Part shown: positions 1 through 64,000 of the stretch, piece after piece
Position numbering within the stretch: the first letter of the stretch is position 1
Layout of the letters: each line of letters opens with the position of its first letter
Source: Sphyrna mokarran
Lineage: Eukaryota
Assembly: GCA_024679065.1 (NCBI GenBank)
Contig: JAGIQG010000008.1
Coordinates: 97,278,001 to 97,342,000 of the forward strand
Reading direction: 5' to 3'
Length of the DNA: 64,000 nucleotides
Translations under genes and position numbers: made by a program
The notes under the pieces: model-generated
Told to the model about the DNA's origin: nothing
Database searches by the model: none
What the model saw: the letters and a program-made list of their open reading frames with translations, nothing else

Positions 1-1247
1 CATCTTGGAATTTGGTGGAAGGCATGTCGCTGTATAGATGTGAAAAAGATAGTGCTGCAGAATACTGCTCTGCCTCATGGCCCCGCAGTCGCTCACAATT
101 CCAATTCCATTAAGGCAGCAATTTTTCAATTTACTGTCATTTTTTTCTATTATCTGTTTATCATAGATATTTTTCTATTCAGATTTCCCTTTTTTTTAAG
201 CCAGCTTCATGAAGCTTTTGCTTTCCTTGCAAGTGGTGAGGTTCCGCTTTCTGTCTTCACTGTTCCATAAGATGTGTTAGCCTTGTGCTTTTTTTTTTGA
301 AGGCTTGCTTTCAGTATTCGTTGGTTTCTTTCATTTCATCAGGTCTTTATTATTGCATTGATATTTGTGAGAACTTGCTTTGTACATAATGATCTTGGAC
401 ATGTCAGAGTCATTTAAGTTCAGCCTACCATCCATAAGGTGTTGAAAAACTGCAAAGAATGTTAAAAGTGTGCTGACCTTTCTGGGAAACTGCAGCTAAT
501 ATCCATGCATCCATTGTGCAACCCAGAAGGAGAGAATTGTGGGCATGTGCAACATAAACCCACATATCATCAGTCATCCAACAACAGAGGTCACCAGCTT
601 CGACCTCCAACAAGACAGTGGATGGCACTCAATATTGTGTGTGCACAATGAGGGGCAACCTGGGGTGCAATTGTGACCATCAGTTCCTGTCAATGGATCC
701 CATCGCAACAGTTCTTCCACTAATATCTATTACAGGAGGCATCCCATTTCTCTTGGCAGTGGAATACATTGCAACAACCTTTCCACTGATACCTGTTGCA
801 GGAGGCATCTCATTTCTCCACTCAGAAGCCACTGAATAGACAGTAAAACCAAACATCTCATTATAAGCTGTCCTTGTCATACAACAATAATAATAGTGAA
901 AAAAATGGAAAATTGTTGTGATAAGAAAGCTCAGTGAGATGGAACTAATGCCCTTACATAGAGTTGATTCTATACCTTAACTTAGAATGGTTAATGTTGA
1001 TGGAACACAGTGGAAAATGGTATTGCGAAATCTATTCCCTTCATCGTTAAGAATCCAAACTTGAAATAATAATCACATCTCTTCTTTTCACAGCTGCTAG
1101 TGGATCTGCTGTTTATTTCTAGTGTTTTCTATTTTCAATTCCAATATCCCATCTCTTTTACGTTATGTTGTAATTTATTCTATCAACATCACTAAAAACA
1201 TACCATCAAGTCTTTATTGCATTGATGTTTGTGAGAACTTGCTGTAC

Positions 1248-1332
1248 AGGAAGACACAAGAGTGTTGAAAGCTCGCAATTTTACTATCAAATAAATCGGT
1301 TGGATTAAAAATTGGTGTTGCTAAATTCTTAC
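1248..1332 (+). mobile_element. 85-bp Penelope pLTR fragment inserted in a Deu-type SINE
   Basis: AGGAAGACACAAGAGTGTTGAAAGCTCGC..GCTAAATTCTTAC; removing it restores the host sequence cttgctgtac|acaaattg. Confidence 0.85.
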
Positions 1333-1702
1333 ACAAATTGATTGCCATATTTCCTAATTACAGTAATCAGTTGGAAAACATTTTGATGGTTTAAAAAAAA
1401 ATTCCTTTCCCATTCTGAATAATAATCAATCTCCTTCTGCACCGCCAGCCTCAAACTGTCTCTGAGTTAGAAAATCTAAGATCCAGTCGCAGAGGGAGGA
1501 GCTGAGCCCTAGGCCACAGAATTTGGCGATGAGTTTTGTAGGAATAATGATGTTCAAGATTGAGCTGTAGTCAGTAAATAGGAGTCTGACATAAGAGTCC
1601 TTGTTACCAGGTAGATGAGGGTTGAGTGTAGGGCTGAGGAGGTGGTATCTGCTGTGGACCTATTGCAGCGATGGACGAACTTCAGTGGATCCAGTCAAAT
1701 GC

Positions 1703-1974
1703 GTGGCACAGTGACACATTAGTTAGCACTACTGCGCCTCAGCATCAGGGACCCGGTTTTGATTCCTGGCTTGGGTCACAGTCTGTATGGAGTTTGCACA
1801 TTCTTGTCGTGGCTGCATGGGTTTTCTCAGGATGCTCCAGTTCCTCCCATAGTCCAAACACGTGCTAGTTAAGTGCAGTGACCCGAACAGGCACCGAAGT
1901 GTTGCAACTAGGGTAGTTTCACAGTACCTTCATTGCAGTGTTAATGTAAGCCTTATTTGTGACTAATAAATAAA
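1703..1974 (+). mobile_element. HE1-type tRNA/V-SINE, Rex1-like tail variant
   Basis: A/B-box head, V-domain, tail ..TTTCACAGTA..TGTGACTAATAAATAAA. Confidence 0.88.
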
Positions 1975-2016
1975 TGTTAGTTTATAACTATAACTATATT
2001 ATAGTATATTTATACT

Positions 2017-2222
2017 AAAAACATGCTCTTAGGGTGATTGGTGTTAACAAATTGTCCCTAAATTAGGCATCCTCAATCTGGTTATGGTTCCTTTATTGTG
2101 GAGTCCAATAGGCGTAGACAAAGATCATAAGTAGAAGAGGGTACTCTCAATGTTAAAATGGTGGCGCGGGCTCATTAAGCCGAAGGGCCTGTTTCCTGTG
2201 CTGTGTTGTTCTTTGTTCTTTG
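2017..2222 (+). mobile_element. Family X 5'-truncated, diverged copy
   Basis: TGCTCTTAGG..GTGGCGCGGGCTC..GGGCCTGTTTCC..(TTCTTTG)2. Confidence 0.7.
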
Positions 2223-2801
2223 TTAACTTTAACTTTCTGCAAGGCTGGAATTGATCCGTACCTTTTCAACACATGCCCATATACACTGTTTGACATTTTA
2301 TACAAATTTACTATTTCCTATTCCAATATCTGCTTGGTTTGGTTGAAAGTGAATGTTGGAGATTCAGTGCAGTAGTGAGTACTCACTACTGTCGCATCTT
2401 CTTTTGAATGGATTGTTTAAGTGAGGCTTCATTCTTCTTAAGATGGATGTTAAAGAGACTGTTCTATTTCAAAATAGAAAAGTAGTATTCTGGCTGTTTT
2501 CTTTTTTTATTTATTCGTGGGACAGGAGCAATGCTGACTGGCCAGCATTTATTGCCTGTCCCTAATTACCCAAGGGCAGTTGAAAGTCAACCACATTGCT
2601 GTGGCTCTGGAGTCACATGTAGGCCAGTTTAGGTAAGGATGGCAGATTTCCTTCCCTAAAGGATGTTAGTAAACCAAATGGGTTTTACCATTCTTCGACC
2701 AATATTCTATATTGCCAGTAGTGGAGATATGTATATAATTTACATGTATATGTAAATTTATGTGTACCTGTGCTAATGATCTATTGATTTATGTTTTGCA
2801 G

Positions 2802-3113
2802 CTTTTCCTACTCTAAGTGCGATCATCTGTGAGCCAAGGAACCCTGTGATTGGAGAACAATTGACTTTGACCTGCAAAGTGCATTCATTTTACCCTAAAG
2901 ATATTAGTGTTCGATGGTTGAAAAATGAAGATGTTATTACGGATACAAAAACATCTGAAATAGTTAAAAATCCTGAAAATGTGTTATATGAACTTACCAG
3001 TTCATGCACATTTACTGCAACATTATCAGACCTAAGCAGTAAATATAGATGCCAGGTTCATCATGAGAGTCTAATGTATCCAAGGTTTGCGGAATATATT
3101 CCTGGAAGTTTAG
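2802..3113 (+). CDS. Ig C1-set domain exon A of a tandem multi-Ig-domain gene (5' exons lie outside the window or were not recognised)
   Basis: tttgcag acceptor at 2801 and G|gtatgt donor at 3114; 312 nt, phase 1-1; translates FPTLSAIICEP..LTLTCKVHSFYPKDISVRWLKNE..YRCQVHHESL, with the C1-set motifs L-x-C, FYP, W and Y-x-C-x-V-x-H. Confidence 0.93.
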
Positions 3114-4391
3114 GTATGTTTATTCTTAGTTTAAAAATATAAAAATGAGGATGTCTTATTTATAATCAAATTATCTTGCATTCTAATTTCACAAAATGGA
3201 TTTAGTAAAATTAGTGATGTTGTTCCTCACCTTTTACTTTTCATGCTTGAATGTAGTTGTCAGCTGTTTCTGTTGAGCAAACAGTACTACTGGAATTTAA
3301 AAGTGTTCTAATGGTACAGAATGGTTAAGTGCACCTCATGGTACCCCAAATAGGTTTGTAAGAGAATTTCACTACTACAAGTAATTATTCAGGGCAGATT
3401 TCAGCTGAGACACAGGTTATGCTGGTAGCTATCTTACTTTGGCTGTGGTAAAATCAGCTTACTGTCATCAAAATGAAATTCAGTTTTGAAGTTATCGGTG
3501 CGTTGATGAGAATTTTTTTATTCCTGGAGCGTTTATATACTTAAAACATATATGCTATACTTAAAATAATCCAGGTGACAAGGAGAGAAAAGGCACAAAA
3601 CCAGGTGCGAGAAATTGGGTTACATTCTTACTAGGCATATTAAAAGTAGATCTGGTATTGCTGAAATGGTATTGTTCGTTAAAATGTCTTATTTCTCAAA
3701 AACATGATTAGTGTTCAGGAAATTATGCTTGCCAGACATTAAGGCCCTGATGTACACCCACCCAAGGCTCGTAAGATCGCGTCCAAGGCCAACTGAGAAT
3801 GCCATTCTATGAGCCTCGCCCGCCTTGATTTCGAGGCGGATGTACCTGTAAAATTAGGACACAAGCCCTTGATTTTGTAAATTTTACTGCAGAAACAAAT
3901 ATTTTTCTACTGTGGAATGACAACTGAGCAGTACGATTGTTATATTGTCTTTTTTCCCAGCGTTTTAAATTATATATAACCCAATTACTCTGTTGCAGGT
4001 TCAGGTAATGTGCCAAAATCCTAATGATAATCTTACGAACATTCAGTCTATTCCCAGTTGAAGCTACAATTTTCCTGATCTGCATGATGTTCTAGTGGTA
4101 AAATATAGTTAATTTTTGGAAAGAAAAGCTGAATAACTCTTTCTGTGGAGTTTTGCAATGATAAACTAACCTGGAGAATAATATTAATTTAAAATTTTAA
4201 AACTCATTTGCATATGTGGGGCTATCTATATGTAGCACTGAATGTTAAGATCCTACTTGTTTGCTGCTTTCCAGTTAAAAGCCTTGAATAAATTCAACAT
4301 AGCTTGTTACACAATTTTTGGTATTTATGTTTGCAACAAATATTGGAACATTGTACTTCAGTTTTTCTTAATGTATTTCTTTTTATTTCAG

Positions 4392-4718
4392 TATCTTTTC
4401 CCAAAGTCTCTGAAATTACCTGCAATCCTACTATCCCTGAACTAGGGAGAGAATTGATTTTAACCTGTAAGATAAGTGAATTTTATCCAGAGGATATTCA
4501 AGTTGAATGGTTCAGAAATGAAGTGAGAATAAATGACGATGTAAAACACAGAGTAGTTACGGAAACATCACAGTGTGAAAATGGTCTGTACAACAAAATC
4601 TCCACAGTAACCATGCCTCCAACTTCTGATGATCATCAAGCTGAATATAGAATTGAAGTCTGTCATTCCAAATCTTCAACCAAACCTTTTAAGCAATGTT
4701 ACCAGCTATTTCTTAAAG
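4392..4718 (+). CDS. Ig C1-set domain exon B
   Basis: tttcag acceptor at 4391 and G|gtgagt donor at 4719; 327 nt, phase 1-1; LILTCKISEFYPEDIQVEWFRNE..EYRIEVCHSK. Confidence 0.93.
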
Positions 4719-6590
4719 GTGAGTTTTTTTTTTCCTCTTTGGTGAAGCAAGCCGTGATGGTAATTTTTCAAAGATCTTAATGAGGAAGCTATTGTGAATT
4801 GATGACAGGATTTGTCTCTTGCTCTGTGAGAGGTTAACAAAAATGTATTTGAAATACTAAAACATCACCTTAATTGTGCAATTATATCTTCCCTTCCATT
4901 TTATTTGTTCTGAATGAGTGGCTCAATTTGTCACTGTTTAATTAACATTATTGAAAAATATATGTACAAATATACAAAGTAAGAGCAGGAATAGGCCACT
5001 TGGCCCCTTGAGGCCGCTCCTAATTATACAAAATTTGCCAATGTTAGTATCATTTTCTGCTTCATCTTGGCCTGTGGAGCCTAAGCTAAATATGAATGAC
5101 AATGATAGGTCTGTTTACTATTGTTTAACTTTTGAATATTGTTACAATATTCTATGAAGTGACTCCTTTCTTTATCCCATTCCTGAGTTAGTGTCAGAAT
5201 TTGAATTTTAAAGGAAGCTGCTGTGGCCAATGCAATAATGTATTTAACTGTGTGTAGCTCAGTGGAAGAAATAAGCCAACCAGATTCTTCAAGTTTACAG
5301 AAGTTAGTTTTTTTTAATTGTTGAAGCTTAATCAGGTATAGGTGCAGAAAAAAATTAACAGAAATTTTAAAATGTGCCAATATGTTTAAATAGCCATGAT
5401 GCAAAAACAACATGCACCAAACATGCACAAAATGAGAAAAAATTCTAACTGCCAGATCTTAAAATAAAATTGGCCAAGTAGCAAGTCAGAAAAAAAAAAT
5501 TCATAAATCGTCCAGAAGGAGTTTTGTTTTAGAACGGAAGAATCCCATTCCGTGTTGGAGCAGTCACCTACAATCATGGCTGGTTGATGTAGAATTCTCC
5601 TTTGAGAACTCTTGGTTTGTAACAATAAAGTCTCAAATTATAAACAGCTCAGCTTTGATGAGAGAGGTTTCAGGAAAGAAATGGGCTAACTTTCTGGCTG
5701 TCTTACACCCAGCATATTTTTTTCACCCAAGAGCTGGAACATGTGACCCCTCTCTGAGAGCTGCATAGATTCATGGTCTCTACAAAAGCAGCTGTTATCC
5801 TCCACAAATTCAGCATAGTGGCTGCTGTAGCCAGTATCCTTTGCCTGAATTTTTCTTTCTGACGAATCATGTTATAGATTAATATTTTATATAACATATC
5901 TTCATAACAGTATGAAGAAAATCCTGACCATGTCCTCTGATGTTCTATGACACTATCATCACTGACTCCCCAACAACACCGTCAATACCCTGGAATACCA
6001 ATATCCTGAAACTCTATTGGATAAGCCACATAAATGTCTCAGCCACGAGAGATTTGACACTCTGTGGTGAGTGGCTCATCTGACTCACCAGAAACTTTCC
6101 ACTTCTACAAAGCTGTGATTGAATACTGTCTGTGTAGCTCTTTGGGCGCACTTCAGCAACAATGAAGAATCTTGCCATTAACTAATACAGGCTACTGAAT
6201 TGACACCGTCTAGTATAAATGTTCTCGTATTCCACTTGGGGTGTACTATGGGTGCAATGTGAACTCCGTACAGGAAACACTGCAACAAGTTGTTAAAACA
6301 TCTGAAGATGATCTTTGACCTTTAACACCTGGAAGGACATGATTTGGACGTCAATGCTGTTCCTTCTACACCTAGGCCAAATTCCTGAAATTCTATACCT
6401 AGCAATGCTACGGGAACCTGCATGCAGCAGTTTATCACCTCTTTTAAGGGTGAATGGAGTTGAGTAACAAATGGTAGCCTTGCCAGTATGACCCATCCAA
6501 AAAGTACTTAAAATAATATGTTGGCAGATTGGATGTGGCTTAGTTTGGTCTTTTGTATTAATTAAATATATTATTTCTCTCTGTTTATAG

Positions 6591-6905
6591 GCTCGCCAAA
6601 ATTTTCAAAGATCACGATGAAACCAGAGTGCCCTTTGTATGGGCAGCTTTTATCTGTGTCGACTTCAGTGTATGAAATTCCCCATAACAATGTTACAGTC
6701 GAATGGTATAAAGCATCTGAGCGCATCAAAGATGTGAAAAATTCAAATCTTGTGCGTAACGGTGAAAACTCATACAAAATAGACAGTCATCTGGAGTTTA
6801 CAGTGACTGCAGAAGACTTTGAAAGAGATTTATACTTTCTGTACAGAGACAATTCTAAAACTGATGTACCTGCATTCAAAAAACGTATTCAACTGCCACT
6901 TAAAG
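6591..6905 (+). CDS. Divergent Ig-like domain exon C (lacks both canonical Cys)
   Basis: tttatag acceptor at 6590 and G|gtaagt donor at 6906; 315 nt, phase 1-1, open frame; GSPKFSKITMKPECPLYGQLLSVS..VTVEWYK..YKIDSHLEFTVTAEDF..LPLK, same length and N-terminal P-x2-S-x-I pattern as exons A, B and D. Confidence 0.88.
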
Positions 6906-8008
6906 GTAAGTGTATGTCATGTGTTTATCTGTATGTATGTTTGAAAAAGCAGGTTTTGTTGATAATTCACATGAAAATAAATATATAATACAGCATTGAA
7001 GATGACCACCCTGTTTTGCTGAACAACAAAGGAATAGTTTTCATTATTCATCTCACATACAGTTGTGAATGAACCTTTTGTGGGTTTCTCAGGAGAGTTT
7101 TCCCAGCTTCATCTAAATTGTCCCAATTTAAATTAAGCTGATGCAATGTCTGTCTGCGTAGCTTTTTGGGTACACTTCAGCAACAATGAAGAATCTCACC
7201 ATTAACTAAAAACATGCTAATGGGAGAATTGCAGGGTAAATACATGGGGTTATGGCAATAGGGCCTGGGTGAGATTGTTGTCGGTGCAGGCTGGATGGGC
7301 TGAAAGGCCTCCTTCTGCACTTGTAGGGCTTCTATGATTCTATAATCGTAGATGGACTCTATTAGCAGGGAATCTGAGACATCTGTGAACAGGTCTAGTA
7401 TCCTGCAGATTTCAACAAGATTGAAGGATCTTCACTGATGTGTGCAGATATCAAAGCTAGAAGTAAAAACAAAAATTAAATATAATTCATATTAAAAGCA
7501 TACAAGAAACTTAAATAAACATATGGGGTCAATGGAAATATGAAAAATGTACAAAACAGAAATGCTGTATAAAATATCATTAAATTTCATATTTCTTCTG
7601 AAGCACTGAGACTCCACACTTGCCAAAATTAATTTATAGTGCAATCACTATAAGCTCCAGATGACTGTCTAAAGTTACGGCTAATGCTGATTGAGCAGGC
7701 CAACCTTTTCATTTATTTTTAAAATGAGAATAGTGGATAAATTAACTCAATGTTTAAGCCGTGATAGTGATTTCTGTGCAGATTCCATTGGCGAAGCCAA
7801 AGGTGGGACAGGATATCCCAGATAACAATTCTTTGTGCAAGTGAATTTTAATTATTTTATACCACTCTTTGAAACTTAAAATAAATGTTTATCTTGAATA
7901 GTTACTGAGAAAGCTTTTTAAATCCTTAAAACCATAAAAATAAATGTATTTTTAGGAGTCTGATTGCAGGTGATATTTTGCTATATTTTGTTTCTGCATA
8001 TTCCACAG

Positions 8009-8316
8009 CTGTGACTCCCAAAGTATCAGAAATCAAGTGTCATCCTGCTCATCCGAAAAATGGTGAAAGTGTAACTCTTACTTGCATGGTTGAACATTTT
8101 TGTCCAGTGGACATAGATATTCTTTGGAGCAAGGGATGGACGGAATACAAGGATAAGCAAAGTGTTGAAACACCCAGAATTGACAACATGGGACTTTATT
8201 CCACAGTTACGAAGTTGTCTATCACCGCAAATGAAGGTACAGCAGAATACAGCTGTGAAGTTCGGCACACGAAAACCAATGATATTATAGAGAAGATGTT
8301 CACTCTGTCTGTTTAG
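8009..8316 (+). CDS. Ig C1-set domain exon D, ending in the stop codon
   Basis: ccacag acceptor at 8008; VTLTCMVEHFCPVDIDILWSKG..YSCEVRH; TAG at 8314-8316 is immediately followed by gtatgt. Confidence 0.9.
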
Positions 8317-8417
8317 GTATGTTCTGCAATTTCTATGCAGCTTGATAATTTGCTTTTAATACTAGCCATTTTTGAACAATTAAACGTGATACATCCAACT
8401 TGAGAAGGTGGAGATCT

Positions 8418-8510
8418 CAAATAAAAACAGTAACTGGAAAAGCCCAGCAGGTCTGATAGTACCAGTGAAGAGTGAAACAGTTCACTTTTTCATTCAGTGT
8501 GACTCTTCAG
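8418..8510 (-). mobile_element. Older Penelope-type pLTR relic (related relics at about 1060-1140, 16270-16310, 24945-25000 and 39600-39685)
   Basis: AAATAAAAACAG..CTGGAAAA..CAGCAGGTCTG..AGAGTGAAACAG..GACTCTTCAG pattern, recalled as a common shark repeat, with a decayed CUGA..GAAA on the minus strand. Confidence 0.5.
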
Positions 8511-8548
8511 TGATGGAGAGCAAATAATGTTAGCTCATTGAAGCACTA

Positions 8549-9992
8549 CTAGAATCATAGAAGTTTGCAGCATGAAAACAGGCCCTTCAACCCAACTTGC
8601 CCATGCCAGCCTTTTTTTTTAACCCCCTAAGCTAATCCCTATTGCTCACATTTGGCCCATATCCCTCTGTACCCATTTTATCCATATAACTGTCTAAATG
8701 TTTTTTAAAAGACAAAATTGTACCTGCCTCTACTACTATCTCTGGCAGATACCTTTGTGTGAAAAGATTGCCCCTCTAGACACTTCTGTATCTCTTGGTC
8801 TCACCTTAAACCTATGCTCTCTGGTTTTAGATTCTCTTATCTTTGGGAAAAGATATTGACTATTAGGGTGATCTGTGCCCTTCATTATTTTATAACATCT
8901 ATATGATCATCCTCATATAGTGATGATATATTAACCTCAGCCTTCATCCTCATCCTCAGCCTTTTACGCTCCAGAGAAGAAGTTTCTATCCAGCCTCTCC
9001 TTTATAACTCAAACCATCAAGTCCCAGGAGCATCCTAGTAAATTTTTTCTACACTCTTTCTAGTTTAATAATATCCTTTCTATAATAGGGTGACCAGAAT
9101 TGTACACAGTATTCCAAGAATGACCTTACCAATATCTTGTACAACTTCAATAAGATGTCCCAACTCCTGTATTCAATGTTCTGACTAATGAAACCAAGCA
9201 TACTGAATACCTTCTTCACCACTCTGTCCACCTGTGACTCCACTTTCAAGGAACTGTGAACATTGTTCTGTAACTCTCCCCATGCCTCTACCATTAACTG
9301 ACTTCGTCTTGTCCTGGTTCAATATGTCAAAATGCATACTTCGCTTTTATCTAAATTAAACTCCATTTGCCATTCATTAGTCCATTGGCCCAATTGATCA
9401 AGATCCTGTTGCAATTGGAAATAATTTTTTTCACGGTCCACTATGCAACCAATCTTGGTATCATCTGCAAACTTACTAACCGTGCCTTGTATATTTTCAT
9501 CCAAATCATTAATATAAATGGCAAATAACAGTGGACTCAGCATTGATCCCTGAGGCACACTGCTGGTCACAGGCTGCCAATTTGAAAAACAACCCTCTAC
9601 AATCACCCTCTGGTTTCTGTCAAGAAATTAATTTTGTATTCATGTAGATACCTCCCCTGGATCCCATGAGATTTAACCTTACGCAACAACCTACCATGTG
9701 GTACCTTGTCAAAGGCCTTTCTAAAGTCCAACATCAACTGCACTGTCCTCATCTACCTTCTTGGATACCCCTTCAAAAAACTCAATCAAATTTGAGAGAC
9801 ATGATCTTCCACCACAAAGCCATGCTGACTGTCCCTAACCAATCCTTGCTTCTCTAAATGCCTGTAGATCCTATCCCACAAAATACCTTCCAACAATTTA
9901 CCCACCACAGATGTGAGGCTCACTGGCCTGTTGTTCCCAGGCTTTTCTCTGCATCCCTTTTTAAACAAAGGCGCAACATGGCACTAGTTCAA
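8549..9992 (-). mobile_element. CR1-clade LINE 3' fragment (RT + tail)
   Basis: minus-strand ORFs with PVSLTSVVGK, VPQGS..PLLF, KFADDTK and LEYCVQFWSP; candidate TSD AAGCACTA at 8541-8548 and 9993-10000. Confidence 0.93.
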
Positions 9993-12280
9993 AAGCACTA
10001 AAAGATTTTGTCACTGTGGTGTTCAACCAATTTAAAAGTCTCCTCTATTACAAAATGTAATATAATTAACAGATACAACAGCTTTTAAGTGTGTGTAATT
10101 GTTCACTATTAGCATTAATGACTTGGGGATGGGGTGGGTGGGTGGTAAAGATTTCCAAATTTGCCAATGATATAGGGAGGGTGAAAGGGCAGGTTGTGAG
10201 GATATTGTTGATCTGCAATAGGATATATACATAGATGGGTAACTGGGTGGAAACCTGGCAAATGGAGTCTAATGTGGGGAAATGTGAGCTCATGCACTTC
10301 ACTAGGAAGAATCAAAAAGCACACTATTATCTAAATGGATTCTCTAAATGTCATGATGCAAGCTATGAGATTTAATTCAACAAATCTAATCATTTAAGTC
10401 TCTCACCAAAAGAAACACTACCATAGAAGCTGCCACATTATCAGGGAATCAGCCTTGCCTCCATGTGACTGCATTCCCAGATTAGATGACTCATACTAAC
10501 AGTTTCAGGTCCCAGAAGATCTTTGGTCTCTCTAATCACTTAGTATTCCCTCGATGCATTTAGTACCTTCTAAAGTGGCCTGGCAAATTGATGAAAATAA
10601 GAATTAGTATTAAATGTGGTTTCGCAAGTCAGAGGTCGCCATCGTGTCTAGCTGCTTCTCTAACACTGGCAGCCTCCCAGTATTAGAGCTGATGGATTGT
10701 TTTTGAAAATTGGCCATAATGTAGAGTATTGCAATACTAATGGGCCATTCTAGATGGTCGTTGTAATGAATTATGATGTGAGGTAGCCAACCTATTTTAT
10801 TTCAATTTATGGTAAAGAGGATCTGAACTGAATTGATCAGAAAACCACTTTGAAAATTCTCTTGAACACTAAGGAGTTGTGGATAATCTGAATGATCTTT
10901 TCTTTTTGAATAATGTTTCCTAAAAATTATTTTTTTAACAACTCAATGGTTTATTTTCTGAAATGAAGTAATTATTTTTCATGATATATTGGGAAGTACA
11001 TTATTTAGTAGTGGAAGAAGTTGCGTTTTATAATTTTACTCAGAGTATTAGGAAACTTTATCTTTTCTATTTTGCAATTGACATTTTCTGTTTTACTATC
11101 TGCTCAAATTGAATACGCTTGGCGTTGTTCCAAAGTTTCTTAACATTGAAAATTTAAGCAACAATGATTCTGATGCCTGTCATGTCTTATGCCAAGTTGT
11201 TAAAGTTGCATGTTCACAAACATGTAAACTATGTAATTATGTTATGTAAATATAGTGAATAAATGTAAATAATGTTTTGGTGCTTTGTTATATAAATGTT
11301 GTGTAGTGTTCTGATTTAAGGAAAATAAAGATGCCTCAAACAGCAACTCATGATTTGGAGTTATCATTTAAGATTTTAAGAATTTGAGAACTGAAAATAC
11401 AGGGTTAAAATGTATAGATTTAGAAATTAGTGTTAATTATAGTACAGGGCACAGTATGACTCTGCCTTATCACCTACAATTGACAATGTAACTCCTTCCA
11501 CAGTTAAATTATTTTATTGTATTTGTTCCTGATTCTAGAAGATAGTCAAACATACATTGTAAGTGAAACTTTAGCAGCAGTTTTGTTTCAGTAACTGATC
11601 TTCAGGGTCAGATTGTGGAGAATTCAAACTTTAAACCTTCTGAAATGAACTTTAACATTTCAATCAATGAAGAGTATTGTAACAGGTTTGAGGACTTTAC
11701 AACTTGTGTATCAGTAAAATAGTAGTATAACCCAGGAGCCTGGTCACTCTTAAACAGGCGAAAGGCAACAAAAGTGAAGCTACTTAAAAGTAATAGTCCC
11801 AGAGCGTTTTAGTTTCACAGACTATTATCTAATAGCATTTGGATTTGAATATAAAAATCTTGCAGTTCAGTTCAAACAGTTCTATTTGCTTTATGTTATC
11901 AAAGTGCTAAGTTTACAAAATGCTGTTCCTTATCATCAAACCAGCAAGCTGCATATTTAAAAATCTGCTATTCTTAAGCTGGCACAGTTAGCTGACCTGG
12001 ATATTTCCATTATATTGGTTTGCAAGAAGCTATAAGCTGCAAGATTCCACAGACTGTTGTATTCATATCTTAAATGCTGATCTTTGTCCTTTCTGGCTCG
12101 TTTCAAAACAAATACACGCAAGTTTGCTTTGGTTTGGCACAGAAAACTGCCTTTAAGAGTGAACATGATTGGAATTTTCAAGTTTTAATATAATTTGTAA
12201 TGTACCCTCTTCTTATACCATAACAATATTAGAAAAGTGACAGCAGAAACTGGACTTAAAAATCTCAAGCTGACATTTTA

Positions 12281-13185
12281 GGTAGGATTCTCCCCAAAAA
12301 ATGTGTTGAATTTGCGTTTAAAAACAACTAGAGTTAACCATGCTAGATTTTCAAAATAAATCTCCCACACACTCTGCACTGCGGAATGCACTAGCGTGAG
12401 TGAATCTTGCGAAAAATCAATGGGCAGGGCTTATTCCCACTGGAAAGGCCAGCAGCTGTGATGGCTACTGTGCATGTCAGCGCTGAGATCAGGGCATGAG
12501 GAGTGGCCTGCAGTGCCAACCTCCCAATAGCCAGACCACTGGCCAGCACACAGCAACCTTTACATCATTGCCCTCCCCTGCCCACCTCCCCAACTTCCTC
12601 ATGGCCTGATTGCTGGCTCTCTGGACGTGTCTGGGCCAGCCTCATCCACCCCTGCACCCCCCCCCCCTCAATTGCTGTCCACCCTCTCTCTGTCACTGCT
12701 GAGTGCAGTGTGGCAGCAGGACATCCCACACCCTTGGCACTGCCTGATGCCCACTGGAAGTGCCAAGATACCCTTGGAGTTTTGGCACTTTGGGCAATGA
12801 TGGGGCCCCAGGCTAACTCTACCCATCTGGCAGTGTCCACAGGGCACCCCTGACTTCTGCAAGGCCCCACCCCATTCATTCCAATGGGGTTGGGTCGCCA
12901 ATAGGGGACCTATTGTATGCCCTGCTGGAGTGAAATGCTCCTGTCCGGGATGGGGGAGTGGAGGCTGGCGGGCCCGGAGACTTCAGACCGGTGCCCGCTA
13001 ATCACATTCAAATGTCCATTTGTGTAATTTATACAGCTCCACTCCGATTACTGGTATGCAGCTAACGGCGCCGGAAATCCAACTGCCGCAGATTCAGGGA
13101 GGCTGTGGCGCCCTGCGGGATGCCCACTACTCAGCTCCCGTTCGTATCTCCCTGAAGCAGTGCAACAGGCTGGAAGAATCACCCC
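12281..13185. mobile_element. Non-autonomous TIR DNA transposon (Harbinger-like MITE)
   Basis: GC-rich island bounded by imperfect TIRs GGTAGGATTCTCCC and GGAAGAATCACCCC; left flank TTA. Confidence 0.6.
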
Positions 13186-13782
13186 TTTCCCCTCGCCTAG
13201 CCTTCCCCCTACCCCCATGTTAAATGCAAAACAGAGAAAAAATATATGTTCAAAAATGTCTGAAGCTTTGTTAAATTGCATGACAATTTATTTCATATAC
13301 TGTAAATTATGTAAGAACTGAACTCATTATCTTCTGCACGTCCTCCTATTGAAAAAAAAGCACAAGTGGAATCAATTCTCCACAATTATTTCAGAATTTT
13401 GATTCCGGTTGTAAATTCAACTGTGAACATTTGAAAATAAAAGTTTAGTACTTGTGATAAGTTTGAATTTGATTGTGAGAATTTACTACTCACCGTGATC
13501 CTAGTATTTTAATACCCTATTCTAACTATAAGCCTAATTCTAATGCATTAACCGTAACTGTTAAGCCCAAGCCCTAATCATATCCTTAATTCCTTAACAC
13601 TAATCCCAGCATTACCGCTTCCTCTAATTCCTATTAATGCAGTAAATAAATGAAATTTTAAATTTAACATTAGCGTAACAACAATTTTGTTAAGTAGCTG
13701 AGAAAGGAAGTTTACACGTATTCAAACCTCATTTTGTTTCAAGATTTTTTTACAGATACAAAATAGTATGGATGCCATACGG

Positions 13783-13800
13783 ACCCACTAGATGGCAGTT
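13783..13800 (+). promoter_or_regulatory. Candidate CTCF binding site
   Basis: CCACTAGATGGCAG at 13785-13798 closely matches the vertebrate CTCF core motif and lies in apparently unique sequence. Confidence 0.6.
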
Positions 13801-15507
13801 TTGTCTTTCTAAAAGGGAAGACTATTTGATGTTGCCAGAATGCATAAACAACGCTTTACAAATGGATGATAACACATTTAAAATTTAATGGTTTGAGTGT
13901 AGGATGTGAATTCTCCACTTATCACAGCAAATGGGAGGAATCAGTTTTTCTAAGATTCTTGTAACACCTTCCATCGGATCGTGTGCTGCTCACAGGGAAA
14001 TTAATGATGAAATATGCGGATTTGATTCCAAGCTAAAATACCGGTTAAATATATCATTTAATTTTAAGCAGGTTTGAAGAAATAAAAAACAGGAGACTGA
14101 CTTGAATAGTTTTGAACCTACGACAGAGAGACCACCATGTTTGTGGTTACGAGTAACTATCTCACAATAGCATAAATACTAATAACTACCAGAGCAGATC
14201 AGAACCTGAGAATTCTGTGGCAAGTAACTCATCTGAACCCCGAAAGCCAGTTCACCATTTACAAGACACAGGTCAGGGGTTATGATGAATTACTGTCCTT
14301 TTGCCCAGGCGAGTACAGCTCCAACAAGCACTCAAGAAGCTCAACAGGGTAAAGCAGCCCGCTTGACTGGCACCCCATCACCATTTTAGGCATTCACTTG
14401 CTAGACCCTTAGCACACGATAGCAGCAATGTGCACCATCTATAACATGCACTGCAATAACTCACCAAGGCACCTTCAGTAGCACCTTCCAAATCAATGAT
14501 CTCTACTGGAAAAGGGCAAGGGTAGCAGATGCATGAAAATGCCGCCACTTGTGAGATCCCCCCAAGCCTACACACCAGACTGACTTGAAGCTTAAAAGCC
14601 AGTTCTTTACTGTGAGCTGGTCAAAATCTTGGAACTGTCTTCCTATGGATGTATCCACATCAGATTCAAAACAGCAATTCGAGAAAGTGGTTCACCCCCC
14701 CCCCCACCTTCTCAAATATAAATGGGGATGAATGACAAATACTGGTCAACAATGCTCATATCCCACGAAAGAATAATATAAACCTTAACCTTAAACCAAC
14801 AATAAAGCTAATGCTGTGGCTCTAACTTTAAGCCTAAACCCAAATATCCTTTTGCTAGGTGGATGAAATTAGGTCCAAAAACAATTAAAGTGAGAACTTG
14901 TCAAAAACTGTAAATGTTCGGGATTATGTAATTTAGCAGCGTAGTTCTGAGATGGATAACGGATAAGACATTGTCCCATCAGCAGAAATTTACATGCATA
15001 TTCTGATTTGTCTAAGCATCTTATCTGGAGATGGATAATGGCAAACTGACCTGGACAAAAGGCAATAGAAAACACGAGAGAACCAAAAATGTCAGATTCC
15101 ATAGATTATTAAACTCAAACGGGAATTTATAAACAAGACAATACAATCTCTGTCCTAATCCCCAACTATTATCCTGACACAATACAGCCAGCCCTACTCA
15201 TAACCTTAGCCTTACTCTAACCTAACCCAATTTGGAAGCTTAATTTTCTGGGGTAGCCTTGAACCCTAACCTCCAATCTTCAACTCTGAACCCCAAACAC
15301 TAAAACTGAGCTCTGAACCTCTGATCGGGATTGGAATTCCCATTTTCGACCCTGGTCGGGCAGAAAAATGCTCATGAACTTCCCCTGATTTTTCTGGGCA
15401 GTACTTCTGATGGGGGCTGCAGCCTAACAGACGCAGTAGAGGAAGTATAGGAGAGAGCAGTGAAGCGAAGCCCTGGAGAAGACATTCCCCCCTGTTTACT
15501 GTATGAG

Positions 15508-15606
15508 CTCAGTAAGAATTTAGCAACACCAATTTTAAATCCAACTGATTTATTTGATAGTAAATCTGCGAGCTTTCGACACTCTTGTGCCTTCGTCAGG
15601 CAAATG
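15508..15606 (-). mobile_element. Penelope pLTR fragment (may extend to about 15800)
   Basis: starts CTCAGTAAGAATTTAGCAACACC exactly like 61409 and is homologous through the ribozyme. Confidence 0.85.
15564..15605 (-). ncRNA. Minimal type-I hammerhead ribozyme
   Basis: reverse complement reads AUUUGC-CUGACGA-A-GGCAC-aaga-GUGUC-GAAA-GCU-C-GCAGAU: 6-bp stem I, 5-bp stem II. Confidence 0.8.
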
Positions 15607-17502
15607 AGCTGCCATATTCCATTAAATAGAGTTTAAATGTCCCAAAGCTACAAAGAGAGAAGGTAAGAGTGCAAAAAGGTAAAGGTGGTAAAGCTAAGTT
15701 GGGGTCGGGAGGAAATCGAGATTTTAGTGAATTGTGAGTTCCTGTCAAGTGCGAGTGAGTCCAAAGATCAGGGTGGAGTTTGAGGTCAATCATTTGATTA
15801 CCCAGGAGTTAGTCTCAGATTTATCTGTGTAATGTTTTCTGGGCAGGTATTTAAACATGTACATCAGACTGTAACTCGGACTTTGATACTTGGAGGGTAC
15901 TGAGGATCGGGGGAATTACCCATCTGAAGTTCAAACTTCCTAGGCAATTCCCAGAGCGGACATCCGAGGGGTCTCCTACTGCATCTTGGAGGGGAAGGGG
16001 TAAGACACGTATGATCTCTGACTATCCAGAGGCTGGAAGATTTGGGCTGGTATGCTTAGGGAATAAGTATAGAGACAGCGAAAGAGCAAAAAAAAGGAAA
16101 AGGAGATGGAGAGATTAAATAATTAAAGAGGTTGTGGTGAAAGGCTATAGACGCTGGCAATAGGGCAAATAAAGAAATAAAGTATTGAGAGAAGGTGAAA
16201 TGTGAAAACAGAGTTCATCACCAGCAATTGCTGCAAACTTTAAATAACACTCGAAAGGTGGAGCCGCCCTCTGTGTTTTCAGCATTTTCTGTTCTTATTT
16301 CAGAATTCCAGGATATTCCCGTCAGGGGCCGATGAAAAACCGTTCTGCATCCTAATAATGGGAGCTCTTAGGGGGGAGAGAGAGAAATGCTGCAGGATCA
16401 CTGAGTGGGTAAACTGGTATAGAGTGGGAGAATGGGACGGACAGAAGTGGCGCACAGAAAGTGCTGAGTGTTCAGATGTAAATGGGGGATGGGAATGGGG
16501 TTCAGAGGGAGGGGATCTGTGGTGTCATCCACTGAGTTCATGGGAACATACTGAACTGGTGATAGGAAGGGATGATGTGAGTTAGACGGGACAATGAAAG
16601 CCAATAGGGTGGGTTGGTGAGGGTTCAATAGTGACGGCTGAAGGGACACTGAGGGGATGCAGAAGGAGAAGTGGATTCTGGAGATCGGCAGGATGTAGGG
16701 AGGGCAGATCTACCATTATGGGATTGGGGGCCTTGGGGAGGGATGGATTGTGGACATTCAGCTGCACAAGCTGGAGGATGAGGGGATGGGTTAAAGGGTA
16801 ACCATGAAAACATGAGAAGGTTAAATGTTACACCTGGGGCCAGGGGTTAATGGTTATGGGATGAGAGTGTGGGTAACAGTGGGAGAAGTAAAAATATTTG
16901 ATTGAATGCCAAAGGTACAAATAGCCACTTGCAACTATCTAGAGCTTGGTGCCACAAGGGACGGGAAGAAGGGGAACCATTTTGGAAAAGGACCACACAA
17001 AATTCCCCAAGTTTGATTAATCCTCAAGATGGTTGAAGTACCACCTAGAGGACAAGGTATCCAGCCTCAAATGTTCGAGGGGAAGTAATAACAGGAATGC
17101 CATGAGCTCTCAACTTTTGTTTCATTTCACATTACTTGAGTCTAGTTTTAAGACCAATCCCATTTTGCAAAGAGTGTGAATAAAGGATCGAAGAAAAAGT
17201 TTTGCAATCATTAACCTTCATTCATTTTAGCTTCCATTGTTTAATAACTAAGCCGACGCTAACTTGAGACAGAGTTGAGCTCTCAATGATTTTCCAGTGC
17301 TTTGGGGCGTTGCGCAATAGTCACCCACCATAAACAACTTTCAAGAATGTACATCTATGTTTATTGCCTGTGGATCACTGAGCTGGAACTTCTATGCATC
17401 GCGCGTGCTTTTTCCTACGTTACAATCATGTATAAGGACAGCTTGTGCCATCAAATGAGGACTAATATTATCACGCGAACCCTCTGCACAGTAGGAAACC
17501 AT

Positions 17503-17649
17503 GATGTACAGATGCCGGCGTTGGATTGGGGTGGTAAGAACTCAGTAAGAATTTAGCAACACCAATTTATAATCCAACCGATTTATTTGATAGTAAAAAA
17601 GCGAGCTTTCGACTCCTGTGTCTTCCTCAGGCCTGCTAAATTCTTACTG
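17503..17649 (-). mobile_element. Penelope pLTR-only insertion with a short inverted end (same subfamily as 61409-63294)
   Basis: near-identical to the reverse complement of 63164-63292; inverted TGCTAAATTCTTACTG(AG) at 17634-17651; 13-bp duplication AGTAGGAAACCAT at 17490-17502 and 17650-17662. Confidence 0.92.
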
Positions 17650-18004
17650 AGTAGGAAACCATACAGGCCCATTGTAGCTATCGTACTGAAGGGTTTTTGA
17701 TGCACTGAGTAGCGGCGTCTTTGCCTCTGAGCTAGAAGCTGTGGCTTCGAGTGCCACCCAATTCTCGATGACCAAGGAAGGTACATTTTTAATGTGATCA
17801 ACAGGGTGAGTTATCAACCTCCAAAATTCTTCCAATATATGCCGCTAAGAGGTGGTAAGAGCGGGAGAGACTCCTGTCGGCCGTATTTTTGGAGAGATTT
17901 TCCTCAAACTCAAGCTGCTAGAGAACTATTTCCCGGGAGGTGGGGGGCGGAATCATTGCGGGAACAGATGAAAGTCTGCCTTGTTGTGCACCATTAGCTG
18001 ACGG

Positions 18005-18496
18005 AAGGAAAACAACAGCCTATGTTCACTCAGTTTGGGGAACCATCTCAGGCTCATATGCTTGTTTAGGTTTACATGCCTTTGCTTCTTATTCTGGGGC
18101 AGAACTTCAATTCATACCGAATGCCAAAATGAAAATAAGAGTGCAGAGAGTAAAATAACATCTTCAATGAATGAATTGTTCCAATAGCAGCAGTGTTGAG
18201 ATAGGCAAGCAACTTTTTCAAAAAATGCCACGCATTTGCAGATAGGGAAAGTACAACTCTATAGCTACCTGCCACATCCTGGGGATGGCGGTGTTGCATT
18301 GCAAAAAACACAAACCGAAAAACAGACCAAGCTCCTGTTGTTAAAGTCAGAGAGCGGTCGGTGTATTTGGGGGAGGAGATGAAAATCCTTCAATGTTGAC
18401 ATAATACATAGAAAAGTCAGCCAAATTTCTGAGAAGTATCTCTCCTGTCTCCTTGACGAAGCTGTAGCAACAACAGAAAAGAGAGAATTAATCAAA
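18005..18496 (+). pseudogene. Possible heavily decayed TRIM (RING/B-box) first coding exon
   Basis: broken frames give KENNSLCSLSL..LICLFRFTCLCFLFW..HTECQ, LHCKKH..KLL..QRAVGVFG and LDEAVATTEKRELIK|gtaagc, in RING, B-box, donor order; many key Cys/His residues are lost. Confidence 0.3.
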
Positions 18497-18883
18497 GTAA
18501 GCAAACAAACTGAATGAAAGAATTGTTTCCACTGTTGCTAGTGGGTACTCACAGTAACATCCTTCTAACCCCTTCTGGCATTTTCCACCGCAGACAATGG
18601 GGCCTTGCATGACTTGATGCAGAGTTATTCAATATGGGTTCAATTTCTGAAAAATGTATGAGTTGAAACTTTTGCTGTAACAGTGAGAATGATCTATAAA
18701 ATGGTCCTGACTATCCATCATCTATTGTTACATGTGACCATAGTGACTATAACTCGGTAAGGTTTAAGGTAGTAATGGAAAAGGACAAAGATGGGAGGCA
18801 GTAAAGGTTCTGAATTGTGATAGGATAAAACAGGACCTGGCCAAAGTGGTCTGGAAACAGATACTTGTAGGAAAATTCACATC

Positions 18884-19155
18884 CACGGGTGGCACAGTGG
18901 TTAGCACTGCTGCCTATCAGAACCAGGGACTTGGGTTCGATTCCTGGCTTGGGTCACTGTCTGTGTGGAGTTAGAGTGTTCTCCTTGTGTCTGCGTGGGT
19001 TTCCTCCGGGTGCTCCGGTTTCCTCCTACATTCAAAAAGACTTGGTTAGGTGCATTGATCCGAATCCCCGATCTGTGGCGATTAGGGGATTTTCACAGTA
19101 ACTTAATTGCAGTGTTAATGTAAGTCTTACTTGTGATGCTAAATAAACTTTACTT
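18884..19155 (+). mobile_element. HE1-type tRNA/V-SINE, Rex1-like tail variant
   Basis: GTGGCACAGTGGTTAGCACTG (A box), GGGTTCGATTCC (B box), V-domain, same tail as 1703-1974. Confidence 0.92.
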
Positions 19156-19159
19156 TATC

Positions 19160-19865
19160 AGGGCAGTGGAAGTCATCCAAAAAGGATATAGCATACAAAG
19201 CCAATATATTCCTGTAAAGGGTAGAACGAATAAGTCCGAAGAACCTGGATGTCAAGGGATATAAAGGAGAGACAAACAGAAGCAGGGATGTACTGCTGAG
19301 GTTTTATAAAGTTCTGGTCAGACCACATTTAGAATATTATGAGCAATTTTGGATCCTGTATCTAAGGAAGGATGGCTCAGAGAAGGTCCAGAGTAGGTTC
19401 ATGAGAATGATCCCTGGAATGAAGGGCTTGACATATAAGGAGCAATTGAGAACTTTGGATCTGTACTTGATGGAATTTAAAATGATGAGGATGATCTCAC
19501 TGAAACTTACAGAATACTTAAAAGCCTAGACAGAGTGGAAGTGGGGAAGATGTTTCCATTAGGAGGCGAGATTCAATCCGAGGGGAGTGTCAGAATGGAG
19601 AGTCGATCCTTTAGAACTGAATTGAGAATGAATTTCTTCAGCCAGAAGGCAGTGAATCTATGGAATTCGTTGCCACAGAAGGCTGTGGAGGCCAGGTCAT
19701 TGAGCGCATTTAAGATAGGATAGGTTCTTGATTCATAAAGGGATCAAAGGTTATGGAGAAAAGACGGGAGAATAGAGTTGAGAAACTTGTCAGCCATGAT
19801 TGAATGGCAGAAGAGATTTGATGGGCTGAAAGGTCTAATTCTGCTCCTACATCTTATGATCTGAT
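19160..19865 (+). mobile_element. CR1-clade LINE 3' fragment
   Basis: decayed LVRPHLEY..FW and NFFSQKAVNLWNSLPQ, plus CR1-type 3' UTR. Confidence 0.88.
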
Positions 19866-22119
19866 AGACCCCAACGGTTTTTCTATTTTTTCTTTTTATT
19901 ACTTTTTCAGTCGAGCCTCATAATATACTTTGGTTTTCCTGTTCTGACACCCTAACAATAGAGAAACAATATTTCACAGCATTGTTAAGATGGACCCTCC
20001 AGAAAGCCAAACTTCTCATTGATACATGCACTTTATGAGATCTCTGTTGTCTATTTAGAAGAGCCAGCTGTGTTTTTATAGGGGGCTGAGCATCATTCAA
20101 AACTTAACTCCACTGAATCTAGCAGTGCATTGCCTACTTCATTTTCTATTGTCCATGAAGAGTCCTCCACCGAGGATGCCTTGCCTAAGTACATGTTACA
20201 GTCCATGGAGCATCACACTCTTGAAAGGCTGGCTCCATACTTTAGTCCCAGCTGAAAGCCTTCTTTAAAGGGCACCCCAGTGCACAATAGTTCACCAGAT
20301 AATCCCCTCCAGCACACACCTCTCCTCACACACCATTCCGGGCACTGGCCCCCTGGGAGGATTGATGCAGAATCCCGATATAGATGCTGCTCTGAAACTT
20401 CAAGGGATTGATGGATCATTGGTTGTGTGGCGTTGAATGGTAAAGACATTCAGATCATGGTGTCCGTTTTCTCCTTCCCAATATAAATTGCATTTTTGAA
20501 CATTAAAACCAAGTGTTGTTTCTTATATTGGCTCCGAAATCCCAAGGAATTTGCAGATTTAAAAGACGATTTTTGATTGTTGCTTAGTCGGATGGTGCAT
20601 CGTCTAACTTGTTAGTTGTGCATTTGTGAAAATGAATGAGCAGATGCATCACGTGCAGATTGCTTTTCTGTTTTTCAAGCCACAATACGTGTTTTCATAG
20701 GGGCATGTGAAAGGATCGTGATACACAGCAATGCATTTGATAATGCTGTTATAATGCTGTAAAACTGAGGTTATATTATGAGGAAAATAGGCACCATATA
20801 TATTTGTAAACAAATTTTTACATGTTGTGGATAAGTGAGCAGTGGGAATGGCGTCTCTTTGAAAGAAGCTGCATTTATTACTTTTGAATTCTTCTAGTCG
20901 CTCAATCCAGGAATGCGAGTCTATCAGTTGTCAGCAGCTTGCAAAAATAGATGATATATTTCCTAATTCAAAAACATTGTTTCTCGACTTGCGGTCTTCG
21001 CAATGTGTTACTTGTTCTGGCATTACCGAACTCGCAATATTTGCCATCTTGCATTCACAGAAGAGACAAACTGTCCAGAAGGACGATTATTTAAGCAGGC
21101 ATGTTTCAACAGGAAAAGAAGCTCTGATCAATGTGTGCATTTTCTTGACTTTGACCTTCGTGTGCCAGGGTGGGGCGCAAAAATGAAACTGAACACGGAG
21201 CCTTGCTACACTGCCACACGACAGCAGAATTAGAATAACTAATATTCAAAACAGTAAACAGCTTCTGTTAGCGTTAACACCACATTTACACAAGGAAAAC
21301 ACTGATTTTCTGGATATCACAGTATTCAAATTAGTACATGAAATCGACAAGCATAAACCAGCGACTGTAGTATTTTTCAAAGCAACTGACACACATTTCT
21401 ACATTGAAAAAGCTATCACCCTAAACGCGCCTCCCAGCAGCTTGTGTAGTTACAGCTGGTGTGATTCCATTGCAGATGCACAAAGATTGAAGATTTTAAC
21501 TAGGCATCTGCCAACATTCTCACTGCACCGAGAGAAGTTACAGCAAATGTGTGCTCAAGCCTGTCAAGTATTGAGAAGGAATTAGATGATCTGTAGCCAG
21601 GAAGCAGCAATCTTAATTAGTCATAAAAAGTTGCAAAATGGCCTAATAAATTAATAAAATAATTTAAAACCTTTTGGGGGGAAAAAAGAAGACGAGACTG
21701 TAAATACACTTAATCAGTAAAGCATAACATCCGCTTTTTAAAGAGGCAAGAATAAGGATGCTGGCAATGTGGGACGTGTAAACACTTAAAATTCAGCAAG
21801 TGATACAAAACAGGAGCCTTAATAAACATAGACATGTGAACAATATAATGTAATCTACACTATCTGATGCTTGCAGCGCCATGTTCTATATATAGAGGAC
21901 AAACAGACCCTTCTTTCAGATCCAGAATTACCAGCGGAAATCAATGCGATTAATCCAGGAAATGAAGACAAAGCGTTTGTCAGGCATTTCGTGCATTAGG
22001 AGAGATTCTGGTGCTTAAAGCCAATGGGAACCCGACAACATCACTAAACAAAAGGGGAGTGAGAGCCGGAGGATTGCAAATTCAGAAATTCAATTACCAA
22101 ATGGCATTAATTGACTTTC

Positions 22120-23050
22120 AAGTTTGCTGATGGCATAGTGGGTAGGATCTCAAACAACGATGAGACAGAATAAAGGAATGAGATAGAGAATCTGGTGAAC
22201 TGGTTCCATGACAATAATCTATCCCTCAATGTCAACAAAATGAGGGAGATAGTTATTGACCTCATGGAGAACATGCCCCTGTTTCTACTAATGGGGATAA
22301 AGTAGAAACTGTCGAGAGATTCAAATTTTTAGTTGTCCAGATCACCAACAACCTATCCTGGTTCCCCACTGCCGACACTATAATAAAGAAAGCACACCAA
22401 TGCCTCTACTTTCTCAGAAGACTAAGGAAATTTGGCATGTCAGCTGTGACTCACCAACTTTTACAGATGCACAATAGAAAGCATTCTTTCTGGATGTACC
22501 ACAGCATGGTATTATTCCTGCTCTGCCCAAGATCACAAGAAACTACAAAAGGTCGTGAATATAGCCCAATCCATTGACTCAGTCTACACTTCCCACTGCT
22601 TTGGAAAAGCAACCAGCATAATTAAGGACCCCACGCACCTTGGACATATTCTCTTCCATCTTCTTCCAAAAGGAAAAAGATAAAAAAAATTTGAGCTCAC
22701 AATCCAACCAACCCAAGAGCAGTTTCTTCCTTGCTGCCATCAGACTTTGTTGCCAAATATTAACCATATTAAATAAGCTTTTTTCCAATTTACAGCAATC
22801 AATATGGCATCTCAAAAAAAATGCACATCTAATGTTCAGCCATCATGTTCCATAGTATTTCAGTTAAAATGTATCTTTAAAGCAGTCATTTAAAAACAAG
22901 GTCCCATCAAAACTCATGGCTCTCTTTCATACTCAGTTGATCTTTCTGTACACCGTAGCTATGACTGTAACACTACATTCTACACTCTCTTCTTTCCTTC
23001 ACTATGAATGGTACGGTTTGTCTCTATAATGCACAAGAAATAATACAGTA
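22120..23050 (+). mobile_element. Rex1/Babar-clade LINE 3' fragment
   Basis: decayed KFAD..VGRISNNDETE..EIENLVNW..NNLSLNVNK..EIVID and KKAHQCLYFLRRLRKFGMS. Confidence 0.85.
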
Positions 23051-24147
23051 TGCTAATACATATGACAATATTTTATTTTCTTCTACTCAAATACAAAGGA
23101 GGAAACGTCTTGTCCAAATCCAAAACTAAGAACAAAATGCCCAAAAACTGCTGCGTGAAATGGTGCCTAACACTAAATCCCTATCCTAAATGCAAACTGA
23201 CACATTAATCCTAATATTTACTCACATCTCACAATATTAACCTCAGGCACCAACCCATAATATAACCCTTAAGTTGTGTGTGTGCGTGGCTATTTGGAAA
23301 CCTTAAAACTTGCAATGCAATAGACAGGCCACACTTACCAAAAGGGAATTAATAGGTAACATATGTCCACATCCTATCTTAATGCTGTAGGTTCTTTCTC
23401 TTTGGGTATATGTCTGATTACCACACATTCACAAAATGAAAATGAAGTGAAAATACAGAAGATAAAATTTTAAACTAGATGCAGGATTAAACTAGATCCA
23501 GGTCTGGATTTTGCAGGGAGGTTTAAGAGTAAACTGTCAACAATCGCCATCCACAACCCTCTGGAATTGATTGTAACTTCACTATTTGATTCATGGATAT
23601 TTAGTCCTGAAATTCCCCTTCTGTCATTTGCTGCTCCATCATAGGCTGTGCTGTGTACTGCCCCTCCCCCTTCTCCTCCCACTCTCCTGCCAACCCAGCA
23701 ACCAGTCGGGTGTAACTGGGTTTTTAATGGCAATGCAAAAAATAATGAATGTTAAAAACCAGATTTTTATAATTGTGGAGTGTTGATAAATGTCCTTGTT
23801 ATGATTACTATGTTCTGAAGCTACATTTTTAAAATCATAATTTTGAAAGAGCGTTTTGCATGTTACTTCACCTTCCACTGTCACCCCATGTCAATGATGC
23901 AAGATTTATTTTGAATTAATTAACATTTTTTAAATAAAGAAATTTAATTTTGGTACCTTTCATTTCCTGATTGGTTGTCTGTGAGAATTTTTTAATGTTG
24001 GACAGCTGGTTGGCAGCCCTGCAACTCCTCATTAATCTATGCTACATCCCACTGCATGGCAAGGCACTAGATTTCTCAACACAACTTTCTTTGAGGCCAG
24101 TGGTCTTTGCTCCTTTGGAGACCACAAACAATCCAAATCCAAATCAA

Positions 24148-24378
24148 ATCTCTCTCCCCACCTACCCCTTCCGCCCCTCATTCTCTTCTCCCCTTTCTTT
24201 TCTTCCTATCTTTGTCTCTCTTCTCCCCATTTCTTTCTTCCCCTCTCTCTCGCTTCTCCCCACCTCTCTCTTTTCACCCACTCATTCTCTTCTCCCCCTT
24301 GCTCTCTCTTTCGCTCTTTTCTCCCCCCACGCCCCCCACCTCCCCCTTATCCACCCTCTCTCTCTTCTCCTCCTCTCT
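24148..24378. repeat. Polypyrimidine low-complexity tract (others at 36790-37010 and 59850-60080)
   Basis: almost purely C/T on the + strand. Confidence 0.85.
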
Positions 24379-24382
24379 AAAT

Positions 24383-24677
24383 GCGGTTAGCATTGCTGCC
24401 TCACAGCGCCAGGGCTCTGGTTCGGTTTCTGGCTTGGTCACTGTTTGTCGGACTCTGCATGTTCACCCCATGTCTGCATGGGTTTCCTCTGGATGCTCCA
24501 GTTTCCTCCCAACAGTCCGAAAGATATGCTGGTCAGCTGCATTGGCCATGCTAACTTCTCCCTCAGTGTACCCAAACAGGCACTGGAGTGTATCAACTAG
24601 GAGATGTTCACAGTAACTTCATTGCAGTATTAATGTAAGCTTACTTGTGACACATAAACTTTAAACTTTGAAACTTT
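24383..24677 (+). mobile_element. HE1-type SINE, Rex1-like tail variant
   Basis: homologous to 18884-19155. Confidence 0.9.
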
Positions 24678-25278
24678 ATGTGGACTCTGAGCTGCAAGTT
24701 ACCCATCACTTCTTTAAGTGAAGGTTGGAGGTGAGGGAAGAATACACTGGAACGTATGTTCAGCTGTATGAGGTTAACAATGGAGGATGCTCTAATGGAT
24801 TCAAATGAAGGAAAAACATTGACTTATTTTAGTAGATGTAGAGGTGATGTGGCAATTAAATTGGTTAGAGAGAGAAGACCACTGACAAAGCACTAGACGT
24901 ATTACCAACAGCTGGGATTGAGAGAAGGTTTGGAATCGGGGCTGCATGACCTGCTGAGTATGTCCAGGATTTTCAGGTTTTTTTAAACTTCGAATTTCCA
25001 ACGTAGATGTTTTGCCTTTACAGTAGCTTGTACAAAGGGCTAGCTCTGGGTGTTGTATATATTCCAGAATGGAAGTAGAGCTTTTGGCCCATCATTTCCA
25101 AACAAGTTCTGTGCTTGAACAATCCCCAATTGATTCCCCTATTCCCGCTTTCTCTTCTAAGTCATTTACCATCCCCTAATTGAAACATTTATCCAGTTTT
25201 CCCTTGCAAAATGCAATGTCTTTGCTTCAACCATTTGCCATGGCAAATCTTTGGGGCTCCAACAAGTTTTTGTCTGCA

Positions 25279-25975
25279 GATGTGATGCATTTTGGGAGCA
25301 AGAATGTAGGGGGGAGGTATATGATAAAGGCTAGACCTATTAAGAGTATAGAAATGCAGAGGGACCTGGGGGTGCAGGTGCACAAGTCTCTGAAGGTGGC
25401 AGAGCAGGTGCAAAAGGTTGTGAAGAAAGCATATGGTATGTTAGCCTTTATAGGAAGGGGTATAGAGTACAAGAGCTGGCCTTTAATGTTACAGTTGTAC
25501 AAAACGTTGGTTAGACCTCATTTGGAATACTACGTTCAGTTCTGGTCACCTTACTACCAGAAGGACGTGGAGACTGTGGAGGGAGTGCAGAGGAGATTTA
25601 CCAGGATGCTGCCTGGTATGGAAGGTCTGAGTTACGAGGAGAGGTTAAGCAAATTGAGGCTGTTTTCCTTAGAAATTCATGGACTTGGAGGAGATCTAAT
25701 AGAGGTGTACAAGATTATGAGGGGTATAGATAAACAGGTTAAGCTTTTTCCTAGGATGGATTCAAATAGCATGAGGGGTCATGGGCTTAGGGTGAGAGGG
25801 GGGTAAGGTATAATTTGGATGCTAGAGGGAGTTTTTTCACACAGAGGGTGGTGGGAGTATGGAACGCGCTGCCAGGTAAGGTGGTGGAGGCAGGCACTCT
25901 GGAGTTATTTAAGATGGACACATGAACAGAATGGGAATGGAAGAATATAGAAAACTGATTTAAAATAGGCATCAT
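25279..25975 (+). mobile_element. CR1-clade LINE 3' fragment
   Basis: RDLGVQVHKSLK..LYKTLVRPHLEY..FWSP..VQRRFTRMLPG. Confidence 0.92.
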
Positions 25976-26073
25976 GAGCCTTGGGAGTCTCTGAGAAGTT
26001 TGTAAATAGTTGATGATATTGATGTATTTGTTTTTATCCTACATGTACTTTGGTCCGCCTTGTTGTTTAACAA

Positions 26074-26503
26074 GAGGCGTACACGCGATGGGTTGTGAGA
26101 AGGCTGCTGTTGGAGTTTTTTTTCGAGAGTATCCTAGTGCTTCGTGTCGTTAGTGTACACTTGACCTGGACCATTTGGTGGGCAACATGACAGCTCAGTG
26201 ACTATCACTGTGCTGTGCAGACACATCAATTTGGGCCTGTGTCTGTGAGAGTTTGCGCATTCTCCTCCTGCTCGCGTCGGTTTTCTCTGGGTGCTCCGGT
26301 TTCGTCCCACATCCCAAAAATGTGCTCTTGGGCTGATTGGCAAAACAAATTCTCCCTAAATTGTCTCAGATTTGGTTTCAACCCATAGACATATAAACAC
26401 AACAGGGATCACGGGCAAAAGTGGGAACATCAAGGTGGCGGCGCGGGCTCGTTGGGCCAAAGGACCTGTTTCCCGTGCTGTTTTGTTCTTTGTTGTTCTT
26501 TGA
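26074..26503 (+). mobile_element. V-domain SINE-like element with a non-tRNA structured head (family X), apparently full length
   Basis: about 115-nt unique head, V-domain GTCTGTG..GGGTGCTCCGGTTTC..CCCACA, CR1-like 3' end and (TTCTTTG)n tail; collinear with 32228-32638. Confidence 0.85.
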
Positions 26504-27280
26504 TGTTGTCTCCAAATTCATGACTATTTGTCACCAATTCCCTGATCAGGGGAACATTAGTTTCCCCCATTCCAGTTGTCAATCTTGAAACAAATAAATG
26601 GTGCTTAAAATACAGCAGTCTTACATTTTTCTTTGGGCAAAACAGATTTTTTTTGACGAAAGGATAAAAATGGATACCAAAATTACATTTGATGCAAAAT
26701 ATTCTTGTGCAGGAGAACTTAACCACTTCAGTAATCTGACTTCACTCAGAAAAATGCAACCATTCATCGTGGCTTTCCTTCCTCTTCCTGCAGTTTTTGC
26801 AAGAGCCTCACTATAAGCAACCACCCCTTGGTGTGGTTCACTAATTCCACATCAATTAACCCTCAGATGAGTCCTTAGAAAAAAAACCTTCTTTCAATAA
26901 AACAGAGACTGCGCCTACGATTTCTAGACATAAAATGACTCTCAAAGAAAAGATAATTTCTAATCATTATTGGCCTGGATTAAAGTGGACCAGAGGAGTA
27001 TCTTCTGTTATTTCATTTCTATGACTGAATCCGAGTGAATTATAGACCATTGCTTAAGTTTCAATAACCCGTAGGTTTTTTGATCTATTCTTGCTACTTA
27101 TTATTGTTCTTTGCACATAGGGTGATGTTTCATTAATAGAAACATAGGCGGGATAGAGGGAAACCATTTTGTCCATTGTGCTTGTGTCAACCAGAAAACA
27201 GCTGTCCAGCCCAATGCCACTTTGATTTGGATTTATTTATTATTGTCACATATATTGGAATACAGTGAAAAGTACTGACT

Positions 27281-27597
27281 TAGAATCTCTACAGTACAGA
27301 AAGAGGCCACTCAAGTCTGCACTGACCACAATCCCACCAGGCACGACCCCCCATATCCACCCACTAACCCTCTAACCTATGCATCTCAGGACTCTAAGGG
27401 GCAAATTTAGCTTGGCCAATCAACCTAACCGACACATCTTTGGATTGTGGGAGGAAACCATAGCGCCTAAAGGAAACCCATGCAGACACTAGGAGAATGT
27501 ACAAACTCCACACAGACAGTGACCCAAGCCAGGAATTGAACCCAGGTCCCTGGATCTGTGAGGCAACAGTGCTGACCACTGTGCTACTGTGCTGCCC
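27281..27597 (-). mobile_element. HE1-type SINE with CR1-like tail
   Basis: tRNA head, V-domain, GGCCTCTTTCTGTACTGTAGAGATTCT end. Confidence 0.92.
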
Positions 27598-27742
27598 TTG
27601 TCTCTTGTACACTGTACAGGTAAAACATACCGCTCATAGAGCACATAGAGGACAAGGAAAGGATACAGCGCAGGATATAGTTTTGCAGTTGCAGAGAGGG
27701 TGAAGAGAAAGATCAGCCTAATATATGATAGGTCCATTCAAA

Positions 27743-28054
27743 AGTTTAAAGTTTATTTATTAGTAATACAATTAGGCTTACATTAACACTGCAGTGAAGT
27801 TACTGTGAAAATCCCTAGTTGTCACACTCCGACAGCTGTTCAGGTTCACTGAGGGAGAATTTAGAATGGCCAATGCACCTAACCAGCACATTTTTTTTGG
27901 ACAGTGAAAGAAAACTGGAGCACCTGGAAGAAACCCATGCAGACATGGGGAGGCTGTGCAGACTCCACTTAGACAATGACCCAAGCCAGGAATCTAATTG
28001 GGATTCCTAGCGCTGTGAGGCAGCAGTGCTAACCATTGTGTCACCATGCCACCC
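27743..28054 (-). mobile_element. HE1-type SINE, Rex1-like tail variant
   Basis: reverse-complement homology to 24383-24677. Confidence 0.9.
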
Positions 28055-28379
28055 TAATGGCAATCTGATGGAGTTGGGAAGAATCGGTTGGTACGTGTTC
28101 TCAGACTTTTGTATCTTTTTCCCAATGGAAGAAGGTGGAAGAGAGTATACGATGGGGGGGATTCTTTTAGGTAAGAGAGTACGGGGTGCATAGGGTCTTT
28201 GATTATACTGGCTATTCTTCTGAGGCATGGGAAGTATAGACGGAGTCAATGGATGGGAGACTGGTTTGCATGATGGACTGGGCTTCATTCACAACAATTT
28301 GTTGTTTCTTGTGGACTTGGTGAGAGCAGGAGCCACTTTCTACCATCTGTAAGGTTATGGCATGTCAAATGCATCCCTA

Positions 28380-30165
28380 GAGTTTTTCTAATTGCAGTGA
28401 GGCATCATCACCCTTTCAGTTCCAGGCCTTCACCATGAAAAATGTCCTCCTCCATTTCCCTTTAATCCTTTTACAAATTACTTTAAACTTATGTTCCTGG
28501 TTATTGGCCTCTCTGTAAAGGGAAGTAATCCTCCATATCCACTCAATCAAATCCTCTCATAATTTTATCATAAAATGTGCAAACTCCACGAAGACAGTGA
28601 CCCGATGTCGGAATTGAACCTGAGTCCTGGACACTGTGAGGCAGCAGTAATAACAACTGTGCCACAATACCACCTATTTATTAGTTCAATTAAACCTCCC
28701 CTTAGCTGAAGAACACAATTCCATCTATCCAATCTTTCTCCAAGTTGAAATTCTCAATTTCTTGCAACATCCTGGTAAATCTTCTCTGTAGCCTCTCTAG
28801 TGCATCATATTCTTCTGGTATGCTGTACTCAAGCTGCGGTGTAACTCGTGCTTTGTACTGTTCCAACATCACATTATTGTGCTAATTTCAACTAATTCAA
28901 CTAATGTCTGAAAGCATCACATCAGCCTCCTAACTCCACCTAATTGACCTATCCTTCAGATAGCACAGACTAAGGTCCTTCTGTTCCTCTACACCTACCA
29001 ATGCACACAAACATATAAAATAGGATCGCAACTAGTCCATCTGGCCCCTTGATCAAGCTTCTCCATTCAATAAGATCAAGACTGGAATTCTCTGATCTTC
29101 CATGCCCCTCTACCTCTGCCACCAAGAATGAAGAATTTGGCACTTATCCAAAACTATATTCCCAGCAGAATGACTGGATAATTCCAGTCGCTGGTGAGGT
29201 CGGACATTTCTGGCCCATGACTGATCCATTTATAATTCTGATTCTGCATATCCATTTACCCCCCAATAATCTTTGATTTCCTTACCTAACTAAAATCTAT
29301 CTACCTCTGCCTTAAAAATATTCAATGCGCCCACCTCCACTTCCTTTCGAGGTAGAGAGTTCCAAAGTCACACAATCCTCGGAGAGAAATCTGTCCTAAA
29401 AGGGCAACTCCTAACTTTGAAACAGTGCCTCCTAATTCTGGACCCACACACAAAAGAAAACAACCTTTCCATGAACATTTAGTCAAGATCATTGAGGATC
29501 TTATACACTTCAATCAAGTCATCCTTTACTCTTCTAAATTCCAGTGGAAACAAGCCCAACCTGTCCAACCTATCCTCATAAGACAAATCATTCATTCCAG
29601 CTATCAGTCTGATGAACTATCCTACATTTATTCTTATTTCTATGTCTTGTTTGCTCTCCCCAAATATCTTACCTCACATTTCTGCTGATTGAATTTCATG
29701 ACCACTTTTCTGCCCACCTAAACAGTCCATTGATATCTTCCCATAATCTATAGCATCTGTCCTCACTATCAACCACATACTTATTATTTGCAAACTTCTT
29801 AAGACTATAGGACATAAAAGCAGAATTAGGCTATTCAGCCTATCAGATCTGCTCCGCCATTCAATCATGGCTGATATTTTTCTCAGCTCCATTCTCCTAC
29901 CTTCTCCCCATAACTTCTGATTATCTTCTTGATCAAGAACTTACCTATTTTGGTATTAAAGACACTGAATAAATTGGTCTCCATAGCCTTCTGAGACAAT
30001 GAGTTCCACAAATTCACCATCCTGTGGTTAAAGAAATTCCTCCTCATCTCAGTTTTAAATAAGCATCCCTTGACTCTGAGGTTGTGCCCTTGAGTTCTGG
30101 TCTCTCCCACTGGTGGAAATATCTGCTCCATGGATACCTAGGCCTCTCTATTCTGTAAGTTTCAA
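28380..30165 (-). mobile_element. Cluster of nested or adjacent CR1 3' fragments plus a partial SINE
   Basis: several minus-strand CR1 3' ends (e.g. FKTEMRRNFF..VNLWNSL at 29883-30131); internal boundaries approximate. Confidence 0.75.
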
Positions 30166-31321
30166 TTAATCATTTAATTAATTCAATTACTTTAATTCAA
30201 TTAATCATTCCACCTACATTTGAATCTAAATTGTTACTTTAATACCACAAAAATCAAAGGACACAGCACTGAACTCTGTAGAACCCCACTTGAAACAGCC
30301 TTTTAGTCTTATAAACCACTCTCCAGTTTAGATATCATTGGTAAACTTCTGAATCATGTCCCTTTTGCATTTACGTTTATGTCGTTGATACATAACACAG
30401 CCAGAAAGGGACCCAGTACTGACCCCTACAGAATCCCACTGGAAACATTTCCTTCTGAAGATGCAATTCTACAGTTCAGCAACCATCAGTATCTTGCTCG
30501 TGACCATTCCTCATTTGCAAGCATACAATCAATAATCAGAGATGTTCAACTATACAAGTGCTGTTTCTGCCACAGAAAAACTCCATCGTGCTATGAGTAG
30601 AAGGTATGAAAACCCTAGTAACTGCCCTATTATACAATTCATCATTAATCCTTTACTAATGACTGGTGTATCACTGAGATCACCATCTGTTAGATAAGAA
30701 GACAATCCAGGGATCATCTAGAACCATGGATTGGCCCTGAACCTCTTGATTTCTCATTTGTATACAAGAGCAAAGTAGCGGTGAAAATTGGGCCTTCTCA
30801 CTGGTTGCTTCTGATAGAAGTATGGGAAATTAGGGAGTATTATCAGACCTTAATAAGCTACTTTGAGGTTCTTTGTTGTAATGCATTGTTGGAGCTTTGG
30901 AAGGGGGCTTGCTCGTGAATAGCTGCGGTGATTCTTTAACTGAAAGAGCTGAAGTACTATTAGCTGTTTGACTTCAGACTAAGCCCCACACATCAGTCCC
31001 TGCTTTTGAACAAGACTGGAATTGTTTCTACAAGGGTTTGAAAGGAGAAAGGAGTCAATATCCATTGCCTGAAAGGAAGAACATAAGAAGTAGGAATAGG
31101 AAGAGACTAAATAATCTTTGAGAACTAAAATGAAAGCTTGTAAAGACTGTGCTATTCTTATCAGGTTCATGGCTCATTTTAACATTTTAAATTAGTATTT
31201 ATTTCTGGGCAGTTTAGAGTGAGAAGGTAAGGTAACTAATTAAAATTCAATAAGTTTATTTATTATTTACATGTAAGGCTAATATTAACACTACAATGAA
31301 TCTACTGTGAAATTCCCTGAG

Positions 31322-31541
31322 TCAAAGAACGAAGAACAAAGAACAAAACAGCACGGGAAACAGGCCCTTTGGCCCAACGAGCCCATGCCGCCACCCCGAT
31401 GTTCCCACCTCTATCCGTGATCCCTGTCTATGTTTATAGATCAATGGATTAAAAACCAAATTTGAGACAATTTAGGGAGAATTTGTCTTCCCAATTAGCC
31501 TAAGAGCACATCTTTGGGGATGTGGGAGGAAACCAGAGCAC
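31322..31541 (-). mobile_element. Family X 5'-truncated copy inserted into an HE1-type SINE (31250-31735)
   Basis: matches the family X 3' half; host SINE resumes at cactctggtgcctg. Confidence 0.85.
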
Positions 31542-32227
31542 ACTCTGGTGCCTGTTTGGGTCAATACACCTAACCAGCACATCTTTCAGATTGTGGAAGG
31601 AAACCAGAGCACCCAGAGAAAACCCATGCAGACATGGGGAGAACATGCAGATTCCACACAGACAGTGACCCAAACCAGAAATCAAACCTGGGTCCGTAAC
31701 CCTGTGAGGCAACAATGCTAACTGCTGTGACACTAATTGCTGGGCTTTAGAAATTTCCAGAACACCTAATTGTTCCTAAAATGGAGGTTCAGACATTTAT
31801 TCCTGTTTGAATAATGGAATCAGGATAGAAGAGATGGAGCTATATAACACCAGGTGGGCTTAGTTAGCAGGAGAGCTTGGAGATGTAATATCTATATCGT
31901 TTGCAAAGAAGTGAAGTCCAGAGAGAGGTTTTGGTTTGGGAGTTGGAGCTAAATGAGTTGAAAAGGATTCAGTGAATCCCATGGTGATAGGTGGAGTTTA
32001 AGAAGGTACAATTGATCTAAAATACAGGATGATTTGACTCCTCAAGTGGAGGCTCAGGAATGACACTGTGCAGTCTGATACCACAGAATTGTCTGGCAAA
32101 ATACAATAAGCATGTGGGCAAGAGTTTACAAACTCTATCCTTTTAACAACACACATGAATGTGCTGCAATTCATGTGGTGCAGATACACCTACAGTATTG
32201 TGGGCTAGGGAGTGACAGGACTTCAAT

Positions 32228-32638
32228 TCAAAGAACGAAGAACAAAACAGCACGGGAAACAGGCACTTCAGCCCAACGAGCCCGTGCCGCCACCTCAGTG
32301 TTCCCACTTCTACCCATGATCCCTGTCATCTCTGTCTATGTTTATAGATCTATGCATTAGAACAAATTAGGGAGAATTTGTTCCGCCAATGAGCCTAAGA
32401 GCACATCTTTGGGATGTGGGAGGAAACTGGAGCACCCACAGAAAACCGACGCAAGCACAGGGAGAATGCGCAAACTCCCACAGGCACTGTCCCAAATCCA
32501 TGTGTCTGCACAGTGCAGCAATAATCACTGAGCCCATCAAATGGTCCAGGTCAAGTGTACACTAACGACATGAAGCACCAGGCTATTCTCGAAAAAATCC
32601 AAGAGCAGCTCTCTCACGACCCATCGCGTGTATGCCCC
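32228..32638 (-). mobile_element. Family X SINE-like element, apparently full length
   Basis: reverse complement aligns end to end with 26074-26503. Confidence 0.85.
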
Positions 32639-34420
32639 AGTGACAGTGAAAGAACGCTGGCAATTTGGTCCCAAGTCAGCACTAGTCTAATCAGAAATGT
32701 GTGAGATAAAGAATGCACAGCATCAAACCAGAGAGTAACCATATGAAGATTTCAATCACTAAGCCACAGCCAAGGTATGCTGATAATAAGTGATATCTGG
32801 CTGGAATTTTCAGATATTCCGGTTACTCCGCATGCATGCTGATTATTTTAGGCCAGTTAGACACAGTTACCGTCTTTGACTGGTTGCAGCCGATTTTCCT
32901 TCTGGGAGCCTGCTCCGCTATTCAAAGTCATTGATGATCATCTACCTAACCACGCTTCTCCACGTTATCCTTTCACCTTTTCATTCCCTTAGCATGAAAA
33001 TCTCTATTCATTTCTAAGGTAAATATTCTCAATGATTAAGAATCTACAGCTCCCAGGGGATAGAGAATTCCAAAAATTCACAACCATCTGACTGAAAATA
33101 TTTTCCCTCCTTCAGTCATTTTGTGGGACTTTACTTTAGACCAGGTTCTAGAGTTCTAGATTTCTTGGAAAGCAGAAATTGGCTTCTCAGCATAGACCTT
33201 ATCAGTAAAATTGCCAGTTTCCCACTCGACCATAGACTGCTCTCCCTCATTCCTTTGAGAGGGAGAGCTGATTGGTGGTAACTTAACCTGAGACTCATTA
33301 TACTTCAGGTGAGAGGTAAGATTGACAAGGACATGGATAACCTCAGCTGGTACAGGAATTGAACCATGCTGTTGCAGTCACTCTGCATCACTAATCAGTT
33401 GTCCAGCCAACTGAGCTAAAATGACCTCTATACCTTATTAAGTACCCTAACAATCGTACATAATCCAATGAGGTCACCTCTAGTTCTTCTGAACTCAGGA
33501 AATATAGACTCAGTCTGTTCAATCTCTCCTCATAACACAATGCCTCTTTTTATTCAGATGAAGGCATCACTGGCAAAGTCAACACTTATAGCCCATTCCT
33601 AATTGCCCCTGAGAAGTTGATGGAGCACTAGCTTCTTGAACTGCTGCATTCCATGTGGTGCAAATACACTTACAATATTGTTGGAGAGGAAGTTCCAAGA
33701 CTTCGACCCAGTGACAGTAAAGGAATGATGGCAATATAGTCCCAAATCAGAATGGTGTGTGACTTGAAGGGAACCTGAGGTGGTGGTGTTCTGATGTATC
33801 CTACTTCTTCTTGGTTGTAGCAGTCAACAAGTTTGGAAAGTTGAAGACGAGGGCCAGGTTCCCCTCCTGTTTCTCAAAGACCAAAGTCAAAGGAGTTTCA
33901 GTCTCTCTGAATACACAAATAAGCTAAGAAATTATCTAAAGTCTGTGAGAAATAGTTCCTGTTCACTGTATCAACCTCTTTCAACTGAATATCTATTTTT
34001 AAAGCTCAGAAAATTCCTCATTGTGTGAAAAATAAAGCTTTTGCAACCATGTTTGTGGAAAATCGTTGAAAATTCGAAGTGAGACACCTGAATGAGACAA
34101 TAGCAGAGTATTGCTGTTCTGCCTTCAATCTACACTAACTAGTGCACTTCAGCAGTGACTGTGGCTGTAAATCTACAAAAATTACAAGCTGCTAATAAGT
34201 TCTATGTCATAACGTTAGTCATTAGGAATTGCTTTGATGCACACATAGATCATTATCCACATCTAGGCAATCTGCAGATGTTTTTAAAGTTACCCAAGAA
34301 AACATATATTTGTCTCTTTCCAATAATAGTAAGTCCACATTATGCACAGTGGCTGCTAACTAAGTGCCACTTTTGAAGAGACTAAAGCATGGAATCATGG
34401 AACTCCTCCTTAACTTGGTT

Positions 34421-34428
34421 TATATAAA
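34421..34428 (+). promoter_or_regulatory. TATA box of the IFITM gene
   Basis: TATATAAA 60 nt upstream of the ATG at 34488. Confidence 0.7.
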
Positions 34429-34487
34429 TGGATCAGTTCAAATCAGAGTCTTTTCCTCACTCTGCGGCTCTGGATTAACAGCTTCAG

Positions 34488-34712
34488 ATGGAGACTGGAG
34501 ACTTGGCATTACAACCCAAAGTCGAGGAGGCAATGGGGCCCAATCAGCCTGAACCATCCAACAGCACGGTTGTGAACATGAAAACTCCGGGTCAACCCCA
34601 CCCCCGTTCACAGTCCCGACCTCCACACGACCACATCATCTGGTCCCTGTTCAATGCCTTCTACCTGAATGCCTGCTGTCTTGGATTCCTTGCACTTACC
34701 TTCTCAATCAGA
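34488..34712 (+). CDS. IFITM: Interferon-induced transmembrane (CD225/dispanin) protein, exon 1 (75 aa)
   Basis: PPHDHIIWSLFNAFYLNACCLGFLALTFSIR matches the IFITM CD225 motif (DHxxWSLFNxxxxNxCCLGFxAxxxSxK); phase-0 donor AGA|gtaagt at the conserved IFITM intron position. Family-level symbol only; paralog not assignable. Confidence 0.95.
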
Positions 34713-35029
34713 GTAAGTTGTCTTTCTGTTGTATTTCTGCCTGTAATAAATGGTCAATGGTTAAAATCCTGTGCTACAGGAAATGATATCTTATCAGGAT
34801 TTTCACAGTAACTACATTGCAGTATTAATGTATGCCTACTTGTGACATGAATGAGTAAAACAAAGGTTCCTTTTTTTTGCTCCTTTGCATCCTGTGATTT
34901 AAAGTGTCATTTAAAACTGGATCCTGGGTCAACGCAATCTGAGGCTAAAGCTATGGAATTGTCTAATGATATACGAATCTTTACAAGAAGTTGCAACACC
35001 ATGAACACATGGTGCTCTTGTTCTCAGGA

Positions 35030-35990
35030 CTGAGGTAGCACTGCATTTTCACAGGGACAGGACTATGTCAGTACTGCACTGTTGAGTGGACAATGATGAG
35101 GGAATACTGTACTGTCAGAGGGCAAGTATTGAAGGAGTTTTGCATTTCAGTAATGGAGGGACAGTAGTGAGGGAGTGATTCAGTGTCAGAGGGGAAGTAC
35201 TTCATTGTTGCAGGGCGAGAATAGAGGAAGTGCTGCATTGTTGGAGATGTGCTACTAAGGAAATGCTGCATTGTTGATTGGGCAATATTAAGGGAGCACC
35301 GTTTGTTGCAAGAACAGCACTGGGGGAATAATGCATTGTCAGAGAGGCAGTACTGAGGAAGTGCTGCATTTTCAGAGGGATTGTACAGATAGACTGAGGT
35401 ACAGTTATAGAAATTGTCCTGAGGGAGTACTGCATTTTTGGAGGGCCAGCAAGAGCAGCACTGTTGTAGGGGCAGTACTGATAAATTGCTATGTAGTGAG
35501 AGGAACAGTACTTAGCAAGTGTGGCACTGTTAAAGGACTGGACATTACACTGTTGGATGGTCAGTAGTGAAGGAGTGCTGCACTGTTGGAGAGTATGTAA
35601 TGAGGGAGCATTGCACTATTGGTGGGATCGATACTGAGGACATTGTATTGTTGGGGGACAGTCATGAGGGAATATCAAAGGATCTGTCTGTCAGGCAAGA
35701 GTTTAATTTGAACCCTGTCTGCACTCTTAGGTGTTGTAAAAGATCCATGGCACTATTTTGAAGAAGAGCAAGGGAGTTTTCTTCTGGACATTTATCCCTC
35801 AATCAACACTTGTCAAACAGATTAACTGCTCATTTTCAGGCTATTGTTTGAGGTTGCTTACTATTTGCAATTTGAGTACTATATTTCCTGCTTTGTAACA
35901 GTGACTATATTTTGAAACACCCTCAGTGGCTCTAAAGCACTTTGGGAGGTCCTGAGATGGTGCAAAGTGCTATTGGAAAGAATTTCATTT
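35030..35990 (+). mobile_element. Deu-domain (SacSINE1/AmnSINE-like) SINE preceded by a degenerate about 32-bp tandem array
   Basis: repeated CAGTACTGAGGGAGTGCTGCATTGT-like units at 35030-35660, then GTAAAAGATCCATGGCACTATTTTGAAGAAGAGCA..AAAGCACTTTGGGA; family from recalled similarity. Confidence 0.65.
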
Positions 35991-37615
35991 GCTCATCCTT
36001 AGAAGTTCCTTGAAGGTTCCCCAGTGCTGCATTTAATTTTTCTTTAATGATTCCACATGCTCCTGGCACTGATCACTCTTTGTGAAGAAACTTTCCCTAA
36101 GAAACTCTCTTCTGAATTCTTCATATTAACAGGAATCCCTGTCTCTTTCGCACGTTTTACTTTTCACTTCACTTCAGATCAGCCATGATCTTATTGAATG
36201 GCGGGGCAGGCTCAAAGGGCTAGGTGGCCTACTCCTGCTCCTATTTCTTATGTTCTTATGTACTTTGAAGTCATTTTGTGCATTTCCTCTTTCCTCGTTA
36301 ATCATTTATCCCTCTATCAGATAACCTTTCATTCCTTCACTTATCTTGTTGCAATGCTTTCTCATATCTCAGCTGCTTGCATTGTCAGCAATACTTGGAT
36401 ACCCTCTTTGGTCCACACCCTGCAATCTTGATCATCGACAAATTTATTTGCAAAACTTGCATCTCTACTTACCCACACTACCACTATCCCATTCTAACTC
36501 TTTTGCAAAGGTCCCATGAAAAAAAAACTATTCCCCCCAAGTCACTGATAACCTCAATTTCAACTGCCACCTGCCTGGTTTTCTCATTTACGAACTTCCC
36601 TTCTGGTTCTTCACCCACAGGTGCATTCAGCTCCAATGTTGAGTACCATTCACAATCCATCCATTGTGTCCCTGTAACAAACAGTTCCAATCTCCTGCAA
36701 CTAAATAAGCAACTACGCAACATTGTTATCATTAATCTTAAGCATTTTGCAATGTCCCAAGGCTGTTATGTGGTCCAAATAAATTCCCTACCTCCCACCC
36801 TTCCTCTCCCTCTTTCTTTCTCTCCCTTTTCCTCTCATCTTCTTTCTTTCTTCTTTTCTTCATTTCTCTCTTTCTTTTTCTCTCTTTCTTTCTCTCCTTT
36901 TCTCCCTTTCTCACTTATCTCTTTTTCTTTCTTTCCCTCTTTCTTTCTCTTCCTCTTTTTCCTTCTTCATTTCCCTCTTTCTTTCTTCCTTGCACTCTTT
37001 TTCACGGTCTCTCTGCGCTCTCTACTCATTGGATGTTTCCTGCAGTTGAGCTGCTTTCTGAACGCAAGCACTTGAAAATCATGAGCTGGGACAGTGGAAT
37101 TTTTCATTGCACATTCCAAGTGAGTACAAGGAAGGGACACAGCAAGACTGTTTCTGTCTCTATCGCTTGGTAATATCATCACTGGGCTAAAATCCATGAT
37201 ACCCTTCCTAACAGCACTACAAATTGTTCTACAACCACATGAACTGCAGCAGTTCAAGAAGGTAGCTTACCACTAGCTTCTCAATGACAATTAAGTGGGG
37301 TCAATACAGGCAGGTCTTTCAGTAACATATCCATCTCAAGAATAAATTTTAATTGGAAAAGAAAGATACAGATGGGAAATAATGGAGTGTTTAATCTTTT
37401 CCCAGGGTGAGTGTGTCGCTGTCAAGGCTGCACTGATTACATTCTGCAATGTTTTTCACAACCTCAAGAAGTCACAGAATATTTTACAGCCAGTCAAACA
37501 ATTTTGTAAATTGTAGTCACTGTTGTAATGTGAGGAACATGACAACCAATTTGTTTACCACAAGTTTCCAAAAATGGAAGGTGATAATGAACAGATCTAA
37601 GTGATATTTTGGATC

Positions 37616-37925
37616 ATAGAAAGCCTGCAATGCAGAAGGAGGCCATTTAGCTGACTGAGTATGCACTGACCATAATCCCACCCAATCCTATTTCTGTAAC
37701 CCCACATATTTACCTGAAAAATCCCCTGACGCTAGGGTCAATTTTCATGGCCAATCAACCTAACCTGCACATCTTTGGACTGGGGAAGGAAACCAGAGCA
37801 TGCAGAGGAAACCCACACAGACAATGTGCAAACTCCACACAGACAGTGACCCAAGGGTGCAAGAGAACCTAGGTCCCTGGTGCTGGGAGGTAGCGGCTCT
37901 AACCACTGTTGCCACCGTGCTGCCC
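37616..37925 (-). mobile_element. HE1-type SINE with CR1-like tail (IFITM intron)
   Basis: homologous to 27281-27597. Confidence 0.9.
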
Positions 37926-38409
37926 ACAATTTAGTTGAGGCATACATTTTTGACTGACTCTCTAAAAACTCCAGAGAGTTGGACTTTTCTCTGAACACTG
38001 ATATGAAATAGGAGAACCAAAGTATTAGGCTATTGTACAGAAAGAAAAGGAGATCATGCCCAGAAATTTCACATTCAGTTTATTCATCCCTTTTTCCAAA
38101 GTCCTTGAAAAACTCTCTGACCTGTGATGCCATTCAGTGTTTGCCATCAGTCTCTGTTGTACCCATCAATGTGACAACATCTCCAAGAGCAGGAATGACT
38201 TCTATATTGTGGCTTTACAGTAAGTAAAATGTTAGACTGCTTCGCACAGGTGTAATTATAATCAGCATAAAGAGGCTCCTTTCTGCTTGTTCCTCTATGT
38301 TCATTGGAACTTTCAAATGACAGATGATGTTTTAACAATTTCCAAGTTACTACGGTTGTTTTGCAAATCGTCTCTCACAGCACATAATCTCTCCATTTCT
38401 CCTTTCCAG

Positions 38410-38568
38410 GCTCGGGATTACAAAGTTGCTAACAACATGCGGAAAGCAAGAAAATTGGCTTCTACTGCCAGGGGGTTGAATATCGCTGCCACCTTGTTCT
38501 CCCTGATCCTGCTAGCAGCTGGTATAGCCTATTACCTGTACGTGACTGTGGCCCATTTCACCCCCTGA
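38410..38568 (+). CDS. IFITM: IFITM exon 2 (52 aa + stop)
   Basis: pyrimidine tract and ccag acceptor at 38409; ARDYKVANNMRKARKLASTARGLNI followed by a hydrophobic TM helix and TGA. Confidence 0.95.
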   Translation, partial: ARDYKVANNMRKARKLASTARGLNIAATLFSLILLAAGIAYYLYVTVAHFTP

Positions 38569-41131
38569 CCAGAGACACTTGCCAAACGCAGAAAGGGAAA
38601 TGTTTCAAAATAGAAGTCACAGATTCTGCTGCAGAACAAACTTTCTGTGACTGAGTCAACACACAAAGCAAACTGCACCCACCGTGCAAATTTACGGTGA
38701 AAATATTTTTTATACAATGGTTTTATGTTCTGTCTGTAACTCTTTTACTCTGGAGTTTGTTTTTTACTTTCTGAATACTCAATTGCAAACTATTGTCAAT
38801 ATATTCACCTAGAATTGAAAATGAATCAAAATTTTAGCCCTTAGGAAATGATGATAAATCCTGAAACTGTAAAATTGCGGATTGGTTCTAGGAAACTGGA
38901 GACTGAAGAACAAAGATTAGGGTTGAAGATTGGCAATTGGGGTAAGGGTATTAGACATTGGAGAATAGGAACTTGGGACTGGGGACTTGGGACTGCTAGC
39001 TAGAGAAAGGAATGGCAGACTGGAGGCTGAGCACAGTGTACTGGAAATTGGAGAATAGGGCTTGAAGACTGGGGTTTGGGGACTGAGAGTGGAGATTGGG
39101 GAATGGAGACAAGGCTAGGGAGAGGAATCATGGCCCCGGTGCTTCTTTGTTTCCAGCTGTCTTATTCCTGGAACCCTCCTGAAATCCAAGCCCTCAAACA
39201 TGTGTGTTACTTTCTCCCCACTTCAAGATTCATAATTAACTCACCAAAGAATTACAGAAAAGTTCTAGTAAATGTTACATCCATTGTTGACATTGAGTTA
39301 CAAATAAATCTGATATGTGCAGCATAGATTATTAATATTAAGAGTAGCAATAATAAGCAATTAATATTAAAGGTATGTTAGTTTTTGTGTGCCCTACATG
39401 GATTCCACTGTAATAATTAAACACACCAGGGGGTACAAGTTTTATCTAAACGGCATTGTGCAATATTATTACTTTGACAGCAAAATATCCCATTAGTTAT
39501 TTATAACACTGCAAAAGACAACACTGATTGCTATGACTAGTTAACATGTTTTATACATTGCATCGTACATGGTGACGGTAATTCATCAACAAAACCAGGA
39601 ACTTTGAAATAAAAATAAAAAATGCTGGAAAAATCTACGGACGGCAACAAAATTAAAGTATCAGGTTGATCACCTTCTATTAGAAAAGGAGGAAAGATTA
39701 AATAATATTCATAACATTTTAATTTATGTATATTTGACTTGCTGCTTTGTAGAGAAAGGAAAGGCTGGCTCCATCTTGCAGTTGGCACTGTTACATTGTT
39801 AGAGAATTGTAGAAGGGAGTAGGGAGAGAGGTAGGAAAGGAAGGAGCAGAGGATATGGTCCCATTCACTCAATGCTGCCTGAACTCCTTCCCTCCCTTCA
39901 GTGAGGTGATTTGCGGTTTCTTTTGCTCACTAGCTTTGTGTGACTAATGGCGTGGGTTGCATTGATTAAAGAGGGAGAGAGGGGAGCCCAGCTATCTGCC
40001 TAGGATCACTCTCTCTGACTGGAAATATTCTGGGCAATGTTGATGGGGGCGATGTCATAGGGTATAGTGCGAGGGGTTAGAAGGGAGTGTTAGAGAAGAA
40101 AGGCCTCTATCAAATCCACTGCAAAGATCCATGTCATGCCAGCTAAAGCTTCCTGTACAAAATCTCACCAGTAGGCACGATAGGTTCATTTAAAAAAAAA
40201 TCAGCTTGGGCTAAATCTATGTTTATAAATTTTAACCTATTTATTTGGCATTAAATAGATGTGAACACAGGTAAAATAAATGTTCCTACAAAGCTTGCAA
40301 AAATGTTACAAATCCCTGAAGAAAGTTTCCTATTGTGAATGTCCTTCTTTGCACTACAGAGTGGGAAATAAATGCCTCATATACACGGGAAACTTAAGAA
40401 TTTAATACAGCATTGTGTAGATTAGCAATAGTGCTCAATTTCAATTACTCACTCTGAGCTTCATCTTGTCCTAATGTGGAAACCAGAAAAACAAGTGTCA
40501 GTTCCAGATTAAAATCCCATGAAAATCAATGTTCCCCTCCGTTCAAAATAAAGTCCCATTAGGATCAGCTTTTGTCCAAAAGATAAATGCCAGAATTTTA
40601 CACCCTCTACCCCACGGGCAGGTCTGAGGCAAGGGGAGTGTGAGATTACATGGAGGGGATTCCCTCTGGGTTTTCACTTGCCCCAATCTGAGAGTGATTT
40701 TATGCTGGGGCAGGCAGGGCTAGGGAAGAGAACCTCACCCTTGCCCAAATGAAACTCTCCAGTGGCCACTTAATTGCTATTTGAAAGCCTTTTCCTGCCC
40801 AGTCTCAGGTTTTAGGCTGGTGGATAGCTCAGTGGGGAGAGGCCGGATTGAGTTAGGTCCCCAGTGGGAATGGGTGGCGCACCTGCATCAGAAGTTCTTA
40901 TTTGACAGGGGGTGCCCTCTCCTTAAAACCCTCAAGACACTGGGTTACCCATTTTGCTCACTTCCAGGCCTTCCCTACCTTAGGACATTCTGAAAGTCAG
41001 ATATAGTTGCTTGCACCACAGCTCTTCCCCTTCTGAAGCAGTGGTTGTTGTTCAGGAGCTCAGGCATCTGCTCCTCCTCCAATACCATTTTCAGGTTGCT
41101 GATGGAGAGGAGGGCTGTTGCTGCTGGGGTG

Positions 41132-41331
41132 TTGTAGAGATGCCGGCGTTGGACTGGGGTAAACACAGTAGGAAGTCTGACAACACCAGGTTTAAGTCCA
41201 ACCGATTTATTTGATAGTAAACTCACAAGCTTTCGAGGTGTTTCGACCTCTTCGTCAGGTGAATCACTATCGTCAGGTGAGTTTACTATCAAATAAATCA
41301 GTTGGACATAAACCTGGTGTGTCAAACTTCC
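41132..41331 (-). mobile_element. Penelope pLTR-only insertion with inverted arms (distinct subfamily)
   Basis: tail + pLTR on the minus strand at 41132-41264; inverted copy at 41277-41331; 13-bp duplication TGCTGCTGGGGTG at 41119-41131 and 41332-41344. Confidence 0.9.
41221..41264 (-). ncRNA. Minimal type-I hammerhead ribozyme
   Basis: reverse complement reads AUUCAC-CUGACGA-A-GAGGU-cgaaac-ACCUC-GAAA-GCU-U-GUGAGU: full core, 6-bp stem I, 5-bp stem II, palindromic AGCU stem III. Confidence 0.8.
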
Positions 41332-43326
41332 TGCTGCTGGGGTGACCACGATGGGGCACATGCTGGGCGGTGAAGCTGTGGGCTGGATGGTATCCTACGA
41401 GCTTGCTGAACATGGACAATGGACATTCAACTCGCGACCAACGCCATCCATGTCCTTAGAACGGTTGTGCTCAGACCCAATATCATATGCCGTCTTGAGG
41501 GAGCTAACTGTGTGGGGGATCCCATCTGAGTGTATCCATACTCAAACGGAATTTCACAGCCTAGAACCCCCCTTTCCGGGTTGAACACCCCACAGTTTGA
41601 GCTGTCTTGAGGAAATGCTCTCTGTGCTCTTTGCCACTGTACAGAGAGATTTCCTGTATGGGTTGCTGCCGCACACCTTCCACTATTGTGTCCTTGCCCA
41701 TCGCCCAGATATGCCTTGGCGCGCCTTGTTGCCATCCGGTGCGGAGGTCCCCTGTGGAGGTCCCTTGACGAAGGGACCCTCCCACAATATATCAGGGACC
41801 TGGGGTGGAGGCTAGTACTAGGCAACACTAAACTGCACCAGATCACAGGCTCCAAGAAACTTGCCCTTTCTACAACCTTGTTAAGACAGTGGACCATGTC
41901 CATGTTCACTGTTTTAAGTTGCACTCTCTTTTTTGTTACATGAAAATCCTTTTATTCATTTTCTATTTGCACTTCAGTTCTACGCTCCTGATCAATGAAC
42001 ACCAGGTATGGAGGGGGGGAGGGGGGGTGCGGGAAAGGCAAAGGACCTTATCATGTACCTGCTCCTGGGCCTGGCCAGACTCACCATAAACAGGTCCAGA
42101 CAGAAGGTGAGCGAGGGGGTCAATTGACCCAATTGTCTGCCCCTCTATCTCAGCTACATTCACAGCGGGGTATCCCTGGAGAGGGAGCACACTAAGTCCA
42201 TGGGCACTATCGAGGCTTTCCATGCCTGCTGGGCCCCGCAGGGACTGGGGTGTATTATTGACTCTTTTAATCTCATTTTGATTTGATTTTTTAAGTTTCC
42301 TTTATGCTTTGGTTTATTTTGTTTGGGGCGGTTCTCCATCTTTTTAAGAAGTCGCCCCTTTTACTTTGTCCCTCCATTTATTTGATTTAGTTTATTTGGA
42401 TGGCCAAAAAGATGCCCTTCCTATCTTGGCACCTGAATTCCTGACTTGCCTCCCATTCCCTGGATCTTGGCTCAGGAATCTTCTTGCACCACGTGCTATT
42501 CACGAAGAGACTGAAAGACTGCCTGCCAATCTGATTGAATGGCAAGTTCTCCAAGGTGAAACTTTCCCTGACCCAACAGTGGACAACAAAGTTCCCTTAC
42601 CTTGAGTCTTGGGACTCTGAGCATGGGGTTTAAAAAAACATTCTGGACTAGGTATAGATTTTCCAGTCAGTTGAAAGTTCAGATAGTCGCCCTTGCAGAA
42701 GTACTTGTTCATAATTTTACCTCACTTCTCTTCTTGAGGTCAAGACTCAGTGTTGACAGGAAAACATGCAGCACGGTGACATTTGTAAGCACAGTACTCA
42801 CACTTGATGGTTTATGATTTATGTACGTATCAACATGCTGCAAATACAATCAGATCACTGGATTGAATAAATAATGACCGAGAAATAGTAACAATGAAGA
42901 GGAGGAGGAGAAACGCTGGATGAATGGAGATGTGCTCTCACTGTTTAGTCTGGTCAATGACCATTTACAAAGACTCGTCTTGGTCTAGCTAGCCCCAGGA
43001 CCTGGTGATCTGTACCTTGTATATAACCCCCTCTCTCAGGCCCTGTGCAATGCCTCTGGTATACACTGTGAGGGTGATATTTGTGAGCCATGGTCCTAGG
43101 CGAGACAGTCTCAAGAAATACACAAGATCATGAGTTTTTGTGTCAGTAGACAAAGAACAGCGGTTTACATTAGCTGCTGATATAAGAACCAGGCAGATAG
43201 AGATTTACAGCTTTCTCAATTGCAAGGATGTGAAGAAGGATTTTATTATGTAGCATGTGCTGAAGACTTATGAGTGCTGTGAAAGCGATTGCTATCAATG
43301 ATTTCAAAAAGAAATTGGATAGACTT

Positions 43327-44044
43327 TAATAAGGATATTTTTCAGAATCAGTATAGAATTCTTATGGAGTTGATAAGCACTGCATATGACCATCTTAGCC
43401 TTATGCAATGCTTATTATTATTATTATTTCCTTTCTCTCTGAGAAAACACAAAATCAAGCCCTTAGAAATGCCACATTCTCTTGGTTGAGGCCTCCATCT
43501 GACATTCCTAAATCGACAGGACTGCCTCCTTATCTGAACAAGTGTCTGGTAAGGGCTAACAGATGACTCTCAGCAGGAGGTAATCTGAAGGAGGGATCAG
43601 CTAAAGTGATGGACAAGAGGGGAGTGACCACTTGTCCTGTATTTAATAACCAAAGGGTTAGAACAAGGGATTGACATGGGGTAAACTATCAGTCTCTGGA
43701 AATGACTTTATCTTCGGAGACAGGGTGGCAGTCCTGGAAGATGGAACAGTGAAGATGGAGGAGGATGGCGAACAGCGAGGGAGACTCTGGTTTCTTAACA
43801 CTTCGGTTGGAGAAAAGAATGCTGTCATCACAAGATAGAGATCAAGATATTCGGCACTATTTGTCTGTCTTCCAGGATTAATAAACCACTCTTACGTGTC
43901 ACTGCTTGTCATTGCTACCCTCATCTATTTAGCTTATGTATTATATCTAAACTGTTATTCTTAATAAACTTAAATTATCTCATAATCCTTATGAATTCTT
44001 GACCATCTATCTTGGGTAATCTATAACTTCTGAACCCTAAAACA
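43327..44044 (+). mobile_element. Candidate solo LTR inserted in a CR1 3' end
   Basis: CR1 3' sequence breaks at about 43326 and resumes at about 44056; the insert has a TATTTAA, AATAAA at 43963 and ends ..AACA; no clear TG start or TSD. Confidence 0.35.
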
Positions 44045-44723
44045 TACAGAACTCTAGAAAAATAAGCTTGCAGGACTGACTGGGGATAAAGCAGTGTAAT
44101 AGGACTGTCTGGATTGCTGTACAGAGAGCTGGCATGGATTCAGTGGGCTGAATAGCCCATTGAATGTGCCAAAATGAATACAAAACATCTAAAAGTGCTT
44201 ATGGATGTGCAATGAATGCTGGCTTTGCAATCAACACGAACATGTGAATGAATAAATGAGATCTTCCTGTCACATTCCCCAGAATGAATTGTTTTCTCAA
44301 TGTTCACAGTCACGCAAAGATATTCCATGATATGATACTTCTCCACTAAACTGCATATAGAGCAAAGGGCACCACAATTACTTGGCAGTGGTTCCATATA
44401 TGGGCATAATGCCAATCCCTGCTTGGATTTCATCCTTTGAATCAAGAGGCTTCCAGCTGTGTTTTCTTTTTGTGTATTTTTTTAATGTTCAGCCCAAACC
44501 TCCTAAAACAAATTCACCCAATCAGAAGGAAGAGGGCAGATTGTCTTTCCAAAATAATCACTTTTCCTCACGCCACTGTGCACCATTACCCTGAGGCAGG
44601 TTTAAATCCGTTGTTTTCCAGTAAGATACCGTGATGCTTTGATCCTGGCCTCCTTTTTTTTGTGACAGAATTCCTGAACTGATTTCCTTTCCAGAGACTG
44701 CCTCTCCCAGGTCACAGGCATCT

Positions 44724-45034
44724 AAGTTTAAAGTATGTTTTTTAAGTTTGTTTACTAGTCACAAGTAGGCTTACCTTAAACTGCAATGAGGTCACTGTGA
44801 AAATCCTCCAGTCACCACACTCCGATGCCTGTTTGCGTACACGGAGGGAGAATTTAGCATGGCCAATGCAAGCACCCAACATGTCTTTCAGACTGTGGGC
44901 AGAAACCAGACCATCGGGAGGAAACCCACACAGAGATGGGAAAAACGTGCAGAATCCGCACAGACAGAGACCGAAGCTGGAATTGAATCTGGTGCTGTGA
45001 GATAGCAATCCAACCACTGTGCCACCGTGCCACT
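44724..45034 (-). mobile_element. HE1-type SINE, Rex1-like tail variant
   Basis: homologous to 27743-28054. Confidence 0.9.
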
Positions 45035-45539
45035 CCATTGATTCTTTCTGGCATTTTCTAGGCCTTCTAACTACATTTTGAAGTGGTTTCTGTTGACATC
45101 AGTGTAAGCACTAGCTAGACTGATTTGTCCCCAGTCTAGAGAACTATAACCATTTGTCAGAATAAAGAGGCAATATTGCAGTGAAGACTCGCTCTTTTCA
45201 CATGTGAGTAGAGAACAGTCAGGAAGAAACAGCCATTGAGCACATTTAGACCATAAGACCACCAGATATAAGAGCAGAATTAGGCCATTTAGCCCATCAA
45301 ACCTGCTAAACCATTCAATCATAGCTGATACGTTTCTCAACCTCATTCCCCCATGTTTTCCCCCACCTTCTCACCAGTCAAAAACCTGCCTAACTCTGTC
45401 TTAAATATCCTCAATGACCTGGCTTCCACAGCATTTTGTATCAATGAATTCAATAGGTTCATCTCTCTCTGGCTAAAGAAATTCCTTCCCATCTCTGGTC
45501 TAATATTATTAATATTCTCAAACTTGGAAGTAGTAAGGG

Positions 45540-46730
45540 GAATGATGGATGGACAAGTCATGACAAGTTGGTCAGGTGGAATGCTCCTGTGCTACATGGG
45601 AAATCAGGGACACTTCCAATGTCCAGGATGAACATGTGTGCAGGAAGAGTCTCCACTTGCATGGAAATCCATGGGGCTATAGAAACAGCTGGAGTCACTC
45701 TAGAGCATCTGTTGAGGCTGTGATTTTTATAGATAGCCTGTTCAGAGAGATGGTTGTCCTCCAGGTTAAGACTGCACAGATAGAAAGGGGATGAGTAACT
45801 GCCAGATAGAGTACTGGTAGTGCAGGAGTCCCCTGTCAAATAGATATGCTGCTTTGGATACAGCTGGAGTAATGATTCTTAGGAGAAATGCAATGAAAGC
45901 CAAGCCCATGACAGCATGGGTAGCTCAACTGCACAGACAGGGAGGAAAAAGAAGCTTATAGTGAAAATCGATTCAATTGTTAAAGGAACAAAATGGATGG
46001 TATGATGCCTCCCTGGTGCTAGAATCCAGGATGTCACAGAGCAGCTGCAGAATGGAAAAGGTGGGCAAAGAGCCAGTAGTCATGGTACTCATTAGTACTA
46101 ATGATATAGGATAAAAAAAAGGGATAAAGTCTTGAAAGCTAAATATGGAATTTGGGTAATTAGTTAAGAAACAGGACCTCCAACATAGTTATTACGTACT
46201 AAAGCGGTCAGCTCATTTTAACAGCAAAGATAAAAGAATGAAAAGGTTGTCACACACAGCTACTTAACCAGTTTGTGAAGTTTTATTAAATAGATGTTCT
46301 TTGTTTGCAGTTCTAGATGGAAGAGAGAGAAAATCTCCCAAATGCCTCTGATGATGTCACCATGTAATCACGTGACGCACTGCACAGGGATTCATTGGTT
46401 ACAATATGTAACAGTGGTAATGTGAGGATTTCTCCCAGTTGCCATGCACTCGTGAGAGCAGAAGTTGGAGGATAGGTAGGATGGCTGAGTGGCTGGAAGG
46501 GTGGAGTAGAAAGATGGATTTCACATCTCTGACCTGGGGAAGATGGGACCTGTACAAACTGGAAGGGTTACACTCCAACAGAACCTGAGGCAACATCTTT
46601 GCCAGGGTGTTTGCTAGTGCTGTTGGGGATGCTTTAAACTAGTATGGTAGGGGATGGGCAGGGTTAGAGGAGATGGAAACTAGGTTGGAAACAAAAAACA
46701 GAACTAATGAAGGCAAAAGAGGAAAACATA
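45540..46730 (+). mobile_element. CR1 ORF1 relic (zinc-finger + SGNH esterase-like); similar relics at about 56900-58440
   Basis: CSCATWEIRDTSNVQDEHVCRK and decayed DSIVKG..CLPGARIQDVTEQLQ..VVMV..TNDIG. Confidence 0.75.
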
Positions 46731-47160
46731 GGAATAAAAGGGGGAAAAACACACATTGGCATTACTGTCCCATTCTGACCAGTGAGCTTGGGACATTAAT
46801 CAGAGTCGTTTGTATTCCTTGATCTTATCAGCAACCAATGCAGAGCAACATTGGACTCTGATTTGTGGAGACCCCTTAGATCTGGAAAGCAGGGTGCAAG
46901 GTCGTTGAGAGATTGGCGACTTTGGAGGAGAGAGCAGCAGTAATGAGAACTCTTAACCGTAATTTTTTTAAAACAGCAGGAGCTCAGGTTTTATAAGCAG
47001 AGCTGAGAGGGCCAAATAGCCAGACAGGCAGCTGAACCAACAGTGAGGTTGTGAGCTTACATTGGAGAGATGTGAGTTTGCAAGGGCCAAATGAGGAGGG
47101 CAGGGGCTGGCCGGCAGATGTCGGGAGTGAGCAACAGGACAACTCTCGACACCCACACTA

Positions 47161-49920
47161 TGGATAGAGCAGGGACAGGAATGATTGTTGCAGGTTCCGG
47201 GGTTCAAATGCTTCAGTCGGAGAAGAGAAGGAGGTAGAAGGGGGGGAGGAGTGCCATTATTAGTCAAAGACTGTATCACAGTGACAGAAAGGAAGTTTGA
47301 TGAGGACTTGTCTGTTGAGGTAGTATGGGCTGAGATTAGAAACAGGAAAGGAGAGGTCACCCTGTTGGGAGTCTTTTATAGACCTCCTAAAAGTTCTAGA
47401 GAGGTAGAGGAAAGGATTGCCAAGTCAATTCTGGTCAGGAGTGAAAGTAATAGGGTAATTGTTATGGGGGACTTTAACTTTACTAATATTGATTGGAATA
47501 GCTATAGCTCTAGCTCGTTAGAGGGGTCAGTTTTTGTACAAAGTGTGCAGGAAGGTTTTTTGACTCAGTATGTAGATAGGCCAACTAGAGGTGAGGCTAC
47601 ATTGGATTTGGTGCTGGGCAATGAGCCAGACCAGATGTTAGGCTTGGAAGTTGGTGAACATTTTGGTGATAGTGACTACAATTCAGTTACGTTCACCTTA
47701 GTGATGGATAGGGATAGACATGAAGCTGGGGGCAGTAGTTATAGCTGGGGGAAGGGTAATTATGAGGCCATAAGGAGGGAATTAGGGTGCATAGGTTGGA
47801 CTAGGAAACTACAGGGAATGGGAACATCCGAAATGTGGAGCTTATTCAAGGAGCAGCTACTGCGAGTCCTTGATAAGTATATCCCTGACAGGCAAGGAGG
47901 AAATGGTCGAGTAAGGGAACCATGGTGTACTAAAAAAGTTAATTCACTGGTTAAAAGGAAAAAGGAGGCTTATGCCAGGATGAGGCTTGAAGGCTCAGTT
48001 AGTGCAATGGATAGCTATAGATTAGCCAGGAAGGAGCTAAAGAGTGAGTTGAGGAGAGCTAAAAGGGGACAGGAGAAGACTTTGGCTGATAAGATCAAGG
48101 AGAATCCTAAAGCTTTCTTTAGATATGTTAAGAATAGAAGATTGGTTAGGGCAAGATTAGGGCCAGTCAGAGACAGCAGGGGGAAGTTGTGCGTGGAGCC
48201 TGAAGAGATTGGAGAGGCACTGAACAAATATTTCTCTTCGGTATTCACGCAGGGAGATGTAAATGTAGTTGTGGAGAACACTGGGATACAGGATTGCAAA
48301 CTGGAAAGTATTGAAGTAGATAAGGAGGATGTGCTAGATATTCTTGAGGGTTTGAAGTTAGATAAGTTCCCTGGGCCGGATGGGATTTACCCTAGGATTC
48401 TCTGGGAGGTGAGAGAGGCGATTGCAGAGCCTCTGGCTCTGATCTTCAGGTCGTCGTTGGTTACGGGTTTAGTGCCGGAAGACTGGAGGATAGCGAATGT
48501 GGTCCCATTGTTCAAGAAGGGAAGAGAGACTTTCTGGGGAATTATAGGCCGGTAAGTCTTACTTCTGTTGTGGGCAAAGTATTGGAGAGAATTATTAGGG
48601 ATAGGATTTATAGTTATTTAGAGAGAAAAGAATTGATTGGGGATAGTCAGCATGGTTTTGTGAAGGGTAGGTCGTGCCTTACTAACCTTATTGAGTTTTT
48701 TGAAAAAGTGACCAAAGAGCTGGATGGGGGTAAGGCAGTTGATGTGGTATATATGGACTTTAGTAAGGCGTTCAATAAGGTGCCCATGGAAGGCTTCTGC
48801 AGAAAATGCAGATGTATGGGATTGAGGGTGATTTAGCTAACTGGATTAGGAATTGGCTAGCTGATAGAAGACAGAGGGTGGTGGTTGATGGAAATTATTC
48901 ATCATGGAGTTCGGTTACAAGTGGTGTACCTCAGGGATCTGTTTTGGGGCCCCTGCTGTTTGTAATTTGTATAAATGATCTGGATGAGGGTATTGAAGGA
49001 TGGATTAGTAAATTTGCGGATGACACCAAAGTCGGAGGAGTGGTAGATAGTGAAGGGGGGTGTTATAGTTTGCAGAGAGACTTGGACAAGTTGCAGAGCT
49101 GGGCCGAGAGGTGGGAAATGGAGTTTAATGTGGAAAAGTGTGAGGTAATTCACTTTGGCAGGAATAACAAATGTGTAGAGTATAGGGCTAATGGTAGGAC
49201 TCTTAATAGTGTTGATGAACAGAGGGATCTTGGTGTATGTGTGCATAGATCCCTGAAAGTTGGCAATCAAGTCGATAAGGTTGTTAAGAAGGCATACGGA
49301 GTCTTAGCTTTTATTGGTAGGGGGATTGAATTTCGGAGCCGCAACGTCATGTTGCAACTGTACAAAACTCTAGTGCGGCCGCACTTGGAGTATTGTGTGC
49401 AGTTCTGGTCCCCACATTATAAGAAAGATGTGGAGGCATTGGAGAGGGTACAGAGGAGGTTTACCATGATGTTGCCTGGTATGGAAGGCAGGTCTTATGA
49501 AGAGAGGCTGAGGGATTTGAGGTTGTTTTCGTTAGAAAGAAGGCGGCTAAGAGGAGACCTTATTGAAACATATAAGATGATTAGAGGTTTAGATAGGGTG
49601 GACAGTGATAGCCTTTTTCCTAGGATGGAGAAAGCTAGCACGAGGGGACATAGCTTTAAATTAAGGGGTGGTGGTTATAGGACGGATGTCAGAGGTAGGT
49701 TCTTTACCCAGAGGGTGGTAAGGGTATGGAATGCCCTGCCTGCGTCAGTTGTAGATGCGCCAAGTTTGGTGGCGTTTAAGAGGTTAGTAGATAAGTTTAT
49801 GGACGAAAAGGGAATGGTTTAGGTTAGAAGGTCATTGCTTTTTCCTAATTGGTCGGCACAACATCGAAGGCCGAAGGGCCTTTCTGCGCTGTAATGTTCT
49901 ATGTTCTATGTTCTATGTTC
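47161..49920 (+). mobile_element. CR1-clade (HER1-like) LINE, 5'-truncated ORF2 (APE endonuclease + RT), young but disabled
   Basis: GVFYRPP, MGDFN, LDLVL, GPDG, VYMDFSKAF, GVPQGSVLGP and KFADD motifs; TGA at 47182 and frameshifts near 48525 and 48785; (TTCTATG)n tail; TSD CACACTA at 47154-47160 and 49920-49926. Confidence 0.97.
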
Positions 49921-50750
49921 ACACTAGGGCTGAGCACAGTATAAAAAGCAGCAAGCCAATTTCTGACCATTACCAGAGGTCCAATGAGGCCAGAGCAACC
50001 TGAGCCAGCAGTAAGTTTGTCTCATGTGTAAGGCCTGAGGAGGAAGCACAAGAGGAGCAATGGGGTGACTCAACCAGGCCAGCAGCAAGGCTGAGGGGGC
50101 TGATGGACAGCAAACTGAAGGTGAGTTAAGGCGAGAAGGCGAGGCAGGCAGTAGATAAGGCAGCTCATGAAGGAGTGAGCCTACACATTTCCCGAGGTCA
50201 TCATTGAGCACAGGTGAAGTGCAAGGGTCAAGGAAATGCCACTGGTTGTCAAGGGGAGCAGTGGGGTGACTTGACCAGCGCATAGCGGGGCTGGTGGACA
50301 ATGAGCCGATGGTAAAAGCGAAGTAAAGCCAGGAGACGCAGTAGGTGAAGCAGCCAGTGAGTAAGCCAGCATGTTTCCCACAGTCATCCTTCAGCAAAGG
50401 CAGGTGAAAGGACTGAGGAGGCAAAGGTGGTTGTCAAGGGGAGCAGCAGTTGACTCGATCTGGAATGCAGGGCTGTGGTGAGCTGGGCAATGAGCCAGAA
50501 GTTAGGTGGGGAGGCAATATATCAAAGCGGGCAACCAGTGAGCCAGCAGAACAGCAAGATCATTGAGTGAGCAGAGGCAACCTGAAATCCAGCCAGGCTA
50601 AGGAGGCCTGGCAACCAAGGGCAAAGCCGAGGCCATAACAACACCAGACAGTCAGCGAGCTCCAAGACAACTGGAGCCCGAGGGCCGAGGATGGCATATG
50701 AAGCCCACTCTTTCAGAAAATTCATTTAAAATCAAGAAAGATCAGTCAAC

Positions 50751-53118
50751 ATGAAGTGGCCCTATCTATCTGGCAGGCAAAAGCACAGAATATTGAAGGC
50801 AAGATAAGAGGTTAAAGCTCAGCAAAAAGGTAGTTTGTCATTTCACAATAGAAAGTTCAAAGTATTGAACAGAATTGCACATTCATCCTCATCCACGAGA
50901 AGTATGGATGAATTGATTGATGACTTCAACTCTGGAGATACCACATCGCCTGAAAAATTTGAACAAGGATTTCAAGGACAAGAAGCAGCGGACTCTGAAA
51001 TGGGAATGAGACTATATGATGCTGTTCTAGCTCATTCTCCTGCAGCTGAAGTGAGGAAAGAAACCTACCCTGAAGATATTGCCTCACAGCCAAAATCTGG
51101 TCCACTGTGCATGATTGAATAATTTGTAATAAATGGACTAGAGTACATAACTAATTTGGAAAATTTGAGAAAAAAAGTTTGATGTTGGAGACCAAAAGCA
51201 GCTTAGAAATCTTTGTGAGTCCATTTTCTGATAGTGAAAAGAAATGCCATGCCAGAATAGAGAAATTGGTTGATTTTTGTTTTCAGAAACCTCTAAGGCA
51301 GTCCACCATTACATTTTGCAAATTATTTCACAACCCTAGTAAAGGGAAACAAGCGTTCGTTGACATGTAGTATAACTGAAGAAATGTTGGCAGAGAACTT
51401 GCTGATCATGAAACTTCCAAAAGTCATATTAAGGCTATGTGTGTGTCTGTTCAAATATGTAAATCATCAGGAAAAATTGGTTTTCAATTATCAGCTCAGT
51501 ATGAAAACGAATGTTCTCTCTGGAGGAAAATGTTGAGATGTGTTGTTGCTGCAATCAAATTGTTGTCTTCCTTGGGATTTCTTTTAAGAAGACATAATGA
51601 GACTAATTTTTTAACATATTGAACATAAAATGTATTTGTCACTATAATGGCAGAGCAGCTCAGAAACCAGTTTACTAATGAAGTAAAAGATGCCAAACAC
51701 TATTCCACAATAGATGATTCAACTCCAGGTGTGTGCTATATGGGCCAATTAACTTTCATTTTAAAATCTATCACCAGTGATGATGAAGTTATAGAGTGAT
51801 TTCTCTGCTTTGTCCAGCACTTCTGAGTTTCTGGAGACAATGGCTTTGGAAATCACTGCAAATTTAGGTTTGGACATCAAAAATTGTTGTCGACAGCTTT
51901 GATAATGCAGCAAATATGGCAGGAAAGGAACCAGATCTACAAGCAAGTTTGAACAATGCAACAGCGCAGTCTTCATCCCATATTACAGCCAGTCCGGGAA
52001 TTTAATCTATATGCCGCAACTGAATAATGTGAGGCTACTGTTCATTTTTTTGACTTTGTTCAAGACTTCAATGTCTTTTATTTTTGTTTCCACGCATCAG
52101 TGGAATATGTTGCAATCACGCTTGGAACAGGCACATGGAAAACATTTGATGGATAAAGAATTTGTGACACCAGGTGGTCTGCTTTTGCAGATGCTGTTTT
52201 GGCTTTGAAACTGAAGTTTGTCCATATAACGGAATGTTTATCAGACAAAGTTATATCAGATTCAGAGAAACCATCTGTGAAAACTGGAGCAAATCCTTAG
52301 CAGAGAAGATTGAAAGGTACAACACTGCAGTTTTTACTGTTCTGCGGAATCATTTATTTCAAAGAATGAGCCCCATCAGCAAATCGCTACAAAATATTGG
52401 TATACCTTTACTGAATGCTTCACAATTGTTAGCCTCAGTGAGAAGTTCTGTCATATAAGTTCAAAAGTGAAAACAGAGACATTAGCTTTAACAAAGAATA
52501 CAGTTCCCTCTCATGATAAGAAACATACAAGATGCAGGAACTAGAGATAATTAAATTACTTTAAAAAGGGAAACAGAAGATCATCATTGAGACAGTTAAT
52601 GTTATTTGTTCCATAATAATGGTGCTATTGCAGAGTAGAAGTCAATCTCTGAAGAAGACTCTGAATTATTTTCTGTGCTTTTTGACAGAAGTTTGGATGA
52701 AAATGCTAAGCATCATTTCAATAAGAAATTAACTAAGTTCTTCTGGGAGGATAATGATATAAATCTTTTTGAAAATGCGGTGAAACAATTTATTCATTTC
52801 ACTGATAATGATGATCTCTGTGCTATGACAACACGAGCTGATTTGTACTGGGTTATACATGGTGGTTTTGAGACAATCTTTCCAAACGTGGAAACTATTG
52901 TGAAATTAGCTTTACCAACTTCTGTCACAAATGTTTCCTGTGCATGTTCTTTCCCTGCATTAAAAAGAGTTAAAAACTATCTATGAAATACAATGAGTCA
53001 GGGGCATTTAACAAGTTCAGGAATACTGATGATTGAAAATGCATCCTTACAAGATTTTACCTATGGTGATGTCATTGATGATTTTGTGAAAAAAAAGTGC
53101 AGAAGAAAACCTACCTAA
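50751..53118 (+). mobile_element. Decayed hAT transposase (ZMYM1/DUF4371-like with hATC dimerisation domain)
   Basis: MKWPYLSGRQK start; ..HYSTIDDSTP..GQLTF; FPNVETIVKLALPTSVTNVSCACSFPALKRVKNYL*NTMSQ..L..IEN..DVIDDFVKKKCRRK; many stops and frameshifts. Confidence 0.88.
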
Positions 53119-54149
53119 ATTACCATGGATTTCAAACAACCGATGAAGCAAGAAAATCTTACAAATATATCCCTTTTCCATACTCTCTTGTTTAAGTTCT
53201 GTTTTTCAAACAGGACCACTATTTTTCCATCTGGATATCATGACTGTTACATGCAGATAGTTACAACCAATGAATAAACACTCTCTCCCAACACTCTCAA
53301 CACTGGCCTTCAGAAAGTCTCATTGAGGCAAAGAACAGAATTCTGCTGGGCAGTTGCCAGCAAAGCCATTGTTATTGAACTTAGAATCATTACACTTCAC
53401 TTTATTGGAATATTTGTTCCTGAACCAGAGTTTTCTGGCTCACTCTGTCCTGCACTAGTTTGTGCTATTTTGCAATTATATAATTGGCTGATTTCTCCAT
53501 CTAATTGCTCATCAGCCAGTTCCATGTTTGCTTGCTTCAAAACACATAGATTGAAATATTAACCATCTCTACCATCATGTTGACAACAGGTTAGCTTGGA
53601 CTTTCACAGATCAATTACAGGCTTGTTTTTGTAATTTAAAAAGTACTAAAGCAATTAAGCAGTGACTTGTCATCTATGTTTTTTTGCTACTTTGATGACT
53701 TGCATAGTGGATTTGAATTTGAATTCATCAATTACAGGGTTGTTTTCATCAGCTACAAAGCACTGAAGCAGTGAGCAGTGGCTTATGCACTTGTACCTTT
53801 TTGGGTTCCTGTGACTTGCATTATGGACTTGAGTTTGTCAGTTGTAAGCTTGTTTTCATACGTTAAACAGCACTAAAGCAGTGACTTGTGTACTTTTCTG
53901 CATCTTTGTAGCTTATATTCTGAGAGTTAAGGCTGGGCATGGTCAGGAGGCAATCATGTCATTCGGAGGCAGGGCTTGACATCATTTGGGGTGGGATTGA
54001 TGTCATTTGGGGCAGGCTTTTACATCACTGGTGGGTGAGAATTGACATCACCAAGGGAAGGGCCATGTCACCAGAAGGATGGGGCTTGACATCATGGAGA
54101 GACCCAACATGGATCAGAGCGCAGAGCCCACAAAAGTGTAAGTCTGTCT

Positions 54150-55010
54150 CTGTTCCCCATGATCCTCTATACATCCCAAACTAACCCCACTACTCTGCAT
54201 GTTCTTCCTATAACCATAGATCAACCTCAAACTAACCTCACTGCCTTGGATGTTCTTCCTATCATCCTGCATCAAGCCCAAACTAACCCCACTGCCCTGC
54301 ACATTTCTCCTATAATTCTACATCAACCCCAAATTAACCCCACTGCCCTTCATGCTCTCCCCAGAACTCTGTATCAATCCCAAACTAACCTCATTGCCCT
54401 GCATGCTCTTCCTATAATGTTTCATCAACCCCAAACTAAACCCAGTGTTCTGCATACGTTCCCCATAACTCTATATCAATTCCAAACTAACCCCACTGCC
54501 TTGCATGCTCTCCCCAAGACTCTCTATCAACCCCAGATTTACCCCATTGCCCAACATGCTCTTCCTATAACCCTGCATTAACCCTAAACTAAACCCACTG
54601 CCCTGCACACTTTCCCCATAACACTATATCAAGTCCAAATTAACCCCACTGCCCTGCATGCTCTACCCAGAACTCTTTTTCAAGCCCTAACTAAGCCCAC
54701 TGCTCTGCATGTTCTTGTTATAATGATTCATCAACCCCAAACTAACCCCACTGCCCTGCATACTTTCTCCATAGATGTACATCAATTTCAAATATACTCC
54801 ACTGCCCTGCATGCTCCTCCTATAACTCTGCATCAACCCCAAACTAGCCCCACTGCTAAATACATGTTCTCTGTAACTCTACATCAATCCCAAAATAAAC
54901 CCACTGTCCTCCTCTCTTCCCCTGTTGCTATATGAATCCAAACTAATCTCAGTGCCCCATTCTCTTCCCATGATTCCAAGTTAATCGCACTGTCCCAAAT
55001 TCTTCCCATA
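54150..55010. repeat. 57-bp minisatellite, about 15 degenerate units
   Basis: unit approximately ATCAACCCCAAACTAACCCCACTGCCCTGCATGCTCTCCCCATAACTCTGC; produces the 19-aa-period pseudo-ORF at 54159-54581. Confidence 0.92.
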
Positions 55011-56281
55011 GACTTTTTGCAAAGCCATGTTGAGTTTGCCTGATCATTCTATGATTCCCTTAGTGCATGATAAAGATGTCCTAATGATAGCTCCCAGCAT
55101 TTCTTTGATGACTGATGTCAAGCTAACCAGCCTGTTGCTCCCTGTTTTCTGCCTCCTCTTTCTTTTGAAAATAAAGCGTGACACTTTTTTCCAAGAAAGG
55201 AGTTTTTTGAAAGTACAGTCAGAAACACAATAAAGCACTGGCTTTAAAAAATTGCTAAGCCTGAAAGTGATTGGGATGTGTGGGAGGAAATTGGCATCTG
55301 AGCCCTCATGACAGCATTAACTTCCTGTTAGCTATCTTTGAAATTACTGGAATCTCCAACTATATTCCTTTTCCTGGGCCGTAGCCAATTGTAAAATATG
55401 TTTTAAGTCAATCAAAACCTTTCACTGAGGCACATTATTAACCATCCCTTGTGACCAAAGCATAACAAAACCAGTCAAATTGTAAAGTTCAAACATCAAC
55501 TGAGACATAGATTTTGGGGAAAAACACAACTCTTCACATCTGGAAAGTTTCAGAATAATGAGAAAACTGCTTGCAGCTGATTTTAAAATCCAGCCACACG
55601 GGACAATTATAGCCAAACAGCTCGCTGTGGAGCTGAACCAATTCATGAATTTCTCCAAGTGCATTAAGTATCAGACTCTGTGGCAAAGCTTTCACAACTG
55701 ATAATCCCTGCCAAGAATTCATTTTAATGGCCATCTGTTTAGCTTATCTGATAGTAACTCGTGGTTGGTGAGGATGGGAAGTGTGGTGCTGTGTAGCACC
55801 GCTTCTGTGCTAAATGGGACACAACATATCTAATGACTCAAAACTGGACATCTATTATGCACTGTAGGCCATTAGCATCACAAGAATTGTATTCAAATAC
55901 AATCAATGAGTTCTATCCCTCTCTCCACTTATACCATCAAACCAGGTTCAACAACAAGTGCAAGAACACATACTGGAGGTAACACCAGACATACCTAAAA
56001 ATTAGATGCCAAATCAGCAAAGCTACATCACTGGATTACACGCATGTTAGACAGCTGAAACAGTACACTGAAGGCAGAGCTAAGGAACCAATTAATCCAA
56101 TCAAAGCACTTCAGCCCTGTCACATCCAATCAGGAATGCTGGTGGATATTTAAATCCCTCAGTGAAGAGGGAGCCCAGAACATTGGTGCAACTGACAAAA
56201 CTGAAGCATTTGAGGTATTCTTCAGCCAGAGGAGCTATGTAGATAAGCCATCTCATTTCCCCTTCTGAGGTTCCTCAGCGT

Positions 56282-56572
56282 CACAGTGGCACAATGGTTA
56301 GCACTGCAGCTTCACAGTCCATGGGATCCGGGTTCGATTCCCAGCTGGGGTCACATTCTTCCTGTGTCTGTGTGAGTTTCCTCTGGGTGCTCCAGTTTCC
56401 TCCCACAGTTCAGAGATGTATGTGGATTTGGTGGATTGGCTATCCTAAATTGCGAGGGGACTACCTAGGGCAAATGCATGGGATTATGGGGATAGGGCCT
56501 GGATGGAATTGTGATTGGTGCAGATTCATTGGGCCGGATGGCCTCTTTCTGGATTGATTCTGTGGTCTATGA
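56282..56572 (+). mobile_element. HE1-type SINE with CR1-like tail
   Basis: A/B boxes, partly deleted V-domain, CR1-like end. Confidence 0.88.
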
Positions 56573-58614
56573 CAAGTGTCAGTCTTCAGTAAATTTGATT
56601 CATCTATGTTAAAAAAAAGTAGGTTAGGGGACAGGGAGAGAAGTTAAAACAAAGTTCCCACTAAGGGAAGAACATAAACAAAATAGAGGAGCATGCCTCA
56701 AAGCATTTTTCTAGTACAATAGGGTGCCATTACATATAAAAGTTCAGGGAACTCCTGCTATATGATACTATAATGATAGGGGGTATTATAAGGTACTATA
56801 TAGTATTAGAGGGTATTATAGGGTATTATAGTGCTAGAAGTATTATGAGTGCTATAGTGATAGGAACATTATAGGGTACTGTAGTATTAGGGGTATTGTA
56901 GTTAGCGGAAAAGACAGGCATACTTGTGGCCAAAGATGTAAATACAAGATTGTATATTGTCTCCTTGGTGTTCGAGTCAAGAACATCTGTGAAAAGCTGC
57001 AGAGCACCCTGAAAGGGAAAAGTAAACAACTGGAGATTGTGCTCCGTACTAATACCAATCATTGAGGCAGAAAGAGAAATGAGGCTCTGAAGGCAGAATT
57101 TAGTGGACTAGGAATAAACTAGCTCGCAGAATTCAAAGATTGGAAGCTCTGAATTACTCCCAATACCACATGTTGGTGAGTATAGGAATAGAAGGATAAA
57201 ATAGATGAATGCATGGCTGGAAGGATGGTGCAGCAAAGAAAATTTTAGATTCCTGGGACATTAGAAATGATTTGGGGTAGATGGAACAAGAGCAAGATGG
57301 ATGGATTTCATATCTTAATGGGACTGTTTTCTATTGCTATTGCGGAGGATAGAAACTTGGCAGGAGATGGGGGTGGGTGGGAGGTTGTGTGAGAAGGAGA
57401 AATAAAGGCCAGAATTTTCCTACCACATCATGATGTGGTAACATCCACTGTGGGGGAGGTGGTGGGACAACTCGTAGTCCTTTGACCTTCAGTGGAATCA
57501 GGGGCGTAATGAGGTTAATAATCTGAATTTTTTTGCCTGAATCAAATGCAACTTGGAATAGGAGCAGACAGATTAGGAGAAATAACATGTGGCTGGTGTG
57601 GGATACTGACACAAGAGCTATGGGATGAGAAGGAGCTGTACCGATAGGGGAAGATCCACCTGAGGCAGGATAAGATCGTGTCCTTGTGGAAAGTGTAAAC
57701 AGGGAGAAGGCAAAAGCTTTAAACTAGAAAGGGAGAGGCATCCACAAGAAATGTAAGCACGTTAAATATGATCATAATACAGTAGGAATGCAGGAAAGAA
57801 TGAAATAAGGGAGGACATAGATGACAGGGAATAAATATACTTATAGATCACATGTTAAAAAGGGTGGTTAAATATAAAGTAAGAGGAAATCCCATGTAGA
57901 ATGAGTTAAAATATCTGTAATAGTAATAAAACAGAGGAGTTGGAGGCATTTATACTGAGAGGAATCTCTCACCACAGGAATTTATGATACAAGGATGCTG
58001 AAAATCAAGTTTGGAAATTTGTATTGCAGTGTATAACATTTATAAGAAATATTATACTAATAATGTAATATAATTAATATATAATAATGACTATTATGTT
58101 AGTCATAATAACATAATGGCAGAGCAAAAAGGGACACAGCTATCAGAATAGAATCCAAATAGACACAGATAAAATAGAATAAAGGATCAATCAAACTAAT
58201 GGCTGCAGTGTACACAACATCTAATAGCAGTGGACGAAGAGATATATGTGCATATTAGGGAATTGAGTGAAAAAGAGAATAATAATCATGAGGGAATTGC
58301 AGCTGATATTAATTGGACAGCAAAGGTAGGTAAAGAAGATGAGGAAATAGAGTTCCTACAATGCATACAGATTCCATTCCAATCCAATATCTAATAAATC
58401 CAATAGGGAAAGATTCACAATTAGATCGAGGGTGAGGAGTGCACCAGAGCAGCTAAGTGTCCATCTCGGCAAAAAGGCCCAAGATAATCCTGCCATTAGT
58501 GAGAAAATCTGCCTATATTCACCCTGTTTCAAGAATTAATCAATCTAATCTCTGCAATCATTGGAGCATGCCATTTAAATGTCTTCTCAGCAATTGTTCC
58601 AAATTGATCTGGGT

Positions 58615-59400
58615 GGATGGCTGACAGAAAAACTGCATCACTTTACCAAGAGAGCCTTCAGCAAGATTCAGGATGGGATCCAGCAGAGGCAGGAAACCGT
58701 GTACCAATGAGTGACCAGACACCCAGCCAATAAAGTGATCACCTCAGCTAGGAGGCTATGGACATGATAGTGAGAGCCAGCTCACTCTCTATGAGGATGG
58801 GGCTGTAGTGCTAGAAGAATTTTCTGACCTTCTTCATGCAGCTAAGATAAATCCAACTCCTCGTGTCTCCTGCAGCACCCCTTCACATATCCCTCACATC
58901 TTCATTGTGATCTCACTCTCACCAACCTCATGGAATCACAGCACTGGTCATGGGCACCCTCCCTCCTGCTTTCTCACTCTCTGTACTGCCCCCAGTGCTC
59001 TGCTCTCCCTCACCCCTCCACTCATATCTCACCTTACATGTCTGCCACCTACATCCTCCCCACCTGTCTCATTGCAGGGCAAACACAAGCACAACTGGCG
59101 TGAGTAGGCACAGCTGGCCAGAGTGACGCCAAAGTTTAGGACCCACCTAAATGGTTCTCCATTTGACAAACGAACCATTGAGCTGCCCGATGATGAAAAG
59201 GACAACACCCATGTAGAAGGCAAGCTGGCAGCAAGAGACAAAGTGAGAACGCTAAACATTTCTAGCCTTGTGCAAGCCTCACGTGAGTGACCTCTTCCCT
59301 TTCAGTGTTCCAGTGTCCCGTGCTAATGCCGTCTCCTGTCCTTTGCAGATCTATCAGCTTATCAACCCAATTCATCCTTGCAGCCCCCTGAAACCACAGA
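58615..59400 (+). mobile_element. Decayed Harbinger-type Myb/SANT DNA-binding gene with introns
   Basis: *C*KNFSDLLHAAK, then a pyrimidine-rich intron and ttgcag|GKHKHNWRE*AQ..SPFDKRTIEL..|gtgag; resembles Myb_DNA-bind_5 proteins of Harbinger elements. Confidence 0.6.
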
Positions 59401-61408
59401 TCGGAATCCTACCGTGCAGAAGGAATCCATTCAGAGCATCAAGTCTGTCCTGACCACAATCCCACCCAGGCCGCTGTCCTTGTCACCCACATGCTTACCT
59501 TGCTAATCCCCCTGACACTAGGGTCAATTTAGCAAGGCCAATCAGCCTAACCTGTACATCTTTGGACTGTGGGAGGAAACTGGAACCCCCAGAGGAAACT
59601 CACCCATAAAATACAATATGTAAAGCTGTACTACAGTGTAACATGTTTACAAGAATGATGATGCAGCAGTGCTTTTAGATTGATCATGCATTATATAGTT
59701 GAAGGAACTAGTCAGTGCTGTTAGCAGCTGAAATCCTGGCTATTTGCACCAATCCAAGTTTGCCACTTGATGGAGTCAAAGCATCACTGCAAGTTCATCA
59801 ACATGCGCTAAGTGTGAAAGGAAATAAGGAACAACTGGTTCAGCCATCCACTTTCCCTTTCTTTCTCTCTCTTTCTCCCTCCCTCTTTCCTCCACTTTCT
59901 CTCACTCTCCCTTTAAATCTTTGTCTCGTTTTCCCTCTACCGCCCTCTTTGCTTCCTCTTATTTGCGCTCCTTCTCTCTGTGTCTCACTCACTTTCTCTT
60001 TTCAAACTCTCTGTCTCCCTCTTGTTCTCTTGTACCCTTTTCCCTTTCTCTGTCCTCTCCTGTTCCTCCCCCCATCTCTCTGTTAGTCTGCAAAAGGAAC
60101 CTAATTTGTATGTTGCCGAGGCTAGTGGATTCTGGGAGCAGTATTTCTCCTGCAGTGTGTGAGGAAGGGGGAACTGCAGCCTTTAAACGTATTTAGTTGA
60201 AGTACAGAATTTTCCATTGTGTACAAAGAGAATAAACATTGAGACAGAGTGGCTGGAGCCAGATTGACTGAAGCAATTATCTCCATGCTTTGTTGATTAT
60301 GTGGGGGCCCACTTACACCAACCTCAACTTCTGACCACAACAATGTGGATCCATCCAGCTCCTAATGTTCAGGCTTCTCATTTTTACTGATCACAATTAG
60401 ATTTTTTATTTAGGGTTCTTGTGCAATTACTTTATTTTGAAACTGAAATTCTGAATTGAATAGCCAAGACTTGGATTCCAGTGAGAACAGAATTTCAGTC
60501 TGATTGTTGACATGTTTAGTACCAGCTTAATTAACTATATCCTGTAATTAGAAATAAGTAACTGCTGAGATTCCAGTCTCAGATACCCATTTGTCTAGAT
60601 TTCCAGTACGGATGCGCAAAGCCAAATTTCCCACTTTAGACAATTATATGAATGAACAACATGTAAATAGACCCTTTGGCCCAACTTATCTATGCTGACC
60701 AAGTTTCCTAAATTGAATTAGTCCCATTTGCCTGCTTTTGGTCCACATCCCTCTAAACATTTCCAATCCATGAACCCATTCAAATGTCTTTTAAATGTTG
60801 TAACTATACCCACATCTACCATCTCCTCTGACAGCTCATTCCATATACGCACCACCTTCTGTGCGAAAAAGTTGCCCCTTAGATCCTTTAAATATTTCCC
60901 CTCTCACTTATGCCCTTAGACTCCCCTACCCTGAGGAAAAGACCTATTTTCCTTATCTGGGCCCCTCATGATTTAATTAACCTCTTATATTTATCCAAAT
61001 GTTTTTTAAATGCAGCTGCCTCAATCACTTTCTTTGGCAGCTCATTCCGTTCATGCACCACTCACTGTGTGAAGAAGTTGCCCCTTGGGTCCCTTTTAAA
61101 TCTTTCCCTCCCCCTTAAACGTATGTTCTCTGCACTGTACGGTTTCTATGATTCTGAGATTCTATGATTCCGGGACATCAACACTTTGTCCATGGTCCCA
61201 ACCTTCTTTAGAATGGGGAAGGGGATTGAGGGGATAATACAAATCGTGAATTTAACGAGATCCCATGTTCTAAACAAAGTCCTCTGAGCATGCTTTCCTC
61301 AGTGAAGTTGAAACCCTGCATTTGAATGTGAAATACCGGACTAAAGCAAGTACAACATCTTCAGCCAGAGTGCTGCGAGAATAATCCAACCTGGCCACTT
61401 CTGGAGAT

Positions 61409-63294
61409 CTCAGTAAGAATTTAGCAACACCAATTTATAATCCAACCGATTTATTTGATAGTAAAAAAGCAAGCTTTCGACTCTGTGTCTTCCTCAGGCA
61501 AATGTAGTGTTCTGGTCTGCAATAGCACACATCAGCACAGACAGTCAGAGATTGCTGATTAGAATGCGAATCCTTACATCTAACCTGCTATTCAAGTGTT
61601 AAAGTGGCTAACAATGTGTGTGAAGGGAATCCTGAGCATTGGTTAGAGAATTGTGTATTTTCTCCAGACAGCACAGTAAGTGAGGTTTTTTGCTAACCCA
61701 GGCAAGTTACGGGGGTTACAGATAGTGTGTCATGAAGCCAAGATCCCTGTTAAGACCGTCCTCATGTGTGCGGAGCTTGGCTATCAGTCTCTGCTCAGCG
61801 ACTCTGCGCTGTCGTGTATCACGAAAGCCCCCTTGAAGAACATTTACCCGCAGGTCGGAGGCCGAATGCCCATGACTGCTGAAGTGTTCGCCCACAGGAA
61901 GGGAACTGTTTTGCCTGGTGATTGTTGAGCGATGCTCATTCATCCGCTGTCGTAGTGTCTGCATGGTCTCCCCAATATACCATGCTTCAGGACATCCTTT
62001 CTTGCAACGTATTAGGTAGACAACGTTGGCTGAGTTGCAAGTGTATGTACCGTGTACCTGGTACATACCAGAATGCTCTACTTCTCCAGCTTCCACCCTA
62101 GACACTTTAAAGAAGCCATTCCCTATGGACAAGCCCTCCGTATACACAGAATTTGCTCAGATGAGGAGGATCGTGATAGACACCTCCAGACGCTGAAGGA
62201 TGCCCTCGTGAGAACAGGATATGGCGCTCGACTCATCGATCGACAGTTCCGACGTGCCACAATGATAAACCGCACTGACCTCCTCAGAAGACGAACACGG
62301 GACACGGTGGACAGAGTACCCTTTGTTGTCCAGTACTTCCCCGGAGCGGAGAAGCTACGACATCTTCTCCGGAGTCTTCAACATATCATTGATGACGATG
62401 AACATCTCGCTAGGGCCATCCCCACCCCCCACTTCTTGCTTTCAGACAACCGCACAACCTCAAACAGATCATTGTTCGCAGCAAACTACCCAACCTTCAG
62501 GAGAACAGTGACCACAATACCACACAACCCTGCCACAGCAACCTCTGCAAGACATGCCGGATCATAGACATGGACGACATCATCAAACGTGAGGATACCA
62601 TTCACCAGGTACACGTTACATACACTTGCAACTCGGCCAACATTGTCTACCTAATACGTTTCAAGAAAGGATGTCCCGAAGCATGATATATTGGGGAGAC
62701 CATGCAGACACTACGACAGCGGATGAATGAGCATCGCTCAGCAATCACCAGGCAAAACAGTTCCCTTCCTGTGGGCGAACACTTCAGCAGTCATGGGCAT
62801 TCGGCCTCTGACCTGGGGGTAAATGTTCTTCAAGGGGGCTTTCGTGATGCACGACAGCGCAGAGTCGCTGAGCAGAGACTGATAGCCAAGCTCCGCACAC
62901 ATGAGGACGGTCTTAACAGGGATCTTGGCTTCATGACACACTATCTGTAACCCCCGTAACTTGCCTGGGTTAGCAAAAAACCTCACTTACTGTGCTGTCT
63001 GGAGAAAATACACAATTCTCCAACAATGCTCAGGATTCCCTTCACACACATTGTTTGCCACTTTAACACTTGAATAGCAGGTTAGATGTAAGGATTCGCA
63101 TTCTAATCAGCAATCTGACTGTCTGTGCTGATGTGTGCTATTGCAGACCAGAACACTGCATTTGCCTGAGGAAGACACAGAGTCGAAAGCTCGCTTTTTT
63201 ACTATCAAATAAATCGGTTGGATTATAAATTGGTGTTGCTAAATTCTTACTGAGTTCTTACCACCCCAATCCAACGCCGGCATCTGTACATCAT
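61409..63294 (+). mobile_element. Penelope-like retroelement (Neptune type), 5'-truncated, with an inverted 3' arm
   Basis: 62073-62950 encodes the RT C-terminus (FSSFHP..AIPYGQALRIHRICS), the PCHSNLCKTC linker and a GIY-YIG endonuclease (VYLI..YIGET..LRQRMNEH..GLN), with a frameshift near 62425 and TGA at 62684; 61409-62062 is the reverse complement of 62604-63254; duplication CACTTCTGGAGATCTC at 61396-61411 and 63295-63310. Confidence 0.95.
63160..63194 (+). ncRNA. Minimal type-I hammerhead-ribozyme motif in the Penelope pLTR (mirror copy at 61469-61503, minus strand)
   Basis: gc-CUGAGGA-A-GAC-acaga-GUC-GAAA-GCU-C-gc; stem I is only 2 bp in this subfamily. Confidence 0.65.
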
Positions 63295-63654
63295 CACTTC
63301 TGGAGATCTCCAGCATCACAAATACCAGCCTGCAGCCGAATAAATTCGCCTGACATGATATCAAGATTTCCAAAACCCAACAGATGCTTCGTTTTCTCCT
63401 TCTGTCACCCCTCAATGAAATATCAGCACTGTCAAGCTGGATTTTCTTTCTCAAATCCGTGATGACCATGTTTGAAATTAAGGGAGGCAACATGAGGCCT
63501 AAAATCAATAGTAAAATGGATAAGAGAGTGAGAGGCAGGAATATAAAGACCTGGGAACAGAGGCAATGCACTATTCAGAGAGACTGTACTTGTACAAAAC
63601 AGCATGAGTCAATAGAGGGCATCAGAAGCTAAAATGAAATGTTCCCACAACGCG

Positions 63655-64000
63655 TGCAGAATGTTTACGAATGTTTGAGCGTTTCCGTATGTTCCAAAGT
63701 GTTTCTGATCGTCTCTGACTGTCTTTGAGTGTTTTAAATGATTCTGAATGTTTCTCAGTGTTTTGAGTGTTTCTGAAAGTCTCTGAATGTTTTTGAATGT
63801 TTCTGAGTGTTTCTTACTATTTCTCATCTTTCACAGTGTTTCTTAGTGTGTTTCAATGTTCCTAAGTGTTTCTCGGTGTTTCTCAGTATTTCTTGATGTT
63901 TTTGAGAGTTTCTTGGCATTTCTCAGTATTTCTCAGTGTTTCCCAATGTTTCTGAGTGTATCTCAGTGTTTGTGTTTCTCAGTGTTTCTGAGTATTTCTC
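63655..64000. repeat. 10-bp minisatellite (TGTTTCTSAG)n, runs off the window end
   Basis: repeated tgtttctcag / tgtttctgag. Confidence 0.9.

Follow-up and report, generated by a model that had tools for sequence, protein, structure and literature searches.

C1-set domains are found in the extracellular or luminal parts of immunoglobulin (Ig), T-cell receptor (TCR), MHC, tapasin, SIRP and B7 proteins, and a cytosolic location is not otherwise known for them. B7-H6 (NCR3LG1) is a ligand of NKp30 and acts as a surface signal for natural killer (NK) cells. An Ig heavy chain combines a split V(D)J with extracellular constant exons and a secretory tail or transmembrane (TM) segment at the 3' end; a SIRP exposes V-C1-C1 outside and has a short tail with ITIMs, and in tapasin V-C1 is preceded by an additional N-terminal domain and the C-terminal tail is short. 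Tandem Ig folds of the I set, often without the canonical disulfide, occur in the reducing compartment in titin-type cytosolic arrays. Human B7-H6 has 454 residues and a Gag-homologous tail with an ITIM and SH2- and SH3-binding motifs (PMC2715080). Shark UrIg2 is described as VJ followed by nine C1 domains and a TM, with the array outside, the TM last and canonical disulfides (PMC12227049). Our literature search returned no paper on cytoplasmic C1 domains in B7-H6, key papers on B7H6 evolution lying outside its scope.

The DNA analyzed here (the window) is a stretch of 64,000 nucleotides from the shark Sphyrna mokarran, the first base of which corresponds to base 97278001 of its contig (G000:C1437). 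The initial annotation described four one-domain phase-1 exons, A to D, and this was borne out: all four lie on the forward strand, have AG/GT sites and score above the Pfam C1-set cut-off. Their description as a poly-C1 protein without a membrane anchor was not, since exons for a signal peptide, a V, a C1 and a TM lie upstream of the window. In the full gene model, A-D are the last 4 of 10 exons, which form one open frame of 969 amino acids with AG/GT at every junction. The predicted layout of this protein is SP-V-C1-TM-(C1)x6, type I, and its features are as follows.

Contig 97253904-97253967, + strand: leader exon, upstream of the window, from the gene model
Contig 97265117-97265470, + strand: V exon, upstream of the window; V to C1 joint in the transcript-type contig
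Contig 97267116-97267442, + strand: extracellular C1 exon, upstream of the window; C1 to TM joint in the transcript-type contig
Contig 97269556-97269672, + strand: TM exon, ending about 8.3 kb ahead of window base 1; TM to C1 joint in the transcript-type contig
Contig 97272676-97273098, + strand: post-TM C1 no. 1 exon, upstream of the window
Contig 97276681-97277043, + strand: post-TM C1 no. 2 exon, upstream of the window
Window 1..2801, + strand: 3' part of the intron joining exon A to the upstream exons
Window 2802..3113, + strand: exon A, post-TM C1 no. 3 (Pfam C1-set E 3.4e-17), spliced to B
Window 4392..4718, + strand: exon B, post-TM C1 no. 4 (Pfam C1-set E 2.9e-13), spliced A to B to C
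Window 6591..6905, + strand: exon C, post-TM C1 no. 5 (Pfam C1-set E 1.4e-5)
Window 8009..8316, + strand: exon D, post-TM C1 no. 6, last coding exon (Pfam C1-set E 3.2e-12); C to D joint
Window 8317..8676, + strand: inferred 3' UTR; bin 8005-8671 is covered by the transcript-type contig, of which about 360 nt are left after the stop

The splicing evidence consists of one 3273-nt transcript-type contig from one run, the RNA label of which is a guess; among the runs listed in the search for RNA, none is recorded as such. With 0 mismatches in its 7 listed pieces, this contig joins V to C1, TM and post-TM C1 no. 1, as well as A to B, C and D, at GT..AG boundaries; exon A begins at its base 1650. 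Its joints start at V, and the leader to V junction is taken from the gene model only. A TAG stop codon at 8316 closes exon D, and 8/8 full-length orthologues terminate at the same point. The GT directly after this stop appears to be unused; among the joints listed, none starts from 8316. As the TM exon is spliced in according to this contig, the lack of a membrane anchor, read earlier from the window, does not stand.

The protein encoded by the upstream exons resembles human B7-H6. Leader, V, C and TM lie on separate phase-1 exons, as a single-pass type I layout of the B7-H6 type, and the order signal peptide-V-C1-TM is common to the human and shark proteins. When the V domain was searched against the PDB, B7-H6 made up the top 3 of 11 matches; it was also the best match of a full-length orthologue, over residues 38-240 (E 1.4e-19). 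Furthermore, the predicted ectodomain could be superimposed on B7-H6 (3pv7) with a TM-score of 0.88 by target and an rmsd of 2.3 Å over 223 columns. Judged by these searches and this model, the V+C1 ectodomain is closest to B7-H6 among solved proteins. The tails differ: that of the human protein is Gag-homologous, whereas the shark tail comprises about 680 residues in six C1-set domains and is not Gag-like.

The gene belongs to a cluster of at least seven paralogues, compared with one gene in human. A phase 1/1 TM exon follows the first C1 in 7/7 cluster genes, and their tails range from none detected to 7 C1 domains. Nucleobindin exons, which Pfam cannot assign to NUCB1 or NUCB2, share the strand of the cluster and directly precede it, at a distance of about 138 kb, and a nucleobindin gene likewise adjoins human NCR3LG1. 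The human 11p15.1 order is given as NUCB2, NCR3LG1, KCNJ11, ABCC8 (PMC3608171); the nearest KCNJ-type (Kir-channel) gene found on the shark contig is 10 Mb away. On the other side, many IFITM/CD225 genes, clustered at 97.31-97.73 Mb, adjoin the B7-H6-like genes, which confirms the innate-immunity neighbour noted initially.

The architecture V..C1-TM-(C1)1-14 with one TM was observed in 121/167 scored homologues, from sharks, rays, chimaera, bichir, teleosts, coelacanth, lungfish, amphibians and a lizard; a turtle isoform is otherwise alike but without V. No bird or mammal was seen among 30 representatives looked up by name or the 34 matches listed, which is not evidence of absence.

Because the single predicted anchor precedes all six C1 domains, A-D are predicted to be cytoplasmic. 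Thus the cytosolic location considered in the initial annotation is retained as a possibility, while its secreted or free cytosolic protein gives way to a tail belonging to a single-pass membrane protein that resembles B7-H6. Hydropathy reached 2.31 in the TM and only 1.13 at its maximum after residue 300 (the leader was modest, at 1.13), and no TM-like phase-1 exon was found between exon D and the IFITM gene. The net charge was more positive behind the TM, as in the positive-inside rule, in 109 of the 121 proteins, which are related, include isoforms and are therefore not independent. The disulfide Cys pair was present in 130/133 pre-TM versus 260/491 post-TM domains in an alignment count that left out 140/631 post-TM domains for gaps, and the Trp was kept in 490/491 of the latter. 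That about half of the post-TM domains keep both Cys counts against the cytosolic reading, as do the intact pairs of domains no. 2 and A and a retained post-TM sequon, both described below. In the scored relatives, a dileucine motif was about 3-fold enriched in the first 120 residues behind the TM (73 observed, 22.4 expected) and occurred at the expected level in the remaining tail (100 against 100.4); in this gene and its orthologues, the endocytic-type motif is absent from this first stretch. The O/E contrast for sequons was 1.79 versus 1.12, which is weak topology evidence because five secreted or surface Ig heavy-chain controls overlap it (0.72-1.59). On the basis of hydropathy and sequence statistics, a type I topology is very probable, with six C1 domains that would lie in the cytosol and fold without need of a disulfide.

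The cysteine pattern reported initially was found again: the B/F pair is intact in A and D, the F-strand Cys is missing from B (YRIEVCH), and C has neither Cys, although its Trp remains. A single sequon (NVT) is present across A-D, and one post-TM sequon is retained in 10/17 aligned homologues. The extra N-terminal Cys exists in all four S. mokarran domains, but its conservation is limited to B (13/15 orthologues) and D (12/15), with 6/15 for A and 0/15 for C. The idea of eroding disulfides was supported by the absence of the canonical pair from B and C and from many post-TM domains of relatives. Among 17 aligned homologues, exon A and post-TM domain no. 2 have both Cys in 17/17, whereas exon B has the canonical pair in 0/17 and the Trp in 17/17. 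Domain C is predicted to keep an intact C1 fold (AlphaFold2 pLDDT 92.3); in a fold search, its model gave VIA Z 12.3-13.1 and an rmsd of 1.9-2.4 Å to C1 domains of MHC II, SIRP-gamma and B7-H6. This Cys-less domain is thus modelled as a seven-strand C1 sandwich with a C-strand Trp. Between shark and chimaera, the order of the six tail domains does not change (41-62% identity per domain), and it is also kept in lungfish and caecilian.

The titin arrays are I-set and belong to a soluble muscle protein; here the domains are C1-set and would form the cytosolic portion of a membrane protein of the immune system. UrIg2 likewise places a non-rearranging V before a long C1 array in elasmobranchs, but its TM is at the end and not right after the first C1. 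The best PDB matches of domain A were SIRP-alpha/gamma and IgE/IgA constant domains. SIRP-alpha/gamma share V plus C1 domains with the shark protein; their C1 domains are extracellular and their tail short, whereas the shark array is predicted to be cytoplasmic. A SIRP was rejected, as only one C1 stands before the TM and six stand behind it; tapasin and TAPBPL were rejected in view of a V directly behind the leader and a tail of about 680 residues. An Ig heavy chain (IgM, IgW, IgNAR) was rejected as well: the V is unsplit and spliced to C1 and then TM, no TM-like phase-1 exon was found between D and the IFITM gene, and orthologues end at D. The initial annotation was thus right to set the gene apart from Ig, TCR, MHC, SIRP and tapasin chains.

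We favour, with fair confidence, a reading in which A-D are the last four of six C1-set domains behind the TM of a B7-H6-like protein and form a folded cytoplasmic tail, a binding scaffold that would govern how a likely ligand of NK cells is displayed at the surface. By homology, the V domain outside probably engages NKp30. The tail might then regulate trafficking or clustering of the ligand; this is the weakest step, and here doubt slightly outweighs confidence. In most relatives, the first tail domain has an acidic dileucine motif in one of its loops, to which clathrin AP adaptors would be recruited; a paralogue without it, such as this gene, would be held or displayed differently. A homodimer prediction for tail domains no. 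2-A-B (orthologue P0001, residues 428-760) scored 0.01 and gave no answer. If true, a conserved family with up to 14 cytosolic C1 domains would change the view of what this domain can do. Its natural gradation, from an intact pair through one missing Cys to the loss of both, would serve the study of C1 folding without a disulfide and bears on intrabody design. For human B7-H6, it raises the question of why the tail is Gag-like and how surface display is confined to tumour cells or cells under stress. The role of the tail is open to tests in standard models, as the family has members in Xenopus and teleosts.

The variable tail length, in relatives and in the cluster, and the adjoining IFITM/CD225 genes would also suit a cytosolic C1 array acting as a pathogen sensor or decoy, whose binding to, or cleavage by, viral or bacterial proteins frees the ligand for the surface or triggers signalling. 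The Gag-homologous human tail (PMC2715080) may likewise hint at a virus-shaped tail, but this gene has a stable tail, with its six domains in constant order as far as the caecilian, and we consider this explanation unlikely.

Still less probable is a reverse-signalling platform, in which contact of the ligand at the surface would bring kinases, phosphatases or B30.2/TRIM-type proteins to the C1 domains within. A long domain rod might suit adaptor binding, and the human tail bears suitable motifs (PMC2715080); against this, the sole ITIM-like match in the shark tail (IWYKIV at 465) falls in the core C strand beside the Trp and is probably buried.

The TM exon is of phase 1/1 and therefore skippable in frame, and in at least three database proteins (P0046, P0063, P0087) the tail follows the first C1 without an intervening TM. 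Together with the many tail domains that retain both Cys, this could indicate a luminal or secreted array, i.e. a soluble poly-C1 protein produced by exon skipping or a non-standard topology. However, the transcript-type contig carries the TM exon, with no skipping joint among those listed, the TM is present in 121 proteins, and it is the post-TM side that shows the positive-inside bias, the loss of Cys and the enrichment in dileucine; where records lack a TM, the gene models may have missed it, and such a product is very improbable.

Despite the matches of domain A, an Ig heavy-chain constant region, UrIg-type or SIRP gene is refuted by the exon order, as an unsplit V is joined straight to C1 and TM with no TM after the array, and in two quick trees the post-TM domains never nest within Ig, TCR or MHC C1 domains.

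Both trees placed all post-TM domains together, but with weak support for this grouping: SH-aLRT 89 in the first (83 rows), where five C1 exons of a V-C1 family were nested among them, and 52 in the second (51 rows). A 'SIRP-like' label for these five exons was not confirmed. A clade of the tail with its own extracellular C1, which bears on duplication versus capture, was not rejected (p-AU 0.42). A tentative scenario, which we hold to be possible but less than likely, is that the ancestral jawed-vertebrate B7-H6 family had a cytosolic C1 array. Its six-domain tail would be older than the shark/bony-fish split, would later have grown or shrunk to between 1 and 14 domains, depending on the lineage, and been swapped for a retroviral Gag-derived tail toward humans; as an intracellular, possibly pathogen-sensing switch, it would license NK-ligand display.

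The ESM Atlas returned only generic C1/NCR3LG1/tapasin clusters. In databases, these proteins are labelled 'uncharacterized', 'hemicentin-like', 'SIRP-like' or 'butyrophilin-like', and several relatives have been auto-named NCR3LG1-like.

The four exons that the initial annotation had placed at the start of the window were confirmed, each with canonical splice sites and a score above the Pfam C1-set cut-off:

2802-3113, + strand, exon A, C1-set
4392-4718, + strand, exon B, C1-set
6591-6905, + strand, exon C, C1-set
8009-8316, + strand, exon D, C1-set

Their cysteine pattern was also as described there, and the extra N-terminal cysteine ascribed to all four is kept in B (13/15 orthologues) and D (12/15), not in A (6/15) or C (0/15). 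Domain C, which lacks both cysteines of the B/F pair, is still predicted to fold as a C1 sandwich (pLDDT 92.3), and a fold search matched its model to domains of MHC II, SIRP-gamma and B7-H6 with Z scores of up to 13.1 and an rmsd near 2 A.

A profile (HMM) of A-D, run over the 200 kb upstream, picked up three paralogous genes besides three further C1 exons belonging to this gene. Exons for the leader and the V domain complete the gene model, together with a 117-nt exon of phase 1/1 in which basic residues follow a hydrophobic stretch. Read together, the ten exons give one uninterrupted frame encoding 969 aa, in the order leader, V, C1, transmembrane segment (TM), six C1. The product is 86.8% identical to a protein of Mustelus and 50.7% identical to one of Callorhinchus; hydropathy revealed no second hydrophobic segment in it (maximum 1.13 beyond residue 300 vs 2.31). 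The proposal that the protein has no anchor was thus wrong, as the TM exon lies upstream in this model and is spliced in within one contig. This 3273-nt contig, from run X1 (labelled RNA by guess), constitutes the splicing evidence: its alignment covers V>C1>TM>C1 no. 1 and A>B>C>D, joined at GT..AG introns with zero mismatches over the 7 listed pieces, the leader joint and both joints of exon no. 2 lying outside. By record coordinates, the gap between the two aligned stretches is exactly the length of exon no. 2. No joint out of exon D was among those listed for the contig, and 8/8 full-length orthologues end at the same place as exon D. The gene is real and conserved and, on the evidence of one contig, expressed.

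The best 3 of 11 PDB matches of the V domain were human B7-H6 (NCR3LG1), the ligand of NKp30. For the extracellular C1 domain, B7-H6 occupied ranks 3-5 of 397 PDB matches, behind two multi-domain Ig-type chains. Furthermore, the top match of the entire full-length orthologue P0001 was B7-H6, aligned over residues 38-240 of P0001, and the AlphaFold2 model of P0001 (mean pLDDT 81.3, pTM 0.43) superposes on B7-H6 at 2.3 A. The gene is classed as B7-H6-like, a likely co-orthologue with a putative role as NKp30 ligand.

A search with the P0001 tail gave 34 matches; 4 were Ig heavy chains and the other 30 belonged to the family. From a profile search the best 150 representatives were taken; 167 of 180 proteins were scored, the remainder exceeding 2600 aa or giving no match. 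A V domain, at least one C1, a single TM and then 1-14 C1-like domains were present in 121 of the 167, and at least three database proteins had no TM. By their names, the members come from sharks, rays, chimaera, Polypterus, Erpetoichthys, four teleosts, coelacanth and lungfish; the tetrapods among them are caecilians, many frogs (both Xenopus species included), the lizard Pogona and the turtle Caretta (an isoform without V). In a quick tree, tail domains of shark, chimaera, caecilian, lungfish, coelacanth and frog clustered according to position, which suggests that the six-domain tail is older than the cartilaginous/bony fish split. A compact group within the family, carrying three C1 domains after the TM (P0103, P0162, P0165, P0125, P0127, P0148), looks conserved across bichir, teleosts, Xenopus, lizard and turtle; its frequent database name is SIRP-like.

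In a protein of type I, which has a leader and a single TM, everything behind the TM is cytosolic. Net charge was more positive after than before the TM in 109/121 proteins, equal in 9 and lower in 3, counts over these 121 overstating independence because the proteins are related. The B/F cysteine pair was found in 130/133 pre-TM C1 domains vs 260/491 post-TM domains (140 further ones being excluded for gaps), while the Trp was kept in 490/491 of the latter; at least one pair-less domain occurred in the tail of 92/110 proteins vs 3/121 before the TM. Within 120 residues behind the TM, the motif [DE]xxxL[LIM], the pattern of an AP-adaptor sorting signal, was observed 73 times where 22.4 were expected (67/121 proteins, mostly 55-95 residues past the TM); in the remaining tail it was observed 100 times vs 100.4 expected. 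Against a cytosolic tail, the dileucine-type motif is absent at this post-TM site from the hammerhead gene and its orthologues, and at least three database proteins are without the TM. Tail domains no. 2 and A also have both cysteines in 17/17 of the proteins aligned, 10/17 of which share one sequon in the tail; the sequon contrast (O/E 1.79 vs 1.12) is weak, since five IgH controls span 0.72-1.59. From sequence, the tail is predicted to be a cytoplasmic array of C1-set domains. A B7-H6-like protein with such a predicted array would be as unusual as the anchorless poly-C1 protein with eroded disulfides first proposed.

Frog B7H6 tails may have been discussed by Flajnik (2012) and by Ohta and Flajnik (2015). 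In the full-text literature covered, which excluded these two, no description of a C1-array tail of B7-H6-like proteins was found, and B7H6 gave no match in the supplement of PMC3964593.

Seven V-C1-TM genes lie at 96.83-97.29 Mb of the contig (G000:C1437), with 0, 1, 2, 7, 4, 6 and 6 detected post-TM C1 exons; the window spans 97278001-97342000 of this contig. Related and neighbouring features are:

G000:C1437:96831327-97226466 (loci L033-L052, L006-L018), six further B7-H6-like paralogues, 0 to 7 detected post-TM C1 exons
window 34479-38565, + strand, two-exon IFITM/CD225 gene (Pfam), first of a large CD225 cluster
G000:C993:31338114-31349121 (L069, L070), second, unlinked V-C1-TM-C1 gene, one detected post-TM C1
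G000:C993:54.7 and 62.4-63.1 Mb (L055-L061, L068, L074), clustered V-C1 genes from an unnamed family

One of the six paralogues is inverted, and its last exons are near-identical to those of another, suggesting a recent duplication or conversion. The C1 exons of the unnamed family were nested among B7-H6-like tail domains in 1 of 2 trees. Nucleobindin exons lie about 138 kb ahead of the cluster (2/148 ORFs scanned). The far flank is the IFITM (CD225) cluster, immediately downstream at 97.31-97.73 Mb with more than 20 exon matches; the nearest Kir-channel gene found on the contig lies 10 Mb off. As the human order at 11p15.1 is NUCB2, NCR3LG1, KCNJ11, ABCC8 (PMC3608171), synteny is at most one-sided.

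By homology, the ectodomain would most likely be an NKp30-type ligand. The tail would most likely form a disulfide-independent rod of C1 domains binding cytosolic partners, and this binding would most likely set how much ligand arrives at the surface and forms clusters there. In many paralogues, the dileucine signal points to regulated internalisation, in which the paralogue of the window, lacking it, would behave differently. The main rival, a tail acting as pathogen sensor or decoy, is favoured by the variable tail length, by the adjacent IFITM cluster and by the Gag homology of the human B7-H6 tail (PMC2715080).

Two other kinds of frame were noted in the window:

47185-49819, + strand, retrotransposon-like reverse-transcriptase frames, split into several ORFs; also at 9052-9627, 25180-25803 and 61719-62564
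50808-51119, + strand, 104-aa open frame, coding-exon-like, no Pfam match

The former are presumably LINE-type and Penelope-like; the latter may be the N-terminal part of an adjacent gene. Finally, a donor-like GTATGT directly abuts the stop codon that closes exon D (window 8314-8322). In paralogues that have a seventh C1 exon, splicing takes place at the equivalent point, and the GTATGT may be the relic of a lost exon.

What the first reader, a model, noticed from the sequence alone, without database searches (positions are those of the whole stretch)
15564..15605. Covarying minimal hammerhead ribozymes across three Penelope subfamilies
Seen: six pLTR copies (1248, 15564, 17601, 41221, 61469, 63160) share CUGANGA-A-[stem II]-GAAA-GCU-H; the 1248 copy is cut inside the core. 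Stem II changes sequence but keeps pairing (GGCAC/GUGUC, GAGGU/ACCUC, GAC/GUC), as does stem I (AUUUGC/GCAGAU vs AUUCAC/GUGAGU). The predicted cleavage base varies only between C and U, never G. Established: Penelope-like elements carry minimal type-I hammerheads whose palindromic stem III suggests dimeric cleavage. Inference: these are selected shark variants with an extra A after the core and an AGCU dimerisation palindrome.
Basis: partly seen in the sequence, partly recalled or inferred. Interest (0 to 1): 0.8.

Follow-up and report, generated by a model that had tools for sequence, protein, structure and literature searches.

The report
Minimal hammerheads in shark Penelope ends
These are six copies of the small self-cutting RNA motif that Penelope-like jumping genes are already known to carry near their ends, here in a shark-type genome: real, but an ordinary member of a described class.

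Summary
The motif is real. Five intact copies and one copy cut in the core sit at the stated places. All lie in the 3'-terminal module of Penelope-like element (PLE) insertions. One insertion still carries the GIY-YIG endonuclease reading frame 209 nt upstream. Target-site duplications, inverted 5' arms and the optional 36-nt PLE "tail" are all present.

These are the extra base after A9, G10.1-C11.1, the palindromic AGCU with no helix III, covarying stems and a dimer model.

Covariation exists but rests on one lineage split, 41227 against the rest. There are 5 double-sided pair changes, stems changed at 13 of 22 bases and the core at 0 of 15. GAC/GUC is a shortened stem, not covariation.

Three copies (63166, 61471, 17603), the closest-matching set in the window (97-99% identical), have only 2 contiguous stem I pairs and a 3-bp stem II. 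The C/U cleavage base sits in a CpG, so decay explains it.

Cleavage was not testable because only contigs were available, not raw reads. First readers noted the same motif in many other windows of this genome. Low interest.

The parts
15564..15605 (-). Hammerhead copy 'B' (the finding). Stem I 5' strand 15605-15600, CUGACGA 15599-15593, extra A 15592, stem II hairpin GGCAC-AAGA-GUGUC 15591-15578, GAAAGCU 15577-15571, C17 15570, predicted cut between 15570 and 15569, stem I 3' strand 15569-15564.
   Evidence: The MFE fold equals the hammerhead shape at -11.5 kcal/mol, z -1.23.
15503..15610 (-). The whole insertion that holds the finding: a tail-less, 5'-cut solo 3' module of about 95-103 bp. 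It is flanked by a possible 7-bp direct repeat AGCTCAT (15610-15604 and 15509-15503, read on the - strand) that overlaps the first two bases of stem I.
   Evidence: (15501-15606 against 63261-63159, 87.7%).
1248..1332 (+). 5'-cut tail-less copy. It starts inside the core (A6-N7-G8-A9-A at 1248-1252). Stem II GACAC-AAGA-GUGUU 1253-1266, GAAAGCU 1267-1273, C17 1274, GCAAUU 1275-1280, box 1281-1304.
   Evidence: Covariance model 26.9 bits, E 4e-6.
17490..17660 (-). Fold-back insertion. 11-bp target-site duplication GGTTTCCTACT at 17660-17650 and 17500-17490. 16-nt inverted arm 17649-17634. Sense arm 17632-17501 with the hammerhead (core 17630-17624, C17 17603, stem I 3' strand 17602-17597) and the tail.
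   Evidence: (17501-17632 against 63294-63164, 99.2%).
41119..41344 (-). Fold-back insertion of subfamily 'C'. 13-bp target-site duplication CACCCCAGCAGCA at 41344-41332 and 41131-41119. Inverted tail-less arm 41330-41277; read in sense it begins at the base that follows the predicted cut. Junction filler 41276-41265. Hammerhead 41264-41221 (AUUCAC, CUGACGA-A, GAGGU-CGAAAC-ACCUC, GAAAGCU, U17 at 41227, GUGAGU). Box 41220-41197. Tail to 41132.
   Evidence: MFE equals the hammerhead shape at -13.5 kcal/mol, z -1.84.
61396..63310 (.). One PLE insertion. 16-bp target-site duplication CACTTCTGGAGATCTC at 61396-61411 and 63295-63310. Inverted arm to 62062, sense arm 62604-63294, arms 97.3% alike over 658 bp.
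   Evidence: These coordinates were re-read and replace the rough ones in my note.
61465..61503 (-). Hammerhead of the inverted arm: AUUUGC, CUGAGGA-A, GAC-ACAGA-GUC, GAAAGCU, U17 at 61471, GCUUUU. This arm ends at the tail-less 3' end.
   Evidence: It does not fold stably as a hammerhead (-3.8 kcal/mol, z +1.44).
63160..63198 (+). Hammerhead of the sense arm: same sequence with C17 at 63192, predicted cut between 63192 and 63193.
   Evidence: The MFE is not the hammerhead fold (z +0.92).
61716..62147 (-). 143-aa open frame of the inverted arm with the GIY-YIG endonuclease domain. The sense-arm counterpart (about 62560-62950, stop at 62948-62950, 209 nt before the hammerhead) is interrupted.
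   Evidence: Pfam PF01541, E 3.2e-5, 24.6 bits against a cut-off of 22.6. 39 relatives at E<=1e-5; the named ones come from three sharks and one frog.
63199..63222 (+). 24-nt box directly after stem I. It occurs 7 times in the window with at most 1 mismatch, and is identical between subfamilies whose stems differ completely.
63259..63294 (+). Optional 36-nt AC-rich 'tail'. It is present in the sense arms of 63166, 17603 and 41227. It is absent from 15570, 1248 and all three inverted arms.
   Evidence: Contig depth falls away after 63285-63313. The tail is described in PMC11167929.

Best explanation
The six sites are dead, 5'-truncated or fold-back copies of the 3'-terminal (pLTR) module of one group of Penelope-like retrotransposons that is very abundant in this shark-type genome.

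The module reads, 5' to 3':
- a minimal type-I hammerhead: stem I, CUGANGA, one unpaired A, stem II, GAAA, then the palindrome A-GC-U in place of helix III, then C/U17;
- an invariant 24-nt box;
- about 36 nt up to a first 3' end;
- an optional 36-nt tail up to a second 3' end.

Shown: the anatomy, the link to a GIY-YIG frame, the target-site duplications and inverted arms, the abundance, and compensatory stem changes between two subfamilies around an unchanged core.

Inferred from published work on the family: in the RNA of master elements, two hammerheads pair through AGCU/AGCU to build a 4-bp helix III. They then cut after position 17, slowly and perhaps with help from other factors. This processes longer-than-unit transcripts.

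The copies in this window are by-products of retrotransposition and have no role of their own at these loci. The three closest-matching copies (63166, 61471, 17603) carry a weakened hammerhead with a 3-bp stem II and a stem I broken by UUU. That fits reports that cleavage is not needed for insertion.
For: Motif and count.

PLE context: GIY-YIG domain, contiguous sequence, relatives in Mustelus asterias (5 named proteins), Chiloscyllium punctatum, Heptranchias perlo and Ascaphus truei. Target-site duplications of 11, 13 and 16 bp, and inverted arms, occur in 3 of 3 tailed insertions. The two 3' ends lie 36 nt apart. This matches the 'optional 30-40 bp' tail and the two reverse-transcription start sites, used on both DNA strands, in PMC11167929 (passages).

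Abundance: 71,609 contigs of run X1 and 8,681 of run X3 (another organism) lie on the 841-nt stretch, and depth ends at about 63294.

Selection on structure: 86.7% of 45 cells are paired, against 21-42% when the partner is slid by 1-3 columns. 5 pairs show double-sided change, reached by 1 of 500 shuffles. Between 15570 and 41227 the stems differ at 13/22, the core at 0/15 and box plus rest at 9/55. The MFE fold is the hammerhead shape for 15570 and 41227.

Across the family, the listed variants of 5% or more inside the motif fall on N7 (63170), loop II, 11.1 and stem I positions 1.3-1.5. None falls on CUGA, GA-A or GAAAGCU.

Published identity of every feature: PMC4209133 and a review, PMC6765202 (passages).

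One fossil consistent with cutting in vivo: the inverted arm of the 41227 insertion starts at the base after the predicted cut.
Against: No cleavage evidence could be obtained. All 24 runs offered are contigs, so there are no read ends, and run X2 is only guessed to be RNA.

The covariation rests on one lineage split; 4 of the 5 rows belong to two close subfamilies. The structure was also derived from these same sequences, which favours it in the slid control.

Fold energies are not better than shuffles: z -1.2 and -1.8 for the best two copies, and +0.8 to +1.4 for the other three.

The double-hammerhead pairing is 5-7 kcal/mol above the dimer MFE for 15570 and 41227, and 12-13 kcal/mol above it for 63166 and 61471.

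No Rfam hammerhead model is reached: 0 hits at gathering score, and at best Hammerhead_1 at 10.7 bits against 34.

In one search, 96 variant rows were not shown, so core invariance across the family is not proven. By depth, only 44-66% of copies have a base at 1.3-1.5 that would pair with AUUUGC.

Published tests found low activity in vitro. In Anolis they found no effect of core mutants on insertion and no reads ending at the cut site.

The start of the 41227 arm is ambiguous by up to 4 nt, because TCAC-CTGACGA is repeated at the junction.
Confidence: 0.85

Rival explanations
1. The hammerhead-shaped module is kept for something other than self-cleavage. It could be a folded handle for the element's own reverse transcriptase/endonuclease, or part of the pLTR promoter or leader, with cutting absent or incidental in vivo.
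For: Metazoan PLE hammerheads cut poorly even as dimers (PMC4209133). Core mutants of the Anolis element did not change insertion in vitro, and no RNA-seq reads began or ended at the site (PMC11167929). The three closest-matching copies here have 2 contiguous stem I pairs and a 3-bp stem II. The adjacent 24-nt box is more conserved than the stems.
Against: Exactly the catalytic bases are invariant (0 of 15 changed) while the stems are free to change in pairs. That is the signature of a ribozyme rather than of a sequence-specific protein site. PLEs of plants, fungi and protists carry efficient hammerheads at the same place. One inverted arm starts at the predicted cut.
Confidence: 0.15
2. The short copies (15570, 1248, 17603, 41227) are not randomly 5'-cut Penelope insertions. 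They are near full-length copies of a short non-autonomous RNA, a retrozyme-like mini-element that starts just upstream of the hammerhead and borrows the PLE 3' module.
For: 4 of 5 independent insertions have their sense 5' breakpoint within about 20 nt of the 5' edge of the motif or inside it. A 2026 preprint derives animal non-LTR retrozymes from PLE pLTRs and reports them in its one cartilaginous fish (abstract and passages).
Against: There is no tandem head-to-tail array and no private sequence other than the PLE module. The breakpoints differ from copy to copy: inside the core, 2-3 nt, 6-8 nt and 6-18 nt upstream. The same module is contiguous with a GIY-YIG frame at 62560-63294. Five insertions are too few to show clustering.
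Confidence: 0.1
3. A chance resemblance to the hammerhead core in one ancestral repeat, multiplied by copying. The pairing is coincidental.
For: All six sites belong to one repeat family, so the count of 5 against 0.05 expected is not five independent events. Fold z-scores are unremarkable. No Rfam family is reached.
Against: Two diverged subfamilies keep 15 of 15 core bases and 11 of 11 pairs while 13 of 22 stem bases changed. The motif, including the extra base and the palindrome, is the published one for this class of element.
Confidence: 0.03

Closest known systems
Minimal hammerheads (min-HHR) of metazoan Penelope-like elements (Cervera & De la Pena 2014, PMC4209133; parts 1-2 of 4 read)
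   Same: Type I with an open stem I. Core CUGANGA and GAAA. One unpaired base between 9 and 10.1. G10.1-C11.1. No helix III hairpin, with a palindromic 15.2-16.2. Located in the PLE terminal repeat. Mostly solitary copies from truncated elements, some close together on opposite strands. Consensus families with compensatory changes.
   Different: Family-specific stem sequences. Stem II here is 5 bp, or 3 bp in the three closest-matching copies, against 6-8 bp described for Schistosoma and Drosophila. No shark is named in the text I read.
Poseidon element of Anolis carolinensis (PAc) and its hammerhead, tail and internal start of reverse transcription (Frangieh et al. 2024, PMC11167929; passages read)
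   Same: A hammerhead upstream of two alternative insertion ends about 30-40 bp apart. An AC-rich terminal region. Priming on both DNA strands, which fits a tailed sense arm plus a tail-less inverted arm in 3 of 3 tailed insertions here.
   Different: In PAc the ORF starts at stem II. Here the motif lies 209 nt after the ORF stop, and no ORF of 120 aa or more overlaps it. PAc activity was measured; nothing was measured here.
Canonical type-I hammerheads of animals (Rfam RF00163 Hammerhead_1; Schistosoma, newt)
   Same: The same catalytic core, the same topology and a short palindromic helix III that calls for dimers.
   Different: There is no helix III stem-loop at all. No loop-loop contacts between stems I and II can be defined, because stem I is open and loop II varies. 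The Rfam score is 10.7 bits against a threshold of 34.
Viroid hammerhead with an extra base after A9 (De la Pena & Flores 2001; seen only as cited in PMC4209133)
   Same: An unpaired nucleotide between A9 and 10.1.
   Different: A type III plant-pathogen ribozyme with full helices. The relation is one of form only.
Animal non-LTR retrozymes (Cervera & De la Pena 2020, search listing only; Li et al. 2026 preprint, abstract and passages)
   Same: Type-I hammerheads derived from, or shared with, PLE pLTRs.
   Different: Retrozymes are tandem arrays that give circular RNAs. The copies here are dispersed single modules or fold-backs.

Membership tests
PLE minimal hammerhead (min-HHR) | Catalytic boxes CUGANGA and GAAA, with H (not G) at position 17 | tested here: met
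   5 of 6 copies are complete; copy 1248 lacks C3-U4-G5. H17 is C in 4 copies and U in 2.
PLE minimal hammerhead (min-HHR) | One unpaired nucleotide between A9 and 10.1 | tested here: met
   It is A in 6 of 6 copies. The feature is stated in PMC4209133.
PLE minimal hammerhead (min-HHR) | G10.1-C11.1 closing pair of stem II | tested here: met
   G-C in 5 of 6 copies and G-U in copy 1248. Family-wide, C-to-U at 11.1 makes up about 8.5% by depth in X1.
PLE minimal hammerhead (min-HHR) | No helix III hairpin; palindromic 15.2-16.2 that allows a dimer helix III | tested here: met
   A-GC-U in 6 of 6 copies. The 4-bp intermolecular helix can be drawn, but the double-hammerhead pairing is not the predicted dimer MFE.
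PLE minimal hammerhead (min-HHR) | Stems I and II kept by compensatory change between families | tested here: inconclusive
   Stem II is 100% paired and stem I 76.9%. There are 5 double-sided changes, all from one lineage split. Stem I is broken in 63166 and 61471. More copies could not be fetched.
PLE minimal hammerhead (min-HHR) | Lies in the terminal repeat of an element that encodes RT and GIY-YIG | tested here: met
   A GIY-YIG frame lies 209 nt upstream in the 61396-63310 insertion. The other four insertions share only the 3' module.
PLE minimal hammerhead (min-HHR) | Self-cleavage after position 17, as a dimer | not testable with these tools
   Only contigs were available, so there are no read ends. 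This needs a bench assay.
Penelope-like element | Reverse transcriptase domain of the PLE/telomerase type | tested here: not met
   The only coding copy is 5'-truncated, and no RT domain was found in it. The RVT_1 hit at 48806-49822 belongs to a different, LINE-like element with an Exo_endo_phos endonuclease. The absence here is due to truncation and does not count against the family.
Penelope-like element | GIY-YIG endonuclease domain at the C-terminus | tested here: met
   PF01541, E 3.2e-5, above Pfam's cut-off.
Penelope-like element | Optional 30-40 bp tail, target-site duplication, direct or inverted terminal repeats | tested here: met
   A 36-nt tail is present in 3 of 6 module copies. 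Target-site duplications of 11, 13 and 16 bp, and inverted arms, occur in 3 of 3 tailed insertions. The description is in PMC11167929.
Rfam Hammerhead_1 (RF00163) and other Rfam hammerhead models | Score at or above the family's gathering threshold | tested here: not met
   0 matches at gathering score in the window. The best is 10.7 bits against 34 at 41221-41282. None was found at 15540-15630 or 15300-17900.
Animal non-LTR retrozyme | Head-to-tail tandem repeats, each with a type-I hammerhead | tested here: not met
   Self-comparison shows only dispersed or inverted copies.

The most novel reading that the evidence does not exclude
The subfamily represented by the three closest-matching copies in the window (63166/61471/17603 type, stem I 3' strand GCUUUU) may have lost pairing at its own cleavage site while keeping an intact catalytic core and 5' strand. 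Such an RNA could not be cut between its ORF and its 3' priming module, yet could still serve as the enzyme half of a mixed dimer with older subfamilies. Its apparent success would be in-vivo evidence that hammerhead cutting is dispensable, or even costly, for Penelope retrotransposition. By contig depth, about a third to a half of copies in run X1 carry U at positions 1.3-1.5, while none carry U at 1.4 in run X3, a different organism.
Probability: 0.1. Interest if true: 0.55.

Novelty: new member of a known kind. Interest (0 to 1): 0.2.

Why it matters
Little changes if the main reading is true. It adds a cartilaginous-fish family to a class of ribozyme-bearing retroelements that has been described since 2014, and it shows the published anatomy very cleanly (hammerhead, box, two ends, tail, fold-back arms).

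The open question in the field is whether these weak hammerheads cut in vivo and what the cut is for. This genome could help because it holds tens of thousands of copies. Genome-wide, one could ask three things. Do insertion arms start at the predicted cut more often than expected? One does so here. Does the subfamily with a broken stem I still spread? Does the box pair with the tail?

Tried and rejected
Rfam. The whole window at gathering score gave 0 matches. Permissive scans of 15300-17900, 41190-41300 and 15540-15630 gave no hammerhead match, apart from Hammerhead_1 at 10.7 bits against a threshold of 34. The weak miRNA-family matches at 41199-41300 are just the fold-back hairpin.

More copies for a real covariation test. 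I used the 24-nt box as an unbiased bait. It gave 0 hits in metagenome contigs and 0 in bacterial/archaeal genomes. In viral contigs it gave 2 hits, both chance matches inside phage-like sequence with no hammerhead. The covariance model could only be run on the window.

Expression and cut ends. All 24 runs offered are Logan contigs, so no ends can be seen. Read laying listed no place where many molecules begin or end. X2 is only guessed to be RNA.

Dimer modelling. The first attempt used a crossing structure and gave meaningless energies. It was redone with swapped stem I strands. Nearest-neighbour energies cannot score the catalytic core, so this result counts only as weak evidence.

Rejected readings. 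I rejected tandem retrozyme because there are no tandem copies. I rejected a chance motif. I rejected treating GAC/GUC as covariation because it is a shortened stem. I rejected treating C/U at position 17 as a sign of selection because it is a CpG site.

Papers. Lunse, Weinberg & Breaker (dimer cleavage of PLE hammerheads) is not held. I know it only through the review PMC6765202 (passages). The searches 'hammerhead ribozyme' + 'Penelope' + 'shark' and 'Penelope-like' + 'shark' + 'retrotransposon' turned up no description of shark PLE hammerheads. In the one hit, 'shark' refers to the shape of the motif. The hits were seen as listings only. The supplementary alignments of PMC4209133 and the species table of the 2026 preprint may bear on whether sharks were already covered.
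Full report
**What is there**

Read on the minus strand, 15564-15605 spells AUUUGC-CUGACGA-A-GGCAC-AAGA-GUGUC-GAAAGCU-C-GCAGAU. The pattern CTGANGA-N8-30-GAAAGCT-H occurs 5 times in the 64-kb window: 15570-15599(-), 17603-17630(-), 41227-41258(-), 61471-61497(-) and 63166-63192(+). Shuffles gave a mean of 0.05 and a largest count of 1 in 100.

A broader descriptor of my own allowed any palindromic 0/2/4-nt helix III, a stem II of 3 bp or more, and 0 or 1 extra base. It finds the same five, against a mean of 0.21 and a maximum of 2 in 100 Markov-1 resamples.

A covariance model built from the five was run over the window with filters off. It returns the five at 55-63 bits and the core-truncated copy at 1235-1282(+) at 26.9 bits (E 4e-6). 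The other 21 of 27 listed matches score 10.7 bits or less.

The six sites are real, and there are no others in the window. They are not six independent events, because all belong to one repeat.

**What the repeat is**

Self-comparison shows that the shared unit is only 85-132 bp: the motif plus about 66-102 nt downstream of the cut site.

At 61396-63310 the unit is part of a larger insertion. Two arms, 61405-62062 and 62604-63258, are inverted and 97.3% identical over 658 bp. They are flanked by a 16-bp direct repeat, CACTTCTGGAGATCTC.

The inverted arm carries a 143-aa open frame with a GIY-YIG endonuclease domain (PF01541, E 3.2e-5, above Pfam's cut-off). In the sense arm the same frame is interrupted and stops at 62948-62950, 209 nt before the motif.

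A protein search with the 143 aa gave 39 relatives at E<=1e-5 among 44 candidates. The named ones come from Mustelus asterias (5), Chiloscyllium punctatum, Heptranchias perlo and the frog Ascaphus truei. Several of those are gene models named after host proteins, which probably absorbed element fragments.

A retroelement with a C-terminal GIY-YIG nuclease is a Penelope-like element (PLE). The RT part is missing here because the copy is 5'-truncated.

**Insertion anatomy**

Three module copies (63166, 17603, 41227) run on for about 36 nt of AC-rich sequence to a common end. Three others (15570, 1248, 61471) stop at ...TTCTTAC(TGAG).

All 3 tailed copies are the sense arm of a fold-back. The inverted arm ends at the tail-less end next to the target-site duplication:
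- 61396-63310: 16-bp duplication, arm of at least 650 bp.
- 41119-41344: 13-bp duplication, arm of 54 nt.
- 17490-17660: 11-bp duplication, arm of 16 nt.

This matches Frangieh et al. 2024 for an Anolis PLE: an optional 30-40-bp tail lying between two internal start sites of reverse transcription, with no difference between top and bottom strand (PMC11167929, passages).

The focal copy, 15564-15605, sits in a tail-less solo insertion of about 100 bp. Its 5' breakpoint is at the very edge of stem I, with a possible 7-bp duplication.

**Abundance**

Contigs from four public runs were laid on 62560-63400. 71,609 contigs of X1 and 8,681 of X3 lie on it. X1 is guessed to be DNA, is of organism A and is possibly the source sample. 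X3 is of another organism. Depth collapses after 63285-63313, the element's end.

First readers of this scan have noted the same motif in many other windows of this genome. 165 notes hold 'hammerhead' and 'Penelope' together, and 7 also hold 'covariation' and 'stem'. Those notes are unchecked, and I did not count them as evidence.

**Is the structure under selection?**

On a five-row alignment with the structure as drawn:
- 86.7% of 45 cells are standard pairs, against 21-42% when the 3' partner is slid by 1-3 columns.
- 5 of 11 pairs show a change on both sides, a count reached by 1 of 500 shuffles.
- Stem II is 100% paired and stem I 76.9%.

All five double changes come from one copy, 41227, against the rest, so they reflect one evolutionary split. 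The structure was also derived from these same sequences.

The contrast by region is more telling. Between 15570 and 41227 the stems differ at 13 of 22 bases with every pair kept. The core differs at 0 of 15. The next 55 nt differ at 9 (Fisher p 5e-4 and 2e-4). For 41227 against 63166 the figures are 12/22, 1/15 (the free position N7) and 9/56.

The 24-nt box that follows stem I is found 7 times with at most 1 mismatch.

In the contig pile-up, the variants of 5% or more that are listed inside the motif fall on N7 (63170 G>C, 47% in X1), loop II (63178, 63180, 63181), 11.1 (63184 C>U, 8.5%) and stem I positions 1.3-1.5. None falls on CUGA, GA-A or GAAAGCU. However, 96 further rows were not shown.

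This is what a ribozyme under selection in the master copies would look like, but it rests on few lineages.

1. Stem I is not kept everywhere. 63166 and 61471 have AUUUGC/GCUUUU, with three U.U mismatches. The upstream strand of 17603 is junction sequence.
   - In X1, the shares by depth at 63195-63197 are: A 44%; A 42% plus G 24%; and A 43%. So roughly a third to a half of copies carry the non-pairing U.
   - In X3, position 63196 is A or G in all of the depth.
2. GAC/GUC is the 5-bp stem shortened, not a covarying stem.
3. The three copies with these weak stems are the most alike (97-99%). They do not fold as hammerheads (z +0.8 to +1.4). Their double-hammerhead pairing is worth only -5 to -6 kcal/mol, against a dimer MFE of -17.9. 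For 15570 and 41227 the figures are -21.3 and -24.5, against -28.5 and -29.4.
4. C17 is followed by G, so C/U at the cut site is what CpG decay gives.
5. No Rfam hammerhead model is reached.

**Does it cut?**

This could not be tested. All runs offered are contigs, and read laying lists no pile of beginnings or ends.

One genomic trace fits cutting. The inverted arm of the 41227 insertion, read in sense, begins with the base that follows the predicted cut and shows no similarity upstream of it. The junction is ambiguous by up to 4 nt, and the other two arms end elsewhere.

The published record is sobering. Activity in vitro is low, even for dimers. In Anolis, core mutants had no effect on insertion, and no reads ended at the site.

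**Comparison with what is known**

Cervera & De la Pena 2014 (parts 1-2 read) describe minimal hammerheads in the terminal repeats of all PLEs they examined, including fishes, coelacanth, Xenopus and reptiles.
- G10.1-C11.1;
- palindromic 15.2-16.2;
- families full of covariations;
- the dimer model.

They also report pairs of motifs 100-700 bp apart on opposite strands, and mostly solitary motifs from truncated elements.

A 2019 review repeats the dimer reading and cites the cleavage study of Lunse et al., which I could not read. A 2026 preprint links animal retrozymes to PLE pLTRs and includes one cartilaginous fish.

I found no paper in the held library that describes shark PLE hammerheads as such. 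Supplements were closed.

**Verdict**

This is a true, cleanly preserved example of a known thing, so a new family member and not a new kind. Interest is low.

The bolder readings that remain open are listed as the novel case and in the noticed items:
- the spreading subfamily with a broken stem I;
- fossil arms that start at the cut site;
- a box-tail helix with one compensatory change.

Noticed in passing
window 63214-63224 with 63269-63281; 41205-41195 with 41156-41144 (- strand): The conserved box just after the hammerhead (UCGGUUGGAUU) can pair with the tail (AAUCCA..GCCGG). This gives an 11-bp interrupted long-range helix, with one double-sided change (U-A to C-G) in the 41227 subfamily. 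It appears in the MFE of the 63166 constructs and of the 135-nt 41227 construct. Fold energies are not better than shuffles (z -0.1 to -0.8). It could be the stem-loop in which reverse transcription starts.
   Followed up: partly
window 63243-63265 (also 17552-17530 -): The heptamer TTCTTAC occurs twice, 4 nt apart. One copy is at the tail-less end and the other at the start of the tail. This might mark the two start sites of reverse transcription.
   Followed up: no
window 1248, 15606, 17632, 41264-41276: In 4 of 5 independent insertions the sense 5' breakpoint lies inside or within about 20 nt upstream of the hammerhead. Another first-reader note on this window (s1-887487) says the same. Five insertions are too few to test.
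   Followed up: partly
window 47185-49822 (+): Two adjacent ORFs, of 456 aa and 338 aa. They carry an Exo_endo_phos_2 endonuclease (E 6e-10) and RVT_1 reverse transcriptase (E 2.7e-16). This is a LINE-like non-LTR retrotransposon fragment, unrelated to the Penelope copies.
   Followed up: no
window 1711-1985, 18889-19158, 24386-24663, 27433-27592, 31540-31695, 37758-37919 and others: A dispersed repeat family of about 150-280 bp, at 75-83% identity, with many copies on both strands. It is probably a SINE. A first-reader note places a V-SINE at 26074-26503.
   Followed up: no
window 63690-64000: Internal direct repeats at offsets of about 40, 68 and 100 bp, 72-78% identity, at the right edge of the window. 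This is a degenerate tandem array.
   Followed up: no
Read laying on 62560-63400, run X2, loose end before 63202: A contig of run X2 carries a 41227-type hammerhead (same stem II) joined to the box, with a different stem I 3' strand. X2 is guessed to be RNA and is of the same organism as X1. If X2 is RNA, that subfamily is transcribed. This is unverified.
   Followed up: no
proteins P0015, P0032, P0036: Shark gene models named after host proteins (FAM210B isoform X1, FAM174A-like isoform X2, SNAPC5) match the Penelope GIY-YIG piece at 60-79% identity. They are likely annotation models that absorbed element fragments.
   Followed up: no

Follow-up and report, generated by a model that had tools for sequence, protein, structure and literature searches.

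How does a retrotransposon come to be deposited as two opposed copies of itself, only one of which carries a tail? The question is raised by a 64,000-nucleotide stretch of the Sphyrna mokarran genome (the window, to which coordinates below refer), in which three insertions share such a layout. Each consists, as a sequence-only reading of this DNA had proposed, of a tailed arm and a tail-less arm of opposite orientation, enclosed by target-site duplications (TSDs) of 13, 13 and 16 bp that are exact at 17490/17650, 41119/41332 and 61396/63295 and exceed in length every other repeat around their inserts. Numbering the A of the element's ORF ATG as +1, the first insertion comprises a left 13-bp TSD copy (17490..17502) whose last 3 nt match the element's ATG, a tailed arm on the minus strand (17503..17632; element -129..0) containing a minimal hammerhead core and the tail, an inverted tail-less arm on the plus strand (17634..17649; element -55..-40) and the right TSD copy (17650..17662); this inverted arm is just 16-19 nt long (17634-17652), the higher figure counting the 3-nt overlap with the TSD. 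The second, an older insertion of a subfamily designated B, has 13-bp TSD copies at 41119..41131 and 41332..41344, a tailed arm at 41132..41264 (minus strand) and a short filler followed by an inverted tail-less arm at 41265..41331 (plus strand). The third lies between 16-bp repeats (61396..61411 and 63295..63310) and has arms of about 650 and 1220 nt that carry a GIY-YIG domain: an inverted tail-less arm extending to -691 and containing GIY-YIG coding sequence (61412..62062, minus strand), then about 10 nt of filler and a tailed arm (-1211..+2; 62063..63294, plus strand) with the 3' end of the ORF, the 3' UTR, the hammerhead core and the tail. The few nucleotides of overlap between TSDs and element ends that had been claimed were recovered at all three: the 17490 insertion has 3+3 nt, that at 61396 has 3+0 exact nt, and that at 41119 has about 2 nt on the tail side with an imperfect 4/5 at the short end. 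The target motif described below suggests that 14 nt of the 16-bp repeat at 61396 stem from the stagger and that the other 2 nt are shared with the element.

Two further copies in the window have a single tail-less arm: one at 1248..1332 (plus strand), for which no TSD was found, and one of about 99 nt at 15508..15606 (minus strand), with a 7-bp repeat at 15503/15605. The latter had been thought to use the same boundary as the 17503 and 61409 insertions; it does have the same end (..TTCTTACTGAG), but TTCTTACTGAG lies in the middle of a range of end positions that has no defined boundary, and the copy has neither a tail nor an inverted arm, the DNA behind it being unique and no part of the repeated element body. 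Empty sites were recovered for two of the insertions: record 18 of run X4 joins 17489 to 17650, and record 17 of X4 together with record 23 of X5 (the two runs being one sample) joins 41119 to 41333, each with a single copy of the 13-mer. Hence, the duplications at 17490 and 41119 were made by the insertions. The source of X4 is probably a related species, given that the flanks of contig 18 are about 90% identical. In runs X1, X3, X4 and X5 hundreds of contigs per run stop at the tail/ATG position (window 41133), and the tail end is therefore common to copies in other species. Elsewhere the window holds, on the plus strand, four ORF stretches with immunoglobulin C1-set domains (2780-8316), which probably represent constant exons from an antigen-receptor gene, a pair of exons bearing halves of CD225 (IFITM-like) domains (34479-34811 and 38236-38568) and a LINE remnant with APE endonuclease and reverse transcriptase (RT) (47185-49822), as well as a 51-bp tandem array of 14 copies (54175-54910) and a 10-bp satellite (63700-64000).

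Judged by its sequence, the element is a young Neptune-type Penelope-like retrotransposon (PLE). Its 33-nt pLTR motif has 3,134 exact matches in the genome (G000, 2.77 Gb), the motif of the 41132 subfamily (B) 2,058, the exact young tail 762 and a looser tail pattern 15,688. One locus, L121, retains a unit of about 3.0 kb with a single ORF that encodes an RT (an RVT_1 match, with YIDD), a CX4CxxC linker and, at the C-terminal end, a GIY-YIG region, as in EN+ PLEs, with a frameshift close to the C-terminus; the window copy at 61409 matches PF01541 (GIY-YIG). Full-length homologs of about 880 aa begin at the same Met as the element ORF, and the closest named homologs are shark proteins with 80-90% identity. 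Two cysteines lie between GIY and YIG (VVYLIRCKKGCPEAWYIG) and His residues follow further on in the continuing frame, forming the CCHH motif that, in the passages of PMC8557442 compared, defines EN+ PLEs by the two cysteines at this position. Those passages also give a CX2-5CxxC motif in the RT-EN linker as shared by Neptune and Nematis and absent from Penelope and Poseidon; it is present here (CHSNLCKTC in L121, and also in P0004, P0005 and P0010), and by these motif definitions the element is of Neptune or Nematis type and not Poseidon. The EN+ PLE layout is likewise evident in the pLTRs, the inverted 5'-truncated copy, the optional tail and the TSD, and in L087, L121, L188 and L236 the unit of about 3.0 kb continues into an upstream pLTR as a partial tandem. 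A minimal hammerhead core (CUGANGA-A-stem II-GAAAGCU), recognized by eye at about -129..-100 of the pLTR, represents a candidate ribozyme whose stem II varies in sequence among subfamilies while retaining its pairing (by eye, in a comparison of 14 rows, with 4 left out as the wrong stretch), a pattern agreeing with that in the consulted part of PMC4209133. An Rfam search gave no hammerhead match and a PDB sequence search no match, and a consensus fold for a candidate conserved stem-loop over -77..-12 had 1 of 15 pairs compensated, with z-scores of -0.3 to -1.5.

The generality of the layout was assessed in two samples. The discovery set was drawn by position, disregarding the tail, with the motif required in one of the arms; the 100 motif matches listed first correspond to 73 events, or 72 without L110, which ran off its locus. 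The validation set comprised 60 new tail-anchored places, reduced to 58 by removal of L224 (unresolved) and L233 (which ran off). End statistics also take in two window copies and tail-selected loci; 8 of L001-L030 were excluded for running off their loci, and L137 and L140 for failing the motif filter. L002 is a window copy, L139 the reference, and L031-L060 duplicate L061 onward. The 72 position-sampled events divide into 39 with a tail and a short (tail-less) end, 3 with two short ends, none with two tails, 23 with a short end only and 7 with a tail only, tail-only counts being upper bounds since arms under about 15 nt may be missed (the short arm of L223 is 8 nt). Two-armed copies are head-to-head in all cases, and 39 of the 42 in this sample have mixed ends, where 50% would be expected if the ends were independent (p=2e-9). 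The 58 validation copies gave 37 with tail and short end, 21 without a short 3' end and again none with two tails; nor were close head-to-head tail pairs found among the first 100 listed exact tails or among the listed looser-pattern tails. A single 3' end is present in 30 of the 72 copies, 13 of these 30 being without a TSD of at least 7 bp; three single-end events (L076, L102 and L122) contain an internal inverted piece. The mode of TSD length is 13, with 12-14 bp in 42/58 tail+short copies and in 30/37 in validation. Subfamily B displays the same layout, about 21 of 30 copies being two-armed (by eye) and 16 of the 17 that have a TSD falling at 11-16 bp; L166, once a candidate double-tailed member of this subfamily, resolved to tail+short.

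The two kinds of end differ in their precision. In 48 copies with TSDs of 11-16 bp (L120 dropped) the first TSD base lies at +1.6 (SD 2.1) at the tail end and at a mean of -37.6 (SD 4.0, range -47..-30) at the tail-less end, and the validation values (n=35) are +1.7 and -37.4 (SD 4.4), respectively. The tail stops at the start codon, and the tail-less end falls in a range of about 17 nt with no boundary. An SD of 2 at the one against an SD of 4 over about 17 nt at the other indicates that only the tail end is fixed, and the fixed "pLTR boundary" which the sequence-only reading had assigned to the tail-less arm is ruled out by this scatter. The position of the short end correlates neither with TSD length nor with tail position (rho -0.06 and 0.11, n=48). 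In subfamilies with a spacer shorter by 4-6 nt the short ends average -35.2 (n=20) vs -37.5 (n=83), between the values predicted by the two anchorings, of which the upstream-anchored one was computed with a 1-nt error.

With the insert removed, the site reads CTG-NN-[13 bp TSD, 65% AT]-NN-CAG, a palindrome that, like the coupling of the arms discussed below, the earlier reading had missed. Among 76 half-sites from 38 distinct 13-bp sites, 36 have CAG at +3 relative to the TSD edge (19/38 on one side and 17/38 on the other; random flanks, 2%), 15 have it at +2 and at most 5 at any other position, the full CAG at +3 being a feature of only about half of the half-sites. A matrix trained on 22 events peaked at a stagger of 12-14 both in 57 events held out and in 50 of the validation set; CAG was present in 14 of 30 validation half-sites, and older subfamilies have a weaker motif (CAG 6/18, CA 12/18, one pair with identical targets included). 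The empty site of the 17490 insertion is an exact CTG-N17-CAG, its half-sites being CTG at 17484..17486 and CAG at 17664..17666 (plus strand). Single-arm copies (n=28) are informative in that a half-site is recognized by score at the primed edge alone (mean 2.0, against -1.4 at the opposite edge; p=0.005), the non-primed edge being displaced, typically by 3-5 nt. Because the primed edge sits on a half-site in these copies, tail ends and short ends both behave as primed ends. Certain host-repeat sites were used more than once, one by 4 of 129 insertions of differing structure and another by 3. Such repeated insertion at the same host-repeat site was seen for L061, L089, L122 and L017 (also L239 and L242), for L087, L005 and L029, and for L245 and L250, which may be one duplicated event; the shared sites received different subfamilies in both orientations and are natural hot spots.

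Base matches between target and element RNA are present at both ends. The exact overlap averages 1.5 nt at the tail end and 1.9 nt at the short end, vs 0.7 nt (n=48) in simulations without pairing that used random flanks or permuted real sites, and the observed means were matched by 0 of 2000 simulations. Matches to the RNA are raised over the first 5-6 nt. In validation the overlaps were 2.0 (tail) and 2.2 (short) (n=35; the null is from the discovery set alone). About a quarter of the discovery ends have an overlap of zero, and pairing would therefore aid priming and not be required for it.

These fixed genomic scars (layout, TSD length, empty sites, target motif, end positions, overhang/RNA base matches, shared variants and correlated arm lengths, all seen in the sequence) can be reconciled in one mechanism. 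Two-ended priming after a symmetric cut appears highly probable. That paired endonucleases cut within CTG-N17-CAG to leave 13-nt 3' overhangs, both of which serve as primers for reverse transcription of one RNA from starts about 39 nt apart, is the version we favor and regard as reasonably probable. Each GIY-YIG domain of a dimer would nick 2 nt 5' of CAG on its own strand, leaving 13-nt 3' overhangs on both strands, both of which would prime, the last 5-6 nt of each pairing loosely with the RNA. One start would be fixed at the ATG (+2) and the other would choose its register within about -47..-30. Both reverse transcriptases would then travel 5'-ward along a shared RNA template, with the leading cDNA displaced by the enzyme that trails, such that the arms would often stop together, mostly near -150..-120. 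Host repair would join the two cDNA 3' ends head-to-head and fill in; where a single end had primed, the other overhang would be trimmed and joined, giving one arm and a shorter or absent TSD. The sequence-only reading had already proposed that priming takes place twice, on the opposite strands of a staggered cut, and the scars, namely the TSD mode of 13, the RNA matches at both ends, the symmetric target and the frequency of longer tail-less arms (see below), argue for this. Its internal start at the tail was well placed; the start that it put at the pLTR end is better replaced by a second internal one, in the range of about 17 nt lying about 39 nt upstream.

Whether one RNA or two are copied is addressed by the coupling of the arms. 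Arms diverge by 1.4% within an insertion vs 4.1% between insertions (n=72), and a variant at position -97 is shared by the arms in 17 cases and discordant in 2. The 5' extents of paired arms are correlated (rho 0.66, n=95; 0.75 in 28 long pairs), and a split of the 95 pairs at -152 places 28 both beyond, 58 both within and 7+2 mixed (p=2.5e-15). The shared variants could also stem from two RNAs of one locus or from later gene conversion. Twin priming on two RNA molecules, one per subunit, in an asymmetric complex that imposes the different starts would account equally well for the symmetric cut, the two primed ends and the non-nested arms; sibling transcripts from one source locus would share variants, and arm lengths are discordant in 9 of the 95 pairs. 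Yet it offers no simple reason why the arms both stop within -152 in 58 pairs and both pass it in 28, or for the absence of two-tail copies, and we consider it unlikely.

The relative lengths of the arms bear on a further possibility, self-priming, in which the primed strand folds back and copies itself to give the inverted arm, as described in the relevant part of PMC3846280 (with an antisense template in that case). Such a process predicts that the arms share variants and have correlated lengths; in addition, the arms stop at most 10 nt apart in 24/58 copies and 11/37 in validation, and small palindromes and fillers are present where the arms join. A fold-back copy cannot exceed the tailed cDNA, yet in 18/58 and 16/37 (validation), a total of 34/95, the tail-less arm outreaches the tailed one by over 10 nt, and by as much as 2 kb (in one example, -2198 vs -94 for the tailed arm). 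Simple fold-back is therefore excluded for the non-nested copies, and lone tail-less arms with an intact primed edge also speak against it; as the general explanation it is quite improbable, while it may lie behind a subset of copies. The inner junction of L072 (1700-2000) holds a series of short inverted copies of -220..-199 that alternate, in the manner of repeated template switching; L014, L019, L076, L139, L188 and L236 have ORF-internal inverted pieces whose starts are not at pLTR sites and which resemble L1-style twin-priming inversions. There are also 4 suggestive cases of a tailed arm ending where the short arm starts. The remaining proposal, that the tail difference is made when EN cuts an intermediate DNA where pLTR and ORF meet ("EN-mediated resolution" in the consulted portion of PMC8557442), can draw on a CTG half-site of the element at -41..-39 that would place a nick near -37, where short ends lie on average, and on the Poseidon protein that nicks its own junction DNA according to the part of PMC11167929 available, but it is very hard to credit when short ends spread over about 17 nt against a precision of about 1 nt for target nicks, no matching half-site predicts the tail end and primer bases match the RNA at both ends.

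Priming of both overhangs on one RNA leaves the matter of where the arms stop. In the position-sampled set 55 of 114 arm 5' ends fall within -151..-119 with a sharp upstream edge, and an RNA 5' end or a strong stop near -150..-120 is likely. Of six measurable full-length copies, four reach upstream of -150, and hence -150 is not the sole RNA start and would explain the edge only in part. Hot spots of 5' ends at -148 and -142 each adjoin an AG and might be transcription starts or tandem splice acceptors. PLEs keep introns, and Penelope of D. virilis has a spliceosomal one in its pLTR; here no spliced junction was found in the fetched loci, a genome-wide probe with one candidate acceptor gave 0 matches, and splicing appears an unlikely source of the -150 edge for the one donor/acceptor family probed. 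Hammerhead cleavage was rejected as the source of the 5' ends, which cluster further upstream than the cut that is predicted at about -100.

A comparable process is said to operate in L1, where the twin priming attributed to Ostertag and Kazazian has the second overhang prime on the same RNA and produce an inversion within one TSD; the second priming reportedly takes place a long way upstream, at sites that vary, and the inversion, found in a minority of copies, affects sequence that does not overlap. In the shark element, in contrast, about 39 nt separate the two starts, both arms are copies of the same sequence and this is the commonest outcome (42/72). Among PLEs, the element class and the layout of inverted arm, one-sided tail and TSD are already known. 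An inverted pLTR with one-sided tail and TSD is described for Pen2a_Av of Adineta (PMC3846280), a general scheme for it is given in PMC8557442 and a 34-bp repeat in D. virilis is noted in PMC2377424; in the portions of these sources compared, EN+ PLEs share with the shark element head-to-head arms, a 30-40 nt extension at one end, a TSD, 5' truncation and partial tandems. The published examples there are single cases with TSDs of 8-10 bp, whereas the shark element has a TSD mode of 13 and a tail ending at the ATG; the inversion is ascribed to self-priming or EN resolution, and the passages contain no target consensus, end statistics or arm coupling, PMC8557442 calling the origin of inverted and tailed copies undefined. 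The nearest biochemical parallel is the Anolis Poseidon protein PAc, which, in the parts of Frangieh et al. 2024 (PMC11167929) consulted, nicks and extends both strands in vitro, is predicted to be a dimer, takes uncleaved hammerhead RNA as template and has two internal RNA start sites bounding the tail. The cutting of both strands inferred here and the two internal starts bounding the tail are common to both systems. The starts of PAc lie 111-118 nt inside the ORF; counting against the version favored here, in another clade, they are reported as non-homologous to the cut DNA and showed no difference between strands, and the preference is for AT-rich ATT sites, whereas the shark element is Neptune-type with a start at the ATG, a CTG-N17-CAG target and loose primer-RNA pairing; that source, as far as it was available, leaves inverted arms and TSD unexplained and steps after first-strand priming unvalidated. 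Further PLE literature, likewise consulted in part, includes PMC8969392, PMC12602865 and bioRxiv 2026.07.22.740005. In the literature searched there was no report of a palindromic PLE target, a staggered cut or twin priming; Arkhipova 2006, Evgen'ev 1997/2005, Pyatkov 2004 and Repbase could carry target notes.

What is new, then, is the symmetric target, the fixed stagger and the coupled arms. Extended to Neptune-type PLEs in general, the proposal would be one of double target-primed reverse transcription, with a homodimer reading CTG-N17-CAG like a dimeric restriction enzyme, leaving 13-nt 3' overhangs and placing two RT sites about 39 nt apart on one RNA, where they would move together; we see the chances of this wider claim as evenly poised. 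The target palindrome, the fixed stagger and the evidence for arms from one RNA make PLE integration testable with the existing in vitro assay, for which this would, if true, be the first sequence-defined target. One geometry would then account for the tail, the inverted arm, the TSD length and the palindromic stubs of about 140 nt. The RTs of PLEs are the sister group of telomerase, and writing from both cut ends at a short motif would bear on the manner in which at least 15,000 tailed copies accumulated in shark genomes.
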